Assembly (NCBI GenBank): GCA_947522735.1
Contig: CANNTZ010000002.1
Location: 1-64,000 of the forward strand
Source: an uncultured Oscillospiraceae bacterium
GTDB lineage: Bacteria; Bacillota; Clostridia; Oscillospirales; Ruminococcaceae
DNA: 64,000 nucleotides
Direction of reading: 5' to 3'
In this document: piece by piece, positions 1-64,000 of the stretch
Position numbering within the stretch: the stretch's first letter is position 1
Layout of the letters: each line of letters begins with the position of its first letter
Made by a program: the position numbers and the translations under genes
The notes under the pieces: generated by a model
What the model was told of the DNA's origin: nothing
Seen by the model: only the letters and a program-made list of their open reading frames with translations
Database searches by the model: none

Positions 1-38
1 GGTGGATGCGGCGGGTTCGATCCCCGTAGCCCGCTCCA
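1..38 (+). tRNA. 3' portion of a tRNA gene (T-arm + acceptor 3' strand + encoded CCA); 5' part lies outside window
   Basis: GCGGGTTCGATCCCCGT forms T-stem/TΨC-like loop (TTCGATC), followed by 7-nt acceptor strand AGCCCGC, discriminator T and CCA; immediately followed by hairpin+T-tract terminator. Confidence 0.6.
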
Positions 39-43
39 TTGCG

Positions 44-74
44 ACACGTCGGAAACGACGTGTCTTTTGTTTTG
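44..74 (+). terminator. intrinsic terminator downstream of tRNA
   Basis: GACACGTCG-gaaa-CGACGTGTC perfect 9-bp stem followed by TTTTGTTTT. Confidence 0.7.
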
Positions 75-121
75 CGCGACACCTGCACACGCGGCATATA
101 AAACGTTTTATTTGTCCCGTG

Positions 122-160
122 CGCTTAAAACGCAGGAGGCCGGAGCTTACGCCCCGGCCT
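122..160 (-). terminator. hairpin downstream of GRE gene (weak U-tract)
   Basis: GCAGGAGGCCGG/CCGGCCTCCTGC 12-bp inverted repeat directly after GRE stop; on minus strand followed by GTTTTAAG. Confidence 0.45.
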
Positions 161-184
161 CCTGCTGTATTGACTTATTGTTTT

Positions 185-2209
185 TCATGCGCCGAACTCA
201 ATGCGGCTGATTATGTGCTCCTGATATTCCGGATCCAGCTCGCAGAAATATCCGCTCCAGCCCCAAACGCGCACGATCAGGTTTGGATGCTTCTCCGGAT
301 GCAGCTTTGCGTCGAGCAGGCGGTCGCGGTTTATCGCATTGAGCTGTAGCTGATGCCCGCCAAGCCGGATGTACATCTCCACGAGCTGCGCCACCTTCCG
401 AATGCCGTCCTCATTGCGGAAAACCGTGTCGTGCAGCTCCATCGTCAGCGGTCCGCCGTTGATAATGTTCTTCATGTCGTACTTCGTGAACGACTGAATG
501 ACCGAGAGCGGGCCGTCAAGCCGCACGCCGAGCGACGGCGAATAGCTGCTGCTGTAATATTCGCCGCTGCGCCGTCCGTCTGCTGTCGCCGGGCACTCCC
601 TGGCGCTGAAAACGTACGCCATCGCGCTGCCGGTCCCGGCGCGGTATATCCCGCCTCTGCCGTTGGGCCGTCCGTTTAACGTGCGTGCGAACGTATCGGT
701 TATGTCCGACGCGATCAGGTCGACATAATCGTCGTTGTTGCCCATTTTCGGACATGCAAGCAGCCTGCCGCGCAGCTTTTCATAACCCTCAAAGTTCGCG
801 TCCAACGCCCTGAAAAGCTCCTCCACGCTTGTCGAACGCTCGTCGTATATCACTCGTTTGACCGCCGCAAGCGCATCCGCAGCATTGGATATACCCGCAC
901 CGTGGATGCCGGAGTTGTTGTATTTCGCCGCGTTGTCCGAGACGTCGCGCCCCTTTTCCAGACAGCCGTCCACAAACAGCGACAGATATGGCGCGCACAG
1001 CACCCGTCTGCCATAGCTCCTCATTGCGCACTCAACCGTTTTATCTGCAATGTCTGCTCTGACTTTTTCCATCAGCCTCTCAAAGCTGTCGCAGCAGCTC
1101 AGATGGGCGCGGATAGAATCGTTTACCACCAGCGGAAAGTTGAATACGTCAATGTTAGGCACGTCCATACCGCAGCTTGGCACGATAAACTCCCAGCACG
1201 CGGCGACGGTGTAATCCAATGCGTCGTCATAGTCGTATCCAAGCGCCGCAAGTCCCGGCACAACCACGTCATCGTTGCAGTATTGCGGGAATCCAAGCCC
1301 TTTTTTCGTCAGCCGCGTGCCGTACTCATACAGCTCCGACGGTGTATTTTTGCCAACGCGCAGATTGATTTTCGGGTCTATCAGGCATAGCTCAAGCGAC
1401 GCGTCCATACAGAGTGCCGACAGCTCGTTGAACATGCTGTGCCCGTTTTTGTCAAATCCTCCCAGCACCATGCTCTGCCCGTTATCGCCCTGCTGGATAC
1501 CGTGATATAGATCGGCGTCAAGGTTGAGAGATATGAAAAATAACTCAAGCGTTTCAAGAAGCTCCTCACGCGCAGTCCCGTTTTGAGCGTCGCGGAGGTA
1601 ATATGGGTACATATATTGGTCGAAGCGCCCGAGCGTCAGGTGTTCATACGGACAGCAGCGCAGCGAAAAATGCAATATCTTCAAAAAGAGACACGCCTCG
1701 TAAAAGCTCTCCGCAGGCCGATTCGGTACCCTCTCAAGCGCGGCGGACAGGCGCTCGTTCCCGGTGCGTCCGGCTTCAAGGCGATATCTGTCGCAGACGC
1801 CGAGCAGCGCGCGTATGTGCCGTCTTATCGATGAATAAAACGATTTAGCATATTTGTCGGCGGTTTTTTCGCGTTCGTTCAACTCATCAAGAATAGAATC
1901 AAAGCCGCGTCCGAGCACCCTTGCATAATTCGGCGTTATGTTTCCAACCGGCTCCGCATATCCATTCTCGGCATAGCCGATTCGCGGACAATACGGCAGC
2001 TCTTTTACCGTGCGGTTGAACCCGAAGATATCATGCTCAAATATGTTCGCGCGCTCCAGCCCCATCATCGTCTCAAAGCTGAGCGCGTGCGCGTCTAATT
2101 GCTCCAGCTCCCGCGTCCGCTCCGAAAGATCCGGCGTGACAGTCGTGCGCTTTGCACGATAACTCCGGCTGTTCAGGCATTCAAGCATCCTTTGGACATT
2201 CTCCGTCAT
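185..2209 (-). CDS. glycyl radical enzyme (pyruvate formate-lyase superfamily), short 674-aa form
   Basis: C-terminal NLIVRVWGWSGYFCEL resembles Gly-radical motif RVxG[FWY]; internal EFIVPSCGMD candidate thiyl Cys loop; ATGA overlap with upstream activase; RBS GAGGTGAGGG. Confidence 0.8.
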   Translation of the reverse strand: MTENVQRMLECLNSRSYRAKRTTVTPDLSERTRELEQLDAHALSFETMMGLERANIFEHDIFGFNRTVKELPYCPRIGYAENGYAEPVGNITPNYARVLGRGFDSILDELNEREKTADKYAKSFYSSIRRHIRALLGVCDRYRLEAGRTGNERLSAALERVPNRPAESFYEACLFLKILHFSLRCCPYEHLTLGRFDQYMYPYYLRDAQNGTAREELLETLELFFISLNLDADLYHGIQQGDNGQSMVLGGFDKNGHSMFNELSALCMDASLELCLIDPKINLRVGKNTPSELYEYGTRLTKKGLGFPQYCNDDVVVPGLAALGYDYDDALDYTVAACWEFIVPSCGMDVPNIDVFNFPLVVNDSIRAHLSCCDSFERLMEKVRADIADKTVECAMRSYGRRVLCAPYLSLFVDGCLEKGRDVSDNAAKYNNSGIHGAGISNAADALAAVKRVIYDERSTSVEELFRALDANFEGYEKLRGRLLACPKMGNNDDYVDLIASDITDTFARTLNGRPNGRGGIYRAGTGSAMAYVFSARECPATADGRRSGEYYSSSYSPSLGVRLDGPLSVIQSFTKYDMKNIINGGPLTMELHDTVFRNEDGIRKVAQLVEMYIRLGGHQLQLNAINRDRLLDAKLHPEKHPNLIVRVWGWSGYFCELDPEYQEHIISRIEFGA

Positions 2210-3057
2210 AATACCCTCACCTCTATCCCGTATTTTTCAAAGATATCCATATGTGTCTCCGGACGGCGCTCACCGTCAAATTCCGGTGTGTATTTTCGTC
2301 CGGCAAGCTTATACTTTGCTCCCGCCATCCTGTTATACGGCAGCAGCTCAACTCTTTTGGCACCGTTCTCACGCATGAAGCTTGCGGTAGCATTTATGTT
2401 TTCTTCTGTGTCATTCACTCCCGGTATGAGCGGGATACGGGTGACGAAGGGCACGGCGGAGGCCGCGAGCGCACAATAGTTGCGCAGTATTAAACCGTTT
2501 GAGCCGCCTGTATAACGCCGGTGCCTCTCAGCGTCCATCAGCTTGAGATCATAAAGGACGTAATCGCACTTATCGAGAATCTCATCGAATATTTCCGGCC
2601 CACAGAAGCCTGAGGTTTGCAGCGCACAATTCGTTATCCCGTGCAGTCGCGTCAGGCACTCGGAGAGAAAATCCGGCTGCGCCAGCGGTTCACCGCCGGA
2701 AAAGGTGACGCCTCCTCCGCTCGCATTGAGTATCGCGGCGTTCCGGCATATCCTCTCGACGAGCTCGTCGCTCGTATAATCCACGGCGCAGGCGCGCACC
2801 AGCTTTCTGGGACAGACGTCCACGCTGCTTTGGACAAGGCAGGCACGTCCGGTCAACCGCCGTCCCTCCTCAAGGCAGGCGCCACAGCCGGTGCAGCCGT
2901 TCGGCGAGCGCAGCAGCTCCTGCTCAAACCGCTGCCCCTCCGGGTTGTGACACCACATGCAGCGCAGCGGACAGCCCTTGAGGAACACCGTCATCCGTAT
3001 CCCCGGCCCGTCGTATGTGGAAAACTCCTCTATTGAAAAAATCCTGCCGGTGAGCAA
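2206..3057 (-). CDS. glycyl-radical enzyme activating enzyme (radical SAM, with ferredoxin-like Cys-rich insert)
   Basis: N-term GRIFSIEEFSTYDGPGIR + CPLRCMWCHNPE (CxxxCxxC) typical of GRE activases; extra CTGCGAC...CPRKLVRAC clusters; TTG start after AGGGATGA RBS. Confidence 0.85.
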   Translation of the reverse strand: MLTGRIFSIEEFSTYDGPGIRMTVFLKGCPLRCMWCHNPEGQRFEQELLRSPNGCTGCGACLEEGRRLTGRACLVQSSVDVCPRKLVRACAVDYTSDELVERICRNAAILNASGGGVTFSGGEPLAQPDFLSECLTRLHGITNCALQTSGFCGPEIFDEILDKCDYVLYDLKLMDAERHRRYTGGSNGLILRNYCALAASAVPFVTRIPLIPGVNDTEENINATASFMRENGAKRVELLPYNRMAGAKYKLAGRKYTPEFDGERRPETHMDIFEKYGIEVRVL

Positions 3058-3105
3058 AAAATCATCCCTTTAAATCCATACGTGCGTCACATAATATCTA
3101 TGGCT

Positions 3106-3135
3106 TACGATAATATTATAATTCTGCACGCTTGA
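3106..3135 (+). promoter_or_regulatory. sigma70-like promoter for AraC regulator (approximate)
   Basis: TTGAAA-17-TATACAAT upstream of 3193 in AT-rich divergent intergenic region. Confidence 0.4.
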
Positions 3136-3192
3136 AAACAAAAGAAATATGTTATACAATAGTAGCAATAAATTATCTTTCGGAGGTCGCGT

Positions 3193-3990
3193 ATGGTATT
3201 TCATCAGGACGGCAATTCGCTTGGAAATTATAATTACAACGCGTTTTTCTATGACAACGTTGAATGGCCGCCGCATTTTCATCGCAACTTCGAGCTTGTG
3301 CACCTGCTGCGTGGCGAGGTTTCGCTGACGGTCGGCGGCGTGCAGGAGACGCTGCGAGAGGGCGATTACGCGCTTGTGCTCTCCAACCAGATTCACTCCT
3401 ATCTCCGTATAAGCGATTTCCTGATGTGGATAGCCGTGTTTTCGGAGGATTTTGTCCCGGATTTTGCCGCGATCATGACAGACCGCCAGAGCCGCCGTCT
3501 CTCATTCCGTTTTGACAGCGAAACGCATTGCGCAGCGCTCATACGCTCTAATCTTATCTTCGGGCATAGCTCCGTGATTATGAAAAAAGCCTGTTTTTAT
3601 GCGGCCTGCGACCGTTATCTTCAAATCGCCGAGTTAGAGGAGCGCCGCAGCAAAAACGATTTTCTGATCTGTGCGCTGCTCGACTATATCGCACGGCATT
3701 TCACCGAAAACATCACGCTGCACGATACCGCCGCGCATTTCGGCTATGAATACCACTATCTCTCACGCCTTCTCAATCGCAGCTACAAGCTCGATTTTCG
3801 CGCGCTCGTCAACCGTTACCGTGTGGATCGCGCCGCCGAGCTGCTGCGTCAAGGCGTGCTGCCGATCACAAGCGTCGCGATGCAGAGCGGCTTTCAGAGC
3901 ATACGCAGCTTCAATTACGTTTTTCGCGAGCTTAAAGGCTGCGCCCCCGGCGAATATGCAGGAAGGCGGGTTTGCTATAAAACGTTTTAG
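3193..3990 (+). CDS. AraC family transcriptional regulator (N-terminal cupin sensor + C-terminal HTH)
   Basis: HFHRNFELVHLLRGEVSL cupin motif; C-terminal ITSVAMQSGFQSIRSFNYVFRELKGCAPGEY AraC HTH signature; RBS GGAGG. Confidence 0.85.
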   Translation: MVFHQDGNSLGNYNYNAFFYDNVEWPPHFHRNFELVHLLRGEVSLTVGGVQETLREGDYALVLSNQIHSYLRISDFLMWIAVFSEDFVPDFAAIMTDRQSRRLSFRFDSETHCAALIRSNLIFGHSSVIMKKACFYAACDRYLQIAELEERRSKNDFLICALLDYIARHFTENITLHDTAAHFGYEYHYLSRLLNRSYKLDFRALVNRYRVDRAAELLRQGVLPITSVAMQSGFQSIRSFNYVFRELKGCAPGEYAGRRVCYKTF

Positions 3991-5717
3991 TCGGCGTACT
4001 CCCTGTCGATACGCGCGGAGTACTCCTTCCAGACTGCCGATATGGCGTAAAAGTCGTCGTCGGTAATCTCGCCGTGCGGGGTCAAGCAGTAGCAATCCGG
4101 CACTCCGATATCCTGCTGGTTCAGCATCCAGCGCATGGTATCGCGGCGGCTTGCGAAGCCCGCGTTATCGGTATCTATAAGCGTTCCGGGCATTGCGAGG
4201 GCAAACATCCTGGCGCGCATTGCGAGATCCTCGTAGTTGCAGCGGTTCCCGGCGGCGTAGTCGTGAACGCGCGCCTGATCGCATATGTGCGAGAAATACG
4301 GATGACACGGGCTGCAATTGATGAGCGCATTGGGCTTGACCCGCTTCGCGCAGTCGTAGATGTGCGCCATCAGCTCATAGAGCAGCTCGCAGCCATACCT
4401 GCCTGAGCGGGTTGTAAAGCCGCGGCCTATCGGGAAATAAAATGCAAAATCGATCTTGACGCCGTCGCAGTTGTAGCAGCCCTCGTCGGATGAGAGCAGC
4501 GTGTGCATCAGGCGCTCGATGTGCGCCTTAAATTCCGGCGTGGAGGGATCAATGCGGACGTCGCCATTGTCGGCGGTCACGCACAGCTCGCGCGGCCAGC
4601 CCTCGGGATCCCACAGCTTGAACCACAGCAGGGTGTTTATGCCCTCGGCATGGCGTTTGTCTACAAACGCGCGCAGATCTGGCCACTTTTCTGTATCGAC
4701 CTCGCCGGTGGCATATTCCCGCTGCCACTTGTCGTCGATTATGAGCGCCGTCGGATGCAGGTCGTATTTGCGCATCTGTCCTAAAAGATACTCGTACTCC
4801 TCCTCGCACGCAAGCTCGCTGCCTGTTCGCCCGTTTATCTCTCTGCGGCACTGGTCAATCCAGCCGCAGAGCAGCGGCCCTTTCCAGAACCTAGGCGTAA
4901 GCTCGCGCTTTTTCGGCCTTGCGATGCCTGACGAGAAATAATAGTCGGAGTATCTGCGCATCACGTCGAGCTCGTCGTTTGCGGCGTAGCCGATAATCGC
5001 GGGCGACACCCATTCGCCGTCAACGTGAGTGTGTCCATGCTGATCGGTAGAAAGGTAGAACGCAGAGTGCCAATCGGCGCCGCAGAAGTTGTAGGTCAGG
5101 CTGTTGAAGTTGTGCTCGCCGCGGCGGGCGACTGCGCCAAGCCCCAGCCATTCATGAAGCCCCTCGGTGCGGAAGGCGTAGCAGTGCATCGGCGGGATCA
5201 TCAGCACCGACCAGCGGTAGCAGCTCTGGTTTGCCTTGAAGTAGTAGTTCTCCTCCTCGAACCATGAGCGGCAGGGATTGAAGCCCTCGGAAAATTCGTA
5301 GCCGCTGCCCTTGTAGAGCGCGGTGATATCGCCGCTGAAGTAGTTGACCGAATCCACTCTGCCCCGGCCGCTGACGCTCACATTATATGCAAAGCGCTGC
5401 GCAGTGCAGGAGAGGGTGTATTTTTTGCTCCAGAGCGCCGTTTTGCCTCGCCATGTAAAGACGCAGAGCTCCCCCTGCTCCACAGCTCCCTCGAATACCG
5501 GCAGCTCCGGCTCCGTGTCGGTCACTACCTCGTTTGCGGCCGTCAGCGAATTTACCGCGCTGCGCATGTCCAGCCTCGCGACGGTCGTCCCGGAGATCAC
5601 GACGTCCGCACGCGCCCTGTCTGCGTCTATCCGCAGCCCGTACCGCAGCGCGTCTACGCTGTATTCAGAACCGTTCCTGTCAAGCTTGAGCCCCTTCACC
5701 GATGTGTCCTCCCCCAT
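3987..5717 (-). CDS. putative glycoside hydrolase (TIM-barrel, melibiase/alpha-galactosidase-like)
   Basis: LIIDDKWQ (DDGW-like) and CDGVKIDFA motifs reminiscent of GH27/36-type catalytic barrel; 576 aa ORF with protein-like composition. Confidence 0.4.
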   Translation of the reverse strand: MGEDTSVKGLKLDRNGSEYSVDALRYGLRIDADRARADVVISGTTVARLDMRSAVNSLTAANEVVTDTEPELPVFEGAVEQGELCVFTWRGKTALWSKKYTLSCTAQRFAYNVSVSGRGRVDSVNYFSGDITALYKGSGYEFSEGFNPCRSWFEEENYYFKANQSCYRWSVLMIPPMHCYAFRTEGLHEWLGLGAVARRGEHNFNSLTYNFCGADWHSAFYLSTDQHGHTHVDGEWVSPAIIGYAANDELDVMRRYSDYYFSSGIARPKKRELTPRFWKGPLLCGWIDQCRREINGRTGSELACEEEYEYLLGQMRKYDLHPTALIIDDKWQREYATGEVDTEKWPDLRAFVDKRHAEGINTLLWFKLWDPEGWPRELCVTADNGDVRIDPSTPEFKAHIERLMHTLLSSDEGCYNCDGVKIDFAFYFPIGRGFTTRSGRYGCELLYELMAHIYDCAKRVKPNALINCSPCHPYFSHICDQARVHDYAAGNRCNYEDLAMRARMFALAMPGTLIDTDNAGFASRRDTMRWMLNQQDIGVPDCYCLTPHGEITDDDFYAISAVWKEYSARIDREYAD

Positions 5718-5728
5718 ATCAATATCAT

Positions 5729-6988
5729 TTATTTGACGTATTTATATTCAAGCAGCTTCCATGCCACCTTGACGTCCGCGAGCACGTCCGCTACGACACC
5801 GTCATGCACGTATTCCTCGCTCAGCACCCTGCCCTCGCGGCGCACCAGCGCCAGAAGCCCCTCCTTGCCATATGGCAGCTTTACCATCATACGGGTCTGG
5901 CTGGACGAGAGCGCTTTAAGCATGCCATTTATAAGCTCCTCCAAGCCCTCTCCGGTTTTGGCCGAGATGCCGATCACAGTCCGGCTGCCGGTGAGGTGGG
6001 GCAGCTCGAAAGTGCGGTCGCACTTGTTGAGCACGGTTATACGCGGCGTTTCCGCGGCTCCAAGCTCCTCAAGCAGCTTTTCCGAGACCTCTATGTGCTC
6101 CTCAAGCTCCGGGCTGGACGCATCGCAGACGTTGAGGATGAGGTCGGCGGAGGCCGCCTCCTCCAGCGTAGATTTGAACGCCTCGACAAGATGATGCGGA
6201 AGCCTACGGATAAATCCGACGGTATCTACAAGTATCAGCGTCCTCCCGTCGGGCAGCTCCATACCGCGCGAGGTTGGGTCGAGCGTCGCGAAAAGCATAT
6301 CCTCCGACATCACCTCCGCGCCGGTCAGCGCGTTGAGCAGCGTCGATTTGCCCGCGTTGGTGTAGCCTACTATCGCCGCCGTCAGCCGGTTGTCCTTTTT
6401 TCTGCGTGAACGCAGCAGTCCGCGGCGCTTTTCCAGCTCGCGCAGCCGTTCTTCGAGAATCGATATCCGTCTGCGGATATGCCGCCGGTCGGTTTCCAGC
6501 TTGGTCTCGCCGGGACCGCGCGTGCCGATGCCGCCGCCGAGACGCGAGAGCGCCTGCCCCGCGCCGATGAGCCGCGGCAGGCGATATCTGAGCTGCGCCA
6601 GCTCCACCTGAAGCTTGCCCTCGGCTGTTATGGCGCGCCCAGCGAAGATATCAAGTATCAGCATCGTCCGGTCGATCACCGCAAGGCCCGTCGCGTCGCC
6701 GATGTTGCGGAGCTGCACCGCGCTCAGCTCGTGGTCAAAAATCAGCAGCACATCTCCATCTCCGTCGGCGAGCGCCCTTATCTCCTCCAGCTTGCCCTGT
6801 CCCGCAAGCGTCGCGGCGTCGTATTCGCCGCGTCTCTGTATTACCTGTGCGACTACCTGTGCTCCGGCGGTCGCGGCAAGCTCCGCCAGCTCGTTTATCG
6901 AGCTTTCGGCATCAAATTCCCCCACATCAACGCAGACGAGTATCGCGCGCTGCGCCTCGGTCACTGCGAGCTCATGTGTGTTCAGCAT
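5729..6988 (-). CDS. hflX: GTPase HflX
   Basis: AIVGYTNAGKSTLLNALTG (G1), DTVGFI (G3), N-terminal HflX domain, glycine-rich GGGIGTRGPGETKLE motif; RBS GAAGGGGAA. Confidence 0.9.
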   Translation of the reverse strand: MLNTHELAVTEAQRAILVCVDVGEFDAESSINELAELAATAGAQVVAQVIQRRGEYDAATLAGQGKLEEIRALADGDGDVLLIFDHELSAVQLRNIGDATGLAVIDRTMLILDIFAGRAITAEGKLQVELAQLRYRLPRLIGAGQALSRLGGGIGTRGPGETKLETDRRHIRRRISILEERLRELEKRRGLLRSRRKKDNRLTAAIVGYTNAGKSTLLNALTGAEVMSEDMLFATLDPTSRGMELPDGRTLILVDTVGFIRRLPHHLVEAFKSTLEEAASADLILNVCDASSPELEEHIEVSEKLLEELGAAETPRITVLNKCDRTFELPHLTGSRTVIGISAKTGEGLEELINGMLKALSSSQTRMMVKLPYGKEGLLALVRREGRVLSEEYVHDGVVADVLADVKVAWKLLEYKYVK

Positions 6989-7039
6989 ATATCGTTCCCC
7001 TTCGTTTTGTCAACCGCCGGTTGCGTACATTTCCCGGGA

Positions 7040-7075
7040 AATATGCCATATTTGAATTTTAGCATATTTTTTCAT
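7040..7075 (-). promoter_or_regulatory. putative sigma70 promoter for hflX
   Basis: minus strand TGTCAA-17-TAAAAT. Confidence 0.35.
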
Positions 7076-7143
7076 CGATTGACAGTATATTTTCATCATT
7101 TCCATATCTGTACCATAAGCTGTACTATTTTTGAGGATACTCC

Positions 7144-8644
7144 TCAAAGCTGCACCCGCTTTGTCGCGATGTTGTCGCAGAAAGCGCGGTCGTGCTCGAC
7201 AAAAAGCAGCGTCGGGCGATACTCCGTTATCAGCGATTCTATCTGTATGCGCGAGAGCACGTCTATATAATTCAGCGGCTCATCCCAGATATAGAGGTGT
7301 GCCTGCTCGCACAGAGAGCGCGCAAGCAGCACCTTTTTCTTCTGCCCGGCGCTGTAATCGCCAATACTCTTCTCGAACTGGACGCGGGCAAAATCCAGCT
7401 TGCGCAGTATCGTCCGAAACAGCGACGGATCGATTCCGCAGCGCCGCTCATATTCCTCGAGGCTTCCGGAAAGCTCCGACGCGTCCTGTCCGACATATGA
7501 TATCCTCAGCCCTCTCGCAACGAACACCTCTCCCTCGCTTTTTACCTCACCGTCGCCCAGTATCCGCTTGATAACGCTGCTTTTGCCGCTTCCGTTGCGT
7601 CCGCAAAGCGCTATCCTGTCTCCCCGCTCAACTGTAAAGGATATATCCTTACAGACGATCCTGTCTCCATAGCCGATCGATACGCCGGAAAATTCGACCA
7701 GCCGCTTAGAGTGGAACGAAAGCGGATGCAGCTTCAGCGTCTCTGCCTTCTCGATATTTTTCAGTAGCTGCGACTTCGCGGCGATCTCCCGGTCTATTCG
7801 TCCCTCTATCGCGCCCACGCGCTTCATCGTCTTTTTTGCCTTTGCCGCCTGCTTTGGCATATATCCCTTCTTGTTGTCCACCTTTCTCGGATCGATCCCT
7901 ATCTTCTTTCGCTCCGCCCTGTCCGACCACTCCGCCTTTTCGCGCGCCGTCTCCTGGAGACGTTCGATATCCTTTTTCAGCCGCGCATCCTGCTCCAGCT
8001 CGTATTTGTCCCGCAACTGGCGGTTGCGATACCACGAGGAAAAGTTGCCGCTCTGTAGCTCTATATCCGCACGGTTGATCGAGAGAATATGATCGACGCA
8101 GCCGTCGAGGAACGCGCGGTCGTGCGAGACAAGGATGAATCCGGATTTGCCGCGCAGGTAGTCCGCAACCAGCTCGCGAGCTTCGGCGTCAAGGTGGTTC
8201 GTCGGTTCGTCGATAAGCAGAAAGCTGTTCTCGCGCAGGAACATTGCCGCCAGAAGCACCCTGGTGCGCTCGCCGTTGGAAAGAGTGTCGAAGGGCCGCC
8301 ACAGCGTCTCCTCCTCCATCTCAAGCCGCGCCAGCTCTCTCAACAGCCGCCAGCGCTCGATGCTGCCGTCTATCTCGTCGAGCACATCGCAGGTGAGCGC
8401 GCTCCGGTCGCGCACCTCATACGGGAAATATTCAAAGTCAACGCCTGCGGTTATACTTCCGCTGTATTCGTACTCGCCCTGAAGCAGCCTGAGAAAGGTG
8501 GTCTTTCCCCTGCCGTTGCGCCCGGTGAAGCCAAGCCGCCAGCTTGTATCTATACGAAACGAGACGTTTTCAAAGACGTTGTCATAGCTGCCGTCATAGC
8601 CGAATGTCAGATTCGACACATTTATCATGGACATTTTTCCCGCC
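7144..8644 (-). CDS. ABC-F family ATPase (tandem NBDs, no TMD), possibly antibiotic-resistance (ARE) type
   Basis: two Walker A (GRNGRGKTT, GRNGSGKSS), two ABC signatures, basic interdomain linker; true start MSMINV with GGAGG RBS (ORF-track start further upstream is spurious). Confidence 0.85.
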
Positions 8645-8940
8645 TCCTTCGACGCAAAAGCTCCATCCTCCTGGCAAATTGCCGGAAGATGGAGCCGATT
8701 CTGCATCAAAAACGGCGGCGCAGGCGCAAAACACGCCGGACAGCCGAAAAACACATCGTCGATGCAAAATATACAGGCGCAACCCGTAAAGCGATCCAAA
8801 TCCCGACAACGAAACAAAGCCCGGAGCGGACGTCGATTCATTATCAGTTTATTTGTGATTACTTACGGTTCCTGTACATTCTCACATCTCGCTTTCCCTC
8901 TTGATAAAACCACTATACCATATATTTTTCCGCTTGTCAA
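8645..8940 (-). promoter_or_regulatory. ABC-F leader region with candidate attenuator elements
   Basis: Minus-strand promoter TTGACA-17-TATAGT at 8912-8940. A start-stop ATG-TGA sits at 8882-8887 behind a GAGGG SD. A 6-codon uORF MYRNRK lies at 8859-8879. A GC hairpin plus TTTTTG is at about 8704-8745, roughly 55 nt upstream of the ABC-F RBS. Confidence 0.5.
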
Positions 8941-8943
8941 GCG

Positions 8944-9390
8944 TTATATCCGCTTATAGAGCGATGCGCTCCAAAGCTCCATGCCCATTTCGTCTATATA
9001 GAAGTGGAGGATGGCACGGTAATTCTTAGTCGCGGTGTGAAGCAGCAGCAGCCCAAGCCCCTTTTCAGACGCGGCGCGCTCCGCCGCCTCGAACAGCCTG
9101 TGTCCGAGCCCCATGCCGCGAAGATCCTTCCGGACGTAAAGCTCGTCTATCTCAAAATACGGCGTGTCATCCGGCGCAATGGAGCGGCGGTTTTTCATCC
9201 TCGCTTCATGCGCGAGCAGATATCCCGCAAGCTCGCCGTCCTCCTCCGCCAAAAATATCCGCTTGTCCTCGATATCCTTGCGGGAATTTTGGACGTAGCC
9301 GTAGCTTATCGCCTCGTGCTCCCACTCGCCGGACAGCTTGATAAGCTTTTCAAGCAGCCTGTCGTCAAGCTGTGCTTCTCTATATGTCAT
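8944..9390 (-). CDS. GNAT family N-acetyltransferase
   Basis: acetyl-CoA binding motif RKDLRGMGLGHRLFEAAE; 148 aa. Confidence 0.8.
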   Translation of the reverse strand: MTYREAQLDDRLLEKLIKLSGEWEHEAISYGYVQNSRKDIEDKRIFLAEEDGELAGYLLAHEARMKNRRSIAPDDTPYFEIDELYVRKDLRGMGLGHRLFEAAERAASEKGLGLLLLHTATKNYRAILHFYIDEMGMELWSASLYKRI

Positions 9391-9475
9391 TTAAAGCGCC
9401 CTCTTTTTTATAATATGCGTATATTATATCATTTTTTCGTTTTCTGTCAATCTGAGACGCTTGATTCACCGTCTA

Positions 9476-9505
9476 TTGACAAAACGCAAAGGCAATGATA
9501 AAATC
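9476..9505 (+). promoter_or_regulatory. sigma70-like promoter
   Basis: TTGACA-17-TAAAAT; followed at 9520-9570 by CTCTG...CAGAG hairpin + TTTTTATTTTT and then ~170 nt leader before DUF1653 ORF. Confidence 0.5.
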
Positions 9506-9738
9506 AAAGCAGTTGCTCTGCGATAGCTTCACCTGCGGCACAGAGTTTTTATTTTTAAGCTGCTTTTTCAGAGAGACAGCCTCCATCCAAACGCAGACGG
9601 AGCCGTCCTCATCGGTCGACATGACCCTCGAAGCCTTCAAAAGGTTGTGGCATTGCTGCGGCGGGATAAGGACATACGGGGGTTCCGCCGTAGCGTTTGA
9701 ACAATAATTTCCGCATAATCCAAGGGAGGTGCTTCATC

Positions 9739-9981
9739 ATGCGCGAGATAATCCCCGGGCGCATCTATCGCCACTTCAAAGGCGATCTCTATCTCGTCGA
9801 GGCGCTCGCAAAGCACTCCGAGACCGGCGAGAACTGTGTTATCTATCGCCAGCTCTACGGCGACGGCGCGTTGTGGGTTCGCCCGCTTGCAATGTTCAAC
9901 GGAGAGGTCGACCGCGAAAAATATCCCGGCTGCACACAGCGCTATCGGTTTGAGCTTGTCGACGCCAAAAGCTGCCGTTAA
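9739..9981 (+). CDS. DUF1653-family small protein
   Basis: IYRHFKGDLYLV...VIYRQLYG motif characteristic of DUF1653; GGGAGG RBS 7 nt before ATG. Confidence 0.7.
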   Translation: MREIIPGRIYRHFKGDLYLVEALAKHSETGENCVIYRQLYGDGALWVRPLAMFNGEVDREKYPGCTQRYRFELVDAKSCR

Positions 9982-9989
9982 AAACAAAA

Positions 9990-10040
9990 ACGCCCGCCCG
10001 GACAGCCGAATCTATCCGGACGGGACGTTCTGTTTTTCAC
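9990..10040. terminator. bidirectional intrinsic terminator between convergent DUF1653 and thiT
   Basis: A-run, imperfect GC hairpin (GCCCGCCCGGACAG...CTATCCGGACGGGACG), T-run. Confidence 0.5.
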
Positions 10041-10050
10041 CGGCAAAAAA

Positions 10051-10647
10051 TTATTTTCTGCGGCTCTTCTCTATCAGGTTGATGACGGAAAACACAAGCG
10101 GCGTCGCGCCGACTGTGATTATAGTCTCCGGCACCATATACTGCGCGTTGTAGATAAGCGAATAGGTCCACATGCCAAACCTGTTGACGAGGTCGTTCCA
10201 CTGGCCCTCCTTGGTGATCGAGTACCACACGACTGCGCCGCTGAGGAAATGGCAGACAAAGCGCAGCACGCAGACGGTCGCTGCGCCTGCGGTGATGCCC
10301 ACATAGTCGCTTTTGAGGATGCCGCGGTAAATTCCGGCGAGTCCTATGACGGTGAAGGCGATGATATAATCGAACAGCACGCACAGGACGACGCCCCAGA
10401 ACGTCGGGACATACGAAACCGTGCCGATACCCAGCACAAGCTGGAGCACCGAATAGACCAGCGCCGCCTCTATGCCCCACTTCGCGCCGTGACGGTACGA
10501 GAGGATGATGAGCGGCACCATAGAACAGAGCGTTACCGAGCCGCCGAGCGGCGCTTCATAGATTTTGAGCAGCGACAGCACCGTCGCCACAGCGATCATT
10601 ATCGCGCACTCGACCAGAATACGAGTCTTGGAATAAGCCTTTTCCAT
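10051..10647 (-). CDS. thiT: thiamine transporter ThiT/YuaJ (ECF S-component-like)
   Basis: ~198 aa, 6 hydrophobic helices, ThiT-family residues; directly downstream of TPP riboswitch; start MEKAYSK with AAAGGGG RBS. Confidence 0.7.
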   Translation of the reverse strand: MEKAYSKTRILVECAIMIAVATVLSLLKIYEAPLGGSVTLCSMVPLIILSYRHGAKWGIEAALVYSVLQLVLGIGTVSYVPTFWGVVLCVLFDYIIAFTVIGLAGIYRGILKSDYVGITAGAATVCVLRFVCHFLSGAVVWYSITKEGQWNDLVNRFGMWTYSLIYNAQYMVPETIITVGATPLVFSVINLIEKSRRK

Positions 10648-10661
10648 GCCGAAAAACCCCT

Positions 10662-10703
10662 TTGCAAATAAAAAATACCGCACTAATATGGTAAGTGCGG
10701 TAT
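10662..10703 (-). terminator. riboswitch expression-platform terminator
   Basis: minus-strand ATACCGCAC-TTACCATATTA-GTGCGGTAT followed by TTTTTTATTTG, 50 nt upstream of thiT RBS. Confidence 0.7.
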
Positions 10704-10736
10704 TCGTCATTTATAGCTATTTCGGCGCTATATAAA

Positions 10737-10825
10737 CTCCCTACGTTGGCATTACCCATATCAGGTCATAAGGGACCGTGAGAAGCCATCCCACATCACA
10801 GCCGGATTCCGTCCAGCGCCCCTGT
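10737..10825 (-). ncRNA. TPP (THI-box) riboswitch
   Basis: minus strand: GGGGCGC...GGCTGTGAT...GGTCCCTTATGACCTGATATGGGTAATGCCAACGTAGGGAG; 3' half matches THI-box ACCCnnnGAACCUGAUCnGGnUAAUnCCnGCGnAGGGA; CUGAGA element has one mismatch (CUGUGA); upstream of thiT. Confidence 0.6.
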
Positions 10826-10852
10826 TTATTCTTTTGTGCGGCTTCGAGAGCT

Positions 10853-10881
10853 ATTATAGCACGACCGCCGCCGTTTGTCAA
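10853..10881 (-). promoter_or_regulatory. sigma70 promoter for riboswitch-thiT
   Basis: minus strand TTGACA-17-TATAAT perfect consensus hexamers. Confidence 0.65.
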
Positions 10882-11981
10882 GAGTTTCCGCCCCTGATAA
10901 TGCCCGTGAGCTGCGTCAGGATATCGCCGCCGCCATTGAGATTGATGTTTCCGACACGCTCGCAGATGCGCTCGATATATTCCAGCTCCTTTAGCCTGTA
11001 GAGCGTCTGGTTTTCCTCCATCAGCTTCGCCGTGTTGAGCAGCGAGCGGGTGGACGCAACCTCCTCGCGGCGCGTGACGACGTTGGCTTGCGCCTGCTTT
11101 TCCGCCAGCAGCACCGTGTTCATGATGTCGCGCACCTCTCCGGGCAGGATTATGTCCTTTACCCCGGCGTCCTTTATCTCAACAAACAGCTCCTTTTCCT
11201 TCTCGTGCAGCCTTTCGGCAACATATTTCGACAGCCCGTCCTTGTTCGCGAGGATGTCATCCAGCTTGCAGCGTCCGATATAGTCGCGCAGGGCAAGCTG
11301 AACGGCGACGTGGAGCTGCTCGGCATAGTCGTCGATCTCGGTTAGTATCCGCACGCAGTCGGTCACGCGGTAGTTGCAGACAAAGCTTACGCGCACCGTC
11401 ACCTTGTCCTGCGTCATGATCTCCTGACCGGACACGTCGAGCTTCGTCAGGCGTGTATCGACGTAATCGGCGTCAACGCTGACGCCGCCGCGCCAGAAAT
11501 AGTAGGTACCGGCGTCCAGCACCCGCGCCAGCTTGCCGTTAAAGAACACCCGCGCCTTCTGATATTCGGCGACCTCCACCCGCGTGTAAAGCTCGCACGG
11601 CATTGAATCGAACACGTATTCCGGCACAGAGCCGTCCACCTCCGGCGAGGATATGTCTACCAGCTGATATTCGTGGCGGTCGTGGATAGTCCAGAACGCA
11701 TACCGGCCGCTTGTCAATGCCTCCGCAAACCTGCCGTTGACAAAGTGCAGCGCAAGCTGTCGATCCGCTATTTCCGCCACCGACGCCGACGCGGCGACCT
11801 CGCCGTTCGCAAGCAGCGTATCAAGCGCGCAGCGCCCGGACTCTATCGGCTGCGCAAGCGAGACGACCTCTATCTCCCGCCCACCGAGCATGCGGTATTT
11901 TCCGGCGGTCAGCATCCGCATGAACCGGCCGTTTTTGAAGAGAAATCCCCTCTGGTTCTCGTTGATAACGATCGTCCTCAT
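10878..11981 (-). CDS. SPFH/band-7 (stomatin/flotillin-like) domain protein with triplicated N-terminal motif, no TM segment
   Basis: C-terminal band-7 core (DKVTVRVSFVCNYRVTD...coiled-coil EKQAQANVVTRREE); three N-terminal repeats xFxNG(R/K)(F/L)xxxLxxGxYxFW; GGGAGG RBS before ATG at 11981 (ORF-track N-terminal extension to 12416 rejected). Confidence 0.75.
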   Translation of the reverse strand: MRTIVINENQRGFLFKNGRFMRMLTAGKYRMLGGREIEVVSLAQPIESGRCALDTLLANGEVAASASVAEIADRQLALHFVNGRFAEALTSGRYAFWTIHDRHEYQLVDISSPEVDGSVPEYVFDSMPCELYTRVEVAEYQKARVFFNGKLARVLDAGTYYFWRGGVSVDADYVDTRLTKLDVSGQEIMTQDKVTVRVSFVCNYRVTDCVRILTEIDDYAEQLHVAVQLALRDYIGRCKLDDILANKDGLSKYVAERLHEKEKELFVEIKDAGVKDIILPGEVRDIMNTVLLAEKQAQANVVTRREEVASTRSLLNTAKLMEENQTLYRLKELEYIERICERVGNINLNGGGDILTQLTGIIRGGNS

Positions 11982-12398
11982 ATTTAAAACCTCCCGGTCT
12001 ACATTCAGCCCCGCCGCGCCCCATGCAGCCCCGGCGGCGGGAGACTTGAGCACGCCGGTCGCGGAGCGGAAAGCGCCGCTTCTGGCTCCGTGACCGCTAC
12101 GCGCGGTATCCGTCTCCCGGCAAAGCCGTGGCCGCACCGTTCCCTCCGCACATGCGGCAAACCGGGACGCGGCATAGCTTTTTCTTAGCTGTGCGCCTTT
12201 CGGCGTACAAATTAATCGCGCCGTTTCCGGCAAAACCAAACCAACTGGCGATACGCTCCGGCGGATTCCGCCGCCAAAGCGCACGGTGGGATTTGAACCC
12301 ACGTAAAGCAGTTTCCGGCACGGCATACGCTTCGGAAGCTCCCCGCGCACCGCAGTGAAGCGGCAAACCCGCCATTCACACGCAAGCCGGAACTGCAA

Positions 12399-12413
12399 CG
12401 TTGCCAATGGCAA
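12399..12413. promoter_or_regulatory. perfect 15-bp palindrome (candidate operator) next to putative promoter
   Basis: GTTGCCAATGGCAAC (inner AACGTT also palindromic); on minus strand immediately downstream of TTGAAT-17-TAGGAT at ~12420-12450. Confidence 0.35.
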
Positions 12414-12697
12414 CATCTATATCCTACCACAAATATGCCCGCTATTCAATGTTTTTGCTCCAAATTTTCCGGTCATCCTCAGCTTTTCACTCTTTTCGGC
12501 CACCTTCTCCGCGTTATGCGGTATACCGACGGAGCTCCGCCGCTGCCCACATCGCCGCCGGTGCGTTCTCCGTTTTCCCGTAGCTGCGCCGTCATATTAA
12601 CGGGCCGCAACCATACATCCCGGCGGTGCAAGGGCCGCTCCAAATCAGTTGTCTCTTTCCGGATGAGACGCCTCTGCCGCGGATAAAGCTTAACCCT

Positions 12698-13867
12698 TCA
12701 CAGACCTATCGCTTTCATAAAGCAGTCGTACTCATCGACGCTTTGCGCTTTTGTTTTAGATATCCGCAGCAGCCGCGCAAGCCGATCCGGCAGCAGACGT
12801 ATATTGGCGAGCAGCCGCGCAAGCCACGCAACGGGCAGCAGCCACCGACACTTTTGCAAAAAGGTGTAGCGCCGTTCAAGCTCGTCTGCGGGCGGAAAGA
12901 GCATTCTGCAAACGAGCTGCCGCTTAGAGCCGCGCTTCTCCCCCGCATTGCGCAGCTCTACCACCGAGCGGTCGCGGGAATGTCCAAACAGGTCGGAGTC
13001 GAGGGTATAATCGAGCAGACGATCCAGCGTCTCGACGTCCGGCTCCGGCAGCGGGCAAAGAGTGCTGACGCCGAACCATACGCGGCAGGCGTTCATCACG
13101 GTGTGGAAAAAGTCCGTCAGGCGCAGCGCGGCAAACTCTTTTTCGATGGCGAGCCAGTTCAGGCGCGCATCCTCGCGCTTTACATACAGCGCCGCGTCCA
13201 GATACATCCGCAGTCCCGCGCCTCCGCGATAGAGATGCTTTGCCAGGTGGCACACGGTGTAGATGAAGTGAAAATCCGGCGCAGGCCGGTACCGCAGGCC
13301 CTCATCCGGCTCCGCATACCGCCACGCGCCGTCGAAATACGTCTGCATATCTGCGCGCCCGTCCAGATTGCCGTCCATCAGCATAGTGTGTATTTCGTAA
13401 TACTCCGCGTCCTTTAGATAGGAATAGGACGGCTCCCAGTCGTGCTCAGCCGTATAACCGAGGGACAGCATCAGCTCATGCGTTTTCCTGCGGTCCTCCG
13501 GACGGATGAGGATATCGATGTCGCCGAAGGTGCGCAGCTCCGGCACGGGATAAAGCGCGCGGAGGTAGTAGCCCTTGACCGGCATATGGGCGACACCGTG
13601 CTCCGTAAAGACCTGTGAGAGCGTCTCAAAGGCCGTGCAGCGGTTGAGGTTGCCGACAAGCGCCGCGTACAGTATGCCGTTGAGCCTGCGGCAGAGCTTT
13701 GCGTCCCCAAGCATCCCCCAACGCCTGTTCTCATACGCCAGAACCGGCAGCAGATTCTGCCGCGCGGCCTCCGGCCACAGCGTTCGTATATTCGATTGAT
13801 CTATCCTCTCCGGCGGCGCGTCCTGTACAAAGCTGCGCAGCGGCACGAGAAGCTGTTTGTTCGACAT
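12698..13867 (-). CDS. uncharacterised nucleotidyltransferase-family protein (last gene of polysaccharide operon)
   Basis: GDIDILIRPED pol-beta-type nucleotidyltransferase motif; 389 aa. Confidence 0.6.
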   Translation of the reverse strand: MSNKQLLVPLRSFVQDAPPERIDQSNIRTLWPEAARQNLLPVLAYENRRWGMLGDAKLCRRLNGILYAALVGNLNRCTAFETLSQVFTEHGVAHMPVKGYYLRALYPVPELRTFGDIDILIRPEDRRKTHELMLSLGYTAEHDWEPSYSYLKDAEYYEIHTMLMDGNLDGRADMQTYFDGAWRYAEPDEGLRYRPAPDFHFIYTVCHLAKHLYRGGAGLRMYLDAALYVKREDARLNWLAIEKEFAALRLTDFFHTVMNACRVWFGVSTLCPLPEPDVETLDRLLDYTLDSDLFGHSRDRSVVELRNAGEKRGSKRQLVCRMLFPPADELERRYTFLQKCRWLLPVAWLARLLANIRLLPDRLARLLRISKTKAQSVDEYDCFMKAIGL

Positions 13868-13884
13868 ATTCGGAGCCTTTCGGT

Positions 13885-14758
13885 TTAATTTTGGGGCGTC
13901 AATTCGACCACCGCAATCTCCGGCCGGTTGTTTATCCTCGGGATCGGGCCATGTCCGGCAAGTCCGGAGGTGATAATCATCTGCATATGCTCGCCCAGCC
14001 GGAAGCAGCCGCGGTCATATTCCGGGAACCAGCCCTGCATGGGCGCGTACAGGCCGCCGATAAACGGCAAACGGATCAGTCCGCCGTGTGTGTGGCCGCT
14101 GAGCACAAGCTCCACGTCCCACATGTCGTATGCTCCGTTGAAGATGAAGGTGTCCGGCATATGTGCAAGACAGATTTTAGGTACGCCGGTGTTCTCAAAG
14201 TCCTTCAGAAACCTGTATTCCGGCGACGAGGTAAACTCCTCCTCGCTGCGGCCAAAATAGAAGCCGTATCCCATTGTGCCGCCGATGCGCAGCGGCTGAC
14301 CGTTGACTGCTATGTCCACATAGCTGTCGTTTACCACCGTTGCACCTGTCCGGGCCACACGGTCAAGAAGAGTATCGTCGGCTTTCATATATTCTAGCTC
14401 GTGATTGCCGGGCGCAAAATATACAGGTGCTATCTCGCACAGCCCTTCAAGCAGTTGCAGGAGCTTCTGCACCTCCTCCTCATCCGCGCTGCGGTCAAGC
14501 ATATCGCCGGCAAGCAAGATTACGTCCGGGGACTGCGAGCCGACCCTTGCAATCAGACGGGAGTTGTCCCTGCCGAAGGTTCTTCCGTGCAGGTCGGAGA
14601 GGAGGACGAGGCGGATGGGTGTCCAGAGCTTTTCCATGGAGACGGCGTATGAGCTTGTGCTAATTCTGACGTTGTCAAGCAGGACAGACAGAAAAATGGC
14701 GGCAAGGCAGACGACTGTCATGACGGCGACGCTTGCTAAGCTGTGCTTCATACCGTTC
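13885..14758 (-). CDS. membrane-anchored metallophosphoesterase (calcineurin-like)
   Basis: LSDLHG, GDMLDR, GNHE, SGHTHGG motifs; N-terminal TM helix. Confidence 0.8.
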
Positions 14759-15653
14759 ATCCGATGTGAAAAATGCGCGGCAGCCTGTTCCATCCACGCC
14801 TGATAAAGCGTGCCGCATGGCCACATGCCGCGGCCGCGCCGTATTTTGCCTTATTCAGAAAAAGCGCCCAGACAGAGCCGCCCTGCTCCATCGTGTGCAG
14901 ATCGTCCACCTGTTTTCGATAAAGAGGCGTTTGCGTAAACCTTGTCCCCCAATGGAGCAGATCGGTTTTTACGCCGATATCCTCTGCAAGCGCAAGCCCC
15001 TTGGGCAAATTCAGCCGCATTCGTCCGAGATGCTCCCAATAGCACAGGATCCCCTGCAAATCATGCGGAATCGGCTTGCATCCGTTCAAGGCCATGCCAA
15101 GTGCGACCAGCGGCTCATCCCCTGGCGTTGCGAATTTTCCCTTGAAACGATAAGCTCCATAGTGCGGGACCAGCTCCTGCGCCGTTTCCAGCACCGCTTT
15201 GCACCGCACCGTTTTTCGCATATAATAGATCCCCCCGTGGAGCCCCACCACATAGGAGACCCTCTCCTTCAAGTCCCCCAGATTCTTGTACTCAAACCAG
15301 CCGGTCGTATCGTCCAGCGGCAAAACCCGGCCAAAGCAGGAAAAGTCATCCGCCTCCCGAAACAGCTCGAACAGCCGGTTCAGGTCGCCATAGGCCAGAC
15401 AGTCTGCGTCAATGAAGATGTTCACGTCATACGGTAAAAGCTCGAGCATCTCCAGCTTGTCCAGATAGCTGCGGTGCGCTTGCGAAAAAACGCGCACATC
15501 ATCGAACTCCGCCGTATATCCGTTCTCCTGATCCGCCAGAATCGCAAACGGAAGCGGAGAACTGCAAAACCAGCGGTACGAGTGCAGGAGGTTTGCTGCC
15601 ATTTTATAATACTGTGCGTCGCCGGTGGCGATGGTGACAAAGCCGTGCGTCAT
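14757..15653 (-). CDS. putative glycosyltransferase (GT8-like nucleotide-diphospho-sugar transferase fold)
   Basis: FVTIATGDAQYYKMAANLLHS N-terminal GT8-like pattern and FIDADCL DxD motif; AAGGAG RBS. Confidence 0.45.
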   Translation of the reverse strand: MTHGFVTIATGDAQYYKMAANLLHSYRWFCSSPLPFAILADQENGYTAEFDDVRVFSQAHRSYLDKLEMLELLPYDVNIFIDADCLAYGDLNRLFELFREADDFSCFGRVLPLDDTTGWFEYKNLGDLKERVSYVVGLHGGIYYMRKTVRCKAVLETAQELVPHYGAYRFKGKFATPGDEPLVALGMALNGCKPIPHDLQGILCYWEHLGRMRLNLPKGLALAEDIGVKTDLLHWGTRFTQTPLYRKQVDDLHTMEQGGSVWALFLNKAKYGAAAACGHAARFIRRGWNRLPRIFHIG

Positions 15654-15659
15654 AAGGTA

Positions 15660-16643
15660 TCACTCCTTAAACCCAAGGATTTTTCGGATTTTGACCAGAT
15701 AGGCGTATGGTCTGACCAGCCTCGGGCAGACCAGTGATAGATACCAGCTAAAGGTATCATAAACGCAGGATCTGCGTATATGCCGCAATGCAGCCAGTTT
15801 GTGGATGCGATACTCCGTGGGAATCCGGTCGGATTGCCTGCTGCCATAAGCGCGAATTACCGTTTTGGCCTGCGCGACCCTTTGGGCGTTTCGCGCCAAT
15901 TCCGCAAGCTCCCGGTCATTTTCCGTATCGAAGAATTGCACGCAGGCTTGAACCGCCCTAACACAATCGAAGCTTTTGACGGAAAAGGGGCGCCCTGTAA
16001 TGCTGTCAGGCCGCGTCCGGTAAAGGTAGAGCTTATCCGGTATAAGACCAACGGCATTTGATCGATAAAGCAACCTCGGTGTTGTCGCGTCATCCTCATG
16101 GATCAGCCCGACCGGATAACGAATCCCGTCAAACAGCCTTGCCGGATATAGCTTTCCCCATGCCATAATGGGCACCTCGCCATCCATGTGATAAATGCTC
16201 AGGCATGCCTCCCGTCCGGTCATTATTTTCAACTGCGTCGCGGCGCACGCATCCACGCATTCGAGCTCGCTCTCATCCGAAAAGGGCCGCATATCGCAGA
16301 CGGCGATATCAACGTTTTCCTGAACAACAGTGTCATGCAGCCTTTTCAGACAGGCGGGCGCAAGCAGGTCGTCACTATCTGCAAACGCAAGATATTCCCC
16401 GGAGGCCGCATCGATTCCGGCGTTTCTTGCCGCGGACAGTCCCCTGTTTTCCTGATGGATTACCCGCACGCGCGGATCCTGTTCCGCATATTCATCACAG
16501 ATTGCTCCGCAGCCGTCCGGCGAACCGTCGTCCACGAGGATCAGCTCAAAATCCGTATAGGTCTGCGCAAGAATACTGTCCACGCATTGACGCAGGTAAG
16601 GCTCTACCTTGTAAACCGGGACTATCACGGATATCGTCGGCAT
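15660..16643 (-). CDS. glycosyltransferase family 2
   Basis: ISVIVPVYKVEPYLRQCVDSILAQTYTDFELILVDDGSPDG...DSDD; AGGGGATGA RBS before MPTISV. Confidence 0.85.
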   Translation of the reverse strand: MPTISVIVPVYKVEPYLRQCVDSILAQTYTDFELILVDDGSPDGCGAICDEYAEQDPRVRVIHQENRGLSAARNAGIDAASGEYLAFADSDDLLAPACLKRLHDTVVQENVDIAVCDMRPFSDESELECVDACAATQLKIMTGREACLSIYHMDGEVPIMAWGKLYPARLFDGIRYPVGLIHEDDATTPRLLYRSNAVGLIPDKLYLYRTRPDSITGRPFSVKSFDCVRAVQACVQFFDTENDRELAELARNAQRVAQAKTVIRAYGSRQSDRIPTEYRIHKLAALRHIRRSCVYDTFSWYLSLVCPRLVRPYAYLVKIRKILGFKE

Positions 16644-16651
16644 ATTGTCAT

Positions 16652-17710
16652 TCATCCCCTGAAATCCAGAATATCTTTCTTCAAAATTTCCCTGTATGGA
16701 AGCAATGCTTCGTTGTCATATCGGTTTTCGCCCTTCGGCATGTCTGCATACAGCGCCTCTATCTGCTCGGCTGTATCTGCAAAGCGAATATAGTCTAAAT
16801 GGCGAACCCATTCGTAACAGCCGCGCACCTTATGGCTTTTGCTGTTTATCACAATACAAGGAGTTCCCGTGACAGCCGCAAAGATCATCCCGTGAAGCCG
16901 GTCTGTTATAACAAGCTGCGCTCCTCTGAACTCATCGAGCTTTGCCTCCAGCTCTTGTATACGCTTATCCGGTAAAACGCCGTGCTCCAGACACATGTCG
17001 GTATATTTTACCTGCTCGCAAAACAGGCCTTGAGCCGATTTCAGAATTTGCTTTTCATCCTTCTCGCTGCGTGTTTTTTCAAGGTCGCTGCGCAGACAGA
17101 GCAGACACCCTGTTCTGTTTTTTTTCACCTGCGACTTATTCATAAACAGCGCCATATCCGGCACGAGCTTTACATTGCGATATATCCCGCTCATAACGCT
17201 GTAGGAGGTTTGTTCCCTCGCATACAGCAGCAGCGCCGGATGATGCCTGTAGATTCCTTTTGAGCGCTCTAATTCACGGCTGCCCCACTCGGTCTTTTCA
17301 TAAAATACAGTATTCGGAAGACAAAATATAATTGATTTTGGGTTTTCGCGAATTATGCACCGGAACAGCCTCTCCACATTGAACCACAGCGTTCCCATGT
17401 TTCCCCCGCCGTTGACAATGATTTTATGTCCGTTCATAGCTCCGAGCCTATGAAAACGCTTTAACCGGCGCAGCTGTATCGTTGTGAGCTCAATGTATTC
17501 GAGCTTCATCTCCGTCAACAGCTCTGTTGCTGACAGCGCAATCGCATGGTCTCCCAAATTGCCGTGTGACGGAGATAATACAAAGAGAACCGTACTTTCA
17601 TCCGCCTCCTTCAACCGCTTGCATATGTCCTTGACCTCTTTCCATTCTCTATCGGCCTCGTACATACGGCCGTGCAGCCTTCGCAAGGGCATCAGAAAAT
17701 CAGCAGCCAT
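16652..17710 (-). CDS. polysaccharide pyruvyl transferase (CsaB/WcaK family)
   Basis: ITDRLHGMIFAAVTGTPCIVINSKSHKV signature of PS_pyruv_trans; GAGGGGAG RBS. Confidence 0.8.
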   Translation of the reverse strand: MAADFLMPLRRLHGRMYEADREWKEVKDICKRLKEADESTVLFVLSPSHGNLGDHAIALSATELLTEMKLEYIELTTIQLRRLKRFHRLGAMNGHKIIVNGGGNMGTLWFNVERLFRCIIRENPKSIIFCLPNTVFYEKTEWGSRELERSKGIYRHHPALLLYAREQTSYSVMSGIYRNVKLVPDMALFMNKSQVKKNRTGCLLCLRSDLEKTRSEKDEKQILKSAQGLFCEQVKYTDMCLEHGVLPDKRIQELEAKLDEFRGAQLVITDRLHGMIFAAVTGTPCIVINSKSHKVRGCYEWVRHLDYIRFADTAEQIEALYADMPKGENRYDNEALLPYREILKKDILDFRG

Positions 17711-17726
17711 AAACACAGCTCCCCTC

Positions 17727-18998
17727 TCAGCCGATCGTTATTTCCGGGAACATCATATATCCCCACCAGGTATGGTTCCACGCCATGTTGTTGTTTTCCC
17801 GGTTGCCCTGCCCCTTCTCAAAGGCAAACGCCTCCTCCACCACGTCGTGCATCTGGTTTGCTCCAAATTGGTTCACCGAGTAAGCGGTCAGCTTCACAAG
17901 ATACTTTCCGGGCGCAAGCCAATCTATCAGCAGTGTCAAAGCGATTTCATTTTCCCCGGCATCCGCCATGATGGAGGGACTGGAGGTTGCAAGACCAACC
18001 ACCGTTTTATCGGCAGCCTCCACGGTCATGCGGAATGCCATATTCTCGACCGGCACCCTTGCTTTATATGAAACCCTCACATGAACCGGCTCTTTTCCGG
18101 TGTATACGGCAGTATCCTTGTCCAGCAGCGAGACCGTGCAAATATGTATCCGGCCGTCCATGATGGCGTGAGTCCGCTTTGCTTCCGAGCAATCGTTGAC
18201 AAGCGCCGGCGCTCTGGTCATATCCGAGTAGAGCTCAATCGCCCTCTCCACATTTCCGTCAAACATGAGCCTTCCGTGATCCAGCACGATGCAGCGTGTG
18301 CAAAGCTGACGGATGGTGTTCATATTATGGCTGACATAGAGCACGGTGCGTCCCCCGGAGCCTGCGGCGTCGCCCATTTTGCCAAGGCATTTCTGCTGGA
18401 ACTTCATATCGCCCACGGCCAAAACCTCATCCATGACCATGATCTCGCTGTCCAGATGCGCGGCCACAGCAAAAGCCAGCTTGACATACATGCCGCTGGA
18501 ATAGCGCTTGACCGGCGTGTCGATGAATTTTTCCATCTCCGCGAACTCGACGATCCGGTCAAACTTGCTATCGATCTCCGCCCTTGTCATGCCCAGAATC
18601 GCGCCGTTCATGTAGACGTTTTCCCGCCCGGTCAGCTCCGGATGGAAGCCGGTTCCAACCTCCAGCATGGAGGCGATGCGGCCGTTATAGCTGACGGTTC
18701 CCCTCGTCGGCGCGGTGACGCGGGAAAGCAGCTTCAAAAGCGTGGATTTGCCCGCGCCGTTGTGACCTATGATCCCCAGCGCCTCGCCCTTTTTCACCTC
18801 AAAGGACACGTCGTCCAGCGCAAGGAACCTTTCTCCCCCATGCGCCGCCGTGTCGGAGCCGATCTTGCTGTTGGGGTCCTCCCTGCCCTTTATCCGCGCC
18901 ATCCAGCTTTGCAGATCTCCCCGCAGCGTGCCGCCGCCAATCGCACCTAAACGGTATTCCTTGGAGACATGCTCGATTTTGATTGCAATTTCATCCAT
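17727..18998 (-). CDS. polysaccharide/teichoic-acid export ABC transporter ATP-binding protein (Wzt/TagH-like, with C-terminal extra domain)
   Basis: Walker A GHNGAGKST, signature YSSGMYVKLAFA, Walker B MVMDE; ~170-aa C-terminal domain. Confidence 0.85.
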   Translation of the reverse strand: MDEIAIKIEHVSKEYRLGAIGGGTLRGDLQSWMARIKGREDPNSKIGSDTAAHGGERFLALDDVSFEVKKGEALGIIGHNGAGKSTLLKLLSRVTAPTRGTVSYNGRIASMLEVGTGFHPELTGRENVYMNGAILGMTRAEIDSKFDRIVEFAEMEKFIDTPVKRYSSGMYVKLAFAVAAHLDSEIMVMDEVLAVGDMKFQQKCLGKMGDAAGSGGRTVLYVSHNMNTIRQLCTRCIVLDHGRLMFDGNVERAIELYSDMTRAPALVNDCSEAKRTHAIMDGRIHICTVSLLDKDTAVYTGKEPVHVRVSYKARVPVENMAFRMTVEAADKTVVGLATSSPSIMADAGENEIALTLLIDWLAPGKYLVKLTAYSVNQFGANQMHDVVEEAFAFEKGQGNRENNNMAWNHTWWGYMMFPEITIG

Positions 18999-19007
18999 AA
19001 GCTTTCC

Positions 19008-19868
19008 TCAGACCGTATCCATAAATGTTTTTTCCACCCGGCTGAACATCACCACGCCAATAAACAGGATCACGAGAGTAGTTCCCCAGCCGGCTAAATA
19101 ATAGCTCCACTCAACCGCTCCGGTTCCCAGATAGGCATAGCGGAACAGGTTGATGATGGGCGAGATCGGGTTGCACATATACAGCGCGTGCCACCTGCCG
19201 CCGGGAGCAAGGGCGGCGAAGCGAAACATATCGTAGGCAATTGGCGAGCCATACATCCAGAGCTGCACGCCGAAGCCCACCAGCATGGCGAGGTCGCGGT
19301 ATTTCGTCGTCAGTGCGGAGATGATGATGCCGCAGCCAAGGCTCAGTATGGCGAGCTGGAGCACGATGAGCGGCGTCATAAGCATCCACAGGTTCGGACA
19401 GACTCCCTGTCCCGTGACGGCATAGTAAACAAGAAATATCACCAGAAAGCCATATTGAATGGCAAGGCTGATGAGCTCGGAAAGCACAGTGGAGATCGGC
19501 ATGACGAGGCGCGGGAAATAGACCTTACCCATCGTGGCGCTGTTGGCGACGAAGGTGTTCGCCGTCTGTGTCAGGCAGTTGGAGAAGTATGTCCACAGAA
19601 CCGTGCCGGAAAGATAGAAAACGAAGGACGGCATCCCCTGCGGCGCAAGCCCGGCGATGTTGCCGAACACCAGCGTGAACACAACGGTTGTCAGCAACGG
19701 CTGTATGACGGCCCACAGCGGGCCGAGGATCGTCTGCTTGTATTTTGACACGAAATTTCGCCTCACAAACAGCAGGATCAGGTCGCGATAAGCGAAAACC
19801 TCTTTGATATGCAGGTCAAACCAGCCGCTTTTCGGCTTGATGACCGTGGTAAAACGCTGTTCTTCCAT
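19008..19868 (-). CDS. ABC-2 type polysaccharide export permease (Wzm/TagG-like)
   Basis: 6 predicted TM helices, ABC-2 family pattern, adjacent to Wzt-like ATPase. Confidence 0.8.
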   Translation of the reverse strand: MEEQRFTTVIKPKSGWFDLHIKEVFAYRDLILLFVRRNFVSKYKQTILGPLWAVIQPLLTTVVFTLVFGNIAGLAPQGMPSFVFYLSGTVLWTYFSNCLTQTANTFVANSATMGKVYFPRLVMPISTVLSELISLAIQYGFLVIFLVYYAVTGQGVCPNLWMLMTPLIVLQLAILSLGCGIIISALTTKYRDLAMLVGFGVQLWMYGSPIAYDMFRFAALAPGGRWHALYMCNPISPIINLFRYAYLGTGAVEWSYYLAGWGTTLVILFIGVVMFSRVEKTFMDTV

Positions 19869-19882
19869 AGTGACTCCTTTTG

Positions 19883-21055
19883 TTACAGCAGAGCATACAG
19901 CTTTTGCAATATTGCGGCGTTATCGCGTTCAAAAGCATGGCTGCGCAGCGCAGCGCGGAAGGCGTTGCGCTGCTCCGGCGCGTGGTAAAGCCGCTTCACT
20001 GCTTCGGCAAGCGACGCCGCCTCCGGCTCGCAGAGCAGACCGGTCCGGCCGCTCTCTATCTGTTCCTCGGCGGCATTTCGGGTCGCCAGAATTGGCGCCG
20101 CCAGCAGCCGCGCCTCCAGAACCGTGACGCAATGCCCCTCAAACCGGCTGGGCTGCACATACAAATCCGCCTGTCGTATGTAGGGATACGGATTATCCTG
20201 CATTCCCAGCAGCGTAACACGCTCCTCCAGCCCAAGCGCATGGAGCTGCTCCCGCAGAGCAGCCTCCTCCGGCCCTCCGCCGATAATCCACCAGTGGATA
20301 TTGGCGTAACCGTCCCGTACCAGTCTTGTGCAGGCCTCAACGGCAAGGTCCATGCCCTTGGCGTAAGACAGCCGCCCGCAGGATACGATATTGAACCGCT
20401 CCTTTGGAAAAACCGTTTTCGGCTCTTCAAGGCTCTTTTCCCTCACGCCTGCAATATCGATCAGATTATTGACTGCGATGATTTTTTCCGCGTATTGCGG
20501 GCGATACCTCCTAAGCTTTTCCGCAAGAGCCTCCGACACGGCGACAATCTTTTCCGCTTTTAGATAGCCATATATATCGTGATACTCCCGCCGCATTGCG
20601 CCGTGATGATAAAACATCAGAAAGCGGTCTGCGCAGACTGCGCGAACGGCTGTCTCCGCCGCTCGGTCGCTGTAAATAACCGCCGTATCAAAATGCTCGC
20701 CGTCAAGCCGCTTTTTCACATAGGCGGCATAGAGCCCTGCCTCCGGCGCGCGCAGTGCAAGCCGCAGCATACGCCATATCAGACGCCGCAGCCCCGAGGC
20801 GTTTTGCGGCTCCTCCATGAGGTTGTACATCCGCTTATGGCGGTATGCGTCCGGGAATGTCGCCGGATGCTGCCGGTCAGCGACAAGCAGGCGGCACTTT
20901 TGTGTGATGCGCCCTGCCATTTCCTGACTGTCGCGCAGGATCAGGCAGGTTGCGTCGTATTTGTCATAGTCCAGACGGTTCAGCAGATTTACCAGCGCCG
21001 TCTCGATCCCGCCGATCCATAGGGCCTCCGTGATGAAGATGAGCTTCTTTTTCAT
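19883..21055 (-). CDS. glycosyltransferase family 4 (GT-B)
   Basis: GT4 C-terminal EGHCVTVLEA...E motif, N-terminal MKKKLIFITEALWIGGIE; ATGA overlap with Stealth stop. Confidence 0.8.
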   Translation of the reverse strand: MKKKLIFITEALWIGGIETALVNLLNRLDYDKYDATCLILRDSQEMAGRITQKCRLLVADRQHPATFPDAYRHKRMYNLMEEPQNASGLRRLIWRMLRLALRAPEAGLYAAYVKKRLDGEHFDTAVIYSDRAAETAVRAVCADRFLMFYHHGAMRREYHDIYGYLKAEKIVAVSEALAEKLRRYRPQYAEKIIAVNNLIDIAGVREKSLEEPKTVFPKERFNIVSCGRLSYAKGMDLAVEACTRLVRDGYANIHWWIIGGGPEEAALREQLHALGLEERVTLLGMQDNPYPYIRQADLYVQPSRFEGHCVTVLEARLLAAPILATRNAAEEQIESGRTGLLCEPEAASLAEAVKRLYHAPEQRNAFRAALRSHAFERDNAAILQKLYALL

Positions 21056-22053
21056 AATTCAAACCCGCTCTTCTCCGGCAAAATCATCTCGAATGCGCCC
21101 TGTAGTCGTGCAGACAGCTTTTCAAAATCCACCGGCTCCTCCGGGTCGTTTATGCAGAGCATATCGTGGCTCTGCTCCCGAATGATACTACACAGCTCAT
21201 CCACCGTGCTCTCGTCGGCGCAAAGCACTGCATTGTCCGTGTTATACGGTGCAAACTGTCCGCTTGCCACCTGCCACCACAGGCACACCCACTGGTTAAC
21301 ATCCTCCGCACTGCGGAAGCGGTGAGCCGTGGTGCGCGCCAGCAGCTCCGGCTCGGTGTTCCAGACAGCCTCGAAGGTGCTTTTGCAATACGCCGCCGGG
21401 GCGTGCAGGTTTCTGAAGCCGGTAAATCGGCTTGGAAACAGCTTTTCCAAGGCCCTGGTGCGGATGTTGTCCTGCCAGCGGTAGGCGCGGTCGACATATC
21501 TTCTCCCGTATTTTTTCACCTGCTCACGCTTGTCAAAATGCGCGTTGACGACGCCCAGACCGTTTACCGCCGCGTGCTGCCATATGCCGATGCTTCCGAC
21601 AAGCTCTATAGGATGCTCTCCGCCGCAGGTGCAGGGCAGACCGTCCCGGAAAAACGCCGTCTTCGGCGCCGGGCGGAGCAGGAACATATCGTCGTTGAAG
21701 TATACAAAGCGCTCCGCAAGCCCCGGGATGCGGTGCATATTCATCTCGATGGCGTGGGAGCTGAAGGTTGGCAGCGCTTCCTGCGGCATGAAATCCTCAT
21801 GCCGCACATGGTGCAGCTTGGGATGCTTCAGGTTCAAAAATGCCGGGAAGTGCCCACAGGTGACAAAATGGATCCTCCGCACCCACGGCGCAAACCTCTC
21901 CGCCGCACGGAACCAGTAGGGCATCAGCCCCCAATCCCGAAAACGGTTGGGCGCGTTGCTGCCGTCCTGCGTTTTCCCCTGATATTTTGCCTTTTCCCTC
22001 TGCCAGACAGGATCGTTTCCGTCCACCCACAGGACGACAAAATCTATCTCCAT
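21052..22053 (-). CDS. Stealth-family hexose-1-phosphate transferase (capsule phosphotransferase CR1-CR4)
   Basis: DFVVLWVDGNDPVW (CR1), NRFRDWGLMPYWFRAAERFAPWVRRIHFVT (CR2), FNDDMFLL (CR3); GGAGG RBS. Confidence 0.7.
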   Translation of the reverse strand: MEIDFVVLWVDGNDPVWQREKAKYQGKTQDGSNAPNRFRDWGLMPYWFRAAERFAPWVRRIHFVTCGHFPAFLNLKHPKLHHVRHEDFMPQEALPTFSSHAIEMNMHRIPGLAERFVYFNDDMFLLRPAPKTAFFRDGLPCTCGGEHPIELVGSIGIWQHAAVNGLGVVNAHFDKREQVKKYGRRYVDRAYRWQDNIRTRALEKLFPSRFTGFRNLHAPAAYCKSTFEAVWNTEPELLARTTAHRFRSAEDVNQWVCLWWQVASGQFAPYNTDNAVLCADESTVDELCSIIREQSHDMLCINDPEEPVDFEKLSARLQGAFEMILPEKSGFEL

Positions 22054-22054
22054 A

Positions 22055-23017
22055 TCAAAGCCTCCTTAAAGCGGCCCTTTTCCCGGCCAACACCGGACAA
22101 AAGCGATTTACGACAAGGATCAGCGCCGCTTCCACGGCGGCAATCAGGAGAAACGCCCCGATCACCCAAAGCGGGCTGCCGCTTCCGGAGACGGTATACA
22201 GCACAAGCTGGTGCGTTCCCATAACAGTCAGCGCGTTTTCGCCGATTTTGGCGGGCCATTTTCACGGAATCAGACGGGCGATGCCCATCGTAAAATATGC
22301 GCCGCAGACGCCGCTTACGAGGTATAATGGCGGGCTGGCCAATACCCCGTTATAAAAGCTGTTTTCCGGCGACAGCTTGAAGCAGACTCCGGCGCACACC
22401 GCCGTCAAAAAAAGGGCACAGCCGATTTTTCACCATTTGAAGCTCTCAAGCGGCTTTTTCGGCAAATTTCCGGTCAGCATGAATGCAAATCCCAATATCC
22501 CGCGGAACAGCAGTCTCCAGATATGTCCCGCCGGCACAAAATGCAGCGACATGCAGAGCACAGCCCCAATGACGCTCCATGCAGCTTTGTGCGGAAAGCG
22601 GATATACAGATAATACAGCACGCACGCCAGAAGCATCGCCGGTAAAAACCAGTCCGCGCCGACGTTGCAGCGCAGGGTCAGCATCAGCTTGAAGCATTCC
22701 GGAATAGAGACGGAATGAAGGACAAAGCGCTTATAAGCAATCGCCACGCACTCAAAAAACAGGTACGGCACAAGAAGCGTCCTTGTCTTGTGGATGAAAT
22801 ACTCACCGACCGTGCGGCTTCTCCACTTCCCGCCGTCGGTCAGCATTCCCGACAACAGGAAAAATGCAGGCATGTGAAAGGAATTGATCCATTCCTGCGC
22901 CAGAACATACGGGAGGACGTCATATCGCAGATTTGCAGAGCCCAGTATTTGTCCCAGCACAACCAACGTGATGAGAATGGCGCGGGTTGTGTCGATGCAG
23001 CGCAGGCGACCGGTCAC
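22055..23017 (-). pseudogene. acyltransferase family 3 (membrane O-acyltransferase) interrupted by two in-frame TGA codons
   Basis: N-terminal 195 aa acyltransferase_3-like (LITLVVLGQ...). The reading frame continues with hydrophobic TM-like sequence through TGA at 22430-22432 and TGA at 22262-22264. It reaches its final TGA at 22055-22057, which overlaps the Stealth RBS. The total of ~320 codons fits the family size. Confidence 0.65.
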
Positions 23018-23997
23018 TCAGACGCACCTGCCTTGTATCGCTGATACGCCCGGCTGCTTTTGACTGCAACGGCGAGCCTGTGGCGCAGTTGTGTTTTCCT
23101 GTTTTGCAGATATATCCCAAGCGGGCTTCCCATCTTTATGGACGCATACGGGCTTTGGTAATGCTCCGCAATCATCTCGCGTATTTCTGAGAGCGGCGCA
23201 TAATAGAGCTTTTGCCGCAGCAGCATTTTATAGATGCCTGCGGCCTCCTTTTCGGAAATGCCAAGCGCTCTCATGCTTTGCTCAAACGGCTGCATATATC
23301 CTGCCAGATCAGAAATCCCCTTCAGCCGCCGATATGCTCCCCTCTCATCCTCCGCCTGTCTGTAGCGATACACCGTTTCCGGCAGGGAATAAATGCTCCG
23401 GCAGAACGGCAGCAGCTCCAACACAAACAGAAAATCCTCCAGCAGCGTCATATCCTCATGAAAGCGCACGCCGGACTCAAGCAGCTTTTTCCGGCGGTAA
23501 AGCTTGTTCCAAACAGGAGTCAGCGCATTGCAGGCATAAAATTCCTGAAAGCGGGCTTTCAGCTTCTCGGGCGTCAGCATTCCGTCAAAATGCGGAACCA
23601 GCCTCCTCCTGCTGTACAGCCTGCCGCGGTGGTAATAGTCAAAGCTCATGCCGAAGATCATTAGATCCGGCTGTTGTCGGAGCGTGATATCGACCGCATG
23701 AGACAGCGCTCCGTCATCCACCGTGTCATCCGCATCCACAAACCATAGATAATCGCCCTGAGCCTCGTCGAGCCCACGGTTACGGGCGGCGGAAACTCCG
23801 GCATTTGACTGATGTATGCAGCGCAGCTCCGGATGCCGGGTGCAAAGCTCATCGCAAAGCGCCGCTGTGCCGTCCGTGGAGCCGTCGTCGACGAGAAGAA
23901 GCTCGTAATCCGAAAGCCCCGACGCGCAGATGCTGTTCACGGTGGCTTCCAGCGTTTTCACGCAGTTATAGCACGGGATGACGACGCTGAAGGTCAC
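23014..23997 (-). CDS. glycosyltransferase family 2
   Basis: FSVVIPCYNCVKTLEATVNSICASGLSDYELLLVDDGSTDG...DADD. Confidence 0.85.
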   Translation of the reverse strand: MTFSVVIPCYNCVKTLEATVNSICASGLSDYELLLVDDGSTDGTAALCDELCTRHPELRCIHQSNAGVSAARNRGLDEAQGDYLWFVDADDTVDDGALSHAVDITLRQQPDLMIFGMSFDYYHRGRLYSRRRLVPHFDGMLTPEKLKARFQEFYACNALTPVWNKLYRRKKLLESGVRFHEDMTLLEDFLFVLELLPFCRSIYSLPETVYRYRQAEDERGAYRRLKGISDLAGYMQPFEQSMRALGISEKEAAGIYKMLLRQKLYYAPLSEIREMIAEHYQSPYASIKMGSPLGIYLQNRKTQLRHRLAVAVKSSRAYQRYKAGASE

Positions 23998-25100
23998 CTT
24001 GCCACCTCCCAGCAGAAGCGGTAGTTCAGATAGTTATCCACTTCGTATTCGATTGTATTATTGAGGTTAGTCGTATAATAGTAAAGCCCGGCAAGCAGCA
24101 CCACGCACAGCAACGCGGCGATGCGCTGCCTGTTGTTGAGGACAAGGCGATAGCTCCCATAGCCCTCAAGCTCCCCTTCCGGATAGAACATCATGGGCAG
24201 ATAGAGGATGATGAGCTGGAAATAGTAGTCCGTAAGACGGGTGAACACATTATCAAATCCGGAGAACATCTGTAATATCGCCGCTACGACCATCAGGTTA
24301 AACAGCTTTGTGAAATTTTTGCCCGAAAAACCCCGCAGAACGATTCCGACAACCAGTAGCGCCACAATCATCAGAAAGCGTCCGCCAACATGGGTGTTGT
24401 CCATAAAATCCGTTTCATCATAGTAAAAGCCGCTGATAAATTCGACGATCGGATAGCGGAAAAGAAAAATCAAGCCCGCACTTGCGGCATAGATAATCAG
24501 CTTCTGTACGCTCAGGCGGCTTTTTGCAATCCAGTACGCCGGAAGAAAAATCAGCGCGGGAGCGTGAACGCAGCCGGCCAGAGCCGTCCACAAGAGGAAG
24601 CCTCTCGGCCGTTCCTCCATTATTCCGGTGAATGCAAGCATCAGCAGTCCCATTGCCAGCGCCTGCTTGATGGCGCTGAATCCGAATACATAGAAGCCAA
24701 AGCAGTTCCACAGCAGATAGCTCAGCCATGGAGCGGGCGAATAGCGATATACGATGAGCGCGACGGAAATCTCCGTTACGATTGCAATGAAAATCAAAAG
24801 CACCTGAAATTCACCGTTGGAAATCTGCGTGAAAAACTTTTCGACCCAGAAAAACAGGAAATTGCGTCCGCCATTGAATATCTCCTCGCTGAACCAGCCA
24901 TGGTTGGCATAAACATTCTCATAGCCCCATGCGTATTTCAGCAAATCTCCGGTGATATATTTATATCGCCAGCCGCAGACGAAGGTATGCAGGACAGCCA
25001 TGAGCGCAATATATATCTTTTTCTGTCTGCCCTTCTGCGGAAGCAGGCAGGCAAGCCCCAGCACCGCAGCGACCATATAGTAATAGACCCTTACGCCCAT
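23994..25100 (-). CDS. EpsG-family membrane protein (Wzy-like polysaccharide polymerase/ligase)
   Basis: 368 aa, ~10 TM helices, EpsG-like layout; no soluble domains. Confidence 0.6.
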   Translation of the reverse strand: MGVRVYYYMVAAVLGLACLLPQKGRQKKIYIALMAVLHTFVCGWRYKYITGDLLKYAWGYENVYANHGWFSEEIFNGGRNFLFFWVEKFFTQISNGEFQVLLIFIAIVTEISVALIVYRYSPAPWLSYLLWNCFGFYVFGFSAIKQALAMGLLMLAFTGIMEERPRGFLLWTALAGCVHAPALIFLPAYWIAKSRLSVQKLIIYAASAGLIFLFRYPIVEFISGFYYDETDFMDNTHVGGRFLMIVALLVVGIVLRGFSGKNFTKLFNLMVVAAILQMFSGFDNVFTRLTDYYFQLIILYLPMMFYPEGELEGYGSYRLVLNNRQRIAALLCVVLLAGLYYYTTNLNNTIEYEVDNYLNYRFCWEVAR

Positions 25101-26222
25101 TTACGCTCTCCGTTTCTTCTGAAGCTCTCTCTCAAAAAAGGCTTCCGTCTCTTTTGCCAGCGTTTTTTGCTTAAAAGCCTTGCCACGTGCCTTCGCTCTC
25201 TCAGCATAGCGCTCCATCAGCAGCGGCTCAGTCAGCATCCGCTTTATTCCCTGATAAAACGCCTCGTCCTCGTTTGAGGTTATAAGCCCGTATTCGCTTT
25301 CGCCCAGCAGCTCCCGCATACCGGAGCAAGCAGTTGCTACAACAGGCTTTCCGAGGACGAGCCCCTCGGTAATAAAAGTGCTGAAGCCCTCATAAACAGA
25401 GGAGCAAACCAACAGATCGGCCGCGTTCATCAGGCAATACGGATTTTCCCGGAAGCCCAGCAGCCTTGCCGAGGCTTCAAGGTGATTCTCACGGATATAC
25501 GCCTCAAGCGCAGGGCACTCTTCGCCCTCTCCGACGATCCACAGGTCGTGATCGAGCCCGTCCTCCATGAGGCGCCTGTGCGCGGCCAGTGCGCGGATAA
25601 AATGCTTTGGCGCAGACAATCTGCCCACCGTTGCAACTGTTAATTTCCGTTTGGATATATTCTCCGGCAGCGGCTCGAGGGCTTTTTGCAGTATCCTTGC
25701 GTCGTCTATTGTGTTGTAGACGACAACTGCCGGAACCGTATTGCCATACAATTCCGTAAAGCCTTCACGTACATTTTCGGACACGCACACGGCCAGATCG
25801 TATTTCGCATAGTATTTTCCGGTTCCGGCGACAAAGGCGGCTGCGTTGTCGAGCCGGCTTTTCAGATCGCAGTGCACCCACGCCAGACGCAGCGCCCTTT
25901 TGCTGGTGGAGCCGGCCATAATCTTGGTTGAGCCACATTCAAGATAAGCCGCCTCAATGTCGTGGTCGCCCTTAATGTGCAGCGGGTAAGTCAGGCCAAG
26001 GGCCGCTTCCGCCCTCATCCGCATGTTAGCGAAGCGGCTCTTGTGCGGATAACAGTATTTATATCGGATTCCCGGCGCAAGGCGTCTGCCTGCGTCCTCC
26101 GGATAGAGCGTTTGGACGGTGATGGAGAACCTTGTCTGATCCATGGCGTTCACTAAATTGCACAGTACCTTTTCCGCCCCGCCGCCGTAGAGGGATTCGA
26201 TGAAGAAGAGGATGTTAATCAC
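25101..26222 (-). CDS. glycosyltransferase family 4
   Basis: GT-B fold; C-terminal EGFSTFITEGLVLGKPVVAT motif. Confidence 0.8.
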   Translation of the reverse strand: MINILFFIESLYGGGAEKVLCNLVNAMDQTRFSITVQTLYPEDAGRRLAPGIRYKYCYPHKSRFANMRMRAEAALGLTYPLHIKGDHDIEAAYLECGSTKIMAGSTSKRALRLAWVHCDLKSRLDNAAAFVAGTGKYYAKYDLAVCVSENVREGFTELYGNTVPAVVVYNTIDDARILQKALEPLPENISKRKLTVATVGRLSAPKHFIRALAAHRRLMEDGLDHDLWIVGEGEECPALEAYIRENHLEASARLLGFRENPYCLMNAADLLVCSSVYEGFSTFITEGLVLGKPVVATACSGMRELLGESEYGLITSNEDEAFYQGIKRMLTEPLLMERYAERAKARGKAFKQKTLAKETEAFFERELQKKRRA

Positions 26223-27342
26223 TTTGCCGTCCTTTCTTATAAATCGCGTATATCTTCTGCATCGCCGCGCTCACATCAAAGCCGGATTGCCGCATTTCCG
26301 CGGCATATTTCTCCGGCCCGCTTCGTTTTGTGCCGCAAATTGCGTCCACCCATGCCGCGCTGTCCTCCAGCGGAAGCGGATGGAGCAGATCCGTCAGAAA
26401 CACGTCCCCCGGTATCCGGTCGGAGATCACACACGGCAACCCGTTGGACTGCGCCTCGATGATGGACAGTGGCATTCCCTCATAGAGCGACGGAAAGGCA
26501 AATACATCCATGGCGTTCAGGTAATCCGGGACATTGCGCACGTTTCCGGTCATGCAGACGTGCTCCTCCAGACGCAGTGAACGGATTTTCCGTTCCAGAA
26601 TCGGACGCTCCTCGCCCTCGCCCAGCAGCAGGAGATATGCCTGTGGTTGTCTTTTCAGAATTTCCGGCATCAAGCTCAGCAAAAACGACTGATTCTTGAC
26701 CGCAGCAAGGTGTCCGGTGTGCCCGATGATGAGCTTGTCCTCCAAGCCAAGTCCTTTACGGAACGCATCTCTCCGCTGCGCGTCAAAGGCAAAGCTTTGC
26801 GTGTCTATCCCGTTGAGGAGCAGCGTTCCTCTCCTTTGAAACGCCCGCCTGCCATACAGCCTCCGCCCCGCCCTTTGGCCGCAGGCAACGTAATCCGTTG
26901 CGCAGACAAGAATCAGGAAGCGCATGGCCGCCTCATACAGGCGCACCTTGAGGCTGCGCGGCTCCTCCAACGAGGAATGCGCGTGAGAAATCCGCACCGG
27001 TACGCCGTAAAGCCTGCCCGCCAGCATGCCCCAGCCGATATTAAACATGGTGTGCGCATGAATCACGTCATAGTGACAGGTACGGATCAGCTTTTTCAGG
27101 CTTTCCATGTAAGCGCGATAGCTGTCGGAGGGCTGCTGCAAGTGAAATATCCTGCACCCGCGCGCCCTTAGCTCTGGCTCATATTCGCCCGTCTCGTCGC
27201 CGAATACAACGTAATGCATCTCATATTGCTGCGGGTCTGCATAAAAACCAATATCCGCCGCGACCTTCTCCGCCCCGCCGATGCGAAGCGATGCGGCAAT
27301 CAAAAGCACCTTGATCTTTTTCATCGCTTTTTCTTCTGTCAT
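26215..27342 (-). CDS. glycosyltransferase family 4
   Basis: GT-B fold; EGMPLSIIEAQSNGLPCVISD motif. Confidence 0.8.
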   Translation of the reverse strand: MTEEKAMKKIKVLLIAASLRIGGAEKVAADIGFYADPQQYEMHYVVFGDETGEYEPELRARGCRIFHLQQPSDSYRAYMESLKKLIRTCHYDVIHAHTMFNIGWGMLAGRLYGVPVRISHAHSSLEEPRSLKVRLYEAAMRFLILVCATDYVACGQRAGRRLYGRRAFQRRGTLLLNGIDTQSFAFDAQRRDAFRKGLGLEDKLIIGHTGHLAAVKNQSFLLSLMPEILKRQPQAYLLLLGEGEERPILERKIRSLRLEEHVCMTGNVRNVPDYLNAMDVFAFPSLYEGMPLSIIEAQSNGLPCVISDRIPGDVFLTDLLHPLPLEDSAAWVDAICGTKRSGPEKYAAEMRQSGFDVSAAMQKIYAIYKKGRQSD

Positions 27343-28319
27343 CTCGCTTTAAAGCATATCAGCCAATCGATCACGCGGCTCCACTCCATGCGCACCGGCA
27401 TGGCGATGAGCCTGCACCTCCAGCCGGCAGTCCTGAGCCCCTCCGCGCGATACAGCCTGCATATCCTCCGGATCTCCTGCCGCCGACGTTTTGCGGGATA
27501 ACCAAGCTTCAGCAGCTCCTTGCAGCAGGAATATGCGCTGCGGTAGGCCGTCCACGAAAGCGCCTTTTCATAGTATCGTGTTGCCTCCTGCGAGTGTCCG
27601 GATGCGCGAAGGGCCGCATACATCCGGCGGTTGACCTCAAGCAGTTGCTCCGTCAGATAGGGACAGGCCTTGCGTGAAAGAGAGCCTCCGTTGCTGACAT
27701 CCACGTTATACAGCCGGTCTCCAACGGAGGCAATCGATTGGAGGTGCATGGCATAAGCGAAGATAAACGCCTGATCCTCCCCGATGGACAAATCATTTTC
27801 AAAGCGTATATTGTGTTGCTCGATAATATTTCGTTTGAACGCCTTGCTCCAAAGCGAACCGAAGATGTATCGCCGCATTGCGGAGTAAATTTGTCTTGCA
27901 ATGTCCGGCTCCGCCTCTTCACGGAACACACCGGCGTCAATTCCCGAAGACGCGCCCCCAAGGTTGCGATATCCGAACATGAGCAGATCCGGCGAGCCGT
28001 CTTTAAGGGCATCGGAGATCGCCGCAAGGTAACCCTCCGACACAAAGTCATCGCTGTCCGCAAACAGGATATATTCGCCTCCGGCCTGCTCCAGTCCCAG
28101 ATTCCGCGCCGAGGACACGCCTCCGTTTTCCTTTGACAAATAACGAATTTGCGGATATTTGTCGGCGTACTCACGGCAGATAGCGCCGCTGCCGTCTGTG
28201 GAGCCGTCGTTGATGAGCAGTAGCTCATAATCGGAGAATTGCTGATTTACAAGGCTGTCCAGACAGCGTCGCAGCGTCGCCTCCGCGTTATAAACAGGAA
28301 TGATAACGGAATATCGCAT
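27339..28319 (-). CDS. glycosyltransferase family 2
   Basis: YSVIIPVYNAEATLRRCLDSLVNQQFSDYELLLINDGSTDG...DSDD. Confidence 0.85.
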   Translation of the reverse strand: MRYSVIIPVYNAEATLRRCLDSLVNQQFSDYELLLINDGSTDGSGAICREYADKYPQIRYLSKENGGVSSARNLGLEQAGGEYILFADSDDFVSEGYLAAISDALKDGSPDLLMFGYRNLGGASSGIDAGVFREEAEPDIARQIYSAMRRYIFGSLWSKAFKRNIIEQHNIRFENDLSIGEDQAFIFAYAMHLQSIASVGDRLYNVDVSNGGSLSRKACPYLTEQLLEVNRRMYAALRASGHSQEATRYYEKALSWTAYRSAYSCCKELLKLGYPAKRRRQEIRRICRLYRAEGLRTAGWRCRLIAMPVRMEWSRVIDWLICFKAR

Positions 28320-29446
28320 CAGTTTTCTCCAAGCCCATAGATTTCTGCCAGCTCCCGACGGACATTCTCATCCGTATACAGGAGAGCTTTTTCATGTCCC
28401 GCCCGCCCCATGCGAGCGGCTAAAGCCGCATCGTTCAGCAGGGCGGTGATTTTCTCTGCAAAAGCAACGCAGTCCGACGGCGGCACCATATAGCCGGTCA
28501 CACCGTTTTCAACCAGCTCCCGGTGTCCGCGGTTCTCCGCTGCGATCACCGGCTTTCCGCACAGCATCCCCTCGATCAGATTAAGACCGAGCCCCTCCCT
28601 GTGGCTGCACGATACGATAACGTCAGCCGTTGGAACGACCCGCTCCAAATCTGTGCGATAGCCCAGAAGCCGGATAAAATCCTCGGCATGATTGTCCGCA
28701 AGCCGTTCTCTCAGAGCTGCTTCAAGCGGCCCGTTTCCCGCCAGCAGAACCTTTAGCCCTGGACTTTTCTCCCGGCAAAGCACTGCCGCATCAATCAGCG
28801 TCCGTTGATCCTTATTCGCATTCAGCTCACCCGTACACAGCACGACAAAATCCTGCACGGACAGCTTTTCCGTCCTTCGGAGCGCCGCCGTATCCTCGGC
28901 GGAACGCGGACGGTATCGGGCTGTCGATACGCCCACGCCATGAATATGATATGCTTCAACCGGGAATTTGCTCTGTGCAAGCCGAAAGTCCTCTTCATTG
29001 ACGGTGATTAGCCTGTCTGTATAGCGGCACATGAGCTTCTCGATCGGATACCAGACGAGCCAGTTTTTTCTCGGCGCGCCCTTGTAGAAGTGGAAGCCGT
29101 GGGCGGTGTAGAGCACCCTTGCGCCATGTCTGCGGGCTTTTCGCGCCGCCAGTCTTCCCACAACGCCGCCTACCGGCGTATTGCAGTGAACGACGTCGTA
29201 GCCGCCCTCGTCAATGATTTTTTTGAGCCTGCAATATGCGTCGATATTCTTTGGCGAAAAGGGCGAGCGCCGGAACGGCACGTCGAATACTCGCTCCGCA
29301 AAATCGAGCTTCAGGCCGTTTTTCTCCGCAAGATTGTCGCACGCCGCAACGTGAACCTCGCAGCCGTGCCGGTGCAGCATGTCTGCGAGCGGCCTGTGAA
29401 ACTGGCAGATATGCGATTGTACGGTGGCGACCAAAAGGATTTTCAT
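28319..29446 (-). CDS. glycosyltransferase family 4
   Basis: GT-B fold; EGLGLNLIEGMLCGKPVIAAE motif. Confidence 0.8.
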   Translation of the reverse strand: MKILLVATVQSHICQFHRPLADMLHRHGCEVHVAACDNLAEKNGLKLDFAERVFDVPFRRSPFSPKNIDAYCRLKKIIDEGGYDVVHCNTPVGGVVGRLAARKARRHGARVLYTAHGFHFYKGAPRKNWLVWYPIEKLMCRYTDRLITVNEEDFRLAQSKFPVEAYHIHGVGVSTARYRPRSAEDTAALRRTEKLSVQDFVVLCTGELNANKDQRTLIDAAVLCREKSPGLKVLLAGNGPLEAALRERLADNHAEDFIRLLGYRTDLERVVPTADVIVSCSHREGLGLNLIEGMLCGKPVIAAENRGHRELVENGVTGYMVPPSDCVAFAEKITALLNDAALAARMGRAGHEKALLYTDENVRRELAEIYGLGEN

Positions 29447-29461
29447 TACAAGCTCTTCCTG

Positions 29462-31057
29462 TCAGAACGGTCTGATAGACGTAATAAAGTAATATATCCT
29501 GTCCATCCACATCCGCTTATTGTTGTGTGCAACGTCCTTCACGCTGATATTTGTCGCACCGATTGCGGGACAAAGCTCATGCGTAAAATCGATATGCGTC
29601 CGGTCTGCAATACGATCCTTCAACGGAACCGTCAGCATCATATCGGCAAGCTGCCGGTTGTTATACGGTACCGTCACATCGTGCGAAAACATGTGCTCGC
29701 AGCTCAGGACGTCGGCGCCCCAGCGGCTGTCCCTCATTTCAAGGTCTATGACGTCGCTCCAGTCGTAATTGAACATGTGCTCGTTATAGGCGGTGCTCCG
29801 CAGATAATCCCGATAGCGGGCATCCGTCGCGTACATCAGCGCGGGATTCATCAGAAAAATGTTGTTCATTGCGTTGACCCGCCGTGCCGTACATTTTTTC
29901 TGCATATGCCGCACACCGTAGCGCTTGTAGTAAAAGGCACGCCCTACCTCCGACGTCCACGACTTTACCTCAATATCAAACGGGTCGGCCTTCCTCAGGT
30001 ATATCCGTTTCATTATATCGTTATGGTTGAAATAAAGGCGGTTGCTGTTCACGCACAGGATCGCTCTTACCAGCTCATATTCCTGGCAGGTCGACCTGTC
30101 CAGCGGGATATCATAGGTTACATGCGGAGCTCCGACCGCCCGGCAGATAGCTTCCGCCGCATCGCAGTCCACTTTTTCGGCCGGCTGCGAGTTATAGGAG
30201 AAATACTGATATCGCTCCTTCACATGGATTGAGGCTGCCAGCGAGCCCTTGCTGTCCCGGCCCCCCGTCACAGACACGGCGGGGCGCGCCCATTTCTGCG
30301 AAATCAGGCTAAGGCTGTTTTTCATGATCTCGGCGATTTCATGGACCGTTTTGCGATATTCCGAGTCATTATCACACATGGTCAGGGGCTTGCGCGGCCA
30401 GATGCGAACCGTTTTGAACGTCCCGTCAGCGTAGACGGCATAATTGTTGCAGACCAGCTTTTTCAGCTCATGATAATGACTGATATCTCCGGGCAGGCCC
30501 TCGCCGTACAGACGGTACCAGCGATAATGCTCAAGCCTTGTTACATAGTCGTCGCGATGAAGCGTCTCAAGCTGCGCAACCAGTTCCTCGTGGGAGCAGA
30601 GATAAAAATGGCTGTTGACGTTTCCGTAGTAGGCGGTGCGCATGCTTTCAAAGTCGCCGCAAAAGGTCGCATGCTCTCCGGAAAGCATGCCTATTATAAA
30701 CAATCCCGTAAGCTTGTTTATAATTTCAAGGCCAGCTTCAAAGCAGCCCCGCGACCGCTCTGCAAGCGCGCACAGAATATCCCTCTCGTCTCTCCGGCCG
30801 GAAAACGGATCATACGCATGTCCTATCAGGAAGTAGGTCGTTCCGTTTTTTGAGGCGACATATAACCTCTGCCGGCAGTGAAGCCAGATATTAAAATTGT
30901 CCGAAAGCGACTCCCGCCGCCAGTTCCCGAAAAACGGAAACCTATCATCGATTGAGAGCTCCCGATCGGTGATCAGAAATCCCTGTTCGAAGATGGCGGA
31001 TTTGTATTCCGGAAAACGCTCGATATTTTCTTTTATATACGGCCAGTTTTCATTCAT
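29462..31057 (-). CDS. uncharacterised 531-aa protein with central PP-loop-like ATP pyrophosphatase motif (asparagine-synthetase-like C-domain without glutaminase domain)
   Basis: AVSVTGGRDSKGSLAA resembles SGGxDS PP-loop at ~residue 255; no N-terminal Cys glutaminase; ATGA overlap with upstream dehydrogenase. Confidence 0.5.
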   Translation of the reverse strand: MNENWPYIKENIERFPEYKSAIFEQGFLITDRELSIDDRFPFFGNWRRESLSDNFNIWLHCRQRLYVASKNGTTYFLIGHAYDPFSGRRDERDILCALAERSRGCFEAGLEIINKLTGLFIIGMLSGEHATFCGDFESMRTAYYGNVNSHFYLCSHEELVAQLETLHRDDYVTRLEHYRWYRLYGEGLPGDISHYHELKKLVCNNYAVYADGTFKTVRIWPRKPLTMCDNDSEYRKTVHEIAEIMKNSLSLISQKWARPAVSVTGGRDSKGSLAASIHVKERYQYFSYNSQPAEKVDCDAAEAICRAVGAPHVTYDIPLDRSTCQEYELVRAILCVNSNRLYFNHNDIMKRIYLRKADPFDIEVKSWTSEVGRAFYYKRYGVRHMQKKCTARRVNAMNNIFLMNPALMYATDARYRDYLRSTAYNEHMFNYDWSDVIDLEMRDSRWGADVLSCEHMFSHDVTVPYNNRQLADMMLTVPLKDRIADRTHIDFTHELCPAIGATNISVKDVAHNNKRMWMDRIYYFITSIRPF

Positions 31058-31938
31058 TCAAGGCCCTCCCGTATCTCCTCCCACAGCCGCGCCCGGTTTC
31101 CGTCGCCTACAAAGCCGTTGTGCGGGGTCAGAATCACGTTTTCCATATCCCACAGCGGGCTTTTTTCCGACAGCGGCTCCTCCTCGAACACATCCAGCGC
31201 CGCTCGGCCCCCGGATAGCAGCCATGCAGTCAGGGCGGCCTCGTCCGCAAGCGCGCCGCGGGCAATGTTTACGAATATCGCGTCAGGGCCCAGCCGCTCA
31301 AAAACAGCCTTGTTCACGATGCCGCGGGTTTCCGGCGTCAGGGCGATGCAGCAGATCAGAATATCACAGAAAGCCGCGACGGCCGGGAGCTTGTCAAGCG
31401 GCAGAAGCTCCTCAAAATCCGGCAGCCTTCGCACCGTGCGGTTCACTCCGGTGATTCGGCAGCCAAAGGCTTGCAGTCGTTTTGCAATTTCCTGTCCCAC
31501 GTCGCCGCAGCCGAGAATGCACACCCTCTTGTCTGTCAGCTCCAGAAGGCCGCGGTGCTTTTCCCACCTGTGCCGTCTTTGATTCGCCGCGAAAAAGCGG
31601 CTCTGCTTATAAAGCTGTAAAATTCCGCAGACGGCGAGCTCCGCCACAGGGACGCTGTACACGCGTGCGGCGTTGTGCAGTTCAATGCCGCGAGCACGGA
31701 TATAATCCAGCGGCACGCGGTCAAGTCCCGCGCTGGTGAGCTGAATCAGCCTGAGCCTCGTGAAGCGCTCGATGGGGGTATATTGAAACAGGCCGTTACA
31801 GACCACCGCCTCGTAACGCTCGGGAGCCGGCACCGGCTCGCGCTCGTCCCGGTGAAGGGCGACAGTGTGCCCAGCGGCCTCCAGCTCCGCTTTTTCGGCG
31901 GGCTCAAGCGGAAATGCTCCGGTAATCAGGATGTTCAC
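31054..31938 (-). CDS. D-isomer-specific 2-hydroxyacid dehydrogenase family (NAD-dependent)
   Basis: Rossmann ILGCGDVGQEIAKRLQAFGC; catalytic R/E/H arrangement (NVILTPH). Confidence 0.8.
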   Translation of the reverse strand: MNILITGAFPLEPAEKAELEAAGHTVALHRDEREPVPAPERYEAVVCNGLFQYTPIERFTRLRLIQLTSAGLDRVPLDYIRARGIELHNAARVYSVPVAELAVCGILQLYKQSRFFAANQRRHRWEKHRGLLELTDKRVCILGCGDVGQEIAKRLQAFGCRITGVNRTVRRLPDFEELLPLDKLPAVAAFCDILICCIALTPETRGIVNKAVFERLGPDAIFVNIARGALADEAALTAWLLSGGRAALDVFEEEPLSEKSPLWDMENVILTPHNGFVGDGNRARLWEEIREGLE

Positions 31939-32759
31939 ACTCTCATCTCCCTCACTATCTCCCCGACGCGCGCAACAACCCGACGGCGGTTATCCTCAAG
32001 CTGCTCCTGAGCCCACGCGGCGCACTCCCCTTCCACGCGCCTTATGTCCGCAATGCCTCCGGTAAAAATGCGCCGCAGCTCCCGTAGATCGGCGACTCTG
32101 TGCGAATCGCAGAAGCTGCGGGACAGAATGACATACTGCGAGCCAAGGCGAACGTGCTCTCCGATGATAAGCTCCGCGGGGAGCGTTCCGCTTCCCGGAC
32201 GTCCGACGCCGCCAAAGCCGCAGGGAATATTGGCATCCTGAAGCTGTCTGCAAAGACGTTCCACAGTGCCGTCCGCAAGCAATTGAAACATGAAGCTCAT
32301 ATTATAGCACAGATGCAGGTCGTTGAGGCCGATGTGCATTTCGTCGATTCCGGGAACGGCAAGCGCCTGAGCAAGCGATCTTGCCGCTTCGTCCGTCTCC
32401 AGCAGCGGCATGGTCCTTGCACGCCCGCCGACGATATCCGCAAAACGCCGCAGCTCGTCCGCCGTGCGCCACATCGGGAGCATTATCACATCCGCACCGC
32501 TTTCGATGGAGGCGTCGATCTCCGCCTGCGAGCTCGGGTTCAACGGATCGATCCGCGCCATGACCTCCGCGCGGCCTCCTATAGCCTCGCGAACTCTTGC
32601 AATGTCCTCCTGCGTGTGGTGCGACTGCACCGTATCTCTGCCCCGCTGGCGCTCCGTCTTCCCCAGCGCCTCCATATCGATGAATATACGATCCACGCCC
32701 GCGTCAACGGCAATTTTCGCCACATCCGGAGCGTTCGTTATGTACATCAGTTTAAGCAT
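31935..32759 (-). CDS. HpcH/HpaI aldolase / citrate-lyase beta-like family protein
   Basis: TIM-barrel class II pyruvate aldolase-like pattern (FIDMEALGK, MLPMWRTADE, ETDEAA). Confidence 0.55.
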   Translation of the reverse strand: MLKLMYITNAPDVAKIAVDAGVDRIFIDMEALGKTERQRGRDTVQSHHTQEDIARVREAIGGRAEVMARIDPLNPSSQAEIDASIESGADVIMLPMWRTADELRRFADIVGGRARTMPLLETDEAARSLAQALAVPGIDEMHIGLNDLHLCYNMSFMFQLLADGTVERLCRQLQDANIPCGFGGVGRPGSGTLPAELIIGEHVRLGSQYVILSRSFCDSHRVADLRELRRIFTGGIADIRRVEGECAAWAQEQLEDNRRRVVARVGEIVREMRV

Positions 32760-32768
32760 ACCGTCTCC

Positions 32769-33383
32769 TCAGACCGTCGCTCCCACGTTTTCGTTGTCAT
32801 CGTTGCGAACAACTCTCTTAACGGTGAGCCACAGTATCTTCAAATCAAAGGCAAGGCTGCAATGCTCCGCATAATATACGTTCAGCTCGATGCGTCTGTG
32901 CCATTCCACCGTCTTTCTGCCGTTGACCTGCGCCCATCCGGTTACGCCCGGACGGACCTCGAACATGCGAAGCTGCTCTGCGGTATACTGCTCGAACGGC
33001 CACGGATGATAGGTCAGCGGAGGACGCGGGCCGATTATCGCCATATCTCCCTTTAGTATATTAAAAAGCTGCGGAAGCTCGTCGATGCTTGTCGCGCGGA
33101 TAAGCTTTCCCACCTTCGTCACGCGCGGGTCGCCCTTTTCGCTGTATACGCCGCTGCCGGTGTGCTCCGCGCCCACCTTCATCGAGCGGAATTTGTAGAT
33201 TGTGAACTCCTTCCCGTGCAGGCCCAGACGCCGTTGCCTGAAAAGCGCCGGGCCGGGCGAGGTCAGCCTGACGGCAAGAGCCACCCCCAGAAGCAGCGGA
33301 GACAGGAGCACGAGCGCGACCGCCGAAGCAACGATGTCGAGCGCACGTTTGCCAAATCTTTTGTACATCTGTCCGAAATCCAC
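32769..33383 (-). CDS. undecaprenyl-phosphate sugar phosphotransferase (bacterial sugar transferase, PglC/WbaP C-domain type) - priming enzyme
   Basis: single N-terminal TM, KFRSM, DELPQLFNILKGDMAIIGPRP signature. Confidence 0.85.
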   Translation of the reverse strand: MDFGQMYKRFGKRALDIVASAVALVLLSPLLLGVALAVRLTSPGPALFRQRRLGLHGKEFTIYKFRSMKVGAEHTGSGVYSEKGDPRVTKVGKLIRATSIDELPQLFNILKGDMAIIGPRPPLTYHPWPFEQYTAEQLRMFEVRPGVTGWAQVNGRKTVEWHRRIELNVYYAEHCSLAFDLKILWLTVKRVVRNDDNENVGATV

Positions 33384-33493
33384 CTTTTTATTCCGCTGCC
33401 GTCGGCTCCGGTCTCCCGCCCTACTTCCGGAGGCGGGCCGGCGACCCTTTGAGGCGGAGCTACGCCTGCCGGACGGCGGCTTGTCCTGCTTTT

Positions 33494-33523
33494 AATCATA
33501 CCATTTTTTAGCGATAATTGCAA
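33494..33523 (-). promoter_or_regulatory. sigma70 promoter of polysaccharide operon
   Basis: minus strand TTGCAA-17-TGgTATGAT (extended -10); ~105-nt GC-rich structured leader before priming transferase start. Confidence 0.55.
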
Positions 33524-33560
33524 TGCCTTGGGGCACTCCATATTCCGGCGATGACCGCCC

Positions 33561-34421
33561 TTATTCACTTCCGCCGCTCCGTTTTTCCGTTTGGGGCAGC
33601 ACCTGCTCTGCAAAATATTTCCTCTGTGCAGCGGCAAACCAGCGTTCAAAGGCTTGAGACGCCCTGCGACTGACTTTCAAGAGCGGAAGCAGCATGTCAA
33701 ACGCGTGGAACAGTCCCGGGTAGATGTCGATATCCGCCGCAACGCCCGCCTTTCTCAGGTTATCGATATAATCGACCGTCTCCGCATAGAACGGCTCGTT
33801 TGTCGAAACAAAGGTGTAGGCCGGAGGAAGCCCGGAATAGTCTTGCCTTCGAGCCGGCGCGGCATAGCACGGGATCTCCCGTCCCGCAAGACCGCGAAGA
33901 TATTTTGACCAGCCGCGATGATTGCGACGCGTGTTCCAGACCGGCGCGCGATTATCCCTTGAGGTCTCCGTGTCCTCGTTGTCGAGCATCGGATAAAGCG
34001 GCATCTGTGCGGCAAGCCGTACGCCGCCGTTGTCGTACTCATACATGCACAGCGCCGCGGCAAGCCCGCCGCCTGCGCTCTCCCCGCCGACCATTAGCTG
34101 CTCGGAGCGGACGCCGAGCCTTTCGGCGTGTTCTCTGAGCCACAGGAGCGCGTTGTGGCAGTCGATGAGCGCCGCTGGATAGGGAGCCCTTCCCGACAGC
34201 CTGTATCCGGGAGCGGCTACGACGGCGCCGAAGCGCTTAACAAGCGCCCTTGCGCGGGAAATATAGACCATTTCCGCCATGCCTGTGACATATCCGCCCC
34301 CGTGGAGCCACAATATGCCCGTTCGCTTTTCTGCGGGCGCGCTCCCGGCCGGCGACAGGAGGATGAGCTTCATCCGGTATCCGTCCGAGTATATATATTC
34401 TCTTTTCGACCGGTATCTCAT
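33561..34421 (-). CDS. alpha/beta hydrolase fold-3 esterase/lipase
   Basis: HGGGYVTG oxyanion motif, GGESAGGGL nucleophile elbow (GxSxG). Confidence 0.8.
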   Translation of the reverse strand: MRYRSKREYIYSDGYRMKLILLSPAGSAPAEKRTGILWLHGGGYVTGMAEMVYISRARALVKRFGAVVAAPGYRLSGRAPYPAALIDCHNALLWLREHAERLGVRSEQLMVGGESAGGGLAAALCMYEYDNGGVRLAAQMPLYPMLDNEDTETSRDNRAPVWNTRRNHRGWSKYLRGLAGREIPCYAAPARRQDYSGLPPAYTFVSTNEPFYAETVDYIDNLRKAGVAADIDIYPGLFHAFDMLLPLLKVSRRASQAFERWFAAAQRKYFAEQVLPQTEKRSGGSE

Positions 34422-35317
34422 AGTTGACCGTTCGCTTTCAGAAACTCCGCCATTTCGGCGTTCGCCCGCTGCGCCTCCGGCGTTTCCGGCAGCATGGCGG
34501 CAAAGGCGTGCGGCAGCTTTTTCCCGGCCTCCATGTCAAGCAGCCTGTGTTTTGCTCCGTTCCTCGCGAGCGCCGAAGCGAACCGGCGGCTGTAGCAGCG
34601 TAGAAAATCCCCCTTTGCCGTGACAAGAAAACAGGGCGGCAGGCTTTGCGTCAGCTCCGGCACCTCCGGGTCGGTGTACCGGCAAAAGCCGCGCCTGCGC
34701 CAGCCCTTTCCGTAAATCATATTCGGCAGGAAAAGCCCTATTTTATCCGGCCTGCGGGTGTAAAACATACCGCTCTGTAGGCCGAGCGCGCCAATCCTGC
34801 ACCGCACCGGCCCTGTGCCTGCGGCTTTCGCCATTTGGGCGCTGTTCTGTATCGCCGCAAGGTAGACGCAGAGATATGCTCCCGCGCTGTCGCCGCACAG
34901 ATAAAGGCGGGAGGCGTCGCCGCCATATTTCTCCGCAAGCTCGCACGCGCGGTCTATACCGGCGGTCAGGTCACGGAATATATCAAAGATATCCGCCTTT
35001 GGAGCCAGCGGATATTCAATGCAGAACACAACGAAGCCCCTTTTGCACATATCTGCACAAAACAGGCGATTCACCTCCTTCTTTCCCAGAAGAAATCCTC
35101 CGCCGTGGATATCAATCAGCACCGGAAGCTTTTCGCGGCTTTCCTCCGGCCTGTAGATATCTATCCTATGGCAGGGCTTTCCGTCGCCCACGTAGTCCAC
35201 GTCCGCCGTCAACCGGACGTCCTCCGGAAACGGATTTTCCCTGTCGTGCTTTTCCTGCCAGCTCTCAAGCATCCGCTCCTGCTTTTCCGTCTGTTTTTTC
35301 ACCATATTTTCAAGCAT
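34418..35317 (-). CDS. alpha/beta hydrolase fold-3 esterase/lipase (paralog)
   Basis: IHGGGFLLG, CGDSAGAYL (GxSxG); start MLENMVKK with ACGGAGGC RBS. Confidence 0.75.
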   Translation of the reverse strand: MLENMVKKQTEKQERMLESWQEKHDRENPFPEDVRLTADVDYVGDGKPCHRIDIYRPEESREKLPVLIDIHGGGFLLGKKEVNRLFCADMCKRGFVVFCIEYPLAPKADIFDIFRDLTAGIDRACELAEKYGGDASRLYLCGDSAGAYLCVYLAAIQNSAQMAKAAGTGPVRCRIGALGLQSGMFYTRRPDKIGLFLPNMIYGKGWRRRGFCRYTDPEVPELTQSLPPCFLVTAKGDFLRCYSRRFASALARNGAKHRLLDMEAGKKLPHAFAAMLPETPEAQRANAEMAEFLKANGQL

Positions 35318-35510
35318 ATCGGGCCTCCGTTTTAAATGATACGACTTGACCTGCATAGCGCGTCTGCAATTGGACGGGCGATATTGCATTGCGCCTGTCG
35401 ATGATTTCTCCAAAAAGGGCGGGATCGCCATATTCTGCTCATCCCGCCCCGTTCAGTTGTGTTATACACACAAAAACGCTTTTAAAAATTCCTTTTATTT
35501 GTATGCCGTC

Positions 35511-35930
35511 TCAGCTCTCGCGCTTGCGGTAGACCATATAGCCCTCGAGGATAAGCACCGCGGCAACCGCGTCCACCACCTGCTTGCGGCGCTTTCCGCG
35601 CACGTCTGTGACATTCAGGATATCGTGCGCCGCCACGGTCGTGCGCCGCTCGTCCCACAGCGCCACCTCAAGCCCGGTGCGCTCGCGCAGGTCTGCGGCA
35701 AGCTGTTCGCACTTCCTTGCGCGCTCTCCGGTCGAGCCGTCCATATTTTTGGGATAGCCCAGCACAAGCAGCTCGGCGCGTTGCTCCGCTGCCGTCTCGG
35801 CAAGCCTTTCCAACAGCCTCTCCCTGTCTCTTTCTGCGATGACGCCGGCCGGAGACGCCAGCAGCTCGTCCTTGTCGCAGACCGCCAGCCCGGTCCGTGC
35901 GTCGCCATAATCGATAGCCATTATCCTCAT
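35511..35930 (-). CDS. ruvX: Holliday-junction resolvase-like RuvX/YqgF
   Basis: MRIMAIDYGDARTGLAVCD RNase H-like N-terminus; GAGGAGG RBS. Confidence 0.85.
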   Translation of the reverse strand: MRIMAIDYGDARTGLAVCDKDELLASPAGVIAERDRERLLERLAETAAEQRAELLVLGYPKNMDGSTGERARKCEQLAADLRERTGLEVALWDERRTTVAAHDILNVTDVRGKRRKQVVDAVAAVLILEGYMVYRKRES

Positions 35931-35948
35931 CCCGCACCTCCTCACGGC

Positions 35949-36614
35949 TCAGCCCTTGAGCCCGTCGCCGTTTACGTATTCCTCAAACAACGTCAGCTCC
36001 GACCTCGGCAGATGAGAAACGTCGCCGCTGAACACGACATGCGGACGCAGCTTATCGTCGTAATCCACCCGTGTTACGCCGGTATTGAAGCTGTGTTTTA
36101 AATTTTTAAGCTCGCTCAGCGGCTTTCCCTGTGCGGAACAGGTATACGCCCGGATGAAATCGCCGTGCGACACCACCGCTACGGTGCGTCCCGGATTCTC
36201 CGCCGCTATCCTTCCCAAGGCATTCACTGCGCGTGCGCTCACCTGCGCCATTGCCTCGCCGCCCGGCGAGGAAAACGCGCCGGGATCGTGTATGTAGCGC
36301 TCCATTTCGTCCGGATAGTTTGCCGTAAGTCTCCTAAAGTCAAGGCCCTCCAGCTCGCCCACATCGATCTCATGCAGCTCGTGCCGTAGCGTTACGTCCA
36401 GCCGTTGTGCGCGACCTATCGCCTTTGCCGTCTCGACAGCACGCATCAGCGGACTGGAATAGATGCGGTCAAGCCTTATCTCCGCAAAGCGCTTTGCCAG
36501 AAATTCAAGCTGTCTGTAGCCTTTTTCCGAGAGCGGCACATCGGTGACGCCACAAAAGTTCCCTTCAATATTGCTCTGCGACATCGCATGACGAACAAGA
36601 TATATCGTCGTCAT
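35949..36614 (-). CDS. histidine phosphatase family protein (phosphoglycerate mutase-like)
   Basis: IYLVRHAMSQSN...G (RHG motif), C-terminal VSHG. Confidence 0.8.
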   Translation of the reverse strand: MTTIYLVRHAMSQSNIEGNFCGVTDVPLSEKGYRQLEFLAKRFAEIRLDRIYSSPLMRAVETAKAIGRAQRLDVTLRHELHEIDVGELEGLDFRRLTANYPDEMERYIHDPGAFSSPGGEAMAQVSARAVNALGRIAAENPGRTVAVVSHGDFIRAYTCSAQGKPLSELKNLKHSFNTGVTRVDYDDKLRPHVVFSGDVSHLPRSELTLFEEYVNGDGLKG

Positions 36615-37249
36615 AAAAGCACCTCTTTATCCTTGAGCGCCGGATTGTGTGAGCAATCGTCACAGAATACGACGCGCAAAGACAGCTTTTCGTCATAGTC
36701 CACCCGCATTACGCCGGTGTTGTGGCTGTGATCCACCTTTTTCAGCTCACACAGCGGTAGGCCGAGCGCCGCGCCGGTATACGAGCGGATAAAGTCCCCG
36801 TGCGACACCACCGCGACTACCCCGCCGGGATTTTCCTCCACGATACGTCTCATCGCCCGGGTCGAGCGCTCCCGGAGCTGCGCCGCGGATTCTCCTTCCG
36901 GCGCGCAGAAGCTGCCCGGATCGTTTTTGTAGCGTTCAAACTCTTCGTGATAAATCCTGTCTATCTCGTCAAACGTGCGTCCCTGAAAATCTCCGGCGTC
37001 AAGCTCCATCAGGTCGTATCTCAGCGTTATATCGAGCCGCTGCGAGCGACCCACCGCCTTCGCCGTCTCGCAAGCGCGCATCAGCGGGCTGGAATAGACG
37101 CGGTCAAGCCTTATCTTCGCAAAGCGCGCCGCAAGAAAATCGAGCTGTGCATAGCCCTCGCAGCTCAGCGGTATATCGCGCTGTCCGCAATAAAAGCCTC
37201 CGTCGTTCCCGTTCGACATCGCGTGCCGTATCAAATATATTGTTGTCAT
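36611..37249 (-). CDS. histidine phosphatase family protein (tandem paralog)
   Basis: IYLIRHAMSNGN..., VSHGDFIRSY; ~60% identical to neighbour. Confidence 0.8.
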   Translation of the reverse strand: MTTIYLIRHAMSNGNDGGFYCGQRDIPLSCEGYAQLDFLAARFAKIRLDRVYSSPLMRACETAKAVGRSQRLDITLRYDLMELDAGDFQGRTFDEIDRIYHEEFERYKNDPGSFCAPEGESAAQLRERSTRAMRRIVEENPGGVVAVVSHGDFIRSYTGAALGLPLCELKKVDHSHNTGVMRVDYDEKLSLRVVFCDDCSHNPALKDKEVLL

Positions 37250-38160
37250 TACCATTCCTCCGCCTTTCCTACAATATCCTCAACGCGCTCTATACCGTTC
37301 CGGTCCATCCAGCGCTCAAGGCCGTCTATAATATCGAGCGGAGACGTTGGATCCGTGAACATCGCCGTACCAACCTGTACCGCGCATGCTCCGGCAAGCA
37401 GCATCTCCACCGCATTTTTCCAGCTTGACACGCCGCCAAGCCCGATAACCGGAATATCCACCGCGCGCGCGACCTGCCAGACCATCCTCAGCGCCACCGG
37501 AAACACCGCCGGCCCCGAAAGACCGCCCATATTATTGCGCAGCACCGGGCGGCGCGTCTCAATATCGATACGCATACCGAGCAGCGTGTTTATCAGCGAG
37601 AGCGCGTCGGCTCCGGCGGCCTCGGCCACCCTTGCGATGGATACTATGTCGGTCACGTTCGGCGAGAGCTTGACAATGAGCGGCTTTGTGCAGACGCTCC
37701 GCACCTCGCTAACCACCCGCTTCACCGATTCCTCACGCACGCCAAAGGCGATACCTCCCTCTCGCACGTTCGGGCAGGATATGTTCAGCTCGATCATGTC
37801 TATCCCGTCCACGCACGCGCGCCGAACCGCCTCGCCGCAGCTTTCGACGGTGCTCCCGGCAATATTTGCGATAACGACGGTATTTTTCCCCTTTATCCGC
37901 GGGAGGTGCTCCCGCACCAGCGCGTCCACGCCGGGGTTTTGCAGTCCGACGCTGTTGAGAATGCCGGACGGCGTTTCGGCAATGCGCACCGGCGGATTTC
38001 CCGGTCGCGGCTCAAGTGTTGTGCCCTTGAGCGATATCCCGCCGAGCCGTTCAACGGGATAAAGCTCCTCGTAATCCTCGCCGAAGCCAAAGCAGCCCGA
38101 TGCCGCGATTATCGGATTTTTGAACTCGACTCCGGCGATTTTAACTGACAGCTCCGCCAT
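37249..38160 (-). CDS. pyrD: dihydroorotate dehydrogenase (class 1B) catalytic subunit
   Basis: IIAASGCFGFG, NVGLQNPGVD, FMN-binding GGVSSWKNA. Confidence 0.9.
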   Translation of the reverse strand: MAELSVKIAGVEFKNPIIAASGCFGFGEDYEELYPVERLGGISLKGTTLEPRPGNPPVRIAETPSGILNSVGLQNPGVDALVREHLPRIKGKNTVVIANIAGSTVESCGEAVRRACVDGIDMIELNISCPNVREGGIAFGVREESVKRVVSEVRSVCTKPLIVKLSPNVTDIVSIARVAEAAGADALSLINTLLGMRIDIETRRPVLRNNMGGLSGPAVFPVALRMVWQVARAVDIPVIGLGGVSSWKNAVEMLLAGACAVQVGTAMFTDPTSPLDIIDGLERWMDRNGIERVEDIVGKAEEW

Positions 38161-38181
38161 TTTACACCTCTTTTTTCTATT

Positions 38182-38940
38182 TTAAAGCTCCACGTCGGTC
38201 GCTTCAAACACAGGCCCGTCCTTACAGACGCGCTTGTAGCCCTCGTCCGCTTTTACCTTGCAGGCGCAGACGAGACACGCCCCCACTCCGCAGCCCATCC
38301 GCTGCTCCAGCGAAAGCTGGCAGCGTACTCCGAGCCTTTCCGCAAGCGCGGCGGCGTATTTCAGCAGCGGAGACGGCCCGCAGGCGTAGACGATATCGGG
38401 ACGGCGCTTTTCGGCAAGCGCATCCGCAGCGGCGCTGACGTAGCCTCTCACGCCGCGCGAGCCGTCCTCTGTGGCAATTGCCGTCTCGCAGAGGGACGCG
38501 AAATCGCGCTCCAATATGACCGCGCCGCCATGACGGAAGCCAAGCGCCGCAGCCGCGTCATCTCCGTAATATTTGGCGAGCTCCAGCAGCGGAGGCACGC
38601 CGATCCCGCCGCCTATCAGCAGCGCACGCGCGCCCTTTATCAGCTCAAAGCCGTTTCCGAGCGGTGCAAGCAGGTCAAGCGTCTCACCGGCCCTGCGCCC
38701 GGCAAGCCACCGCGTCCCCTCTCCACGCACCTCGAATACGAGTCTTATCCCGTCCGAGCGTTTTTCGCAGATAGAGATCGGGCGGCGCAGCGTAAAGCCC
38801 TCACAGCGTATATCGGCAAATTGCCCGGGACGTACCTCATCGGCAAGCTCCGGGCAATCCAGCCACACGCTGTAAATATCGCCGATACCGCGTGCAACGA
38901 GCTCTTTTTCGGTTATTTTACAGCTTTTTTCTATTTTCAT
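38182..38940 (-). CDS. pyrK: dihydroorotate dehydrogenase electron-transfer subunit
   Basis: FAD/NAD ferredoxin-reductase fold, C-terminal [12 protein letters not shown] 2Fe-2S motif. Confidence 0.85.
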
Positions 38941-39563
38941 TTGGTTCCAAATATCCTGTCGCCCGCGTCGCCGAGACCCGGAACGATGTAGCAGTGCTCA
39001 TTGAGGTGATCGTCAAGCTCCGCGCCGTAAATCTGCACGTCGGGATGAGCCTCGGTCAGCGCCTTGACACCCTCGGGAGCGGCGATGAGGCAGAGGAACT
39101 TGATGCTCTTTGCGTTATGCTTCTTGATGAGATTGACGGCGTCAATGGCGGTGCCTCCGGTAGCAAGCATCGGATCAAGGATAAACACGTCGCGGCTCTC
39201 GATGTCAAACGGAAGCTTGCAGTAATATTCAACCGGCTTGAGAGTCTCGGGATCTCGGTAAAGTCCGATATGACCGACCTTTGCCGCGGGCACAAGCGTC
39301 AGCGCACCGTCCACCATTCCGAGTCCGGCGCGGAGCACCGGCACGAACGCAAGCTTGCGTCCGGAAAGCTCCTGAGCGGTCATCTTGCAGATCGGGGTCT
39401 CGATCTCGACGTCCGCGAGCGGGAGACCGCGCGTCGCATCGTAGCAGATGAGGGTGGTTATCTCGGACACCAGCTCCTTAAACTCCTTGGTTCCGGTGTT
39501 CTTGTCGCGAAGGTGGCGCAACTTGTGCTTGATCAACGGATGATCGAGAAAAATGGGTTCCAT
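38937..39563 (-). CDS. upp: uracil phosphoribosyltransferase
   Basis: 208 aa; [16 protein letters not shown]-binding motif; GGAGG RBS (ORF-track N-terminal extension rejected). Confidence 0.9.
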
Positions 39564-39610
39564 GTATTTTTCCTCCTGATTATATGATAGTGGATAAAAG
39601 CTTGCATAGT

Positions 39611-40063
39611 TTATTCCGCCTTGAAGGTGCCGTTTTCTATCTCGGATATCTGCGCTACGCGGCGTGCGTGGCGTCCGCCCTCGAACGGCGTATTGAGGTA
39701 GAGATCCACAATCTCGCAGGCCAGTCCGGGGCCGACGACCCTTGCGCCGAGGCAGCAGACGTTGGCGTCGTTGTGCAGACGGGTGTATTTGGCGCTGAAG
39801 CAGTCGCCGCAAACGGCCGCACGGATGCCCTTGACCTTGTTGGCCGCCATCGACATGCCGATGCCCGTTCCGCAGACGAGTATTCCCCTCTCGCATTTTC
39901 CGGCCACTATCGCGTCGCAGACCTTCTTCGCGATGAATGCATAATCAACCGAGCTTGTGTCATGGCAGCCGAAGTCCTCATACCGGACGCCGAGGCTGTC
40001 AAGATGCTTTTTAAGCGCTTCCTTGAGCTCAAAACCACCGTGGTCACTTCCGATTGCAATCAT
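39611..40063 (-). CDS. rpiB: ribose-5-phosphate isomerase B
   Basis: [29 protein letters not shown]. Confidence 0.9.
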
Positions 40064-40086
40064 AACATGTATCCTCCAAATCAGTT

Positions 40087-40836
40087 TTATCCCTGTTTTT
40101 TCGCAGCCCTTTCGGCGGCAATGCGCGCGTTGCGCTCGCGCTCCGCCTGCGGCAGCCGGAGATATACCGGCGCAAGCTGCTGCGCCGTCAGCGTTTCGCC
40201 GCGCTGCACCGCCGCTTGAGCGGCCATACAGACGCCGTAGCCCGTCTGGTTGACAAGCATTGGCGGCGCGAGTGTCACGTCCATCCTGTCATTCATTATA
40301 TTATAGCACATTTCCGCGCCGTCTCCAACTAAAATTACGGATTTTCCCGAATTTTTGCGTTGCAGCGTCTCTCCTATCCGCTTTTCAAGGTCGTCTGTCG
40401 ATATCGCCTCGTCGGCGAACAGCCGCTCGAAGCGGCCTTTTTCCGCGTCAAGCTCAAACATCGCGGTGTAGACCTGCTTGCAGCGCGCGTCCATTACCGG
40501 GCAGACTATTCCGCTCAGTCCGGTCATATTCCGGGCAAGCGCCTCCAGCGTGGAGGCTCCGATACAGGGCTTTTCAAGTGTAAAGGAAATAGCCTTTACA
40601 GCAGCTATGCCTATCCTTATCCCCGTAAACGACCCCGGACCTGCCGAAACCGCGAGGTAATCGACGTCGTTGAGCGTCATCCTCGCGCAGTCCAGCAGCG
40701 CCTGCATCATCGGCAGCGCCGTCTGGCTGTGCGTCAGGCGCGTGTTGAGCTGCGTCTGCGCTATAATCCTTCCGTCCTCGCAGATAGCCGCGGAGGCGGC
40801 CTTTGCGGAGGTGTCAAGCCCAAGTATTACCGGCAA
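40087..40836 (-). CDS. tsaB: tRNA threonylcarbamoyladenosine biosynthesis protein TsaB
   Basis: ILGLDTSAKAASAAI...GPGSFTGIRIGIAAVKA. Confidence 0.85.
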   Translation of the reverse strand: MPVILGLDTSAKAASAAICEDGRIIAQTQLNTRLTHSQTALPMMQALLDCARMTLNDVDYLAVSAGPGSFTGIRIGIAAVKAISFTLEKPCIGASTLEALARNMTGLSGIVCPVMDARCKQVYTAMFELDAEKGRFERLFADEAISTDDLEKRIGETLQRKNSGKSVILVGDGAEMCYNIMNDRMDVTLAPPMLVNQTGYGVCMAAQAAVQRGETLTAQQLAPVYLRLPQAERERNARIAAERAAKKQG

Positions 40837-41257
40837 ATCTATCGTCTCCAGTTACAGTGATCTCGCGCGTATAGTCGTCGATACGGCGGATGTTGATATA
40901 GATCGTATTTTCGGGAAGGTATGCCGCGATATTCTCGCTCCACTCCACCGCCGATATCGAAGCCCCGTCAAGATAATCGAAAAAGCCCGTAGAATACAGG
41001 CTGTCGAAGCCCTCGACGCGGTACATATCAAAGTGATTGAGCGGCGTTTCGCCCTCATAGCGGTTGACGATGGCGAAGGTTGGGCTGGTCACGCTGCCGC
41101 GGCAGCCAAGTCCGCGCGCCAGTCCGCGCGTGAACGCCGTTTTGCCCATGCCAAGCCCTCCGGTATACGCGATTACGTCGCCCGGGCGCAGCTTTTGCGA
41201 AAACCGCTGCGCAAAGTCCTCGGTGTCGTGCTCCGAATGCGATATATAACGAAGCAT
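40814..41257 (-). CDS. tsaE: tRNA t6A ATPase TsaE
   Basis: YTGGLGMGKTAFTRGLARGLG P-loop; 147 aa. Confidence 0.85.
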   Translation of the reverse strand: MLRYISHSEHDTEDFAQRFSQKLRPGDVIAYTGGLGMGKTAFTRGLARGLGCRGSVTSPTFAIVNRYEGETPLNHFDMYRVEGFDSLYSTGFFDYLDGASISAVEWSENIAAYLPENTIYINIRRIDDYTREITVTGDDRFAGNTWA

Positions 41258-41279
41258 TTTTCTTCTCCTAACGCCAAAA

Positions 41280-42959
41280 TCAGAACAATCCGGTTATTTT
41301 TCCGCTTGCGTCCACGTCGATGCCGCAGGCGGCGGGGCGCTTTGGCAAGCCGGGCATCGTCATGATGTCGCCGGTGAGCGCGACGACAAAGCCCGCGCCC
41401 GCGGAGAGCCGGACCTCCTTGACGCTGACCGTGAAGCTTTCGGGCCGTCCGAGCTTCTTCGGATCGTCCGATAGCGAATATTGCGTCTTTGCCACGCAGA
41501 CCGGCAGTCCGTCCGCGCCAAGCCTCTCTATCTCTGCTATCTGCCTGTCAGCCTGTGTCGTATATTCCACGCCGGACGCGCCGTATATCTCTCGCGCTAT
41601 CGTATCAAGCTTTTCCTTTAATCCGAGAGAAAGGTCATAGAGGGGCGCAAAATTCGACTGCTCGCGCTCGCAGACGTCCACGACGGCCCTCGCAAGCTCC
41701 GCGCCGCCGGCGCCGCCCTTTGCAAAAACCTCCGCCATCGCATACCGGACGCCGAGCGCATCGCAATAATCGCCGAAAATCTTGATCTCCTCCGGTGTGT
41801 CGCAGGCAAAGCGGTTGAGAGCGACGACGACCGGAACTCCAAATTTGCGCATGTTTTCAACGTGCTTGCCGAGATTGACTATCCCCCTTGCGAGCGCCTC
41901 GGGGGCAGGCTGCGAGGCTTCGGTCTTTGGCACGCCGCCGTTATACTTAAAAGAGCGCAGCGTGGCGACGAGCACGACGGCCGACGGCCTGAGGCCCGCC
42001 ATGCGGCACTTGATATCGAAAAATTTTTCCGCTCCGAGATCGGAGCCGAAGCCAGCCTCGGTGATGCAGTAATCCGCCAGCTTGAGGGCGAGACGGGTGG
42101 CGCGCACCGAGTTGCAGCCGTGCGCGATATTCGCGAACGGGCCGCCGTGCATCAGCGCCGGGGTGTTCTCCACCGTTTGGATCAGGTTCGGCTTTATCGC
42201 GTCTCGAAGCAGTGCCGCCATGGCGCCGACAGCGCCGATATCCCGCGCGTAAACCGGCGAGCCGTCAAAGCTGAACGCTACAAGGATGGAGCCGAGCCGC
42301 TCCTTGAGGTCGCTGATATCCGCGGCGAGACAGAGGATAGCCATGACCTCGCTGGCGACGGTGATGATGAAGCCGTCCTCGCGCGGCATACCGTTCAGCC
42401 TGCCGCCAAGCCCGGCGACGATGCTGCGCAGCTCGCGGTCGTTCATGTCCATGCAGCGCTTGATGAGCACGCGGCGCGGATCGACGCCGAGGGCGTTGCC
42501 CTGATGGATGTGGTTGTCGAGCATTGCGCAGAGCAGGTTGTTCGCGGAGGTTATCGCGTGCATATCTCCTGTGAAGTGGAGATTTATGTCCTCCATCGGC
42601 AGCACCTGAGCGTAGCCGCCGCCGGCCGCGCCGCCCTTTACGCCGAACACCGGCCCGAGCGACGGCTCGCGCAGCGCAATAATCGCCCTTTTGCCGATGT
42701 GCGCCATTGCCTCGCCAAGCCCGACGGTGACTGTGGTCTTGCCCTCGCCCGCCGGGGTCGGATTTATCGCGGTGACAAGCACCAGTCTGCCGTCCGGCGC
42801 ATCCCGGAGGCGGTCAAACGCCTCGTCCGATATCTTCGCCTTATATCTGCCGTAAAGCTCCAGCTCCTCCTCCCGGATCCCTGCCCTCTCGGCAATCTCG
42901 ATTATCGGGCGCATACGTGCCGACTGGGCGATCTCAATATCGCTCGGGAAATTCGACAT
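41280..42959 (-). CDS. fhs: formate--tetrahydrofolate ligase
   Basis: SDIEIAQ N-terminus, [15 protein letters not shown]-loop; start [12 protein letters not shown] (ORF-track upstream extension rejected). Confidence 0.9.
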
Positions 42960-43139
42960 CTCGCAACATCCTTTCTCTCGCGCGGTACGGCGCGTTTGGG
43001 TCAAATTAAAATTATTATAACACAATTCTCCTTCCATTTAAAGTATGTACTTGAATATTTGTCGCGTAAGTGATAAAATTGTCTTATTGCAAATTATTTT
43101 TATCCAATCATTTCCCATTGTCACACGGAGGGCGCTCCC

Positions 43140-44273
43140 TTGGTCAAGAAACTCTTTAAACCGATCCGCAGATATTTCAAATACGCCGACAAGCTGACGC
43201 TTCTGCTTTGCATCGTCTGCTCGGCGTTCAGCATCCTGCTGCTCTACGGTATGCTTGCGTCGAACATGCCGAGAGTTTCGATGCGGCAGCTCAAGGTGCA
43301 GTACGCCGCCTCGGCGATAGGTATAACGGCGGCAATAGTCGTCTCCTGCATCGATTACCACTTCATCGCAAAGCTCTGGAAGCTGTACGCGCCGCTTTCA
43401 ATCGCGCTTGTCGTGCTGACCTTCTTCTTCGGGATGCAGCGCGGCGATGCGGACGACCGCGCGTGGCTGCCGCTGCCGCTGGGCATGTCGCTTCAGCCCT
43501 CAGAGCTGATGAAGATAGCGTTCATCATGACCTTTTCGCTGCATCTCAGCCTTGTCCGCGAAAAGATAAACTCGCCGCTCCAGCTTCTGCTGCTCTGCGT
43601 CCACGGCGCGCTACCGATACTGCTCGTCCGCAAGCAGGGCGACGACGGCACGATGCTCGTCTTTGTGCTGATTTTCGCGTCGCTGCTGTTCTCCGCGGGG
43701 CTGAACTGGAAATATATTGCCGCAGCAGTCGTCGCGGGCACCGCGCTGTCGCCTTTTGCGTGGAAATATCTGCTCAGCAACGACCAACGTCAGCGCTTTT
43801 TGATCACCTATTCCCTGGAGAGCGACCCGCTGGACAAGGGCTTCCAGCAGCTTGAGGGCCTGACAGCGCTCGGCTCCGGCAAGATATGGGGCATCGGCAT
43901 CTTCTCAGAGAAGCACTGGTGGACTCCGGAGATACACAACGACTTCATCTTCACCTTCATCGGCCAATCGCTCGGACTTGTCGGCTGCGCCGCGGTCATT
44001 CTGCTGCTCGCCGTCATCATGGCGCGCTTTCTCTTCAACGCAAGCCGCGCGGCGGACGAGCTTGGACGCTTCATCTGCATCGGCGTATTCGCAATGTTCG
44101 CGTTTCAGGCGATACTCAACATCGGCATGTGTCTCGCCGTGCTGCCGGTCATCGGCATCACACTCCCACTGATAAGCGCGGGCGGCACCTCGGTCATCAC
44201 CTCCTATCTCGGCATCGGGCTTGCGTTGAGCGTCGCCTATCACTCCCGCAAGCCGGATTTTGACCACGGCTGA
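43140..44273 (+). CDS. SEDS-family peptidoglycan glycosyltransferase (FtsW/RodA/SpoVE)
   Basis: 10 TM, conserved periplasmic loop; TTG start after GGAGG. Confidence 0.8.
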   Translation: MVKKLFKPIRRYFKYADKLTLLLCIVCSAFSILLLYGMLASNMPRVSMRQLKVQYAASAIGITAAIVVSCIDYHFIAKLWKLYAPLSIALVVLTFFFGMQRGDADDRAWLPLPLGMSLQPSELMKIAFIMTFSLHLSLVREKINSPLQLLLLCVHGALPILLVRKQGDDGTMLVFVLIFASLLFSAGLNWKYIAAAVVAGTALSPFAWKYLLSNDQRQRFLITYSLESDPLDKGFQQLEGLTALGSGKIWGIGIFSEKHWWTPEIHNDFIFTFIGQSLGLVGCAAVILLLAVIMARFLFNASRAADELGRFICIGVFAMFAFQAILNIGMCLAVLPVIGITLPLISAGGTSVITSYLGIGLALSVAYHSRKPDFDHG

Positions 44274-44320
44274 CAACACCGGCGCGACAGCGCCGAACAA
44301 AATATTGAAGGAGCTTCAAC

Positions 44321-44884
44321 ATGTCTGAACAGAAAAAGAACCCCGTTGCGACCATTGAAATGGAAAACGGCGGCGTAATCAGGGTCGAGCTTTATCCCGA
44401 CATTGCGCCGAACACCGTCAACAATTTTATTGCGCTCGCGAACTCCGGCTATTACAACGGCATAATATTCCATCGCGTCATTCCCGGCTTCATGATACAG
44501 GGCGGCTGTCCGCAGGGCACCGGCATGGGCGGGCCCGGATATGTAATTGAGGGCGAATTTGCCGACAACGGCCACGCCGAAAACAACCTCCCCCACACCC
44601 GCGGGGTCATCTCGATGGCGCGCCGCGGCGGCACGATGTGGAACCCGGCGCTCGGCTACAACACCGCCGGAAGTCAGTTTTTCATCATGGTCAGCGATGC
44701 GGACTATCTCGACCGCCAGTACGCCGCATTCGGCAAGGTGATCGAGGGCATGGAGACCGCCGACGCCATTGTCGCCTCCCCACGCGACCGCTCCGACCGT
44801 CCCTACGAGGATCAGCGCATGAAGAGGGTATCCGTTGAGACCTTCGGCGTCGAATATCCCGCGCCGAAAACGACGGTCGAATAA
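44321..44884 (+). CDS. ppiB: cyclophilin-type peptidyl-prolyl cis-trans isomerase
   Basis: FHRVIPGFMIQGGCPQGTGMGGPGY. Confidence 0.9.
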   Translation: MSEQKKNPVATIEMENGGVIRVELYPDIAPNTVNNFIALANSGYYNGIIFHRVIPGFMIQGGCPQGTGMGGPGYVIEGEFADNGHAENNLPHTRGVISMARRGGTMWNPALGYNTAGSQFFIMVSDADYLDRQYAAFGKVIEGMETADAIVASPRDRSDRPYEDQRMKRVSVETFGVEYPAPKTTVE

Positions 44885-45543
44885 TGGCAGGGTACGAATA
44901 CGTTTTCTGGGACTGGAACGGCACGCTGATGGACGACGTGTATGTCGCGCTCGCATCGGTCAACGATATCCTTGCCCGCCGCGGCCGCGCTCCAATAGAC
45001 CTTGAGCGCTACTATTCGCTCATGGCAACGCCGATAACGCTGTTCTATGAACGGCTGTTCGCGCCGGAAAAGCCCGATTTCCCCGCGCTTTCCCGCGAAT
45101 TTCACGAGGGCTACGACCGGCATCTTCCGGAGCACGGGCTTGCCGTGGGCGCGCGCGAAACGCTGGAGGCAATCGCCCGCGCCGGTATACGGCAAGCGCT
45201 TGTCTCGTCGAGCGAAGCCGGACGGCTTGTACGGCAGGTCAGGGCCCTCGGCATCGACGGATTGTTCGAGAACGTCGCCGGTCAGGACGATTTCAGCGCC
45301 GGAAGCAAGCTTTGCTCCGTGCGGCGGCATATCGCTCTGGCCGGAGTTGCGCCGGAAAAGGCGCTGATGCTCGGCGACCTTGAGCACGACGCCGAGGTTG
45401 CGCATGACCTTGGCTGCGGCTGTCTGCTCTATTCCGGCGGACACCAGTCGCGCAGGGTGCTCGAAGCGCTGGGCGCGCCGGTCATCGACCGCATTCCCGA
45501 CGCACTGCACTATATTATGGGGAGAGAGACGTGCTTGAGATAA
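44884..45543 (+). CDS. HAD-superfamily hydrolase (phosphoglycolate phosphatase-like)
   Basis: FWDWNGTLMDD motif I, SS...motif II, LGDLEHD motif IV. Confidence 0.8.
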   Translation: MAGYEYVFWDWNGTLMDDVYVALASVNDILARRGRAPIDLERYYSLMATPITLFYERLFAPEKPDFPALSREFHEGYDRHLPEHGLAVGARETLEAIARAGIRQALVSSSEAGRLVRQVRALGIDGLFENVAGQDDFSAGSKLCSVRRHIALAGVAPEKALMLGDLEHDAEVAHDLGCGCLLYSGGHQSRRVLEALGAPVIDRIPDALHYIMGRETCLR

Positions 45544-46064
45544 AAATAATCGACGAGGCACGCCGGGCGGATATCAACCTGCCAAACGAGCCGTTCGAGC
45601 TGTCCGGCAGGATGATCCCCTCCTATTGCGACGGACACTGGAGCTGCAATTTCGTCAGCCTTGCGCCGGAGGAGGCGTCTGAGATGTGTTTTCCCGACGA
45701 AAACTACGATTACGACGCGATGACAGGTGAAAAAAACATCTTTCTCGGCGCTTATGACGGCGAAAGCTGCTGCGGTCTGGCGATATTACAGCCCGGCTTT
45801 TTCAGGTATATGTACCTGTACGACCTCAAGGTCTGCCGTAATTACCGGCGCCGGCACATCGGGACGCTGCTGATAGGTAAGGCGAAAGAGGTCGCGACCG
45901 GGCTTGGCTATCGCGGGCTCTACACGCAGGCACAGGACAACAATCCCGGCGCGTGCAGATTCTATCTCCGCGAGGGCTTTTATATCGGCGGCATCGATAC
46001 CAACGTATACAAATGGACCTCCCAGGAGGGCAAAACGGATATCATATTCTATCTTGACTGTTGA
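45531..46064 (+). CDS. GNAT family N-acetyltransferase
   Basis: LKVCRNYRRRHIGTLLIGKAKE acetyl-CoA site. Confidence 0.75.
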   Translation: MLEIKIIDEARRADINLPNEPFELSGRMIPSYCDGHWSCNFVSLAPEEASEMCFPDENYDYDAMTGEKNIFLGAYDGESCCGLAILQPGFFRYMYLYDLKVCRNYRRRHIGTLLIGKAKEVATGLGYRGLYTQAQDNNPGACRFYLREGFYIGGIDTNVYKWTSQEGKTDIIFYLDC

Positions 46065-46088
46065 CAGGCACACAAAAGGACGTGAGCA

Positions 46089-46536
46089 TTTGAACAACGC
46101 AACTCCCAGCGGCGTCGGGCGTTTTTTTGACAAGGACATCCGCGCCGTCAGGCCCGAGATGATAGGCAGCGGCGCTGCGCTCGGCATACATGCGGCTATT
46201 GCGCTGCACTGTGCGCATATGGATGTCGGTCTTGCCGATTTTCACCTGCTCCGCGAGCCGCTACCGGCGGGAACGCCCGTCGAGGAATACTTCTACGCTT
46301 CCGGCGAGAGCCATTCCGCCTCCTGTCCCGCGGGGGTGATGGAGCTCCGCCTCAAAAAGGGCGCGAGCCTCTGCTACGATCTGACCGCCGGATCGCGCTG
46401 CTTCATCGGCGCCTATCTCTACGAAAACGCCGAGGGTAGGCGCTTCCTCGTATTCAACCTTGACGGTGAGGATTTCCTGACAGGCAGACGCCTTGAGCTG
46501 CTTCACGAGCTGGAGCGCTGGCTCGCCGGAGAATGA
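46089..46536 (+). CDS. hypothetical protein (~149 aa), start uncertain
   Basis: ORF in different frame from GNAT; AAAGGA RBS + TTG; no recognisable motifs. Confidence 0.4.
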
Positions 46537-46547
46537 ACAGAACAGAA

Positions 46548-46590
46548 AATACCGGAAAGACTCCTGACGTCCTTCCGGTATTTTTTTGCG
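46548..46590 (+). terminator. intrinsic terminator
   Basis: ATACCGGAAaG...cTCCTTCCGGTAT hairpin + TTTTTTT. Confidence 0.65.
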
Positions 46591-46677
46591 ACGCCTTATT
46601 CTCGCCGTAGCTCAGGGATTTTCAGCTTGACGCATTGCATCAACAGCCTTGCCCAGACCATAACAATGCCTAATATG

Positions 46678-46706
46678 GTGGATTTACACCCATCCTCCGG
46701 GCTGAT
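46678..46706 (+). promoter_or_regulatory. sigma70 promoter
   Basis: TTTACA-17-TATAAT upstream of 46749 gene. Confidence 0.55.
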
Positions 46707-46748
46707 ATAATAAAGTCATACTATCATCGAGCCAAAGGAGGAACCGCC

Positions 46749-48461
46749 GTGTTTTCAGAGCAAAACCCGTGGATACCGCAGCGCGAGCCTATAATCTGCT
46801 GCTGGGAATCCGATTCCGTTCGAGGCGCCTATTCAAACCCGTTTGCGTCGCTCCTGCCTAACGTCTACGAATATTCCGAGAAGCAGATGCTTCAATACGC
46901 GCGGATGCTCAGACGCTTCGGCTTCACCGGAGTACAACTGCTGGATACCTGCTATTCATGGGCGCGCTCCGGCTCCATCGACGCGTTCCACGACAAGCTC
47001 CGCCGCATGATGCGCGCCGCCCGCGAGGCCGGACTCGACGTCACGCTCTGGATATGGGCGGCGAATTTCGAGGGCTTCGGCTGGAGAGATCCCGACGTCG
47101 TTTACAGGCCCGCCGCCGGCTATACCGCCCGGAGCGACCCGAGGGTTCGCGCATGCTTTGAGAAATACTACAACTGCTACGCCGAGCTGGCTCCCCTGTG
47201 CGACCGGCTCATCTGCCACTATTTCGATCCGGGCGAGCTTGACGAATTTGAGGACGTGTTCTTCTACATGAAGCTCATCGAGGCCAAATTCCGCGAGAAA
47301 AACCCGGATATCCGCATGGGCGTGGACAACTGGGGCGCGCCGGAGGGCTATCCGCAAGCGCTTGCAGCCTCCGGGATGACCGGATACCTGCTGCTTGAAC
47401 AGTCCAACCCCGCCGATTGGCCCGAGAACAGCCGCGCGGAATACCGCAGAGAGGTTGAGAAAAACGGCTTTTGCTCCGGTGTTTGGAGCTGGTACACCGC
47501 CGAATACGAGGCCGACCAGCGCGCCGGAATGTACGTCAATGCTCACATTTTGAAGGAGCGCTACCTCAAGGTTCTCGAACAGACCGGAGATTGCCTTCCA
47601 ACCTCCTATTGGGCCGAGATAGAGACGACGCATCTCTACGACCTCTTCACCGTCTATTGCGCCGCGCAGCTCCTGATCGATCCCTATCGCGACGCCGACG
47701 AGCTGCTGAAGGAGATAGCCGGGCTGATATGGACCGGAGAAAATGCCAAAAAGGTCTGCGAAGCGCTGCGGCTCATCGAGGACGTCCGTTCCGGCTATAC
47801 ATGGGAGGAATACTGGTGGACCTGCGACAAATTCAAGAGCCGCCGCACGGGCAGGGCTGAGCTTGTGCGCGCCGAAAAGAGCTGCGCGGATATTGCGGCG
47901 CTCGCCGCCGACCGCTCGATAAGCTCCGCCGAGCTGTCGCTGCCGTTCGAGCCTTGGGTAATCGCCGGGCTTATGCTGCCGCACCTTGAGCAGATCCGTC
48001 TGCTCTGCGAATTTGAGCTTGGCATGGAAAGGCTCGAGGGCCTTCTCGCCGAGGGATGCTCCCAGCACCTGCTCTATCATGAGCTTAAAAAGCTGCTGCG
48101 TCCAATCCCCGATTATAACACATGGGTCGGCGAGTTCTATCAGCTTGAGCGCTACCGCCAGTACGACATGGCGCGCGACTTCTGCCGCCGGGCCGATATC
48201 CCGATGCCGAAGGATCCGCGGCGTATCTACGAGCTGCGCCGCGTCGCCGTCGAGCGCCTGAGCACATTACAGCGCGGCCGCAGCGAGCCGCTGCTTTTCA
48301 ACGCCTGCGATGCCCTCGCCTCGCCCTATTCCTGCTCGCAGTATGAGGCGATCGAGCTTCTTCAGATGATGATTGACGAGGGCCTGATAGAATACGCCGG
48401 AGACGGGCGCTACCGCCTCGTCCACTGGGACGAGCGGCGCTTCGACTTCTGTCCGGCATAA
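46749..48461 (+). CDS. hypothetical 570-aa protein (possible TIM-barrel glycosidase-like)
   Basis: AAAGGAGG RBS + GTG; W/Y/D/E-rich composition typical of carbohydrate-active enzymes; no confident family. Confidence 0.45.
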   Translation: MFSEQNPWIPQREPIICCWESDSVRGAYSNPFASLLPNVYEYSEKQMLQYARMLRRFGFTGVQLLDTCYSWARSGSIDAFHDKLRRMMRAAREAGLDVTLWIWAANFEGFGWRDPDVVYRPAAGYTARSDPRVRACFEKYYNCYAELAPLCDRLICHYFDPGELDEFEDVFFYMKLIEAKFREKNPDIRMGVDNWGAPEGYPQALAASGMTGYLLLEQSNPADWPENSRAEYRREVEKNGFCSGVWSWYTAEYEADQRAGMYVNAHILKERYLKVLEQTGDCLPTSYWAEIETTHLYDLFTVYCAAQLLIDPYRDADELLKEIAGLIWTGENAKKVCEALRLIEDVRSGYTWEEYWWTCDKFKSRRTGRAELVRAEKSCADIAALAADRSISSAELSLPFEPWVIAGLMLPHLEQIRLLCEFELGMERLEGLLAEGCSQHLLYHELKKLLRPIPDYNTWVGEFYQLERYRQYDMARDFCRRADIPMPKDPRRIYELRRVAVERLSTLQRGRSEPLLFNACDALASPYSCSQYEAIELLQMMIDEGLIEYAGDGRYRLVHWDERRFDFCPA

Positions 48462-48552
48462 TCCTCTCGCGATTCCCGTTATTTATAATATAACGGCAGG
48501 CCCCGGAGCTATCAATATGCTCCGAAGCCTGCCGTTATCATGCGTCTGCGCG

Positions 48553-51159
48553 TCAGAAGCGCAGCTCCACTTCAAATTCGTTTATCTTGCCGCTGCATTC
48601 CAGCTCGACACACTCTCTTTCGGCGCAGTAGACGCCGCCGGTCACGCTCGATGCGTGAACGCGCTCGTCCGGATGCGGCAGCCGTAGCAGTATCCGACGC
48701 GGCGTTTCGCCGTCGGCGCGCTCAAGGCGCACCTTCGCCGTAATCCTGCCCTCCGAGAGCTTGGAGCACACGCGGAAGCTAAGCCTGCCGAACAGCGACT
48801 TAACGCCCTCAGCGGAGAGCTCCCTGCCGTCCTCCAGCCATGCACGCGGCACCCCTGCCAGCAGCCGCAGCTCGTCTCCGGCCTCCAGCCACAGCATCCA
48901 CCGGCAACGCATCAGGAACCAGCCCTCCTCGTGCAGCTTGTGCGGGCTCGCGTGCCAGTAATGCTCCCAGAAGGAGTAGGTTCCGCGGTCGGCAAGCCCG
49001 GCAAAATTGTTGTAAAACTCGCTCAGGAACGCCTTGACGTTGCCGCGCATCAGGTTAAGATAGGGGTGCGGGCTGTAATAGGGCTGGGAGAATACGACGT
49101 TGCGCGCGCAGATATATTCTGCGAGGTAGTTTTCCAGCATTTCTGCGGTCTCGCCGGCGCAGTCAAGCAATCCGTGCAGACAGAGATACTGCACTCCGAT
49201 GATATCGCGGATGATGGACGCGCCGTGCGAATACCACGTTCCGCCCTCGGCATATAGAGACAGCGCGCCCGGATTTTCCGTCCACGCAGGGAACGACGGG
49301 ATCCATCTGCCGTTGCCCAGCGGGATAAGCGGCGCATTTATCAGGTTTTCACGCAACGCGTCGAGAATATCGCGCCTGTATTCTTCAGAAAGTCTGCCGT
49401 ATTTTTCGGCATATTCGGGCGCAGCATTCGCCAGCAGTCTCGATGCGGCCACAAAGCCCGCGTAAGCGCCGGAGTTGAGCGCAAAGGAGTGGAACATATC
49501 GTCCGGATCGGCGACCTTGCCGGAGATCATGCCGTAGCCGTTTCCGCGCAGGGCTTCGTCAAGATTCTGCTCCCGCCAGCGCAGGTTGTATTCGCAGGCG
49601 GCGATGACGTTCCTCGCGACACGCTTCGCCCAGTCCTCGTCGCGCGTATAAAGATAGTGCTCTCCCATCGTCCACAGCGCGTAGCCGGTCTCAAGCATAT
49701 AGCCGCCGAAGTTCTGGATGAAGCCGTCGTCGTGCTGCTTTTCGATAAAATATTGCAGCGCGCGCTCGGCAAGCCTGTGATTAGCAAGCGAATCGAGGAA
49801 CTGTATCGCAGGCGAGCTCTCCGAGCCTATGGCCGTGTAGACGCCGATTGCCGGGAGCACCGCGCCGTCCGGCTCCCTGCCGAAATAGACCATCTCGGTG
49901 TGCAGCAAGCCGGCGTGTATCATCTCGTCGATGCGCTTCTCCGGAACGTGGAGCTCCGCGTTCTTTGCAAGCCGCGAATACCAGAAGCGGCGGCACTCCT
50001 CAAGTCGTGCGGAATAGTCGTTCTCCGCGAGCGCCAGTGCGCGCTCGTGCGGCAACGGCGAGTGCGGGAGCATGAACACATACTCAATCTCGCGGCCCGG
50101 CTGCAAGAGCACGTTCATCTCGCTGTGCGGGACCGGCCTGCCGTCCAGCCGCGCAACGAGGTACACCCGCCCGGACGGCAGCACGCCTAAGCCGCTCTCG
50201 CCGTCGTAGCGCGGGACGTGCTTGAGCCCGCGCATGTATTCGCGCCCCGGCAGCGGATCCGGAAGCTTGACATACGCATAGCGCGGCGCCTGCGCTGTAT
50301 TCAGCGCTCTCACGCGGATGTACATCACAAGCTCCTCGCGGGAAGTGCGCTCCTTTTCCTCTTTTTCAAGCTCGTCCGCCCTCTCCTGTTGCTCCGGCGT
50401 CAGCATGTGTCCGGCGCCGTGCAGGTCTGCGACAAGCATGTCAGTCCCTGCGACATGCGCTTCATCCAGCGGCGAGAACTCGTTTGTGACAAAATACTGC
50501 GTTTCATACACGATATCATTATCGGTATTGACGGAGTTGAGTATCGGCAGTATACCGTCCTCAAGGCGGCGGGTGACGTTGCTCTCGCATCCGATGCCAC
50601 GTCCGGCCATGAAGCAATATTTGATATGATCCGCCTCAATCTCCTCGTCGCGCATCAGCTCGCCAAAGCGCCTCGGCGTGACGCAGTCCCACATTTCGGC
50701 ACAGTAATCGCGGATGCCGACCTCAAACAGGCGGATATCGCGCGAAACGCCGAGCCACGCCGGAGATTTAAGCTCGCGCTCGCCGTCAAGACAGCTTTCG
50801 AAGCTCGTCTCCGGCGCCTCCGCTATCCTCTCGAGATTGCTTTTGCCGCCGTTGGCCGCGATATCCCCGGCGAGCTCATCATAATCACGCGCATCGTCCG
50901 CCTCCGTGACGGCGACGCCGTATTCCGGCACGAAAATCGGATACTCCCTGAATACGTCGCGCAGGAAAAAGCTGAAACCGGCGTCGGACGTGCGCACCGT
51001 TACCCGTGTGGCGAACGGCCCCGGCTCCGTCGCGGCATTTTCGAGTGTTACGATCCACCTCGCGCCGCCCCCACTTACGCCGGATATCTTTCCGTGCGCC
51101 GCCGATACGTTGACATCCCGCCGTGCGGATTTGAAAACCAGCGCTATCTTATTTCCCAT
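48553..51159 (-). CDS. large hypothetical protein (~868 aa), possible (alpha/alpha)6-barrel glycoside hydrolase
   Basis: GGTGAGGA RBS before ATG at 51159; aromatic-rich C-terminal half reminiscent of six-hairpin glycosidases; function not assignable by eye. Confidence 0.4.
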   Translation of the reverse strand: MGNKIALVFKSARRDVNVSAAHGKISGVSGGGARWIVTLENAATEPGPFATRVTVRTSDAGFSFFLRDVFREYPIFVPEYGVAVTEADDARDYDELAGDIAANGGKSNLERIAEAPETSFESCLDGERELKSPAWLGVSRDIRLFEVGIRDYCAEMWDCVTPRRFGELMRDEEIEADHIKYCFMAGRGIGCESNVTRRLEDGILPILNSVNTDNDIVYETQYFVTNEFSPLDEAHVAGTDMLVADLHGAGHMLTPEQQERADELEKEEKERTSREELVMYIRVRALNTAQAPRYAYVKLPDPLPGREYMRGLKHVPRYDGESGLGVLPSGRVYLVARLDGRPVPHSEMNVLLQPGREIEYVFMLPHSPLPHERALALAENDYSARLEECRRFWYSRLAKNAELHVPEKRIDEMIHAGLLHTEMVYFGREPDGAVLPAIGVYTAIGSESSPAIQFLDSLANHRLAERALQYFIEKQHDDGFIQNFGGYMLETGYALWTMGEHYLYTRDEDWAKRVARNVIAACEYNLRWREQNLDEALRGNGYGMISGKVADPDDMFHSFALNSGAYAGFVAASRLLANAAPEYAEKYGRLSEEYRRDILDALRENLINAPLIPLGNGRWIPSFPAWTENPGALSLYAEGGTWYSHGASIIRDIIGVQYLCLHGLLDCAGETAEMLENYLAEYICARNVVFSQPYYSPHPYLNLMRGNVKAFLSEFYNNFAGLADRGTYSFWEHYWHASPHKLHEEGWFLMRCRWMLWLEAGDELRLLAGVPRAWLEDGRELSAEGVKSLFGRLSFRVCSKLSEGRITAKVRLERADGETPRRILLRLPHPDERVHASSVTGGVYCAERECVELECSGKINEFEVELRF

Positions 51160-51339
51160 GGCTGTCCTCACCTTTCGTAGATTTTGAGTTTATTATAACG
51201 TTTTATCTGAGGAAGTCAATACTAAAAATCCGTTTTTTCTCCAAAACAAAAAATTAATATAGCTACGGCGCTCTTTACAAATTCTCTGTAACATGTTAGA
51301 ATAATTGTAAAATAATATATTGAAAGGTATATATTACAT

Positions 51340-52014
51340 ATGAAGCGTTCGACTATAAATGAGCTGCTGAGCGACGCAGTGGAGTTTTTTATAAAGATGA
51401 ACTGTCGTCTGCCGCCCTTTGCGTTCTGGACGGTGCGGGAGTGGTACAGTCACTTTGAGGAATATTCCGGCGTCCGGGACGCCATGCTCGGCTGGGACAT
51501 CACCGACTTTGGCAGCGGTCGCTTCAGCCGGACAGGTCTGACGCTGTTCACGCTGCGCGGCGGCGTCTCCGGAGATCCTCGCTATCCGAGACCGTATATC
51601 GAAAAGCTGATGATAGTTGACGAAAACCAGCATATCCCGCTGCATTTTCACTCCGGCGCGATGGAGGATATTGTCAACCGCGGCGGCGGAAACCTGCTGG
51701 TCACGTTCTACAACAGCCTCCCAAGCGGCGAGCTGGACACATCCGACCTGACGCTTTTTACGGACGGACGCAGCGTTAGCTCATCCGCCGGAGCCACCCT
51801 CCGCCTGACTCCCGGCGAGAGCGTGACAATCCTGCCCGGCGTCTATCACTCCTATTTCGGCGAGCCCGGCTGCGGACGGGTGCTTGCAGGCAAGATAGCG
51901 GCGGTTAGCGACGAACCTGCCAGTCGTTTCTATGAGCCCGCCAGCCGCTTTCCGTTCATCGACGAGGACGAGCTTCCGCTTTATCTGCTCATATCCGATT
52001 ATGCCACCATGTAA
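51340..52014 (+). CDS. cupin-type D-lyxose/D-mannose ketol-isomerase-like protein
   Basis: KLMIVDENQHIPLHFHSGAMEDIV...TILPGVYHSYFGE cupin metal-binding motifs. Confidence 0.55.
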   Translation: MKRSTINELLSDAVEFFIKMNCRLPPFAFWTVREWYSHFEEYSGVRDAMLGWDITDFGSGRFSRTGLTLFTLRGGVSGDPRYPRPYIEKLMIVDENQHIPLHFHSGAMEDIVNRGGGNLLVTFYNSLPSGELDTSDLTLFTDGRSVSSSAGATLRLTPGESVTILPGVYHSYFGEPGCGRVLAGKIAAVSDEPASRFYEPASRFPFIDEDELPLYLLISDYATM

Positions 52015-52164
52015 AAAATGTCCGGGGAACGCTTTCCTTCGAGCCCCGGATATTTCAGCTTTTCTAAAACGTTTTATTTTTTGCTCCGGCCGCTTCAGCC
52101 TGAACACGGCTCAGCCAACCATGCAAGTGCATCCTCGTGGATATTTTCCAGCGCCTCGCGCTCG

Positions 52165-53001
52165 TCAATTCGGGGCATAAAACTCAAACACGAGAATGTT
52201 GAAATCGTTGCGCAGCCTCGCACTGTCCAGCTCCTCTCGCACCGTCCATGCGACCGACAGCGGCTTGAACAGCCCGAGACACAGCCGGACGCCGAGAGCG
52301 TCGCACTCGCCGATGCTACAGGCGATGATGTGCGGCCTTGTCCTGAGGTTTGAAAGCAGATTGCGGCGCGAAAAACGCTGAGCATTCGAGAGCCTTTTGC
52401 TCTTTTCACGATAGCCGTCCGTCACCTGTCCACGCAGCACGTCCGGCGCGTTGCGCCTGAACCATACAAGCACTTCCGGATCCGCCGACAGCACCGCGTA
52501 GCCGCCCTTATAATCGCGCAGCCTCTCCCAAAGCCTCTCGCACAGGCTTTCCGTCTGCCCCGCGCCAACGGTCTTGACGTCTATCAAGAGCGGCACGCGC
52601 CCGGCAACCTCCTCCAGCACCTGACCGAGCAGCGGAATATGTTCATCCGTTCCGAACAGCCGATACTGCGACAGCTCCTCATAATCGAGCTTGCGAACCC
52701 TCGTTTTCTCCGCTCCGCAGGCCCGTTTCAGCCCCTCGTCATGGAACACGGCAAGCCGTCCGTCCTTTGTCATGCGCACGTCCAGCTCGATGCCGTAGCC
52801 CCGGCGCGCCGCGAGCCGAAACGCCGGCATGGAATTTTCCGGCGTTGACTGATCCTGCTTATACAATCCCCTGTGCGCGTAAAAATGCCCGCAGAGGCGC
52901 TTTTTCTGCTCCTCAGTCAGCTTTTTGGGCTTGACAATCAGCGCGAATGCGACGATAATAATAATGATCACCGCCAAAAGCGCCATAATTATGTACTCCA
53001 T
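52165..53001 (-). CDS. glycerophosphodiester phosphodiesterase family protein (membrane-anchored)
   Basis: HRG (AHRGLY), ELDVRMTKDGRLAVFHDE GDPD motifs; N-terminal TM. Confidence 0.8.
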   Translation of the reverse strand: MEYIIMALLAVIIIIIVAFALIVKPKKLTEEQKKRLCGHFYAHRGLYKQDQSTPENSMPAFRLAARRGYGIELDVRMTKDGRLAVFHDEGLKRACGAEKTRVRKLDYEELSQYRLFGTDEHIPLLGQVLEEVAGRVPLLIDVKTVGAGQTESLCERLWERLRDYKGGYAVLSADPEVLVWFRRNAPDVLRGQVTDGYREKSKRLSNAQRFSRRNLLSNLRTRPHIIACSIGECDALGVRLCLGLFKPLSVAWTVREELDSARLRNDFNILVFEFYAPN

Positions 53002-53091
53002 CCTCCGTTACCTCTTTTCCCGTTGTTAGATTATATTTTAGCACAAACGCGACACGGTTTACAGTGCTTTTTATAAATATTTTTTGATTGG

Positions 53092-53973
53092 ATGCTGGTT
53101 TTGATGATTTCAGATGTTACCGCCGGAAAACTATACGTCGTTGCAACTCCGATAGGCTGTCCGGACGACCTCACGCCGCGCGCCGCAGCAATACTCAAGA
53201 GCGCGCCGGTCATCGCCGCCGAGGACACCCGCACCTCTTGGCCGCTGCTGTCGCGGCTCGGCGTCGAGACAAAGCTCGTCTCCTACCACAAATTCAACGA
53301 ACGCTCCCGCGTGGACGAGCTGATTGACGAGCTTGCCTCCGGTCGCGACGTTGCGCTCATCTCCGACGCCGGAACGCCCTGCGTCTCCGACCCCGGCTGT
53401 ATCCTCGTCGAGGCCGCAGCAGCAGCCGGTTACGACGTCGTGGCGGTGTGTGGAGCGTGCGCCGCAGTGTCGGCGGCTTCGGTCTCCGGCTTCGACCTCA
53501 GCTCTTTTGCCTTTTACGGTTTCGTCCCGCGCGAGAGCGGCGAGATAAAAAAGCTGTGGGAGCGCATACTCTCGGACAGCGTCAGAGCCGCCGTGTTCTA
53601 CGAATCGCCTATGCGCATACTTTCAACCGTTTCCTCGCTGTGCGAGGCGGCGCCGGCAGCAAGACTGTGCGTCTGCAACGACCTTACCAAGCTGCACGAG
53701 CGCATTTACCGCGGCTCGCCCGCCGGAGTTCTTGCGGAGCTCGAGGCTAATCCGAACTGCCGGAAGGGTGAATACACCATCGTCATGCAGCCGCCGGAGC
53801 CGGAGAAAAAAAGCGTCGACGCACTGCTTCCGGAGGCGCTGCTGCTCGACTGCATCCTGCGCGAGGGCTGCTCGATAAAGGACGCCGTCGCCTCCGTGAC
53901 AAAGCAGGGGCTCTATTCCAAAAAGGAGCTGTACTCCGCCGGCTTGCGGCTGCGCGACATGCTGGCGGAATGA
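53092..53973 (+). CDS. rsmI: 16S rRNA (cytidine1402-2'-O)-methyltransferase
   Basis: GKLYVVATPIGCPDDLTPRA...AAEDTR tetrapyrrole-methylase fold. Confidence 0.85.
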   Translation: MLVLMISDVTAGKLYVVATPIGCPDDLTPRAAAILKSAPVIAAEDTRTSWPLLSRLGVETKLVSYHKFNERSRVDELIDELASGRDVALISDAGTPCVSDPGCILVEAAAAAGYDVVAVCGACAAVSAASVSGFDLSSFAFYGFVPRESGEIKKLWERILSDSVRAAVFYESPMRILSTVSSLCEAAPAARLCVCNDLTKLHERIYRGSPAGVLAELEANPNCRKGEYTIVMQPPEPEKKSVDALLPEALLLDCILREGCSIKDAVASVTKQGLYSKKELYSAGLRLRDMLAE

Positions 53974-54294
53974 GCTGCGAAAGCCCCATCCCGGAGCACG
54001 GGATACCGTTCCGCCGCAAAACGCTTTTCCCGCGTCCCGCTAACACAGCCACTGCGAATGACAGGGCACCCCTGCGCTGCCGTAGCTTGTCGCTGTCATT
54101 TTGACGCCGCGAAATTCCTATTCCGTCCATTTTCTCCGCGACAGCGAGAACGCGCAGCCTGCGCCGATGGACGGCGGCTTCGCGGAGACGAAAAACGTCC
54201 GTTATACACTCCGTCGGCCTTGACGGCCACTGCGGGCTGACGCTTTTCCCCTTTATGAGCGTCTCCCGGCGCGTTCGGAACCATTTTTTACAAA

Positions 54295-54340
54295 TAAAAA
54301 AGGGCGCGGTTCATCAGCTTGATCCGCGTCCTTTTTCCGT
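54295..54340. terminator. bidirectional intrinsic terminator
   Basis: AAAAAAGGGCGCGG-ttcatcagcttgat-CCGCGTCCTTTTT. Confidence 0.65.
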
Positions 54341-54379
54341 ATCTATTTTATCCCGTGCGCAGAGCTGCGGGAGCTTTGG

Positions 54380-55633
54380 TCACACGTTTTCGCCCAGCAG
54401 CTCCCATATATCGACGATCCGGCCCTCCTTGATCGAGACGTTGGCGGCAGCGCCGACCATAATTGACTCGGCTCCCGCCTTCGTTCCCGCCGCGTGACCG
54501 AGAGGATCGGGGACGTCCTTGAGAAACAGCATCCTGCGCAGACGTTCGTCGCCGCCGCCGTGACCGCCTCTCGACTTGGTGACATGATACTCGGCGACGT
54601 TGTTCTCAAGGTCAAATATGCGTATAACGTCGCAGCTCGGGTCAAAATCCGGCCCGGTCTCCGGCATGTATGCCTCGAGGCGGCCCTTAGAGCCGTTTAT
54701 TGAGATTCGCCAGCCCTCGTAGGGACATGTGGAGTTGAGCGAGTAGCTCATCATCGCACCGCCGTCGTAGCTGACGTTGACCGCCATAGTGTCGTAGATA
54801 TCGATATCGTCCGCATAGACGCAGCCGTCCTTGACATAGCCGTCGTATTTTTCGTTTTCGGCGTAAAAATCCCGTTCAAAGTCGGTCAGCCTGTAGCGGA
54901 AAGCACATTTTTCGGCAAATTCGCACTCGCGGCAGTTTTTTCCCCTCATGCCGTTCGCGTATTTAGCGCTTCCGGAGGAGCCGTACAGGTTGAGCCTGCC
55001 GAACGCCGATACCTTCACCGGCTTTTGTCCGATCCACCAGTTGACAAGATCAAAATGGTGTGTGGATTTGTGGACGAGCAGGCCGCCGCTCTTTGCCATG
55101 CGGGCGTTCCAGCGGCGATAATAGCTGGTTCCGTGCGCATTGACGTCCATGTTGCGGTCGAGCAGCCATTCGAAGTGGACGCTGAATACGTCGCCGATGG
55201 CGCCGTCTGCGATGAGCCGTTTTATTTTGGTGGAAAACGGCGCGTAACGGTAGTTGAAGGTGACGGTGACCTTGCGTCCGGTGCGCTTTTCGGCGTCGAT
55301 TATCGCTTTGCAGCGCTCCGCGTCGATAGTCATCGGCTTCTCCGTAATGACGTCGCAGCCATGCTCAAGCGAACGGACGATATAATCGCTGTGATACGCG
55401 TCTACCGTCGTCACAAGCACCACGTCCGGCTTCGCCCCGGCTATCATCTCGTCAAAGTCATGGTAGACCGGGATGCCGCACTCGCGCCCGACATATTCGG
55501 AGCGCCCGGGATTGACGTCATAGACGCCAACAAGCTCCGCCACATCGGCAAACTCCTCTCTCATCGGCCGCGCGTACATGCTAAGCATTCTGCCACTTGC
55601 TCCGGCAAACGCGTATCGCTTCAATCTGCTCAT
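54380..55633 (-). CDS. Gfo/Idh/MocA family oxidoreductase
   Basis: N-terminal Rossmann (RYAFAGASGRM...), GFM_C domain; start MSRLKRY. Confidence 0.8.
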   Translation of the reverse strand: MSRLKRYAFAGASGRMLSMYARPMREEFADVAELVGVYDVNPGRSEYVGRECGIPVYHDFDEMIAGAKPDVVLVTTVDAYHSDYIVRSLEHGCDVITEKPMTIDAERCKAIIDAEKRTGRKVTVTFNYRYAPFSTKIKRLIADGAIGDVFSVHFEWLLDRNMDVNAHGTSYYRRWNARMAKSGGLLVHKSTHHFDLVNWWIGQKPVKVSAFGRLNLYGSSGSAKYANGMRGKNCRECEFAEKCAFRYRLTDFERDFYAENEKYDGYVKDGCVYADDIDIYDTMAVNVSYDGGAMMSYSLNSTCPYEGWRISINGSKGRLEAYMPETGPDFDPSCDVIRIFDLENNVAEYHVTKSRGGHGGGDERLRRMLFLKDVPDPLGHAAGTKAGAESIMVGAAANVSIKEGRIVDIWELLGENV

Positions 55634-55672
55634 ATAAATACCGCCTTTCATCCAATTGCTATTGTATATATT

Positions 55673-57097
55673 TTACAGCGTAACTCCCGTCTTATAGATA
55701 CAGAAGTCGCGCGCAAAATTGCTTTCCGTTTTTGTGACAGCTCTTCCGGAGGCGACGTCCAGCACCTGTCGGAGCAGCTCGTCGCAAAGTCCATCCATCG
55801 TGCCGCCGTCGAGCAGCCGCCCCGCGTCGAAATCGATCCAGCAAGGCTTTTTCTGCGCAAGCGCCGTGTTTGTGGATATCCGCAGCACCGGCGCCGGCGC
55901 TCCGAACGGCGTGCCGCGTCCCGTTGTGAAGAGCACGAGCTGCGCGCCGGAGATCACCTCGGCATTTGAGGAGACGAGATCGTTGCCCGGCGCGTCCAGC
56001 AGGTTGAGCCCGGCCACAGACACCTGCTCACCGTAGCCGAGCACCGACTCTACCGGCGACGCGCCGCCCTTGAGGATGCAGCCGAGCGACTTTTCCTCAA
56101 GCGTCGTGATGCCACCCGCCCTGTTGCCCGGCGACGGATTCTCGTAGACCTCGCAGCCGTTCGCGATAAAGCTCCGCTTGGTGCGGTTTATCATCGCCGT
56201 CAGCTCATCAAACAGCTCCCGCGTGCGGCAACGCGACATCAGCACCGTCTCCGCGCCGAACATCTCCGGCACCTCTGTCAGTATCACCGAGCCGCCCATA
56301 GCAATCAGCTTATCGGAGAGGCATCCGAGCAGCGGATTGGCGGTTATCCCGGAAAACCCGTCCGAGCCGCCGCACTTCAACCCCAGCACAAGCTCGCTTG
56401 CTGGCGTCCGCACACGCCGCGCCCTCGATGCGCTCGCTATGAGCCGTTCGACCAGCGCGCAGGCGCTCTCGACCTCATCGCGCTCCTCCTGACAGAGCAT
56501 GAACCTGACCCTGTCGCCGTCCCGGCCTCCAAGGCGCTCTTTTACCTTGTCGAGCTGCGTGTTTTCGCAGCCAAGCCCCATCACCAGCACGCCTCCCGCG
56601 TTTGGGTGGCGTATAAGCCCGACCAGCGCGTCAAGGGTGTGCTCCGCGTCGCCGCCAAGCTGCGAGCAGCCATAGGGGTGCGGAAAAGCGTAAACGCCGT
56701 CAATGTTCTCTGTCTTATAACCCGAAAATCGCCTTTCCACCGCCCTTGCCGCCGCGTTTACGCAGCCGACGGTCGGGATTATCCATATCTCGTTGCGTAT
56801 CCCGGCACGGCCCTCACGGCGCGGATAGCCCATGAAAAATTGCGGCCGGATGCGCGGCAGCTCGCAAAAATCCGGCGCATATTCGTATTCGAGCAGTCCA
56901 TGCAGGCCCGAGCGCAGATTGTGCGTGTGGATCCACTCGCCTGCCGAAATATCACATGCTGCGACGCCGATCGGGTGTCCGTACTTTATTACGGTTCCGC
57001 CCTCGCCTATATCCCGCGCCGCTATCTTGTGCCCCGCCCTTTCGCCGTCCAACATGACCTCGACGTTGTCTCCCGGCGCTATCCTCAGCGTTTTCAT
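55673..57097 (-). CDS. uxaA: altronate dehydratase (UxaA family, SAF + dehydratase domains)
   Basis: N-terminal SAF (MKTLRIAPGDNV...), ~474 aa, adjacent to uxaB. Confidence 0.8.
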   Translation of the reverse strand: MKTLRIAPGDNVEVMLDGERAGHKIAARDIGEGGTVIKYGHPIGVAACDISAGEWIHTHNLRSGLHGLLEYEYAPDFCELPRIRPQFFMGYPRREGRAGIRNEIWIIPTVGCVNAAARAVERRFSGYKTENIDGVYAFPHPYGCSQLGGDAEHTLDALVGLIRHPNAGGVLVMGLGCENTQLDKVKERLGGRDGDRVRFMLCQEERDEVESACALVERLIASASRARRVRTPASELVLGLKCGGSDGFSGITANPLLGCLSDKLIAMGGSVILTEVPEMFGAETVLMSRCRTRELFDELTAMINRTKRSFIANGCEVYENPSPGNRAGGITTLEEKSLGCILKGGASPVESVLGYGEQVSVAGLNLLDAPGNDLVSSNAEVISGAQLVLFTTGRGTPFGAPAPVLRISTNTALAQKKPCWIDFDAGRLLDGGTMDGLCDELLRQVLDVASGRAVTKTESNFARDFCIYKTGVTL

Positions 57098-58536
57098 CTC
57101 GCGATCACCCTCTCTATCGCCGAGCGCGCGCCGTTTTTGCGTATCACCTTGAGCCAGCCTGCGGCTTTTTCGTTGAAGCCTGCAAGCTCTCCGAGATCCG
57201 TTCCCCAGAACTCGCGCTCTGCGGCAAGCCTTGCGATGAGCGTGCCTGAAGGCAAATCGCCGTTTTTGCGGAAGAAATCAAGCGCCTTGGCGCTGTCGCG
57301 CACCGTATACGGCTCCCCTGAGCGCTCGCCGACCGTATAAAACGCCGCGAGCGCTGCAAAGGAGAAGGTCAGCAGCTCCGGCAGCCGCCCCGCGCTCACA
57401 TTGTCGAGCAGCGAGGGCAGCACCCGCGCACGCCACTTAGGGACGGAATTTACCGAGATTGACAGCAGCATATGACGCAAAAACGGATTTTCAAACCGTT
57501 CCAGCACAGAGCGCGCGAACGTCTCCGCCTCCTCGCGCGGCAGCGGCACAAAGGGAACAATCTCGTCAAAGACGGCTCTTTCAATGAAGCGGCGCAGGGT
57601 ATGGTCGCTCATGCACTCGCCGACGGTGTCAAGCCCGGCAAGATACGCCGCAAGCGCCATCGAGGTGTGCGCGCCGTTGAGCACGCGCAACTTGCGCTCG
57701 CGATATGGCCGCGCGTCGCCTGTGAAAACGACCGGCAGTCCCGCCCTGTCGAGCGGCAGCCTTTCCCGCACCTCCTCCACGCGCTCCGACGCGATGACCC
57801 AAAGTCCGAACGGCTCCGCCACATCCAGCAGCGCGTCGTTATATCCGAGCCGCCCAAAAATCTCCTCTGCCTCGTCCCGCGGATAACCGGTCACAATACG
57901 ATCCACCAGCGTGTCGCAGAAGATGTTTTCCTCCTCAACCCAGCGCACAAACTCACTGCCAAGCCGCCAGCGCTCCGCCAGCCTCAGTACGCACTCGCGC
58001 AGCCGCGCGCCGTTGTCGGGGATGAGCTCCGTCGGAATAATTATCAGACCCTTGCCGTGCGCCTGCCAGCGCAGATAAAGCAGCTTTGCAAGCTTTCCCG
58101 GAAAGCTTTCCGGCGGCGTCAGCTCAAGGCGGTCGTCCTCGTCGTAGAGGATGCCCGCCTCGGTGGTGTTAGAGATTATGAATTGCAGCGTATCCAGCCT
58201 CGCGACGTCGCACAGCTCGTCATAATCGCCGTAGGCGTGCAGAGCGCGGGAGACGCTTTTCACAACGCGGCTCACATTCACCGTTTCGCCGCCGCAAACG
58301 CCCCGGAGCAGCAGCGTATACAGGCCGCTCTGCGCACGAAATGCGTCCACCGTTCCGTGTGCGCGCGGCTTCACCACCGCTATGCTGCCGTCAAAGACGC
58401 CTTTTGCGTTAGCCGCGTCGATCATCTCGTCCGCGAACGCACGCAAAAACGCGCCCTCGCCAAATTGCAGCACCCGGATCGGCCGCGTCTCCGGTGCATA
58501 TATATCGGCTATGTTTTTTTGTCTATCCTTAACCAT
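57094..58536 (-). CDS. uxaB: tagaturonate reductase (altronate oxidoreductase, mannitol-DH family)
   Basis: IRVLQFGEGAFLRAFAD N-terminal Rossmann of long-chain mannitol DH family, 480 aa. Confidence 0.8.
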   Translation of the reverse strand: MVKDRQKNIADIYAPETRPIRVLQFGEGAFLRAFADEMIDAANAKGVFDGSIAVVKPRAHGTVDAFRAQSGLYTLLLRGVCGGETVNVSRVVKSVSRALHAYGDYDELCDVARLDTLQFIISNTTEAGILYDEDDRLELTPPESFPGKLAKLLYLRWQAHGKGLIIIPTELIPDNGARLRECVLRLAERWRLGSEFVRWVEEENIFCDTLVDRIVTGYPRDEAEEIFGRLGYNDALLDVAEPFGLWVIASERVEEVRERLPLDRAGLPVVFTGDARPYRERKLRVLNGAHTSMALAAYLAGLDTVGECMSDHTLRRFIERAVFDEIVPFVPLPREEAETFARSVLERFENPFLRHMLLSISVNSVPKWRARVLPSLLDNVSAGRLPELLTFSFAALAAFYTVGERSGEPYTVRDSAKALDFFRKNGDLPSGTLIARLAAEREFWGTDLGELAGFNEKAAGWLKVIRKNGARSAIERVIAR

Positions 58537-58578
58537 ATGCTTCTCCAGTGCATGTTATTTTAGGTTGTATTCAATTGT

Positions 58579-58592
58579 TGTAAGCGCTTACA
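58579..58592. promoter_or_regulatory. catabolite-responsive element (cre, CcpA site) upstream of uxaB operon
   Basis: TGTAAGCGCTTACA = perfect match to optimal cre consensus TGWAANCGNTNWCA, ~45 bp upstream of uxaB start. Confidence 0.6.
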
Positions 58593-58718
58593 CTCAGTAT
58601 AAGCTATTGCCGCACGCTTGTCAATACCCTTTGACGCAAAAATTTCCGCGGTTTACTTTTTCGTCCGCGCGTGCTATACTGAACACAGCCGATATGCTTA
58701 CAGGAGCAAAGCAATACG

Positions 58719-59615
58719 ATGATAAAATTTGTTACAATAACGCCGGTCGATAAGGGGTGGTCCGGCGATAAAAAATTCCATGCCGTGGCGGAGGACGGCA
58801 GGGAGTATCTGCTGCGCGTGATGCCGCCGGAAAAGAGCGCGAGGCAGCGCGATATCCTCAAGCTGACGCGGCGGCTCCGCGACATGGGCGTGCCCTTATG
58901 CCGTCCGGTCGCGCTCGAGGAGTGCAGCGACGGTGCATATCTGCTGCAAGACTGGATCGACGGGCGCGACGCGCTCAAGGTAATCCCACAGCTTTCACCT
59001 GACGAGCAGTATGCCTACGGGCTTAACGCCGGACGCATTCTCACCGTGATACACTCCGTTCCGCCTCCGGAAGACGCCCCTGACTGGGAGACGCGCTTTG
59101 GCCGCAAGCTCGACCGAAAGCTCAGGCTATACAGCGAATGCCCTCTCAAATATGAACGCGGCGGGCTCTTTGTCGAATTCATCGCCGAAAACCGTCGCCT
59201 GCTGCGCGGACGCCCTCAATGTCTCCAGCACGGCGATTATCACATCGGCAATATGATGCTCGACCGCGCCGTACGGCTCGTCGTCATTGACTTCGACCGC
59301 ATCGACTACGGGGATCCGTGGGAGGAATTCAACCGCATCGTCTGGTGCGCGCAGGCGTCTCGGGATTTTGCATTCGGGATGATGGACGGCTACTTTGACG
59401 GCTGTGTGCCGGACATTTTCTGGCGGCTGACGGCGCTCTATATCAGCTCCAACACCCTCTCGTCGCTCCCGTGGGCGATACCGTTCGGACAAAAGGAGCT
59501 TGACGTGATGACGGCGCAGGCGCGCGAGGTGCTGGAATGGTACGGCGACATGAGCCGCACGACGCCGTCATGGTATCAAAAACGCGAGGTGAAGCAGAAT
59601 GACCGACCTTCTTGA
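58719..59615 (+). CDS. aminoglycoside/choline-kinase-like phosphotransferase family protein
   Basis: HGDYHIGNMMLD (Brenner motif), VIDFDRIDYGDPWEEF (DFG-like). Confidence 0.75.
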   Translation: MIKFVTITPVDKGWSGDKKFHAVAEDGREYLLRVMPPEKSARQRDILKLTRRLRDMGVPLCRPVALEECSDGAYLLQDWIDGRDALKVIPQLSPDEQYAYGLNAGRILTVIHSVPPPEDAPDWETRFGRKLDRKLRLYSECPLKYERGGLFVEFIAENRRLLRGRPQCLQHGDYHIGNMMLDRAVRLVVIDFDRIDYGDPWEEFNRIVWCAQASRDFAFGMMDGYFDGCVPDIFWRLTALYISSNTLSSLPWAIPFGQKELDVMTAQAREVLEWYGDMSRTTPSWYQKREVKQNDRPS

Positions 59616-60366
59616 CGCGACTGCAATACGCGCGGCGCTTCCGCAAACGCTGCGTGGCTGCGATATTCGCGTTTTCCAGACGCTCGATTCCACCAACAGC
59701 TACGCCCTGCGGCTGCTCGCCGAGGGCGCTGAGAGCGGAACTGCTATTCTTGCCGAAGCACAGACCGCAGGCCGCGGGCGGCTTGGGCGCAGCTTCTATT
59801 CTCCCGCCGGAAGCGGGCTTTATATGAGCATTGTTCTGCGCCCGCGTCTTGAGGATGCCGGGGACGTCCAGCTTGTGACCGTGGCTGCGGCCGTGGCCGT
59901 CTGCCATGCGCTTGACGCGCTGAGGCCGGACGCGAGACCGCAGATAAAATGGGTCAACGACATCTTCATCGGAGGCAAAAAGGCGTGCGGCATCCTCGCC
60001 GAGGCTGTCGCTGCGGGGAGCGGCATAGACGGCGTGGTCGCCGGTATAGGCGTCAACTGCACCACCGGCGCCTTTCCGCCGGAGCTGCGCGATATCGCCT
60101 GCACCGTCGGCGACGTCTCCCGCAACATGCTTGCCGCCAGGATAATCGCCGAACTGTCTGCTTTCGCCGAAAACCTCCGCGCTCCGGAGCTTATCGGCGA
60201 ATATCGCCGCCGGTCATACACCCTTGGGCGGCGCATCGTCTTTGAACGCGACGGCACGTCCGTATATGCCATAGCCGAGGGCATCAACGACAACGGCAAC
60301 CTCATGGTTCGCGAGCCGGACGGCGTACTCACCGTGCTGCGCTCCGGCGAGGCAAGCCTGATTTAG
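59599..60366 (+). CDS. birA: biotin--[acetyl-CoA-carboxylase] ligase (group I, no HTH)
   Basis: QTAGRGRLGRSFYSPAGSGLYMS (GRGRxGR motif), KWVNDIFIGGKKACGIL. Confidence 0.85.
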   Translation: MTDLLDATAIRAALPQTLRGCDIRVFQTLDSTNSYALRLLAEGAESGTAILAEAQTAGRGRLGRSFYSPAGSGLYMSIVLRPRLEDAGDVQLVTVAAAVAVCHALDALRPDARPQIKWVNDIFIGGKKACGILAEAVAAGSGIDGVVAGIGVNCTTGAFPPELRDIACTVGDVSRNMLAARIIAELSAFAENLRAPELIGEYRRRSYTLGRRIVFERDGTSVYAIAEGINDNGNLMVREPDGVLTVLRSGEASLI

Positions 60367-60384
60367 CCGCGCAAAACAAGCAAA

Positions 60385-60415
60385 GGGCCCTGTCCACGTG
60401 CGGACAAGGCCCCTT
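60385..60415. terminator. bidirectional terminator
   Basis: AAAGGGCCcTGTCC...GGACAaGGCCCCTT. Confidence 0.55.
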
Positions 60416-60441
60416 ATTATTCCATTCAAAAGAATTGCGCT

Positions 60442-60999
60442 TCATTCCCGCCAGTCAAGTATCTCGTACAAGCGCTTCCAGCGGTCCGGCTGGTTTGCGT
60501 CCACGATAAGCGGCTTGAAGCCAAGTCGCAGATAAGACTTGACGGCAGGCAGGCGAAAATCGTCGGTTTTGAGCCGCGCAAAGCGCCGCCCCTCCCCCTT
60601 TAGCTTACGCATTGCCGCCTTAACCACCGTTACGCCGAGCTTTTTTCCGGAATATCCCGGCAGCGCGCCGACCATATGTATAACCCCGTAATCCTCGCCG
60701 TAATCGGGAATGAACCACGCCGCCGCCGTCGCGACGGGCTCATCGCCGCAGCAGACGAATATTATCCGCTCCGGGCGGTATTGCGGGTCGGTGAGCATAA
60801 GCTTATCAAAGGAAATATCCGGATTGTTGAAGCTTTCGCCGATAATACGGTCCCACGCGGCGACATCCTCGGCGCAGTCGCGAAATTCGCGCAGCGAATA
60901 GCCCTCCGGGAGCGTCTCCCGCCCGTTTTCGTCGATATCCTCAAGGCTCGCCAGCATCTCAAGCTGCGGCGCGAGGCCCTGCAAGGCTTCCATGTCCAT
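60442..60999 (-). CDS. GNAT family acetyltransferase
   Basis: 185 aa, acetyltransferase fold pattern (HMVGALPGYSGKKLG). Confidence 0.65.
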   Translation of the reverse strand: MDMEALQGLAPQLEMLASLEDIDENGRETLPEGYSLREFRDCAEDVAAWDRIIGESFNNPDISFDKLMLTDPQYRPERIIFVCCGDEPVATAAAWFIPDYGEDYGVIHMVGALPGYSGKKLGVTVVKAAMRKLKGEGRRFARLKTDDFRLPAVKSYLRLGFKPLIVDANQPDRWKRLYEILDWRE

Positions 61000-61133
61000 T
61001 TATCCGACCTCCAATAATGATTATATCACTCACTATTATATATAATATTGAGCGAATTGTCAAGATAATATGACAGTTTCATTCACAGTGTCAGCCCTGT
61101 CCGCAGCCTTGCCCTGCTTGATGTGAACGGCTG

Positions 61134-62264
61134 TTATACAAGCCTTTTGCCGCCGATAAAGACGCTCCGAACGGCGAGAGCTCTGTCGAGAACGACGATA
61201 TCCGCGTCGTAACCCGGAAGGATGCTGCCTGCGCAGCCGTCTAAGCCGAGCGTTTTTGCGGGATTTGCGGTCGCGGCTCTGACGGCCTGCTCAAGCGGTA
61301 CGCCGAAGGAGACGACGCTGCGCAGATCGTCCATGACCGACGCGGCGGAGCCGGCTATAGTGCCGTCCTTGAGCGTCGCGCGGCCCGCTCTGACGGTTAC
61401 CGGCAGGTCGCCGAGGATGTATTCTCCGTCGGAAAGCCCGCAGGCGCGGATGGAATCGCTTATCATAATGACGCGCTCCGCCATCAGCTTGAATACGGTG
61501 CGGATGACCGACGGGTGGACGTGAACGCCGTCGCAGATGAGCTCTGCGTTGAGATTGCTGTCGAAAACCGCGCCGGGCACGCCGGGCTCGCGGTGCAGAA
61601 ACGGCGTCATGGCATTGAAGAAGTGCGTGACCTGCCGCGCGCCCGCCTCACGCGCCAGAAGCGCTGTCTCGTAGCTACAGGCGGTGTGCGCAATGGAGAC
61701 GACGAAGCGTCCGCCAAGCTCGCGGATGAAATCAATCGCGCCCTCAAGCTCCGGCGCAACGTTGACGATGCGCAGCAGTCCTTCGGACTCCCCGTTCAGC
61801 CGCTCGACCAGCTTTGCGTCCGGCAGACGCAGGTATTCCTCGAGATGTGCGCCCTTTTTCGCGTGGCTCAGGAACATGCTCTCAAGGTTGATGCCGCGCA
61901 CCCGCGCGCCTGCGAGCTCCCGCTTCTGCTCTCTGCTGAAGGCGCTGACAGCTCTCATCGCCGCCTCGACGTCCTCAACCTTGAGAGTAGTGACGGTTGC
62001 GGCGACAGAGGTTACGCCGTTTTTGCCGTAATATTCCGACATGGTGCGCATCGACTCAACCCTGCCGTCTCCCCAGTCGCCGCCAAGGCAGCCGTGGGTG
62101 TGCTGGTCGATGAGGCCGGGAATAACATACATGCCCTGTGCGTCGAGCGTGCCGCTTCCGCCGCCAAAATCTCCAATATCTGCGATAACGCCGTTTTCAA
62201 TGCGCACGTCGTGCTTTTCAAATTTGAACTCCGGGGTGAACACGTTTCCGTTTTTGATTATCAT
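61134..62264 (-). CDS. nagA: N-acetylglucosamine-6-phosphate deacetylase
   Basis: GLIDQHTHG metal-binding, amidohydrolase fold, 376 aa. Confidence 0.85.
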   Translation of the reverse strand: MIIKNGNVFTPEFKFEKHDVRIENGVIADIGDFGGGSGTLDAQGMYVIPGLIDQHTHGCLGGDWGDGRVESMRTMSEYYGKNGVTSVAATVTTLKVEDVEAAMRAVSAFSREQKRELAGARVRGINLESMFLSHAKKGAHLEEYLRLPDAKLVERLNGESEGLLRIVNVAPELEGAIDFIRELGGRFVVSIAHTACSYETALLAREAGARQVTHFFNAMTPFLHREPGVPGAVFDSNLNAELICDGVHVHPSVIRTVFKLMAERVIMISDSIRACGLSDGEYILGDLPVTVRAGRATLKDGTIAGSAASVMDDLRSVVSFGVPLEQAVRAATANPAKTLGLDGCAGSILPGYDADIVVLDRALAVRSVFIGGKRLV

Positions 62265-62292
62265 AATATATCGCTTCCTTGTTAAAACGGCA

Positions 62293-62325
62293 GACTCCCG
62301 CCTTGCTTTTGGCGGGAGCCTTTTT
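62293..62325 (-). terminator. intrinsic terminator
   Basis: CTCCCGCC-ttgctttt-GGCGGGAG + TTTTTTTT. Confidence 0.65.
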
Positions 62326-62330
62326 TTTAA

Positions 62331-63359
62331 TTACTTTGTGAGCTTGGAGAGATCCTGTAAGCCGTACTTCTCCTCCATCTTCATCGCCTCCGCGAGCGGA
62401 CGCAGGCCGTCGATGGAGTTCTTCTCGGTGAGGTTGCAGATGGCGGCGCAGCCGGCGACGCGCAGCGCATACGGGATATCGAAGCCTTTATAGATGGAAT
62501 AGAGCATACCGGCGCAGAACGCGTCTCCGGCGCCGACGGTGCCCTTGATGTCGCAGCGCGGGATATCGACCGAGCCGATGGCGTAGAACTCTCCGTTCTT
62601 GTCCATGCACCATCCGCCCTCCGGTGCATGGATGACGACCAGCTCGCCTACGCCCTTCTCGAAAAATACGCGGCAGATGCGCTTGAGGTTCTCGGTTATG
62701 ATCTTCTTGTCGTCGTCGCGAACCTTTATTCCGGCTACGAGCGATGCCTCGACCTCGTTGATGATGGCGTAATCGCAATATTTCAGGCAGGGTGTGACAA
62801 GGCGCGTGAAGCGGTCGGAGGCCTCGCTGACGACGTCCATCGAGGTCTTGATGCCGCGCTGCTTCGCATATGCGAGGGCGCGCGCCATGACGGTGCCGTA
62901 TTCCTCGTCCGGAGCGTCGAATTTGTCCAGCAGCAGCGCATAGCCGATGTGGAGCATATCGACGTCGAGGTTGTCGAAATCGATATCGGTGATATCAAAC
63001 AGCGCGTTCGCTCCCCTGTTGTGGAAGAAGGTACGGGTGCCCGCGTCCATTGCGGACATGACGTCGGTAAAGGAGGTCGCGGCGGCGTCGGTGCGCTTGG
63101 TCATGCTCATATCGACGCCAAGGCCGCTGAGCTTCTCGGTCAGCCAGTCGGCATGCTCGTCGTTGCCCATGAGACCGATGCACTTGAGCGGAACGGTGTT
63201 GTCAAGGAGCGCTATGTCGGCGATGGTGTTCGCGGCGCATCCGCCGGGGCCCGGCTGGATATCGCGAATGTTGGTCAGCATTCCCACCTCGGGGAAGGTG
63301 TCGATCATTTTCACGGTGTCAACTATCAGGTTGCCCGCAATGGCGATGCCCTTGTTCAT
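62331..63359 (-). CDS. PfkB-family carbohydrate kinase (possibly 2-dehydro-3-deoxygluconokinase)
   Basis: ribokinase-like fold, C-terminal GTVGAGDAFCAGML anion-hole motif; adjacent to mannitol-DH-family gene. Confidence 0.7.
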   Translation of the reverse strand: MNKGIAIAGNLIVDTVKMIDTFPEVGMLTNIRDIQPGPGGCAANTIADIALLDNTVPLKCIGLMGNDEHADWLTEKLSGLGVDMSMTKRTDAAATSFTDVMSAMDAGTRTFFHNRGANALFDITDIDFDNLDVDMLHIGYALLLDKFDAPDEEYGTVMARALAYAKQRGIKTSMDVVSEASDRFTRLVTPCLKYCDYAIINEVEASLVAGIKVRDDDKKIITENLKRICRVFFEKGVGELVVIHAPEGGWCMDKNGEFYAIGSVDIPRCDIKGTVGAGDAFCAGMLYSIYKGFDIPYALRVAGCAAICNLTEKNSIDGLRPLAEAMKMEEKYGLQDLSKLTK

Positions 63360-63392
63360 GGTAGTACCTCCAATAATTTTATATTCTGCAAA

Positions 63393-64000
63393 TTATTTGT
63401 TGTAATATTCGACGACTTTGTCGATATCCTTGGCGTCAAGATCGGTGTAACCGGCGAGGAACTCGCGGACGCCCTTTTCGGCAAGCTGCTTCTGAAGCTC
63501 CGGAGCGGTCTTATCCGTAGCAACATCGAACTTGAGCGCGGCCGCAACCGCCCTTAGAATACCGTCGCAGTTCTCGTTCTCGCTGTGGCAGCGCTGGATT
63601 GCGCCCATGAAGCGATCCTTGGGCTTGAGCTTGCGCATCGGATCCTGTCCCACTCTCGCAACGGTGTCGCCGAGCGCGCGGTTGGTGAAGCGGTGCAGCA
63701 GATCGTGGACGTGCGCCTCAAGCGTCTTGAGCTCCACGCCGTAATGCTTGGAGAGGGCACGCGCGGAGGTGAGCATCGCCTCGCTCGCGAGCTTGTATAT
63801 CTCCGGGTCGGCAATGGCCTCGCAGATGAGCTTGTAGCCCTTGAGATAGCCGAAATAGGCACAGACGGCGTGGCCCATGTTGTGGATGTAAAGCTTGCGC
63901 TCCTCATAAAACGCAAACGGAGAAAACGGGATCATGTATTTGACATAGGGGATCTCGCCGCGAAAGCCGTCCCTGTTGACGGGCAGCTCGCAGAACGGCT
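63393..64000 (-). CDS. mannitol dehydrogenase family protein (MtlD/UxuB-like), 3' portion; gene continues beyond window
   Basis: mannitol_dh C-terminal domain pattern (NMGHAVCAYFGYLKGY...). Confidence 0.6.
   Translation of the reverse strand, partial: PFCELPVNRDGFRGEIPYVKYMIPFSPFAFYEERKLYIHNMGHAVCAYFGYLKGYKLICEAIADPEIYKLASEAMLTSARALSKHYGVELKTLEAHVHDLLHRFTNRALGDTVARVGQDPMRKLKPKDRFMGAIQRCHSENENCDGILRAVAAALKFDVATDKTAPELQKQLAEKGVREFLAGYTDLDAKDIDKVVEYYNK

Follow-up and report, generated by a model that had tools for sequence, protein, structure and literature searches.

The three genes listed at the head of Table 1 form a real, intact unit of a regulator, an activase and a short, oxygen-sensitive glycyl radical enzyme (GRE), and the GRE belongs to a family that is widespread in anaerobic bacteria and has never been characterised. 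The best reading of the whole, to which about an even chance is given, is that of an inducible module for a radical eliminase or isomerase of the CXE type (Glu two residues past the catalytic Cys), whose substrate is probably a free sugar of plant origin or a derivative of one. The window referred to throughout is the entire 64-kb stretch of DNA that was analysed.

Table 1. Features of the locus, with positions in the window, strand and basis
Feature	Position (nt)	Strand	Basis
Compact GRE, 674 aa	185..2209	-	ORF list
Radical-SAM GRE activase, 283 aa, TTG start	2206..3057	-	ORF list
Cupin-AraC family regulator, 265 aa	3193..3990	+	ORF list
3' end of tRNA-Gly(CCC), truncated at window start	1..38	+	direct reading
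Intrinsic-terminator-like hairpin closing the activase-GRE operon	132..165	-	folding vs shuffles
Glycyl radical fingerprint R647-R669 (RVWGWSGYFCELDPEYQEHIISR)	203..271	-	regex match
Radical glycine G650	260-262	-	within fingerprint
VPSCGMD, residues 343-349 (Cys346), non-catalytic	1163..1183	-	conservation
Catalytic Cys loop A336-A337-C338-W339-E340 (CXE)	1190..1204	-	alignment to GD, PflD, PD, 9rco
Catalytic Cys C338	1196-1198	-	alignment
G89-N90-I-T92-P-N94-Y95, family-specific active-site strand	1925..1945	-	profile alignments
Reduced ferredoxin-like insert, CX2CX2C...CP	2812..2895	-	Cys conservation
CX3CX2C radical-SAM cluster motif (C29, C33, C36)	2950..2973	-	100% conserved, 80 family activases
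Divergent regulatory region, back-to-back promoter-like sites and conserved core	3058..3192	.	sequence reading
Regulator subdomains: cupin; HTH	about 3253-3417; about 3730-3960	+	Pfam

Organization and regulation of the locus

An earlier note on this DNA gave coordinates for the locus (185-3990) and a GRE length (674 aa) that match the ORFs exactly; its further observations of an unusually short GRE, an ATGA overlap, a divergent cupin-AraC regulator on the opposite strand and an adjoining tRNA gene are likewise borne out. The activase gene precedes the GRE gene, the activase stop and GRE start overlapping as ATGA can be read directly in the sequence, and AAGGGA sits 5' of the activase start codon. 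The terminator-like hairpin (15-bp stem, -37 kcal/mol, z of -6.9 against shuffles) lies 20 nt past the GRE stop and is followed by GUUUUAAG. The partial tRNA-Gly retains its T-stem/loop (GCGGG-TTCGATC-CCCGT), the 7-nt acceptor 3' strand, the discriminator and CCA; ARAGORN found no tRNA over the window and, in an identical public contig (L088), a full tRNA-Gly(ccc) at the same place, directly past the GRE stop. This tRNA gene is a neighbour, outside the three-gene module. Across the 64-kb window, genes for sugar catabolism or transport are absent except for one weakly GH31-like ORF, which is missing from the locus of the closest relative.

Pfam assigns the regulator HTH_18 (PF12833, E 5e-17), HTH_AraC, Cupin_2 (PF07883, E 6e-8) and AraC_binding (PF02311, E 4e-7), that is, the C-terminal double HTH and N-terminal cupin/AraC_binding domain of the AraC/XylS class with a cupin sensor. 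The intergenic region contains the promoter-like sites TTGAAA-17-TACAAT on the + strand (3132-3160) and TTTTCA-17-TATTAT on the - strand (3138-3110), and its core (AAAGATAA..TGC..ATT.TATAA..TTTTCAAG..TATAATAT) is kept in related locus L004, and most of it also in L003. Among the AraC-cluster genes of related loci, 51 of 61 are homologous regulators placed divergently upstream of the activase. Induction by substrate through the divergent regulator, as the earlier note proposed, is held to be probable.

The glycyl radical enzyme and its activase

The GRE matches PFL-like (E 2e-91) and Gly_radical (E 5e-19), and its full barrel is predicted confidently in the structure model, which shows the GRE fold and both catalytic hairpins. 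Barrel and radical domain, fingerprint Gly, hairpin Cys and adjacent activase, which are sequence and model features of the GRE superfamily, are present; solved GREs span 759-1150 aa. The C-terminal string RVWGWSGYF (residues 647-655) had been described as an atypical radical motif, which is true to the extent that Trp at the [CSA] and Tyr positions leaves the PROSITE-type pattern unmatched, but the wider fingerprint RVxG[FWY]x6-8[IL]x4Qx2[IV]x2R, reportedly from Selmer et al. in 2005, is still matched. Residues R647, V648, W649, G650, W651, S652 and G653 are invariant in 40 relatives, RVWGW aligns with RVAGY of glycerol dehydratase (GD), PflD and propanediol dehydratase (PD), and in the model G650 occupies a hairpin tip between strands 645-648 and 651-654; the radical glycine, the possible absence of which had been raised, is thus present and invariant.

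Alignment to characterised GREs relocates the Cys loop. The string VPSCGMD, previously taken for it, exists, but the catalytic Cys falls at C338 in AACWE, which aligns with GCVEP of GD (C433/E435) and with PflD, PD and 9rco; C338, W339 and E340 are invariant across the family, and C338 forms a beta-hairpin tip between strands 334-336 and 340-342 in the model. Relatives have G, Y, T, K, S or N where VPSCGMD has Cys346, a position outside the invariant and 90%-conserved columns. With CXE as the true Cys loop the eliminase/isomerase reading is strengthened, and the core of the earlier interpretation, an intact GRE of unassigned specificity belonging to the eliminase/dehydratase side of the GREs, holds; according to a review, CXE is kept in all characterised GRE eliminases and isomerases, its Glu being bonded to the substrate hydroxyl. 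The GNITPNY strand stands where the dehydratases and PflD have G-H-[IV]-x-[IV]-D-[YF], profile alignments placing N90 at the position of GD His164 and N94 at that of Asp168; N90 and T92 are invariant, and P93, N94 and Y95 at least 90% conserved, in 40 relatives.

The activase matches Radical_SAM and Fer4_12 in Pfam and scores 259 bits against TIGR02494 (cut-off 174); its CX3CX2C radical-SAM core is shared with typical two-cluster activases (e.g. CutD, HpdA and BssD) and with PFL-AE. The extra ferredoxin-like Cys clusters formerly attributed to it are not borne out, as the insert is reduced: among 80 family activases C55, C58, C61 and C82 are 95-96% conserved, whereas C73 (10%) and C90 (57%) are poorly kept. 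Most GRE activases have eight auxiliary Cys in two CX2CX2CX3C motifs (as reviewed), and with only four conserved the window activase falls outside the full ferredoxin-like-domain class; judged from sequence, the four should be enough for one auxiliary [4Fe-4S] cluster. It is intermediate between PFL-AE, which has no ferredoxin domain (no auxiliary Cys), and the two-cluster activases.

Family distribution and gene neighbourhoods

More than 120 clusters of relatives (90% identity) are all 659-686 aa long and align at full coverage with 54-79% identity, and a family length of 640-700 aa is found in at least 542 species genomes of several phyla. Most hosts are Clostridia of gut and rumen; others belong to Bacteroidota, Kiritimatiellia, Lentisphaerae and Brevinematales. 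Cultured carriers include Hungatella hathewayi DSM 13479 and Acetatifactor aquisgranensis DSM 110981. The activase adjoins the GRE in 81 of 88 loci. Counted by order within the family, it is upstream in 68 cases and downstream in 16; the activase-first order singled out in the earlier note therefore holds here and for the majority of the family, but is not universal. The same order is known from bssDCAB. Identity between the window's clade and a more distant one is 44-49%, and the motifs AACWE, GNITPNY, QQGDNGQS and VRVWGWSG are common to both. No BMC shell genes occur within 10 kb on either side in seven Pfam-annotated loci, nor among the window genes up to 19 kb, and no small-subunit genes are present with the GRE.

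Operons of more distant relatives combine the activase and GRE genes with glycoside hydrolase genes (GH2/43/51/127/36), monosaccharide transporters, mutarotase and araDBA. Of 86 related loci, 43 carry additional genes on the same strand no more than 300 bp from the pair, and in 23 of those 43 the additional genes include glycoside hydrolase or sugar transport genes. The glycoside hydrolases near relatives' GREs belong to GH2, GH43, GH51, GH127, GH36, GH20 and GH28; other partners are RbsABC/MglABC-like monosaccharide ABC systems, mutarotase, LacI and, in three phyla, XylE-like sugar porters. In locus L073 araD, an FGGY kinase gene and araA are divergent beside GRE-activase-mglBAC-like genes, and in L074 the same gene clusters are placed upstream of the GRE. 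Conservation in the clade of the window (50-79% identity) extends to AraC, activase and GRE and no further: 118 neighbouring genes yield 196 different Pfam families, among them only a few cases of GH2, GH3 and GH127. The carbohydrate context is visible only through comparison of related loci.

Predicted chemistry and competing interpretations

Gene neighbourhoods of relatives, not the window locus, suggest as the most likely substrate class a neutral sugar of the arabinose/galactose kind, or a near derivative of one, set free from plant glycans and carrying no phosphate. The cupin-AraC regulator would sense a small molecule and turn on the divergent activase-GRE operon. As expected from family membership, the activase, using its CX3CX2C cluster, SAM and a single auxiliary cluster, would abstract H from G650, and in turnover the glycyl radical would generate a thiyl radical on C338. 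The shared CXE suggests that this radical would take H from a hydroxyl-bearing substrate carbon while E340 deprotonates the hydroxyl; the resulting ketyl radical could then expel a leaving group on the neighbouring carbon (a hydroxyl, or an ether or ring oxygen), so that dehydration or ring-opening isomerisation would give a carbonyl product, H being returned from C338. The catalysis predicted from sequence is thus 1,2-elimination or ring opening on a beta-substituted alcohol. GD of Clostridium butyricum (PDB 1R8W/1R9D) and PD (5I2A, 9RCO) share CXE with the window GRE, and the same radical 1,2-elimination logic is therefore predicted. CXE alone does not prove elimination, because arylacetate decarboxylases carry it too.

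The GRE's best sequence matches are GD (272 bits single sequence, 383 bits profile) and PD, and these, together with CXE, favour a compact, compartment-free dehydratase of small diols or polyols (glycerol, 1,2-propanediol or ethylene-glycol type) that passes its aldehyde to housekeeping dehydrogenases. A membrane-permeant substrate would suit a stand-alone module, and in L087 the pair is directly preceded by Zn-alcohol dehydrogenase and aldehyde dehydrogenase genes, as in small-diol dehydratase loci. The window family is ~110-170 aa shorter than GD and PD. This reading is fairly unlikely: the annotated loci have no microcompartment genes, what recurs in the operons are glycoside hydrolase and sugar transporter genes, the score against TIGR01774 (B12-independent GD/PFL2 subfamily) is half the cut-off (339 vs 678 bits), and five glycerol-contacting residues of GD are replaced (H164, the general acid, by N90, S282 by H190, Y339 by G244, D447 by N352 and Y640 by G527). 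The roles of His164, Ser282 and Asp447 in glycerol binding are in part as reviewed. The best structural neighbour of the model is the sugar-phosphate isomerase PflD, a point in favour of the preferred sugar reading. PflD/YbiW of E. coli (PDB 8YJO, 8ID0, 8YJN, 8ID7) convert 1,5-anhydromannitol-6-phosphate and 1,5-anhydroglucitol-6-phosphate to 1-deoxyfructose-6-phosphate, and a ring-opening isomerase of this type acting on a phosphorylated anhydro-sugar is quite improbable: identity is only 26-29%; the GxGH of PflD/YbiW, shared with the dehydratases, is GN here; and the second-best GRE model, NF007437 (PRK09983), listed as 'formate C-acetyltransferase' and assumed to be of PflD type, gives 293 bits (cut-off 1109). 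Across the 88 loci, PTS and sugar kinase/aldolase genes are not recurrent partners, and the transporters encoded nearby, proton symporters and ABC systems, import sugars without phosphorylating them. PflD/YbiW, at about 765-810 aa, also have ~85-95 extra N-terminal residues, and in the window family the activase usually comes first. The other CXE eliminases (HypD, HpyG/HpzG, CutC, IslA/IseG, HpsG/HpfG) are 22-26% identical to the window GRE, which reaches none of their equivalog models and lacks their substrate-anchoring residues, such as the Arg/Gln pair that in the sulfonate lyases presumably occupies the N90/N94 positions.

Decarboxylation or undescribed chemistry on a non-carbohydrate metabolite, the sugar neighbours of distant relatives then reflecting a different specificity, is rather improbable. 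It would suit the lack of conserved sugar partners in the window's clade and the low identity between clades, and specificity shifts within GRE clades are known (as reviewed), but every active-site motif checked is common to both clades, decarboxylases and X-succinate synthases are clearly less similar to the GRE, and small subunits are absent. Names such as 'pyruvate formate-lyase', 'pflD' and 'formate C-acetyltransferase' on relatives in public sources would suggest a pyruvate (or 2-ketoacid) formate-lyase; with 72 bits against TIGR01255 (cut-off 994) and A337-C338 in place of the adjacent Cys-Cys pair of PFL, this is very improbable. A truncated or decaying gene, a possibility the earlier note had raised and which a length ~90-110 aa below that of characterised GREs might suggest, is refuted: the short length runs through the family, the catalytic motifs are intact, the barrel is confidently modelled in full, and the activase and regulator are intact, with translational coupling.

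Against the preferred sugar reading count the window clade's lack of conserved sugar partners, the lack of sugar genes in the window apart from the GH31-like ORF, and the dehydrogenases of L087; Asn in place of the general-acid His of GD makes the leaving-group step less predictable. On alignment, invariant glycines stand where GD has the bulky Y339 and Y640, and the barrel is lined with polar residues that are likewise invariant (N90, D242, N243, Q245, S246, N352), features that fit a larger polyhydroxylated substrate. A bolder proposal, possible though decidedly tentative, is that members of the compact family use glycyl-radical chemistry to act directly on plant monosaccharides that carry no phosphate, or on natural derivatives of these, with a minimal GRE and a one-auxiliary-cluster activase. 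A sugar of arabinose/galactose configuration might, for example, be dehydrated, lose an ether or methoxy group, or have its ring opened, and the scaffold would be one without the ~75-100 N-terminal residues whose helices form the canonical dimer interface.

GREs catalyse anaerobic reactions of importance in gut and rumen, e.g. formation of TMA, H2S, p-cresol and skatole, and use of hydroxyproline and anhydro-sugars. Whole GRE clades are still without assigned function (2026 review). The compact family combines a minimal three-gene architecture with a recurrent link to genes for arabinan, arabinogalactan and hemicellulose utilisation, and its short GRE with a one-auxiliary-cluster activase could be a simpler system for studies of GRE activation. 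Should the substrate prove to be a free sugar or derivative, plant-glycan fermentation would gain a radical step, and direct action on sugars, if true, would be a new anaerobic reaction by which sugars enter catabolism.

Organization of the module and its surroundings

The three ORFs of the module (compact glycyl radical enzyme, GRE; radical-SAM activase; divergent cupin-AraC regulator) have exactly the coordinates given in the earlier note, and the ATGA overlap of activase stop and GRE start can be read in the sequence. Promoter-like sites lie back-to-back in the 135-bp divergent region, whose core recurs in the loci of two relatives with proteins 79% and 60% identical; because a repeat search of the AraC-activase intergenic region found neither direct nor inverted repeats, no operator is definable beyond this conserved core. 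Rfam, run on nt 1-4200, returned sub-threshold chance matches only, and no riboswitch upstream of the activase-GRE operon.

ARAGORN reported no tRNA in the window, but a T-arm, an acceptor strand and CCA can be read in nt 1-38; the claim that a tRNA gene lies beside the GRE finds its sole confirmation in L088, a public contig identical to the window, which carries tRNA-Gly(CCC) at that position. In L088 the tRNA is followed, beyond the window, by the spoIIIA operon (spoIIIAA-AE), which makes the host a spore former within Clostridia. Within the window the module's neighbours are HflX, an ABC-F protein (the long N-terminal extension of the listed ORF is probably not translated), a thiamine transporter and a polysaccharide biosynthesis cluster. 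A tblastn search of the 64-kb window with the sugar genes of related loci found none, and it holds no sugar catabolic genes; the window itself adds little context for function. The GH31-like ORF convergent with the regulator, called at 570 aa in public contigs, has about 240 'hypothetical' Clostridia proteins of 560-580 aa as its family, and some of these match the GH31 TIM-barrel model. A GH31 alpha-galactosidase is a weak PDB match (E 1.3e-3), and the ORF may encode a clan GH-D glycosidase of an undescribed kind. It was set aside as a partner of the GRE because neither L004, the 79%-identical locus, nor any of the other 86 related loci contains it.

Coordinates of features in the window and in related loci
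Sequence	Feature	Position	Strand	Remarks
Window	tRNA-Gly(CCC)	1-64	+	window begins inside gene, of which nt 1-38 are the 3' part; span includes its own terminator hairpin at 43-64
Window	terminator-like hairpin	132-165		operon end; -37 kcal/mol, z -6.9, then U-run
Window	GRE	185-2209	-	674 aa; Pfam PFL-like (E 2e-91), Gly_radical (E 5e-19)
Window	activase	2206-3057	-	283 aa; TTG start, AAGGGA upstream; Pfam Radical_SAM, Fer4_12
Window	AraC-type regulator	3193-3990	+	265 aa; Pfam Cupin_2, AraC_binding, HTH_18
Window	GH31-like ORF	3987-5717	-	576 aa; convergent; stop overlaps AraC stop
Window	ABC-F protein	7144-8841	-	mechanical ORF 565 aa; 496 aa in public contigs
Window	surface polysaccharide biosynthesis cluster	about 12700-19000	-	NTP_transf_5 nucleotidyltransferase, metallophosphoesterase, GT2 glycosyltransferase, polysaccharide pyruvyl transferase, Wzt-type ABC ATPase
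L088	tRNA-Gly(CCC)	15662-15737
L087	Zn-alcohol dehydrogenase, MerR-like protein, aldehyde dehydrogenase	4869-8600		454-aa aldehyde dehydrogenase; genes directly upstream of activase-GRE
L029	compact GRE	9968-12019	+
L029	paralogous compact GRE	1686-3746	-
L011	second GRE	14050-16239		729 aa; 29% identity

Extent and catalytic motifs of the compact GRE family

A search of 5.8 billion proteins yielded more than 120 clusters that are 54-79% identical to the window GRE at 99-100% query coverage, all of them 659-686 aa long; the compactness remarked on in the earlier note is therefore a genuine family trait rather than truncation, and the reading of the gene as a pseudogene or fragment was rejected as having practically no likelihood. 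Scanning one genome of each species for a pattern gave at least 600 matching stretches, of which at least 542 encode relatives. Among the matches listed, carriers are mostly MAGs of Oscillospiraceae and other Clostridia from guts and rumens, together with Hungatella hathewayi DSM 13479, Acetatifactor aquisgranensis DSM 110981, and members of Bacteroidota, Kiritimatiellia, Lentisphaerae and Brevinematales. After 50% clustering, the alignments of ~25-30 representatives begin at profile position 1, and the family is followed, at much lower scores, by mid-length GREs (about 690-750 aa) and then by ordinary ones (760-815 aa).

GRE lengths form a continuum among the 50% representatives, the family itself spanning 640-700 aa. 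Many of the 690-750 aa clusters align only from profile position 30-88 onward, and N-terminal shortening is therefore a feature of several unassigned GRE lineages. One Oscillospiraceae contig (L029) encodes two paralogous compact GREs. In another related locus (L011) a second GRE, 2 kb downstream of the family member and with its own activase and AraC regulator, represents another unassigned mid-length clade (Cys loop GCYEP, Gly motif VRRCGW).

The earlier note took VPSCGMD for the Cys loop; pairwise and profile alignments with glycerol dehydratase (GD), PflD, propanediol dehydratase (PD) and the PD structure 9rco instead place the catalytic Cys at C338 in A-A-C-W-E, opposite GCVEP, and Cys346 of VPSCGMD is freely replaced. 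Across 40 relatives C338, W339 and E340 do not vary, and of 88 GREs encoded in related loci only one, the second, unrelated GRE of L011, does not have them. In the AlphaFold model of the GRE (pLDDT 90.2, pTM 0.90) C338 and G650 each lie at a beta-hairpin tip, the position expected of GRE Cys and Gly loops (review). The glycyl motif RVWGWSGYF is atypical, as had been proposed, in that Trp flanks the glycine on both sides and the PROSITE-type pattern fails, but the wider GRE fingerprint is matched through R669. The extra ferredoxin-like Cys clusters ascribed to the activase need correction: the insert is reduced, the only Cys conserved besides CX3CX2C in 80 family activases being C55, C58, C61 and C82. 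These four would suffice for a single auxiliary cluster; eight auxiliary cysteines are usual among GRE activases (review).

Gene neighbourhoods of relatives

Seven Pfam-annotated public loci and the best 80 of at least 540 GTDB loci were compared after clustering of neighbouring ORFs. In 81 of the 88 loci examined the GRE comes with an activase gene, mostly directly upstream (68 upstream vs 16 downstream), and the activase-first order with its 4-nt overlap holds beyond the window, the same overlap being frequent in related loci. Of 61 AraC-cluster genes detected in the loci examined, 51 are homologues of the regulator that sit upstream in divergent orientation. In the GRE's own clade (50-79% identity) nothing is conserved beyond AraC, activase and GRE; 118 flanking genes match 196 Pfam families, with few GH2, GH3 and GH127. 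In distant members (44-49% identity, same motifs) the activase-GRE pair is embedded in carbohydrate operons: GH2-activase-GRE-GH43-GH43; ABC transporter-GH51-LacI-activase-GRE; GH51 or GH36-sugar porter-activase-GRE in Bacteroidota; sugar porter-GRE in Kiritimatiellia and Lentisphaerae; activase-GRE-mutarotase; activase-GRE-GH127; and a divergent araD-FGGY kinase-araA set adjoining GRE-activase-mglBAC-like genes. Among the 43 loci with any additional operon-like gene, 23 include one labelled as a glycoside hydrolase or as a sugar transporter component, a lower bound because gene labelling is incomplete. The transporters beside the GRE in relatives are of two types, proton symporters and CUT2 ABC systems, both of which bring in monosaccharides in free form.

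Probable chemistry and substrate

All characterised GRE eliminases and isomerases keep CXE, whose Glu binds a substrate hydroxyl (review), so that no part of the explanation is better supported than the mechanism class: the enzyme is quite probably a CXE-type radical eliminase or isomerase. Judging from family membership and motif conservation, the radical would pass from the activase to G650 and on to C338, and E340 would take part in catalysis. The neighbourhoods of relatives point to a substrate derived from plant glycans, either a free neutral sugar or a derivative, possibly arabinose- or galactose-configured; the predicted pocket residue set, polar and enlarged, also supports a sugar-type substrate, an assignment that stays somewhat tentative. 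Taken whole, the reading of the module as an autonomous, AraC-controlled, CXE-type radical eliminase/isomerase acting on a free plant-glycan sugar or derivative stands at about an even chance.

Pyruvate formate-lyase (PFL) chemistry is excluded because the loop has no Cys-Cys dyad, leaving this reading very remote. By sequence the nearest solved enzymes are GD, PflD and PD, and a small-diol dehydratase, though unlikely, has in its favour L087, the only locus among those examined whose partners, alcohol and aldehyde dehydrogenases, resemble a diol-dehydratase pathway. An orthologue of GD was rejected: the score against the PFL2/glycerol dehydratase subfamily model stays below the cut-off (339 vs 678 bits), and the glycerol-holding residues are lost (H164, D168, S282, Y339, D447 and Y640 of GD correspond to N90, N94, H190, G244, N352 and G527), the replacements being all invariant or near-invariant within the family. 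A microcompartment-associated reading was also rejected, no BMC shell genes being seen in the seven Pfam-annotated loci or the annotated window genes. A sugar-phosphate isomerase akin to PflD and 8id0 is improbable; GD, PD, PflD, 8id0 and 9rco share a G-H motif that in the compact GRE is G-N. Some other chemistry in the window's clade, where no sugar genes are conserved, is rather improbable.

Scores fall far short of all NCBIfam equivalogs, neither a curated model nor a solved structure nor a publication covering the family was found, the AARE paper makes no mention of it, and entire GRE clades are still unassigned (2026 review). Being clearly a GRE, the protein does not represent a new category; its novelty lies in a compact N-terminus, the signatures AACWE and RVWGW, an activase insert with four Cys and a substrate that is probably a free sugar. 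With cultured carriers in existence, the compact GRE family is a good target for experiments.

Follow-up and report, generated by a model that had tools for sequence, protein, structure and literature searches.

The closest described systems are AT3-only polysaccharide O-acetyltransferases (PF01757) such as Shigella flexneri Oac, and the AT3 domains of Salmonella OafA and OafB. Only four residues are invariant across 31 characterised AT3 acetyltransferases. H25 of OafA is among them, and its replacement by alanine (H25A) leaves 0.33% of the wild-type signal (PMC7448272). The same histidine of transmembrane helix 1 (TMH1) is treated as essential also in an AT3 structural model (PMC9833829). In the pneumococcus, point or nonsense loss of a capsule O-acetyltransferase produces a variant with a de-acetylated polymer (PMC4072641, PMC6018339, PMC11705870, PMC6218050): the loss of wcjE converts 11A into 11E, and that of wciG converts 35B into 35D and 20B into 20C (PMC4072641, PMC6018339, PMC11705870). 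UGA is read as Trp in Mycoplasmatales, Ca. Zinderia and some Patescibacteriota, either by tRNA-Trp UCA or by a tRNA-Trp CCA with a 4-bp anticodon stem (PMC13092985).

Here we describe an AT3 gene carrying two in-frame TGA codons in a 64,000-nucleotide stretch of DNA from an uncultured Oscillospiraceae bacterium; this whole stretch is referred to as the window. The gene resembles Oac and the AT3 domains of OafA and OafB in its full-length Pfam match, and the AT3-only enzymes in its size of about 320 aa without a fused SGNH domain, in the FFxxSG motif (here FFLLSG), in a putative R-x-R motif following TMH2 and in its setting within a polysaccharide operon. Unlike in working AT3 enzymes, the His of the TMH1 motif R/K-X10-H is Gln, and the open reading frame is broken by two stops. 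Judged by these features, it appears to be a relic of the family by descent and not a working member. The situation is similar to the pneumococcal wcjE (11E, 33F-type) and wciG (35D, 20C) losses, in which the O-acetyltransferase is dead and the rest of the locus intact. It differs from them in that it concerns uncultured-type gut Clostridia, is known from sequence alone and involves two acyltransferases, one absent and one mutated. We consider it very probable that the gene is an ordinary, fairly recent and non-functional AT3-only O-acyltransferase pseudogene, neither recoded nor part of a reversible switch.

The AT3 frame and its internal stops

Direct translation of the minus strand from the GTG at 23017 gave one 320-codon frame reaching 22055 with zero frameshifts, which confirms the single AT3 frame across two internal TGAs reported in the preliminary description. 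The features of the gene, all on the minus strand, are as follows.

22055..23017, minus strand, AT3 (Acyl_transf_3, PF01757) O-acyltransferase gene, very probably a pseudogene (translation, Pfam, homologue alignment)
23015..23017, minus strand, start codon GTG, shared with the database protein P0037 and corresponding to Met1 of the homologues
22982-22984, minus strand, Arg12 of the R-X10-H motif
22949..22951, minus strand, codon 23, CAA (Gln), at the His position of the TMH1 R-X10-H motif (homologue alignment)
22430..22432, minus strand, first premature stop TGA, codon 196, from TGG (Trp) (translation, orthologue codons)
22262..22264, minus strand, second premature stop TGA, codon 252, from TGG (Trp) (translation, orthologue codons)
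22061..22067, minus strand, ribosome-binding site (RBS) AAGGAGG of the Stealth gene, inside the last AT3 codons (read from the sequence)
22055..22057, minus strand, native stop TGA closing the AT3 frame, located past the Stealth RBS and before its ATG (sequence)

The start codon overlaps the stop TGA of the upstream GT2 gene (23014-23016) as GTGA, and the homologues display the N-terminal pattern M-x-x-R-L-x-Y-I-D at this position. The terminal TGA had been placed on the Stealth RBS; it actually lies in the spacer between this RBS and the Stealth ATG (22051-22053, minus strand).

The conceptual read-through product matches the Acyl_transf_3 profile at positions 3-324 of 326 with 56.1 bits (the gathering cut-off of PF01757 is 31 bits), and alignments with over 100 intact homologues of 310-335 aa cover 97-98% of its length. 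These matches bear out the claimed homology of the downstream segments to AT3 C-termini, and the segments past each TGA read as the genuine AT3 C-terminus in the same frame. The actual 195-aa ORF spans only profile positions 3-171 and lacks about 40% of the Pfam domain at its C-terminal end. The FFXISG-type motif of TMH2 is kept as FFLLSG at residues 52-57, of which F52, F53, S56 and G57 are invariant in the alignment, and KWRSRT (R66, R68) aligns with the family pattern KWRxRS and is a candidate counterpart of Oac R73/R75. The ORF for all of the approximately 10 transmembrane helices is, in the window, interrupted by the TGA codons 196 and 252.

The ribosome would terminate at codon 196 and release at most a 195-aa fragment with no His at the motif position and about half of the transmembrane helices. 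It is hardly conceivable that this fragment, alone or together with C-terminal pieces, works as an acyl-CoA channel or transferase. It does retain the FFLLSG motif and the putative R-x-R motif, and small downstream ORFs with TTG and ATG starts are present at 22262-22408 and 22055-22222. However, no obvious RBS precedes these ORFs, none of the homologues has a natural split there, and the fragment is devoid of both the essential His and the C-terminal part of the domain.

Ancestral codons and losses in the lineage

A search of 5.8 billion proteins resulted in 292 homologues of the AT3 read-through product, the best of them about 70% identical and 319-332 aa long. The alignment comprised 101 full-length homologues, including 44 close relatives. 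Trp occupies the column of codon 196 in 47 of the 101 homologues (32 of the 44 close relatives) and that of codon 252 in 72 of the 101. The ancestral states can be seen directly in the DNA of orthologues, where 'TGG AAA' is found at site 196 in loci L004, L005 and L006 and 'CCG TGG AAA TGG' at site 252 in L002, L003, L005 and L013. Each stop therefore derives from Trp by one G-to-A transition, and the suspected TGG origin of both TGAs is now seen at the DNA level. At codon 196, ancestral 'TGG TGG AAA' became 'TGG TGA AAA' and the A-run grew from 4 to 5; at codon 252, 'CCG TGG AAA TGG' became 'CCG TGA AAA TGG' and the run grew from 3 to 4.

The comparison with orthologues asked for in the preliminary description showed an uninterrupted gene of 317-330 codons in 8/8 species-representative loci, none with TGA at either site. 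The closest loci belong to Faecousia intestinalis, Clostridium sp. CAG:138 and MAGs of related gut Clostridia. None of the homologues carries TGA at site 196 or 252; other sense codons or TGG are found instead. The only database protein ending at either stop site is P0037, which is this allele itself (it ends at W195). P0094, which ends with 'FKWSKIK' near the first stop site, was considered as a recurrent truncation, but its contig stops 17 nt past the gene and the case is uninformative.

In the restored AT3 gene, a stop can be created by 24 single transitions, of which 20 affect its ten TGG codons; a nonsense change from TGG to TGA is therefore what one would expect in a genome of 57% G+C. 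The two stops fall on the only two of the ten TGG codons that precede AAA, for which the nominal chance is 1 in 45 (a post hoc figure assuming that all TGG codons are equally mutable). The description of a common context for the two TGAs holds for GTGAAAA, which is present at both sites, and fails for the longer surroundings, as GTGAAAAAT (A5) stands at codon 196 and GTGAAAAT (A4) at codon 252. In each case a G beside an A-run was turned into A by a G-to-A transition. Substitution hotspots of the dislocation or run-extension type typically lengthen a run by converting the neighbouring base. We infer that the two stops in the same context fit a run-extension (dislocation-type) mechanism or a G:C-to-A:T hotspot, and not selection for a recoding signal.

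The third lesion concerns the essential histidine: in the window, codon 23 reads CAA and encodes Gln, while the residue is His in 101/101 full-length homologues and the codon CAT or CAC in 8/8 species-representative loci. Instead of R/K-X10-H, TMH1 of the window AT3 has R12-X10-Q23.

Moreover, a second AT3 gene of a different subfamily adjoins the AT3 ortholog in 10/10 related loci. It encodes 338-356 aa and matches PF01757 at E ~1e-30. The order common to the loci of relatives is GT4-EpsG-GT2-AT3-…-Stealth-GT4-Wzm-Wzt. The second AT3 follows the first in L002-L008, L013 and L021 and precedes it in the nearest relative, L019/L020; it thus either separates Stealth from the first AT3 or sits just upstream of the latter. 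Its coordinates in four of the related loci are as follows.

L002, 6929-7999, second AT3 gene
L003, 6959-7975, second AT3 gene
L019, 2953-3990, second AT3 gene
L021, 4965-6002, second AT3 gene

In the window and its twin locus L017 the second AT3 is absent, and tblastn revealed no remnant of it; in the window it would be expected at ~22054 or ~23017. The lineage has lost both acyltransferases of the polysaccharide locus, from which we argue that acylation of the polymer is no longer selected. A deletion between the GGGAAAA repeats that end both AT3 genes, marked by the tail 'GKRAALRRL', was considered and is unsupported by the order in L019. The deletion boundaries are not reconstructible because the second AT3 of this nearest relative sits upstream, not downstream.

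Taken in sequence, the enzyme is intact in related Oscillospiraceae-type gut Clostridia, where it presumably acylates the phosphosugar-containing surface polysaccharide of the locus. In the window lineage it would have been disabled by three independent substitutions (His23 to Gln, Trp196 to stop and Trp252 to stop), with the neighbouring second AT3 of the relatives missing as well. The polymer is predicted to be without the acyl decorations of the two AT3 enzymes. The idea of a recent nonsense-inactivated O-acetyltransferase, put forward in the preliminary description, is well supported and is strengthened by the His23 to Gln change and the absence of the partner AT3. The appropriate annotation would be that of a pseudogene, as opposed to a recoded gene or a 195-aa 'acyltransferase', and the finding has little import beyond that. 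The case would add a further example of O-acylation as an easily lost, strain-variable surface trait, with bearing on phage and immune recognition, here in the setting of poorly studied gut Oscillospiraceae-type bacteria.

Allele persistence, age of the decay and alternative readings

The 195-aa product P0037 is recorded in NCBI, Logan and ENA sources. Two further assemblies, L001 (Logan ERR7745951, 3,180 nt) and L017 (ENA ERZ27286926, 7,002 nt), share 99.97% identity with the window. The former differs from it only at window position 20597 and the latter at 20597 and 18504; both carry the two TGAs and Q23. Since the three lesions are common to all three assemblies, they are unlikely to stem from an assembly error, and the lineage, which was sampled more than once, is probably fixed for this allele. 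It would be very surprising if the lesions were a sequencing or assembly artefact and TGG stood at both sites in the actual genome. The source assembly appears to be of metagenome type and the three read sets are possibly not independent, yet assemblies made by different pipelines (the NCBI record, Logan ERR7745951 and the MEGAHIT assembly ENA ERZ27286926) agree at codons 23, 196 and 252. The differences at 20597 and 18504 argue for distinct read sets or strains, and G-to-A errors at two specific codons are atypical of short-read assembly failure.

We also searched for an intact allele from the same species. In the protein database the closest sequence, the truncated allele aside, has 72% identity. 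A scan of JGI metagenomes with a TGR-degenerate 26-mer gave 0 matches, and a scan of GTDB representatives recovered other species only.

Beyond its three lesions the AT3 frame is clean, with zero indels and with every near-invariant residue of the C-terminus still present (e.g. MGTHQLVLYT). The C-terminus is not more diverged than the N-terminus: the C/N identity ratio is 1.007, above that of 40/44 close homologues. In the NJ tree, the root-to-tip distance of the window AT3 is 0.233 vs 0.180 ± 0.042, i.e. about 1.3 SD. Four private substitutions fall in columns conserved at >=95% (H23Q, I34V, G108C and F129L), a count otherwise reached only by much more distant members. Given the clean frame, the retained residues and the modest branch, the decay is therefore recent. 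The tests of relaxed selection (NJ branch length and C- vs N-terminal divergence) were uninformative beyond 'recent'. As for the order of events, the comparison of alleles indicates that the inactivation, though recent, would be older than the split of the three sampled genotypes. The clean frame is also compatible with possible continued weak selection on it.

The preliminary description offered programmed UGA readthrough or Trp recoding as an alternative to inactivation. Read-through of both UGA-A codons as Trp, leaky or programmed, would require a near-cognate, suppressor or 4-bp-anticodon-stem tRNA-Trp. Bacterial UGA-reading tRNA-Trp variants do exist (PMC13092985), and no tRNA gene is found within the 64-kb window, so that such genes would lie outside it. 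Both UGAs replace an ancestral Trp, share the context GUGAAAA and are followed by a perfectly kept frame, and the in-frame UGA at Trp positions of homologues is what UGA-reassigned bacteria also show. However, in contrast to those bacteria, UGA is the majority genuine stop here, one gene of ~54 ORFs is affected, the genome has 57% G+C and is not reduced and AT-rich, and AT3 has an independent inactivating missense change. The stops of the 54 long window ORFs are 35 TGA, 17 TAA and 2 TAG, and many of the TGA codons end genes at tightly coupled junctions; the view of TGA as a genuine stop for the neighbouring genes is upheld by these counts.

Other observations also speak against read-through. 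Among the ~54 window ORFs we recognised no other stop-interrupted gene using a six-frame scan for same-frame segments across one stop, most output of which consisted of spurious GC-rich ORFs and of normal genes lying side by side. The 66 nt from each stop gave no stimulatory fold such as SECIS or a read-through hairpin (z = +0.42 and -0.20 vs shuffles), and no Rfam element was found at E <= 1. Two serial stops would square an already low leaky yield. The read-through product would still carry Q for the invariant, functionally essential His, which counts against recoding, and the outright loss of the partner AT3 points to relaxed selection on acylation. With TGA as the dominant stop, no TGA in homologues, no structure and no Rfam element, recoding is not supported, and we regard read-through as very unlikely. 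Slightly less likely still is a variant in which a UGA-reading tRNA-Trp outside the window, or an RF2 weak at UGA-AAA, allows trace amounts of full-length His23Gln AT3, and an altered or residual activity of this protein holds the frame under selection. If it were true, the UGA leak would be a conditional acylation switch in a gut commensal, dependent on translation fidelity.

The suggestion that the gene acts as a phase switch for polymer acetylation, i.e. that the nonsense codons reversibly toggle O-acetylation within populations, is not supported either, and we find it barely plausible. It has some background, as surface-polysaccharide O-acyltransferase genes are classic phase-variable genes and orthologues of a related subclade contain a poly-G tract that varies in length (G5/G7/G9) and can be out of frame, like contingency loci. 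However, the window allele has no such tract and was inactivated by substitutions that are not readily reversible. Its lesions are point substitutions and not changes of repeat length, and three separate substitutions must all revert. We found no tandem repeats in the window AT3, the longest runs being A5 and T7, and the poly-G site of the relatives (~22520-22535 in the window) is only GGG. The three near-identical assemblies (the window, L001 and L017) showed no heterogeneity at any lesion and no ON allele; all three are OFF, though they represent three genotypes only. A decayed pseudogene thus remains our preferred reading of the window gene.

The poly-G tract itself is situated at CDS nt ~494 (codons ~165-167) of the AT3 orthologues in the Faecousia-like subclade. 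The in-frame form G7 occurs in L003 (6485-6491) and L018. In three ENA assemblies (L024, L025 and L026) the tract is G5, which causes a -1 frameshift at CDS nt 495; P0117, the protein of the G5-frameshifted AT3, has 44 member sequences. The form G9 causes a +1 frameshift in L027 (CDS nt 493). The assemblies with the shifted forms stem from several samples. The tract may be a slipped-strand switch for acylation in these relatives, or homopolymer assembly noise. It is a more useful lead than the window gene, as it could switch the acylation of polysaccharides by phase variation in gut commensals. Additional members of the AT3 family (P0049, P0052, P0054, P0057, P0095 and P0120) are frameshifted or chimeric at differing positions, with break points after MGTHQL, IPWKW, GCIGQ, LDNSF and FFLTA. 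This suggests repeated natural inactivation of the AT3 gene or, alternatively, a region in which metagenome assemblies tend to contain errors.

The polysaccharide operon and other genes of the window

The AT3 pseudogene lies in an operon of co-directional genes.

16652..33383, minus strand, co-directional polysaccharide biosynthesis operon
31935-32759, minus strand, HpcH/HpaI-aldolase / PEP-mutase-like gene
31054-31938, minus strand, D-2-hydroxyacid dehydrogenase gene
23014..23997, minus strand, GT2 glycosyltransferase gene, intact, directly upstream of AT3
21052..22053, minus strand, Stealth-family (CR1-CR4) hexose-1-phosphate transferase gene, intact, directly downstream of AT3
16652-17716, pyruvyl transferase gene

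From upstream to downstream, the operon contains a Bac_transf initiating transferase, several GT4 and GT2 genes, an EpsG-like gene and the AT3 pseudogene, followed by Stealth, GT4, the Wzm/Wzt ABC exporter and the pyruvyl transferase. As the genes beside the pseudogene are intact, and Stealth is equipped with a strong RBS of its own, the polymer is probably still made, minus the acyl groups. The surface polysaccharide of this strain is accordingly expected to differ from that of relatives, which can add the acyl decorations.

The HpcH/HpaI-aldolase / PEP-mutase-like and D-2-hydroxyacid dehydrogenase genes are situated directly after the initiating sugar transferase. Together with the pyruvyl transferase and Stealth, they hint at an unusual acidic polymer that may contain phosphodiesters.

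Several minor observations were made on the rest of the window. The six-frame scan brought up 35511-36614 as a possible interrupted gene, which we rejected, as it consists of two separate genes, a histidine phosphatase and RuvX. Two tandem His_Phos_1 paralogues (35949-36614 and 36611-37255, minus strand) are located directly upstream of ruvX (35514-35948), and the second histidine phosphatase and ruvX share one frame with a single TGA between them. Four sizeable window ORFs had no Pfam match at E <= 1e-3.

29462-31057, minus strand, ORF of 531 aa inside the polysaccharide operon
14757-15653, minus strand, ORF
44240-44956, minus strand, ORF
44812-45561, minus strand, ORF

Another of these Pfam-less ORFs adjoins a metallophosphoesterase. 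The last two ORFs overlap by 145 nt on the same strand and may be mis-called or represent one frameshifted gene.

Follow-up and report, generated by a model that had tools for sequence, protein, structure and literature searches.

A conserved polysaccharide-locus cassette in an uncultured Oscillospiraceae bacterium may build an unusual first sugar residue

We analyzed a 64-kb window (the whole stretch of DNA presented above, 64,000 nucleotides) and found that three of its genes, coding for an aldolase-like protein (ALD), a 2-hydroxyacid dehydrogenase (DH) and a PP-loop enzyme (PPL), stand in an arrangement that is far beyond chance, because the gene order recurs among 79 species-level loci of several phyla. 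The cassette to which they belong probably follows an undescribed route to a surface polysaccharide whose first sugar is an unusual one with an acid or amide group. Specifically, in the model that we favor, with a probability of roughly 0.4, a five-gene cassette, PGT-ALD-DH-PPL-GT4, has the trio at its core and provides the repeat unit with a non-standard first residue, which it both synthesizes and installs. Pyruvate would be joined to a nucleotide-linked 4-keto sugar, its 2-oxo group would be reduced, and the carboxylate would be amidated at the expense of ATP. We advance only tentatively, as rather doubtful, that capsules in gut Clostridia and other phyla have as their priming residue a higher sugar derived from pyruvate and branched at C4, which would be a reduced shewanellose analogue. 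In current annotation the trio carries the labels aldolase, dehydrogenase and hypothetical protein.

The locus and its conserved gene order

The polysaccharide locus occupies 12.7-33.4 kb of the window, and the features of the cassette are as follows:

33495..33523, minus strand: promoter-like site, TTGCAA-17-TATGAT with TG, from a consensus scan only, in the 177-nt gap 5' of PGT
32769..33383, minus strand: PGT, small monotopic priming phosphoglycosyl transferase, 204 aa, cassette gene 1 (Pfam Bac_transf 223 bits, NCBIfam EPS_sugtrans 280 bits)
31935..32759, minus strand: ALD, predicted divergent HpcH/HpaI-like divalent-metal pyruvate aldolase-type TIM barrel, 274 aa
31054..31938, minus strand: DH, NAD(P)-dependent D-isomer-specific 2-hydroxyacid dehydrogenase, 294 aa, GTG start
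29462..31057, minus strand: PPL, predicted glutaminase-dead asparagine-synthetase-B-fold adenylating enzyme, 531 aa
28319..29446, minus strand: GT4a glycosyltransferase, 375 aa (Glycos_transf_1 111 bits, Glyco_trans_4_2 67 bits)

The three ORFs of the trio (32759..31935, 31938..31054 and 31057..29462) have exactly the limits given in a sequence-only reading of this DNA, which had placed them between a priming transferase and the glycosyltransferases. They are indeed co-directional and flanked by the small PGT and by a GT4 gene, the latter coding for the probable second-step transferase. The same reading described the genes as joined by ATGA overlaps, and this holds for the DH stop and PPL start but not for the ALD stop and DH start, where the overlap reads GTGA because the DH start codon is GTG. 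The spacing from the end of PGT to ALD is 9 nt, with a GGAG in the spacer, and that from the end of PPL to the GT4 start is 15 nt. The promoter-like site is plausibly positioned, yet statistically it is not distinguished from shuffles.

Genome-neighbourhood comparison of the 79 loci, with ORFs chosen on homology support in this GC-rich DNA, bears out the earlier suggestion that the trio is a conserved polysaccharide-locus module. PGT, ALD, DH and PPL are found together in 47 of these loci, and in 33 of the 53 that have at least 5 kb on both sides, with PGT-ALD-DH-PPL-GT4 as the recurrent order. The gene directly before PPL is DH in 27 cases and ALD in 11, the commonest gene directly after it is GT4a (24 cases), and 61 of the 79 have GT4a or its relative, GT4 family f8. 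Carriers belong to Oscillospiraceae, Lachnospiraceae, Muribaculaceae, Rikenellaceae, WOR-3, TA06 and Melainabacteria, together with one Pacearchaeota MAG. The explanation that central-metabolism genes came to lie inside a polysaccharide operon by chance has only the generic family names in its favor and is effectively refuted by the gene order shared across phyla, the start/stop overlaps and the restriction of the cassette genes to glycan loci, so that we give it next to no credence.

PGT is without exception accompanied by ALD and DH, even where other genes part PPL from both, and one contig carries a fused PGT-ALD ORF, a single case that may be an assembly error. A PglF-like 4,6-dehydratase (Polysacc_synt_2, 389 bits) adjoins the cassette or PPL in eight loci (L011, L018, L029, L047, L050, L060, L062 and L098), lying immediately 5' of PGT-ALD-DH-PPL in L011, L018, L050, L060 and L098, the last being from cultured Terrisporobacter glycolicus. 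Overall, a dehydratase in cis is seen in only about 8 of about 55 cassettes, and within the 64-kb window no gene was found for a 4,6-dehydratase, another SDR sugar enzyme, or a TviB-like or TviC-like protein. The window PGT is 61% identical to the T. glycolicus PGT, which sits between the PglF-like dehydratase and ALD. The T. glycolicus locus contains neither an aminotransferase nor a sugar ketoreductase, and thus ALD, DH and PPL are the sole candidates there for consuming the 4-keto sugar. Taken as gene order, the synteny of ALD and DH with PGT, and in eight loci with a dehydratase, points to a modified first nucleotide sugar rather than a later decoration.

Fold and conserved residues of the three proteins

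ALD had been read as an HpcH/HpaI-type aldolase, and its membership of that superfamily is supported, though weakly. Specifically, it matches Pfam HpcH_HpaI (PF03328) at 30 bits against a cut-off of 25 and over residues 9-148 only, its family profile finds YfaU in the PDB at 3.4e-11, and a Foldseek search with its AF2 model (pLDDT 93.8) ranks HpcH/HpaI aldolases best (TM 0.62-0.68; 3qz6, 4mf4, 4b5w, 2vws) with pyruvate kinase barrels as a close structural second. Hhalign (97%) equates ALD D28, E30, R69, E121 and D147 with D42, E44, R70, E149 and D175 of an HpcH sequence, stretches of which agree with PDB alignments. The metal ligands E121 and D147 and the catalytic R69 do not vary in either of two sets of sequences (27 and 25); His45 of the HpcH D-x-E-H motif is not kept, its position being Ala31 in ALD and variable across the family. 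Further invariants are GFGG 181-184, S213/R214 and K34/R37/Q38. The GFGG at the end of beta-7 and the Ser/Arg pair at the end of beta-8 suggest a classical TIM-barrel phosphate site, from which we infer a phosphorylated or nucleotide substrate. We rejected PEP mutase as the identity of ALD (17.5 bits against a cut-off of 31.5), and also a PEP-utilizing or pyruvate-kinase-type phosphotransferase, given that the motifs are superfamily-wide and that the profile and hhalign results favor HpcH.

The assignment of DH as a D-2-hydroxyacid dehydrogenase is well founded. It has both Pfam domains (2-Hacid_dh_C 164 bits, 2-Hacid_dh 40 bits), and its nucleotide loop (G143xG145xxG148) and Arg-Glu-His triad (R227, E254, H273) are invariant among 20 orthologues. 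The closest solved structure is a phenylpyruvate reductase (8hpg, 3.7e-36), and the closest solved relatives act as reductases of 3-substituted pyruvates (phenylpyruvate and hydroxyphenylpyruvate, for example). DH also gives good scores with models of glyoxylate/hydroxypyruvate reductase and of phosphoglycerate dehydrogenase, and the ALD fold is almost as near to pyruvate kinase barrels as to aldolases. Both observations would suit an alternative in which ALD and DH make a three-carbon unit (D-glycerate, D-lactate or glycerol phosphate) that PPL activates or attaches, or in which DH is a 4-ketoreductase for the dehydratase product. A precedent would be CDP-2-glycerol and pneumococcal Gtp1 and Gtp3, a reductase and a phosphotransferase respectively, of which Gtp3 may be a kinase of another fold. 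We regard this alternative as very unlikely, since a cytidylyltransferase is not part of the cassette, only about 12 loci have LicD, the Arg and metal ligands of the aldolases are retained in ALD, and a phosphotransferase role does not explain the pairing of ALD homologues with a glutamine-dependent AsnB that is described below. In addition, no enzyme with the 2-hydroxyacid dehydrogenase fold is known that reduces nucleotide keto-sugars.

PPL is a two-domain AsnB-fold adenylating enzyme with an SGGxDS PP-loop, its activity being predicted. Residues ~1-230 form an Ntn-like domain without the Cys. The PP-loop synthetase domain, at residues ~231-531, has the motif S262xTGGxDS269, in which (S262-V-T-G-G-R-D-S269) the S, G, G, D and S are invariant in 34 homologues. 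The PP-loop recognized by the sequence-only reading is therefore real; its statement that the 531-aa protein has no glutaminase domain and a novel ~250-aa N-terminal half was wrong, as the N-terminus is this Cys-less Ntn-like domain. PPL has no match in Pfam, NCBIfam or sequence-versus-PDB searches, and a profile search returns only marginal PP-loop matches (QueC, NadE, CarA). Asparagine synthetase models do not match the window PPL and weakly match 15 of 34 relatives (best 1.7e-5). This family, for which neither Pfam nor NCBIfam has a model, comprises 967 cluster representatives when E<=1e-3 is required, and 73 with E<=1e-30. Note that the Met-Cys start, which provides the glutaminase Cys nucleophile, is present in 0 of 89 family members, indicating that PPL cannot use glutamine in the canonical manner. 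Given that H80, E91, D135 and Y144 are family-invariant, the N-terminal domain is probably not a mere vestige. PPL variants are fast-diverging and sometimes duplicated. Two other PP-loop families were considered and rejected: the WbuX/PseA-type N-acetyl sugar amidotransferases (TIGR03573), as there is no NCBIfam match and PPL is two-domain and without HisH/HisF neighbours, and the sulfur-inserting LarE family, to which PPL has no close fold or sequence match.

Candidate substrates and a proposed route

ALD homologues from Rhodobacterales are 39-42% identical to ALD, with 46 invariant columns in the joint alignment, and their gene overlaps one coding for a canonical glutamine-hydrolyzing AsnB. 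In four of six Rhodobacterales loci this AsnB-ALD pair lies in a legionaminic-acid type operon, DegT-AsnB-ALD-NeuB(-PglD-NeuC), and several of the loci add WbuX/HisH/HisF-type genes. PPL and the proteobacterial ALD-paired AsnB have no BLAST similarity and an hhalign probability of only 25%, and on this sequence comparison they would be analogues at best. The Rhodobacterales gene set matches shewanellose, a sugar with a pyruvamide C-branch on a 6-deoxy-HexNAc that is also found in Morganella morganii. In Shewanella putrefaciens A6, shewanellose is 2-acetamido-2,6-dideoxy-4-C-(3'-carboxamide-2',2'-dihydroxypropyl)-D-galactose, accompanied by an 8-epilegionaminic acid derivative, and its side chain is a hydrated pyruvamide with C3 joined to sugar C4 (PMC4052302). 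Such a side chain would be the expected product of an aldolase plus an amidotransferase. Literature searches combining HpcH, capsule and 2-hydroxyacid dehydrogenase, or 8-epilegionaminic acid, asparagine synthase and aldolase, gave nothing relevant, and a search for 'shewanellose' found it in reviews only.

In the route that we favor, a PglF/CapD-type 4,6-dehydratase would supply a nucleotide-linked 4-keto-6-deoxy-HexNAc. ALD would bind pyruvate on a divalent metal and attack the C4 carbonyl of this sugar with the pyruvate C3 enolate, leaving a C-branched sugar whose side chain is -CH2-CO-COO-. DH would then reduce the 2'-oxo group to a D-2'-hydroxyl, and PPL would adenylate the side-chain carboxylate with ATP and convert it to an amide, taking free ammonia or another amine since it has no glutaminase nucleophile. 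The small PGT would transfer the finished sugar-1-phosphate to undecaprenyl phosphate and GT4 would add the next sugar, the end product being a reduced analogue of shewanellose. In its favor are the conserved cassette, the link of ALD and DH to PGT, the dehydratase in eight loci, the active-site and phosphate-site-like invariants of ALD, the substrates of the relatives of DH, the AsnB-ALD pair in Rhodobacterales, the structure of shewanellose and the AsnB fold of PPL. Our analysis shows, for each protein, its fold and family, the kept catalytic residues, the lost glutaminase Cys and the conserved cassette with its neighbours. We infer the acceptor substrate, the order of the steps, the nitrogen source and the supply of a dehydratase from elsewhere in the genome, the last because the window encodes none.

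The sequence-only reading had instead proposed that the trio makes a hydroxy acid and attaches it to an amino or uronic sugar by an amide or ester linkage. Spelled out, ALD would condense pyruvate with a small aldehyde to a free 4-hydroxy-2-oxo acid, DH would reduce this to a 2,4-dihydroxy acid, and PPL would adenylate the acid and join it to such a sugar in the growing repeat unit. The enzyme classes fit, HpcH-type aldolases normally act on small aldehydes, and ATP-grasp ligases, which are often beside PPL (23 of 79 loci), suggest acyl or amide chemistry. Nevertheless, the proposal has no support at the window locus, where Pfam and homology searches of 12.7-33.4 kb found no aminotransferase, de-N-acetylase or UDP-sugar 6-dehydrogenase for making the acceptor, and to our knowledge AsnB-fold enzymes do not transfer acyl groups onto sugar amines or hydroxyls. 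It also leaves unexplained the constant linkage of ALD and DH to PGT, the dehydratase immediately upstream and the Rhodobacterales pairing with glutamine-dependent AsnB, and the phosphate-site-like invariants of ALD are not expected of a small-aldehyde aldolase. We consider it unlikely.

Another explanation, which we judge rather improbable, is that PPL is a synthetase that uses ammonia to make amides of uronic acids, corresponding in function to WbpS and WbtH and forming GalNAcAN-type residues, with ALD and DH making an unrelated substituent or precursor of the priming sugar. In its favor, a TviB-like UDP-HexNAc 6-dehydrogenase gene lies directly before PPL in 11 loci, usually with a TviC-like epimerase gene after PPL, and a TviC-like 4-epimerase gene lies directly after PPL in 12; TviB-like genes are present in 16 and TviC-like genes in 19 of the 79 loci. 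A carboxylate source, either ALD or TviB, is present in 58 of the 79, and canonical AsnB genes are beside PPL in L019, L035, L025 and L033. However, the window and most cassette loci are without a UDP-sugar 6-dehydrogenase, PPL is translationally coupled to DH in the window, DH or ALD is directly upstream of PPL in 38 cases, and the TviB-context and ALD-context PPLs are not cleanly separated in a neighbour-joining tree. The 11 TviB-adjacent cases nonetheless count against our own mechanism, as they point to uronic-acid carboxylate substrates for some family members at least. The scarcity of dehydratase genes in cis, the loss of His45 from ALD and the dissimilarity of PPL to the ALD-paired AsnB count against it as well.

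If the branched-sugar route is true, ALD would provide the first case of a class II aldolase C-alkylating a nucleotide keto-sugar; none is known to alkylate a keto-sugar. The AsnB-ALD pair would then be the missing shewanellose pathway, with genes assigned to that sugar, and a new route to C-branched acidic or amide sugars would be opened. The branch carboxylate would receive different amines from different Cys-less PPL variants, which would generate serotype diversity, and the conserved N-terminal pocket of PPL might hold the amine donor. Oscillospiraceae and their relatives would have an unusual and probably immunologically distinctive first capsule residue. The home of the PPL family is the glycan loci of abundant, mostly uncultured gut anaerobes, and the cassette is also found in environmental microbes. 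The cultured carriers T. glycolicus and Faecousia intestinalis make the proposal directly testable. If only the general reading holds, the cassette would still be a widespread uncharacterized tailoring cassette.

Comparison with known systems

ALD resembles the HpcH/HpaI/YfaU class II pyruvate aldolases in its TIM barrel, its Glu and Asp metal ligands and its catalytic Arg. It differs from them in its 13-19% identity, the loss of His45, extra invariant glycine-rich and basic motifs, a C-terminal helical extension of ~60 residues, the location of its genes in glycan loci beside PGT, and a proposed acceptor that is a nucleotide keto-sugar and not a small aldehyde.

The carbapenam synthetase CarA and beta-lactam synthetase are, like PPL, AsnB superfamily members without glutaminase activity. 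They differ from PPL in that identity is 11-14%, PPL has no Pfam Asn_synthase match, it lies in polysaccharide loci and not antibiotic clusters, and it has no evident intramolecular amine for lactam formation. AsnB itself and the AsnB-like O-antigen amidotransferases, such as WbpS of P. aeruginosa O6 and WbtH of Francisella, differ in that PPL lacks the N-terminal Cys and has no BLAST-detectable similarity to them. Moreover, PPL is mostly coupled to ALD and DH, and not to uronic-acid genes.

Shewanellose is a chemical precedent and not a characterized family. It is accompanied by 8-epilegionaminic acid, much as NeuB and NeuC accompany the AsnB-ALD pair. In contrast, the window cassette has an added reductase, which would give a 2'-hydroxy and not a 2'-gem-diol, and a Cys-less enzyme in place of the glutamine-dependent AsnB.

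Finally, the cassette can be compared with the diNAcBac priming-sugar modules PglF-PglE-PglD-PglC and EpsC-EpsN-EpsM-EpsL. In the place of the aminotransferase and acetyltransferase the cassette has the aldolase-like ALD, the 2-hydroxyacid dehydrogenase DH and the AsnB-fold PPL, and only a minority of loci have the dehydratase in cis, the window having none. Nevertheless, in both cases the tailoring enzymes are encoded together with a small monotopic PGT and a membrane 4,6-dehydratase, and the tailored 6-deoxy-HexNAc that is the first residue in the diNAcBac systems is what we propose for this cassette.

Gene layout of the operon and its surroundings

ORF reading of the window places the three genes for an HpcH/HpaI-like aldolase (ALD), a D-2-hydroxyacid dehydrogenase (DH) and a 531-aa PP-loop protein (PPL) exactly where the sequence-only reading had put them. 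As that reading also had it, the trio sits between a small priming phosphoglycosyl transferase (PGT), 9 nt upstream of ALD, and a GT4 glycosyltransferase (GT4a) that begins 15 nt past PPL:

33383..32769, minus strand, PGT, small Bac_transf priming transferase
32759..31935, minus strand, ALD, 274 aa
31938..31054, minus strand, DH, 294 aa, GTG start
31057..29462, minus strand, PPL, 531 aa
29446..28319, minus strand, GT4 glycosyltransferase

The ATGA overlaps that had been described are present in the sequence at the DH stop and PPL start only, as the ALD stop and DH start overlap by GTGA because the DH start codon is GTG. The 9-nt spacer between PGT and ALD contains GGAG, and a promoter-like site in the 177-nt gap upstream of PGT is a consensus match only. 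Further downstream the gene order is GT2, two GT4s, an EpsG-type polymerase, a further GT2 and an acyltransferase, within a polysaccharide region of ~12.7-33.4 kb in which Pfam and homology searches found no sugar dehydratase, epimerase, UDP-sugar 6-dehydrogenase or aminotransferase. Other features in and beside this region are:

12698-13867, uncharacterised nucleotidyltransferase (NTP_transf_5, PF14907) at the far end of the region
16652-17716, minus strand, polysaccharide pyruvyl transferase
17727-19868, minus strand, ABC-2-type permease and ATPase pair, judged by eye
21052-22053, minus strand, Stealth-family hexose-1-phosphoryl transferase
33561-34421, minus strand, alpha/beta-hydrolase esterase (Abhydrolase_3 by Pfam)
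34418-35431, minus strand, second upstream tandem ORF

A second glycopolymer gene set downstream (14757-22053, minus strand), which also holds a GT4, a GT2 and a 298-aa protein lacking a Pfam match, may be a locus of its own, apart from the EpsG/Wzy-type cluster, for an ABC-transporter-dependent phosphoglycan. The NTP_transf_5 family is also found at L006:70-1182, one of the genome loci compared below. For the two tandem ORFs directly upstream of the operon (33561-35431, minus strand), no tie to the polysaccharide genes was found in other loci. The window start (185-3057 and 3987-5717) holds a glycyl-radical enzyme (PFL-like plus Gly_radical) with its radical-SAM activase and, after them, a 576-aa ORF that matches nothing in Pfam.

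Folds and conserved residues of the three proteins

The assignment of ALD to the HpcH/HpaI class is supported, though weakly, by several lines of evidence. Its match to Pfam HpcH_HpaI is just over threshold (30 bits, cut-off 25) and covers the N-terminal half only, and a profile from 27 family members retrieved the class II aldolase YfaU from the PDB (3.4e-11), followed by HpaI-type enzymes. The closest folds to the AlphaFold model (pLDDT 93.8) are HpcH/HpaI aldolases (TM 0.62-0.68), with pyruvate kinase barrels and acyl-CoA lyase beta subunits nearly as close. Specifically, hhalign with E. coli HpcH (97% probability; the HpcH sequence used matches the PDB alignments in parts) pairs ALD D28/E30 with D42/E44, R69 with the catalytic R70, and E121/D147 with the metal ligands E149/D175, while HpcH His45 is replaced. 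The ALD family also has invariant residues that are absent from ordinary HpaI enzymes, namely GFGG 181-184, S213/R214, E201/H202 and K34/R37/Q38, the last in a low-confidence loop of the model. GFGG lies where strand 7 ends and S213/R214 where strand 8 ends, both at the usual TIM-barrel phosphate site, a position that hints at a phosphorylated or nucleotide substrate.

DH is unambiguously a D-isomer-specific 2-hydroxyacid dehydrogenase, as had been proposed, with domain scores of 164 and 40 bits and with the GxGxxG loop, R227, E254 and H273 invariant in 20 orthologues. Among solved structures, the closest to it are those of phenylpyruvate and hydroxyphenylpyruvate reductases, along with broad D-2-hydroxyacid dehydrogenases, enzymes whose substrates are pyruvates with a bulky C3 substituent.

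PPL has no match in Pfam, NCBIfam or a direct PDB sequence search. Its confident AlphaFold model, built from 34 homologues (pLDDT 94.6), matches TsnB9, beta-lactam synthetase, carbapenam synthetase and AsnB over the full length in Foldseek (E ~1e-13). A weak Asn_synthase match is present in 15 of the 34 relatives and GATase_7 in three, and hhalign with true AsnBs is collinear across both domains. Thus the N-terminal half, which had been regarded as novel, is a class II glutaminase-like domain. The accompanying claim that PPL has no glutaminase domain is likewise wrong. The N-terminal Cys is absent from all 89 family members, indicating that PPL is glutaminase-dead like carbapenam synthetase CarA and beta-lactam synthetase. 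The domain is nonetheless unlike a mere vestige in that it holds invariant residues (G79-H80-A81, E91, D135 and Y144). The family is moderate in size: a search of 1.84 billion cluster representatives gave 967 matches with E<=1e-3, of which 73 reached E<=1e-30.

Recurrence of the cassette across genomes

A genome scan yielded 80 species-level loci, 79 of them with an intact PPL, from Oscillospiraceae, Acutalibacteraceae, Lachnospiraceae, Christensenellaceae, Muribaculaceae and Rikenellaceae as well as WOR-3, TA06, Melainabacteria, a Pacearchaeota MAG and Jeotgalibacillus.

Genes accompanying PPL
ALD, DH and PGT all within ~8 kb: 47/79 loci
ALD, DH and PGT, loci flanked by 5 kb or more on each side: 33/53
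GT4a or the related GT4 family f8: 61/79 loci
ATP-grasp ligase (ATPgrasp_ST or TupA-like): 23/79 loci
ALD or TviB-like dehydrogenase: 58/79 loci

The trio therefore recurs together with PGT, most commonly in the order PGT-ALD-DH-PPL-GT4 with PGT-ALD-PPL-DH as an alternative, and ALD and DH stay with PGT even where other genes part PPL from them. Incidental adjacency of the trio is ruled out by this synteny. The direct upstream neighbour of PPL is DH in 27 cases, ALD in 11 and TviB in 11, and the direct downstream neighbour is GT4a in 24, TviC in 12 and DH in 10. In the 11 loci where PPL directly follows a TviB-like UDP-HexNAc 6-dehydrogenase, a TviC-like epimerase is usually next, which shows that PPL contexts share a theme of sugar-borne carboxylates; some PPLs probably act on uronic acids. 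These TviB/TviC loci favor a reading of PPL as a uronamide synthetase to which ALD and DH are unrelated, but the window gives it no support and we consider it unlikely.

PPL differs from its neighbours in conservation. In L030 the ALD, DH and PGT proteins are 72%, 78% and 74% identical to those of the window but PPL only 35%, and L004 has the same values for ALD, DH and PGT with a PPL that is 80% identical. Likewise, across L030, L083, L044 and L034 the three neighbours are ~70-78% identical and PPL only 33-36%. PPL thus evolves much more quickly than the genes around it and counts among the variable, type-specific genes of the locus. This pattern suggests that a recombination boundary lies between the DH and PPL genes, leaving PPL on the serotype-variable side. 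Tandem PPL paralogues in six loci (L048, L055, L058, L071, L072, L082) hint that a single locus may hold PPLs of differing substrate or nucleophile specificity. The ATP-grasp ligases are often immediate PPL neighbours, being either sugar-transfer-associated (PF14397; L005, L006, L036, L037, L050, L054, L068, L075, L077, L080) or TupA-like (PF14305; L012, L015, L020, L024 and others), and may carry out more ATP-dependent ligation at the same site.

Several further arrangements were observed. A single 470-aa ORF (L094:2926-4338, protein P0235) joins PGT and ALD in the order of the separate genes; as it comes from one metagenomic contig, it may be a genuine fusion or may reflect a misassembly or an erroneous stop codon. 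PPL homologues also occur beside a Mur ligase (L013:6478-7941) and beside a macro-domain protein (L064:7019-8092). In an Alistipes MAG (L047) the homologue has a PglF-like dehydratase on one side and FnlA/B/C-like L-FucNAc genes on the other, and in a haloarchaeal glycan cluster (Natrinema, L093) a homologue of 21% identity has a flippase and rml genes for neighbours. Family f26 (L042, L045, L052, L056, L059; for example L042:7346-9190, 614 aa), which from its sequence resembles a nucleotidyltransferase and class I/II aminotransferase-like fusion, accompanies LicD in several cassette loci and may represent a separate phospho-alcohol decoration route.

A candidate route to a C-branched sugar

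A PglF/CapD-type 4,6-dehydratase (Polysacc_synt_2, 389 bits) adjoins the cassette or PPL in eight loci, directly upstream of PGT-ALD-DH-PPL in L011, L018, L050, L060 and L098 and in other arrangements in L029, L047 and L062. L098 is from cultured Terrisporobacter glycolicus, whose PGT and ALD are 61% and 51% identical to those of the window. Because genes for an aminotransferase, an acetyltransferase and an SDR reductase are all missing from that locus, ALD, DH and PPL hold the place that PglE/PglD or EpsN/EpsM have in diNAcBac modules and are its sole candidates for processing the 4-keto sugar.

ALD homologues in Rhodobacterales (39-42% identity; 46 invariant columns in a joint alignment) lie directly behind a canonical glutamine-hydrolysing AsnB of ~610 aa, usually overlapping it (L088, L089, L090, L091, L096 and L097, from Rhodobacterales and marine contigs). 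This pairing indicates that the universal pair is an AsnB-fold enzyme plus ALD, and that DH is an addition in the Firmicutes-type cassette. Four of the six loci (L088, L089, L096, L097) have the operon DegT(CBS)-AsnB-ALD-NeuB, and in L096 and L097 PglD and NeuC come next. WbuX/HisH/HisF-type amidino-group genes are present in several of the six, and a small PGT is near most. The L088 plasmid also has MeOPN-like genes (PEP/pyruvate-binding kinase, gamma-glutamyl hydrolase and cytidylyltransferase).

The sequence-only reading had the trio make a free hydroxy acid for attachment to an amino or uronic sugar. The enzyme classes fit such a route, but the window locus has no acceptor-forming gene and the links to PGT, to the dehydratase and to a glutamine-dependent AsnB are left unexplained, making it unlikely; a simple C3-unit or Gtp-like pathway is highly improbable. 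We tentatively favor, at a probability of roughly 0.4, the synthesis of a C-branched sugar. ALD would form the C-C bond by aldol addition of pyruvate, as its enolate, at the 4-keto group that the dehydratase creates. DH would reduce the 2'-oxo group in window-type cassettes, PPL would activate the carboxylate as an adenylate and turn it into an amide, using free ammonia or another amine, and PGT would load the completed sugar phosphate onto the lipid carrier. The basis is folds, motifs and gene neighbourhoods, from which we infer the substrates and step order. Against this model, neither the window nor most cassettes have a dehydratase in cis, PPL has no detectable orthology to the proteobacterial AsnB partner, no class II aldolase is known to use a keto-sugar, and the TviB/TviC loci point to uronic acids as the probable substrates of some PPLs. 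The model is testable in cultured carriers such as Terrisporobacter glycolicus ATCC 14880 and Faecousia intestinalis CLA-AA-H192. Each of the three proteins is a member of a known superfamily; our literature searches turned up no account of the cassette, of the PPL family or of the proposed chemistry.

The pair of AsnB-fold enzyme and ALD is matched by a sugar already described, shewanellose, 2-acetamido-2,6-dideoxy-4-C-(3'-carboxamide-2',2'-dihydroxypropyl)-D-galactose, which in Shewanella putrefaciens A6 co-occurs with an 8-epilegionaminic acid derivative (PMC4052302). In shewanellose a pyruvamide side chain, in the form of a hydrated alpha-keto amide, is linked by its C3 to C4 of a 6-deoxy-HexNAc, and the C4 hydroxyl is retained. 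This structure fits the product that would be expected from pyruvate-enolate aldol addition to a 4-keto group followed by AsnB amidation, and it is on this fit that ALD is proposed as the C-C bond former. Both higher sugars are also present in a Morganella morganii O-antigen. The Rhodobacterales AsnB-ALD loci are a candidate gene set for shewanellose together with 8-epilegionaminic acid.
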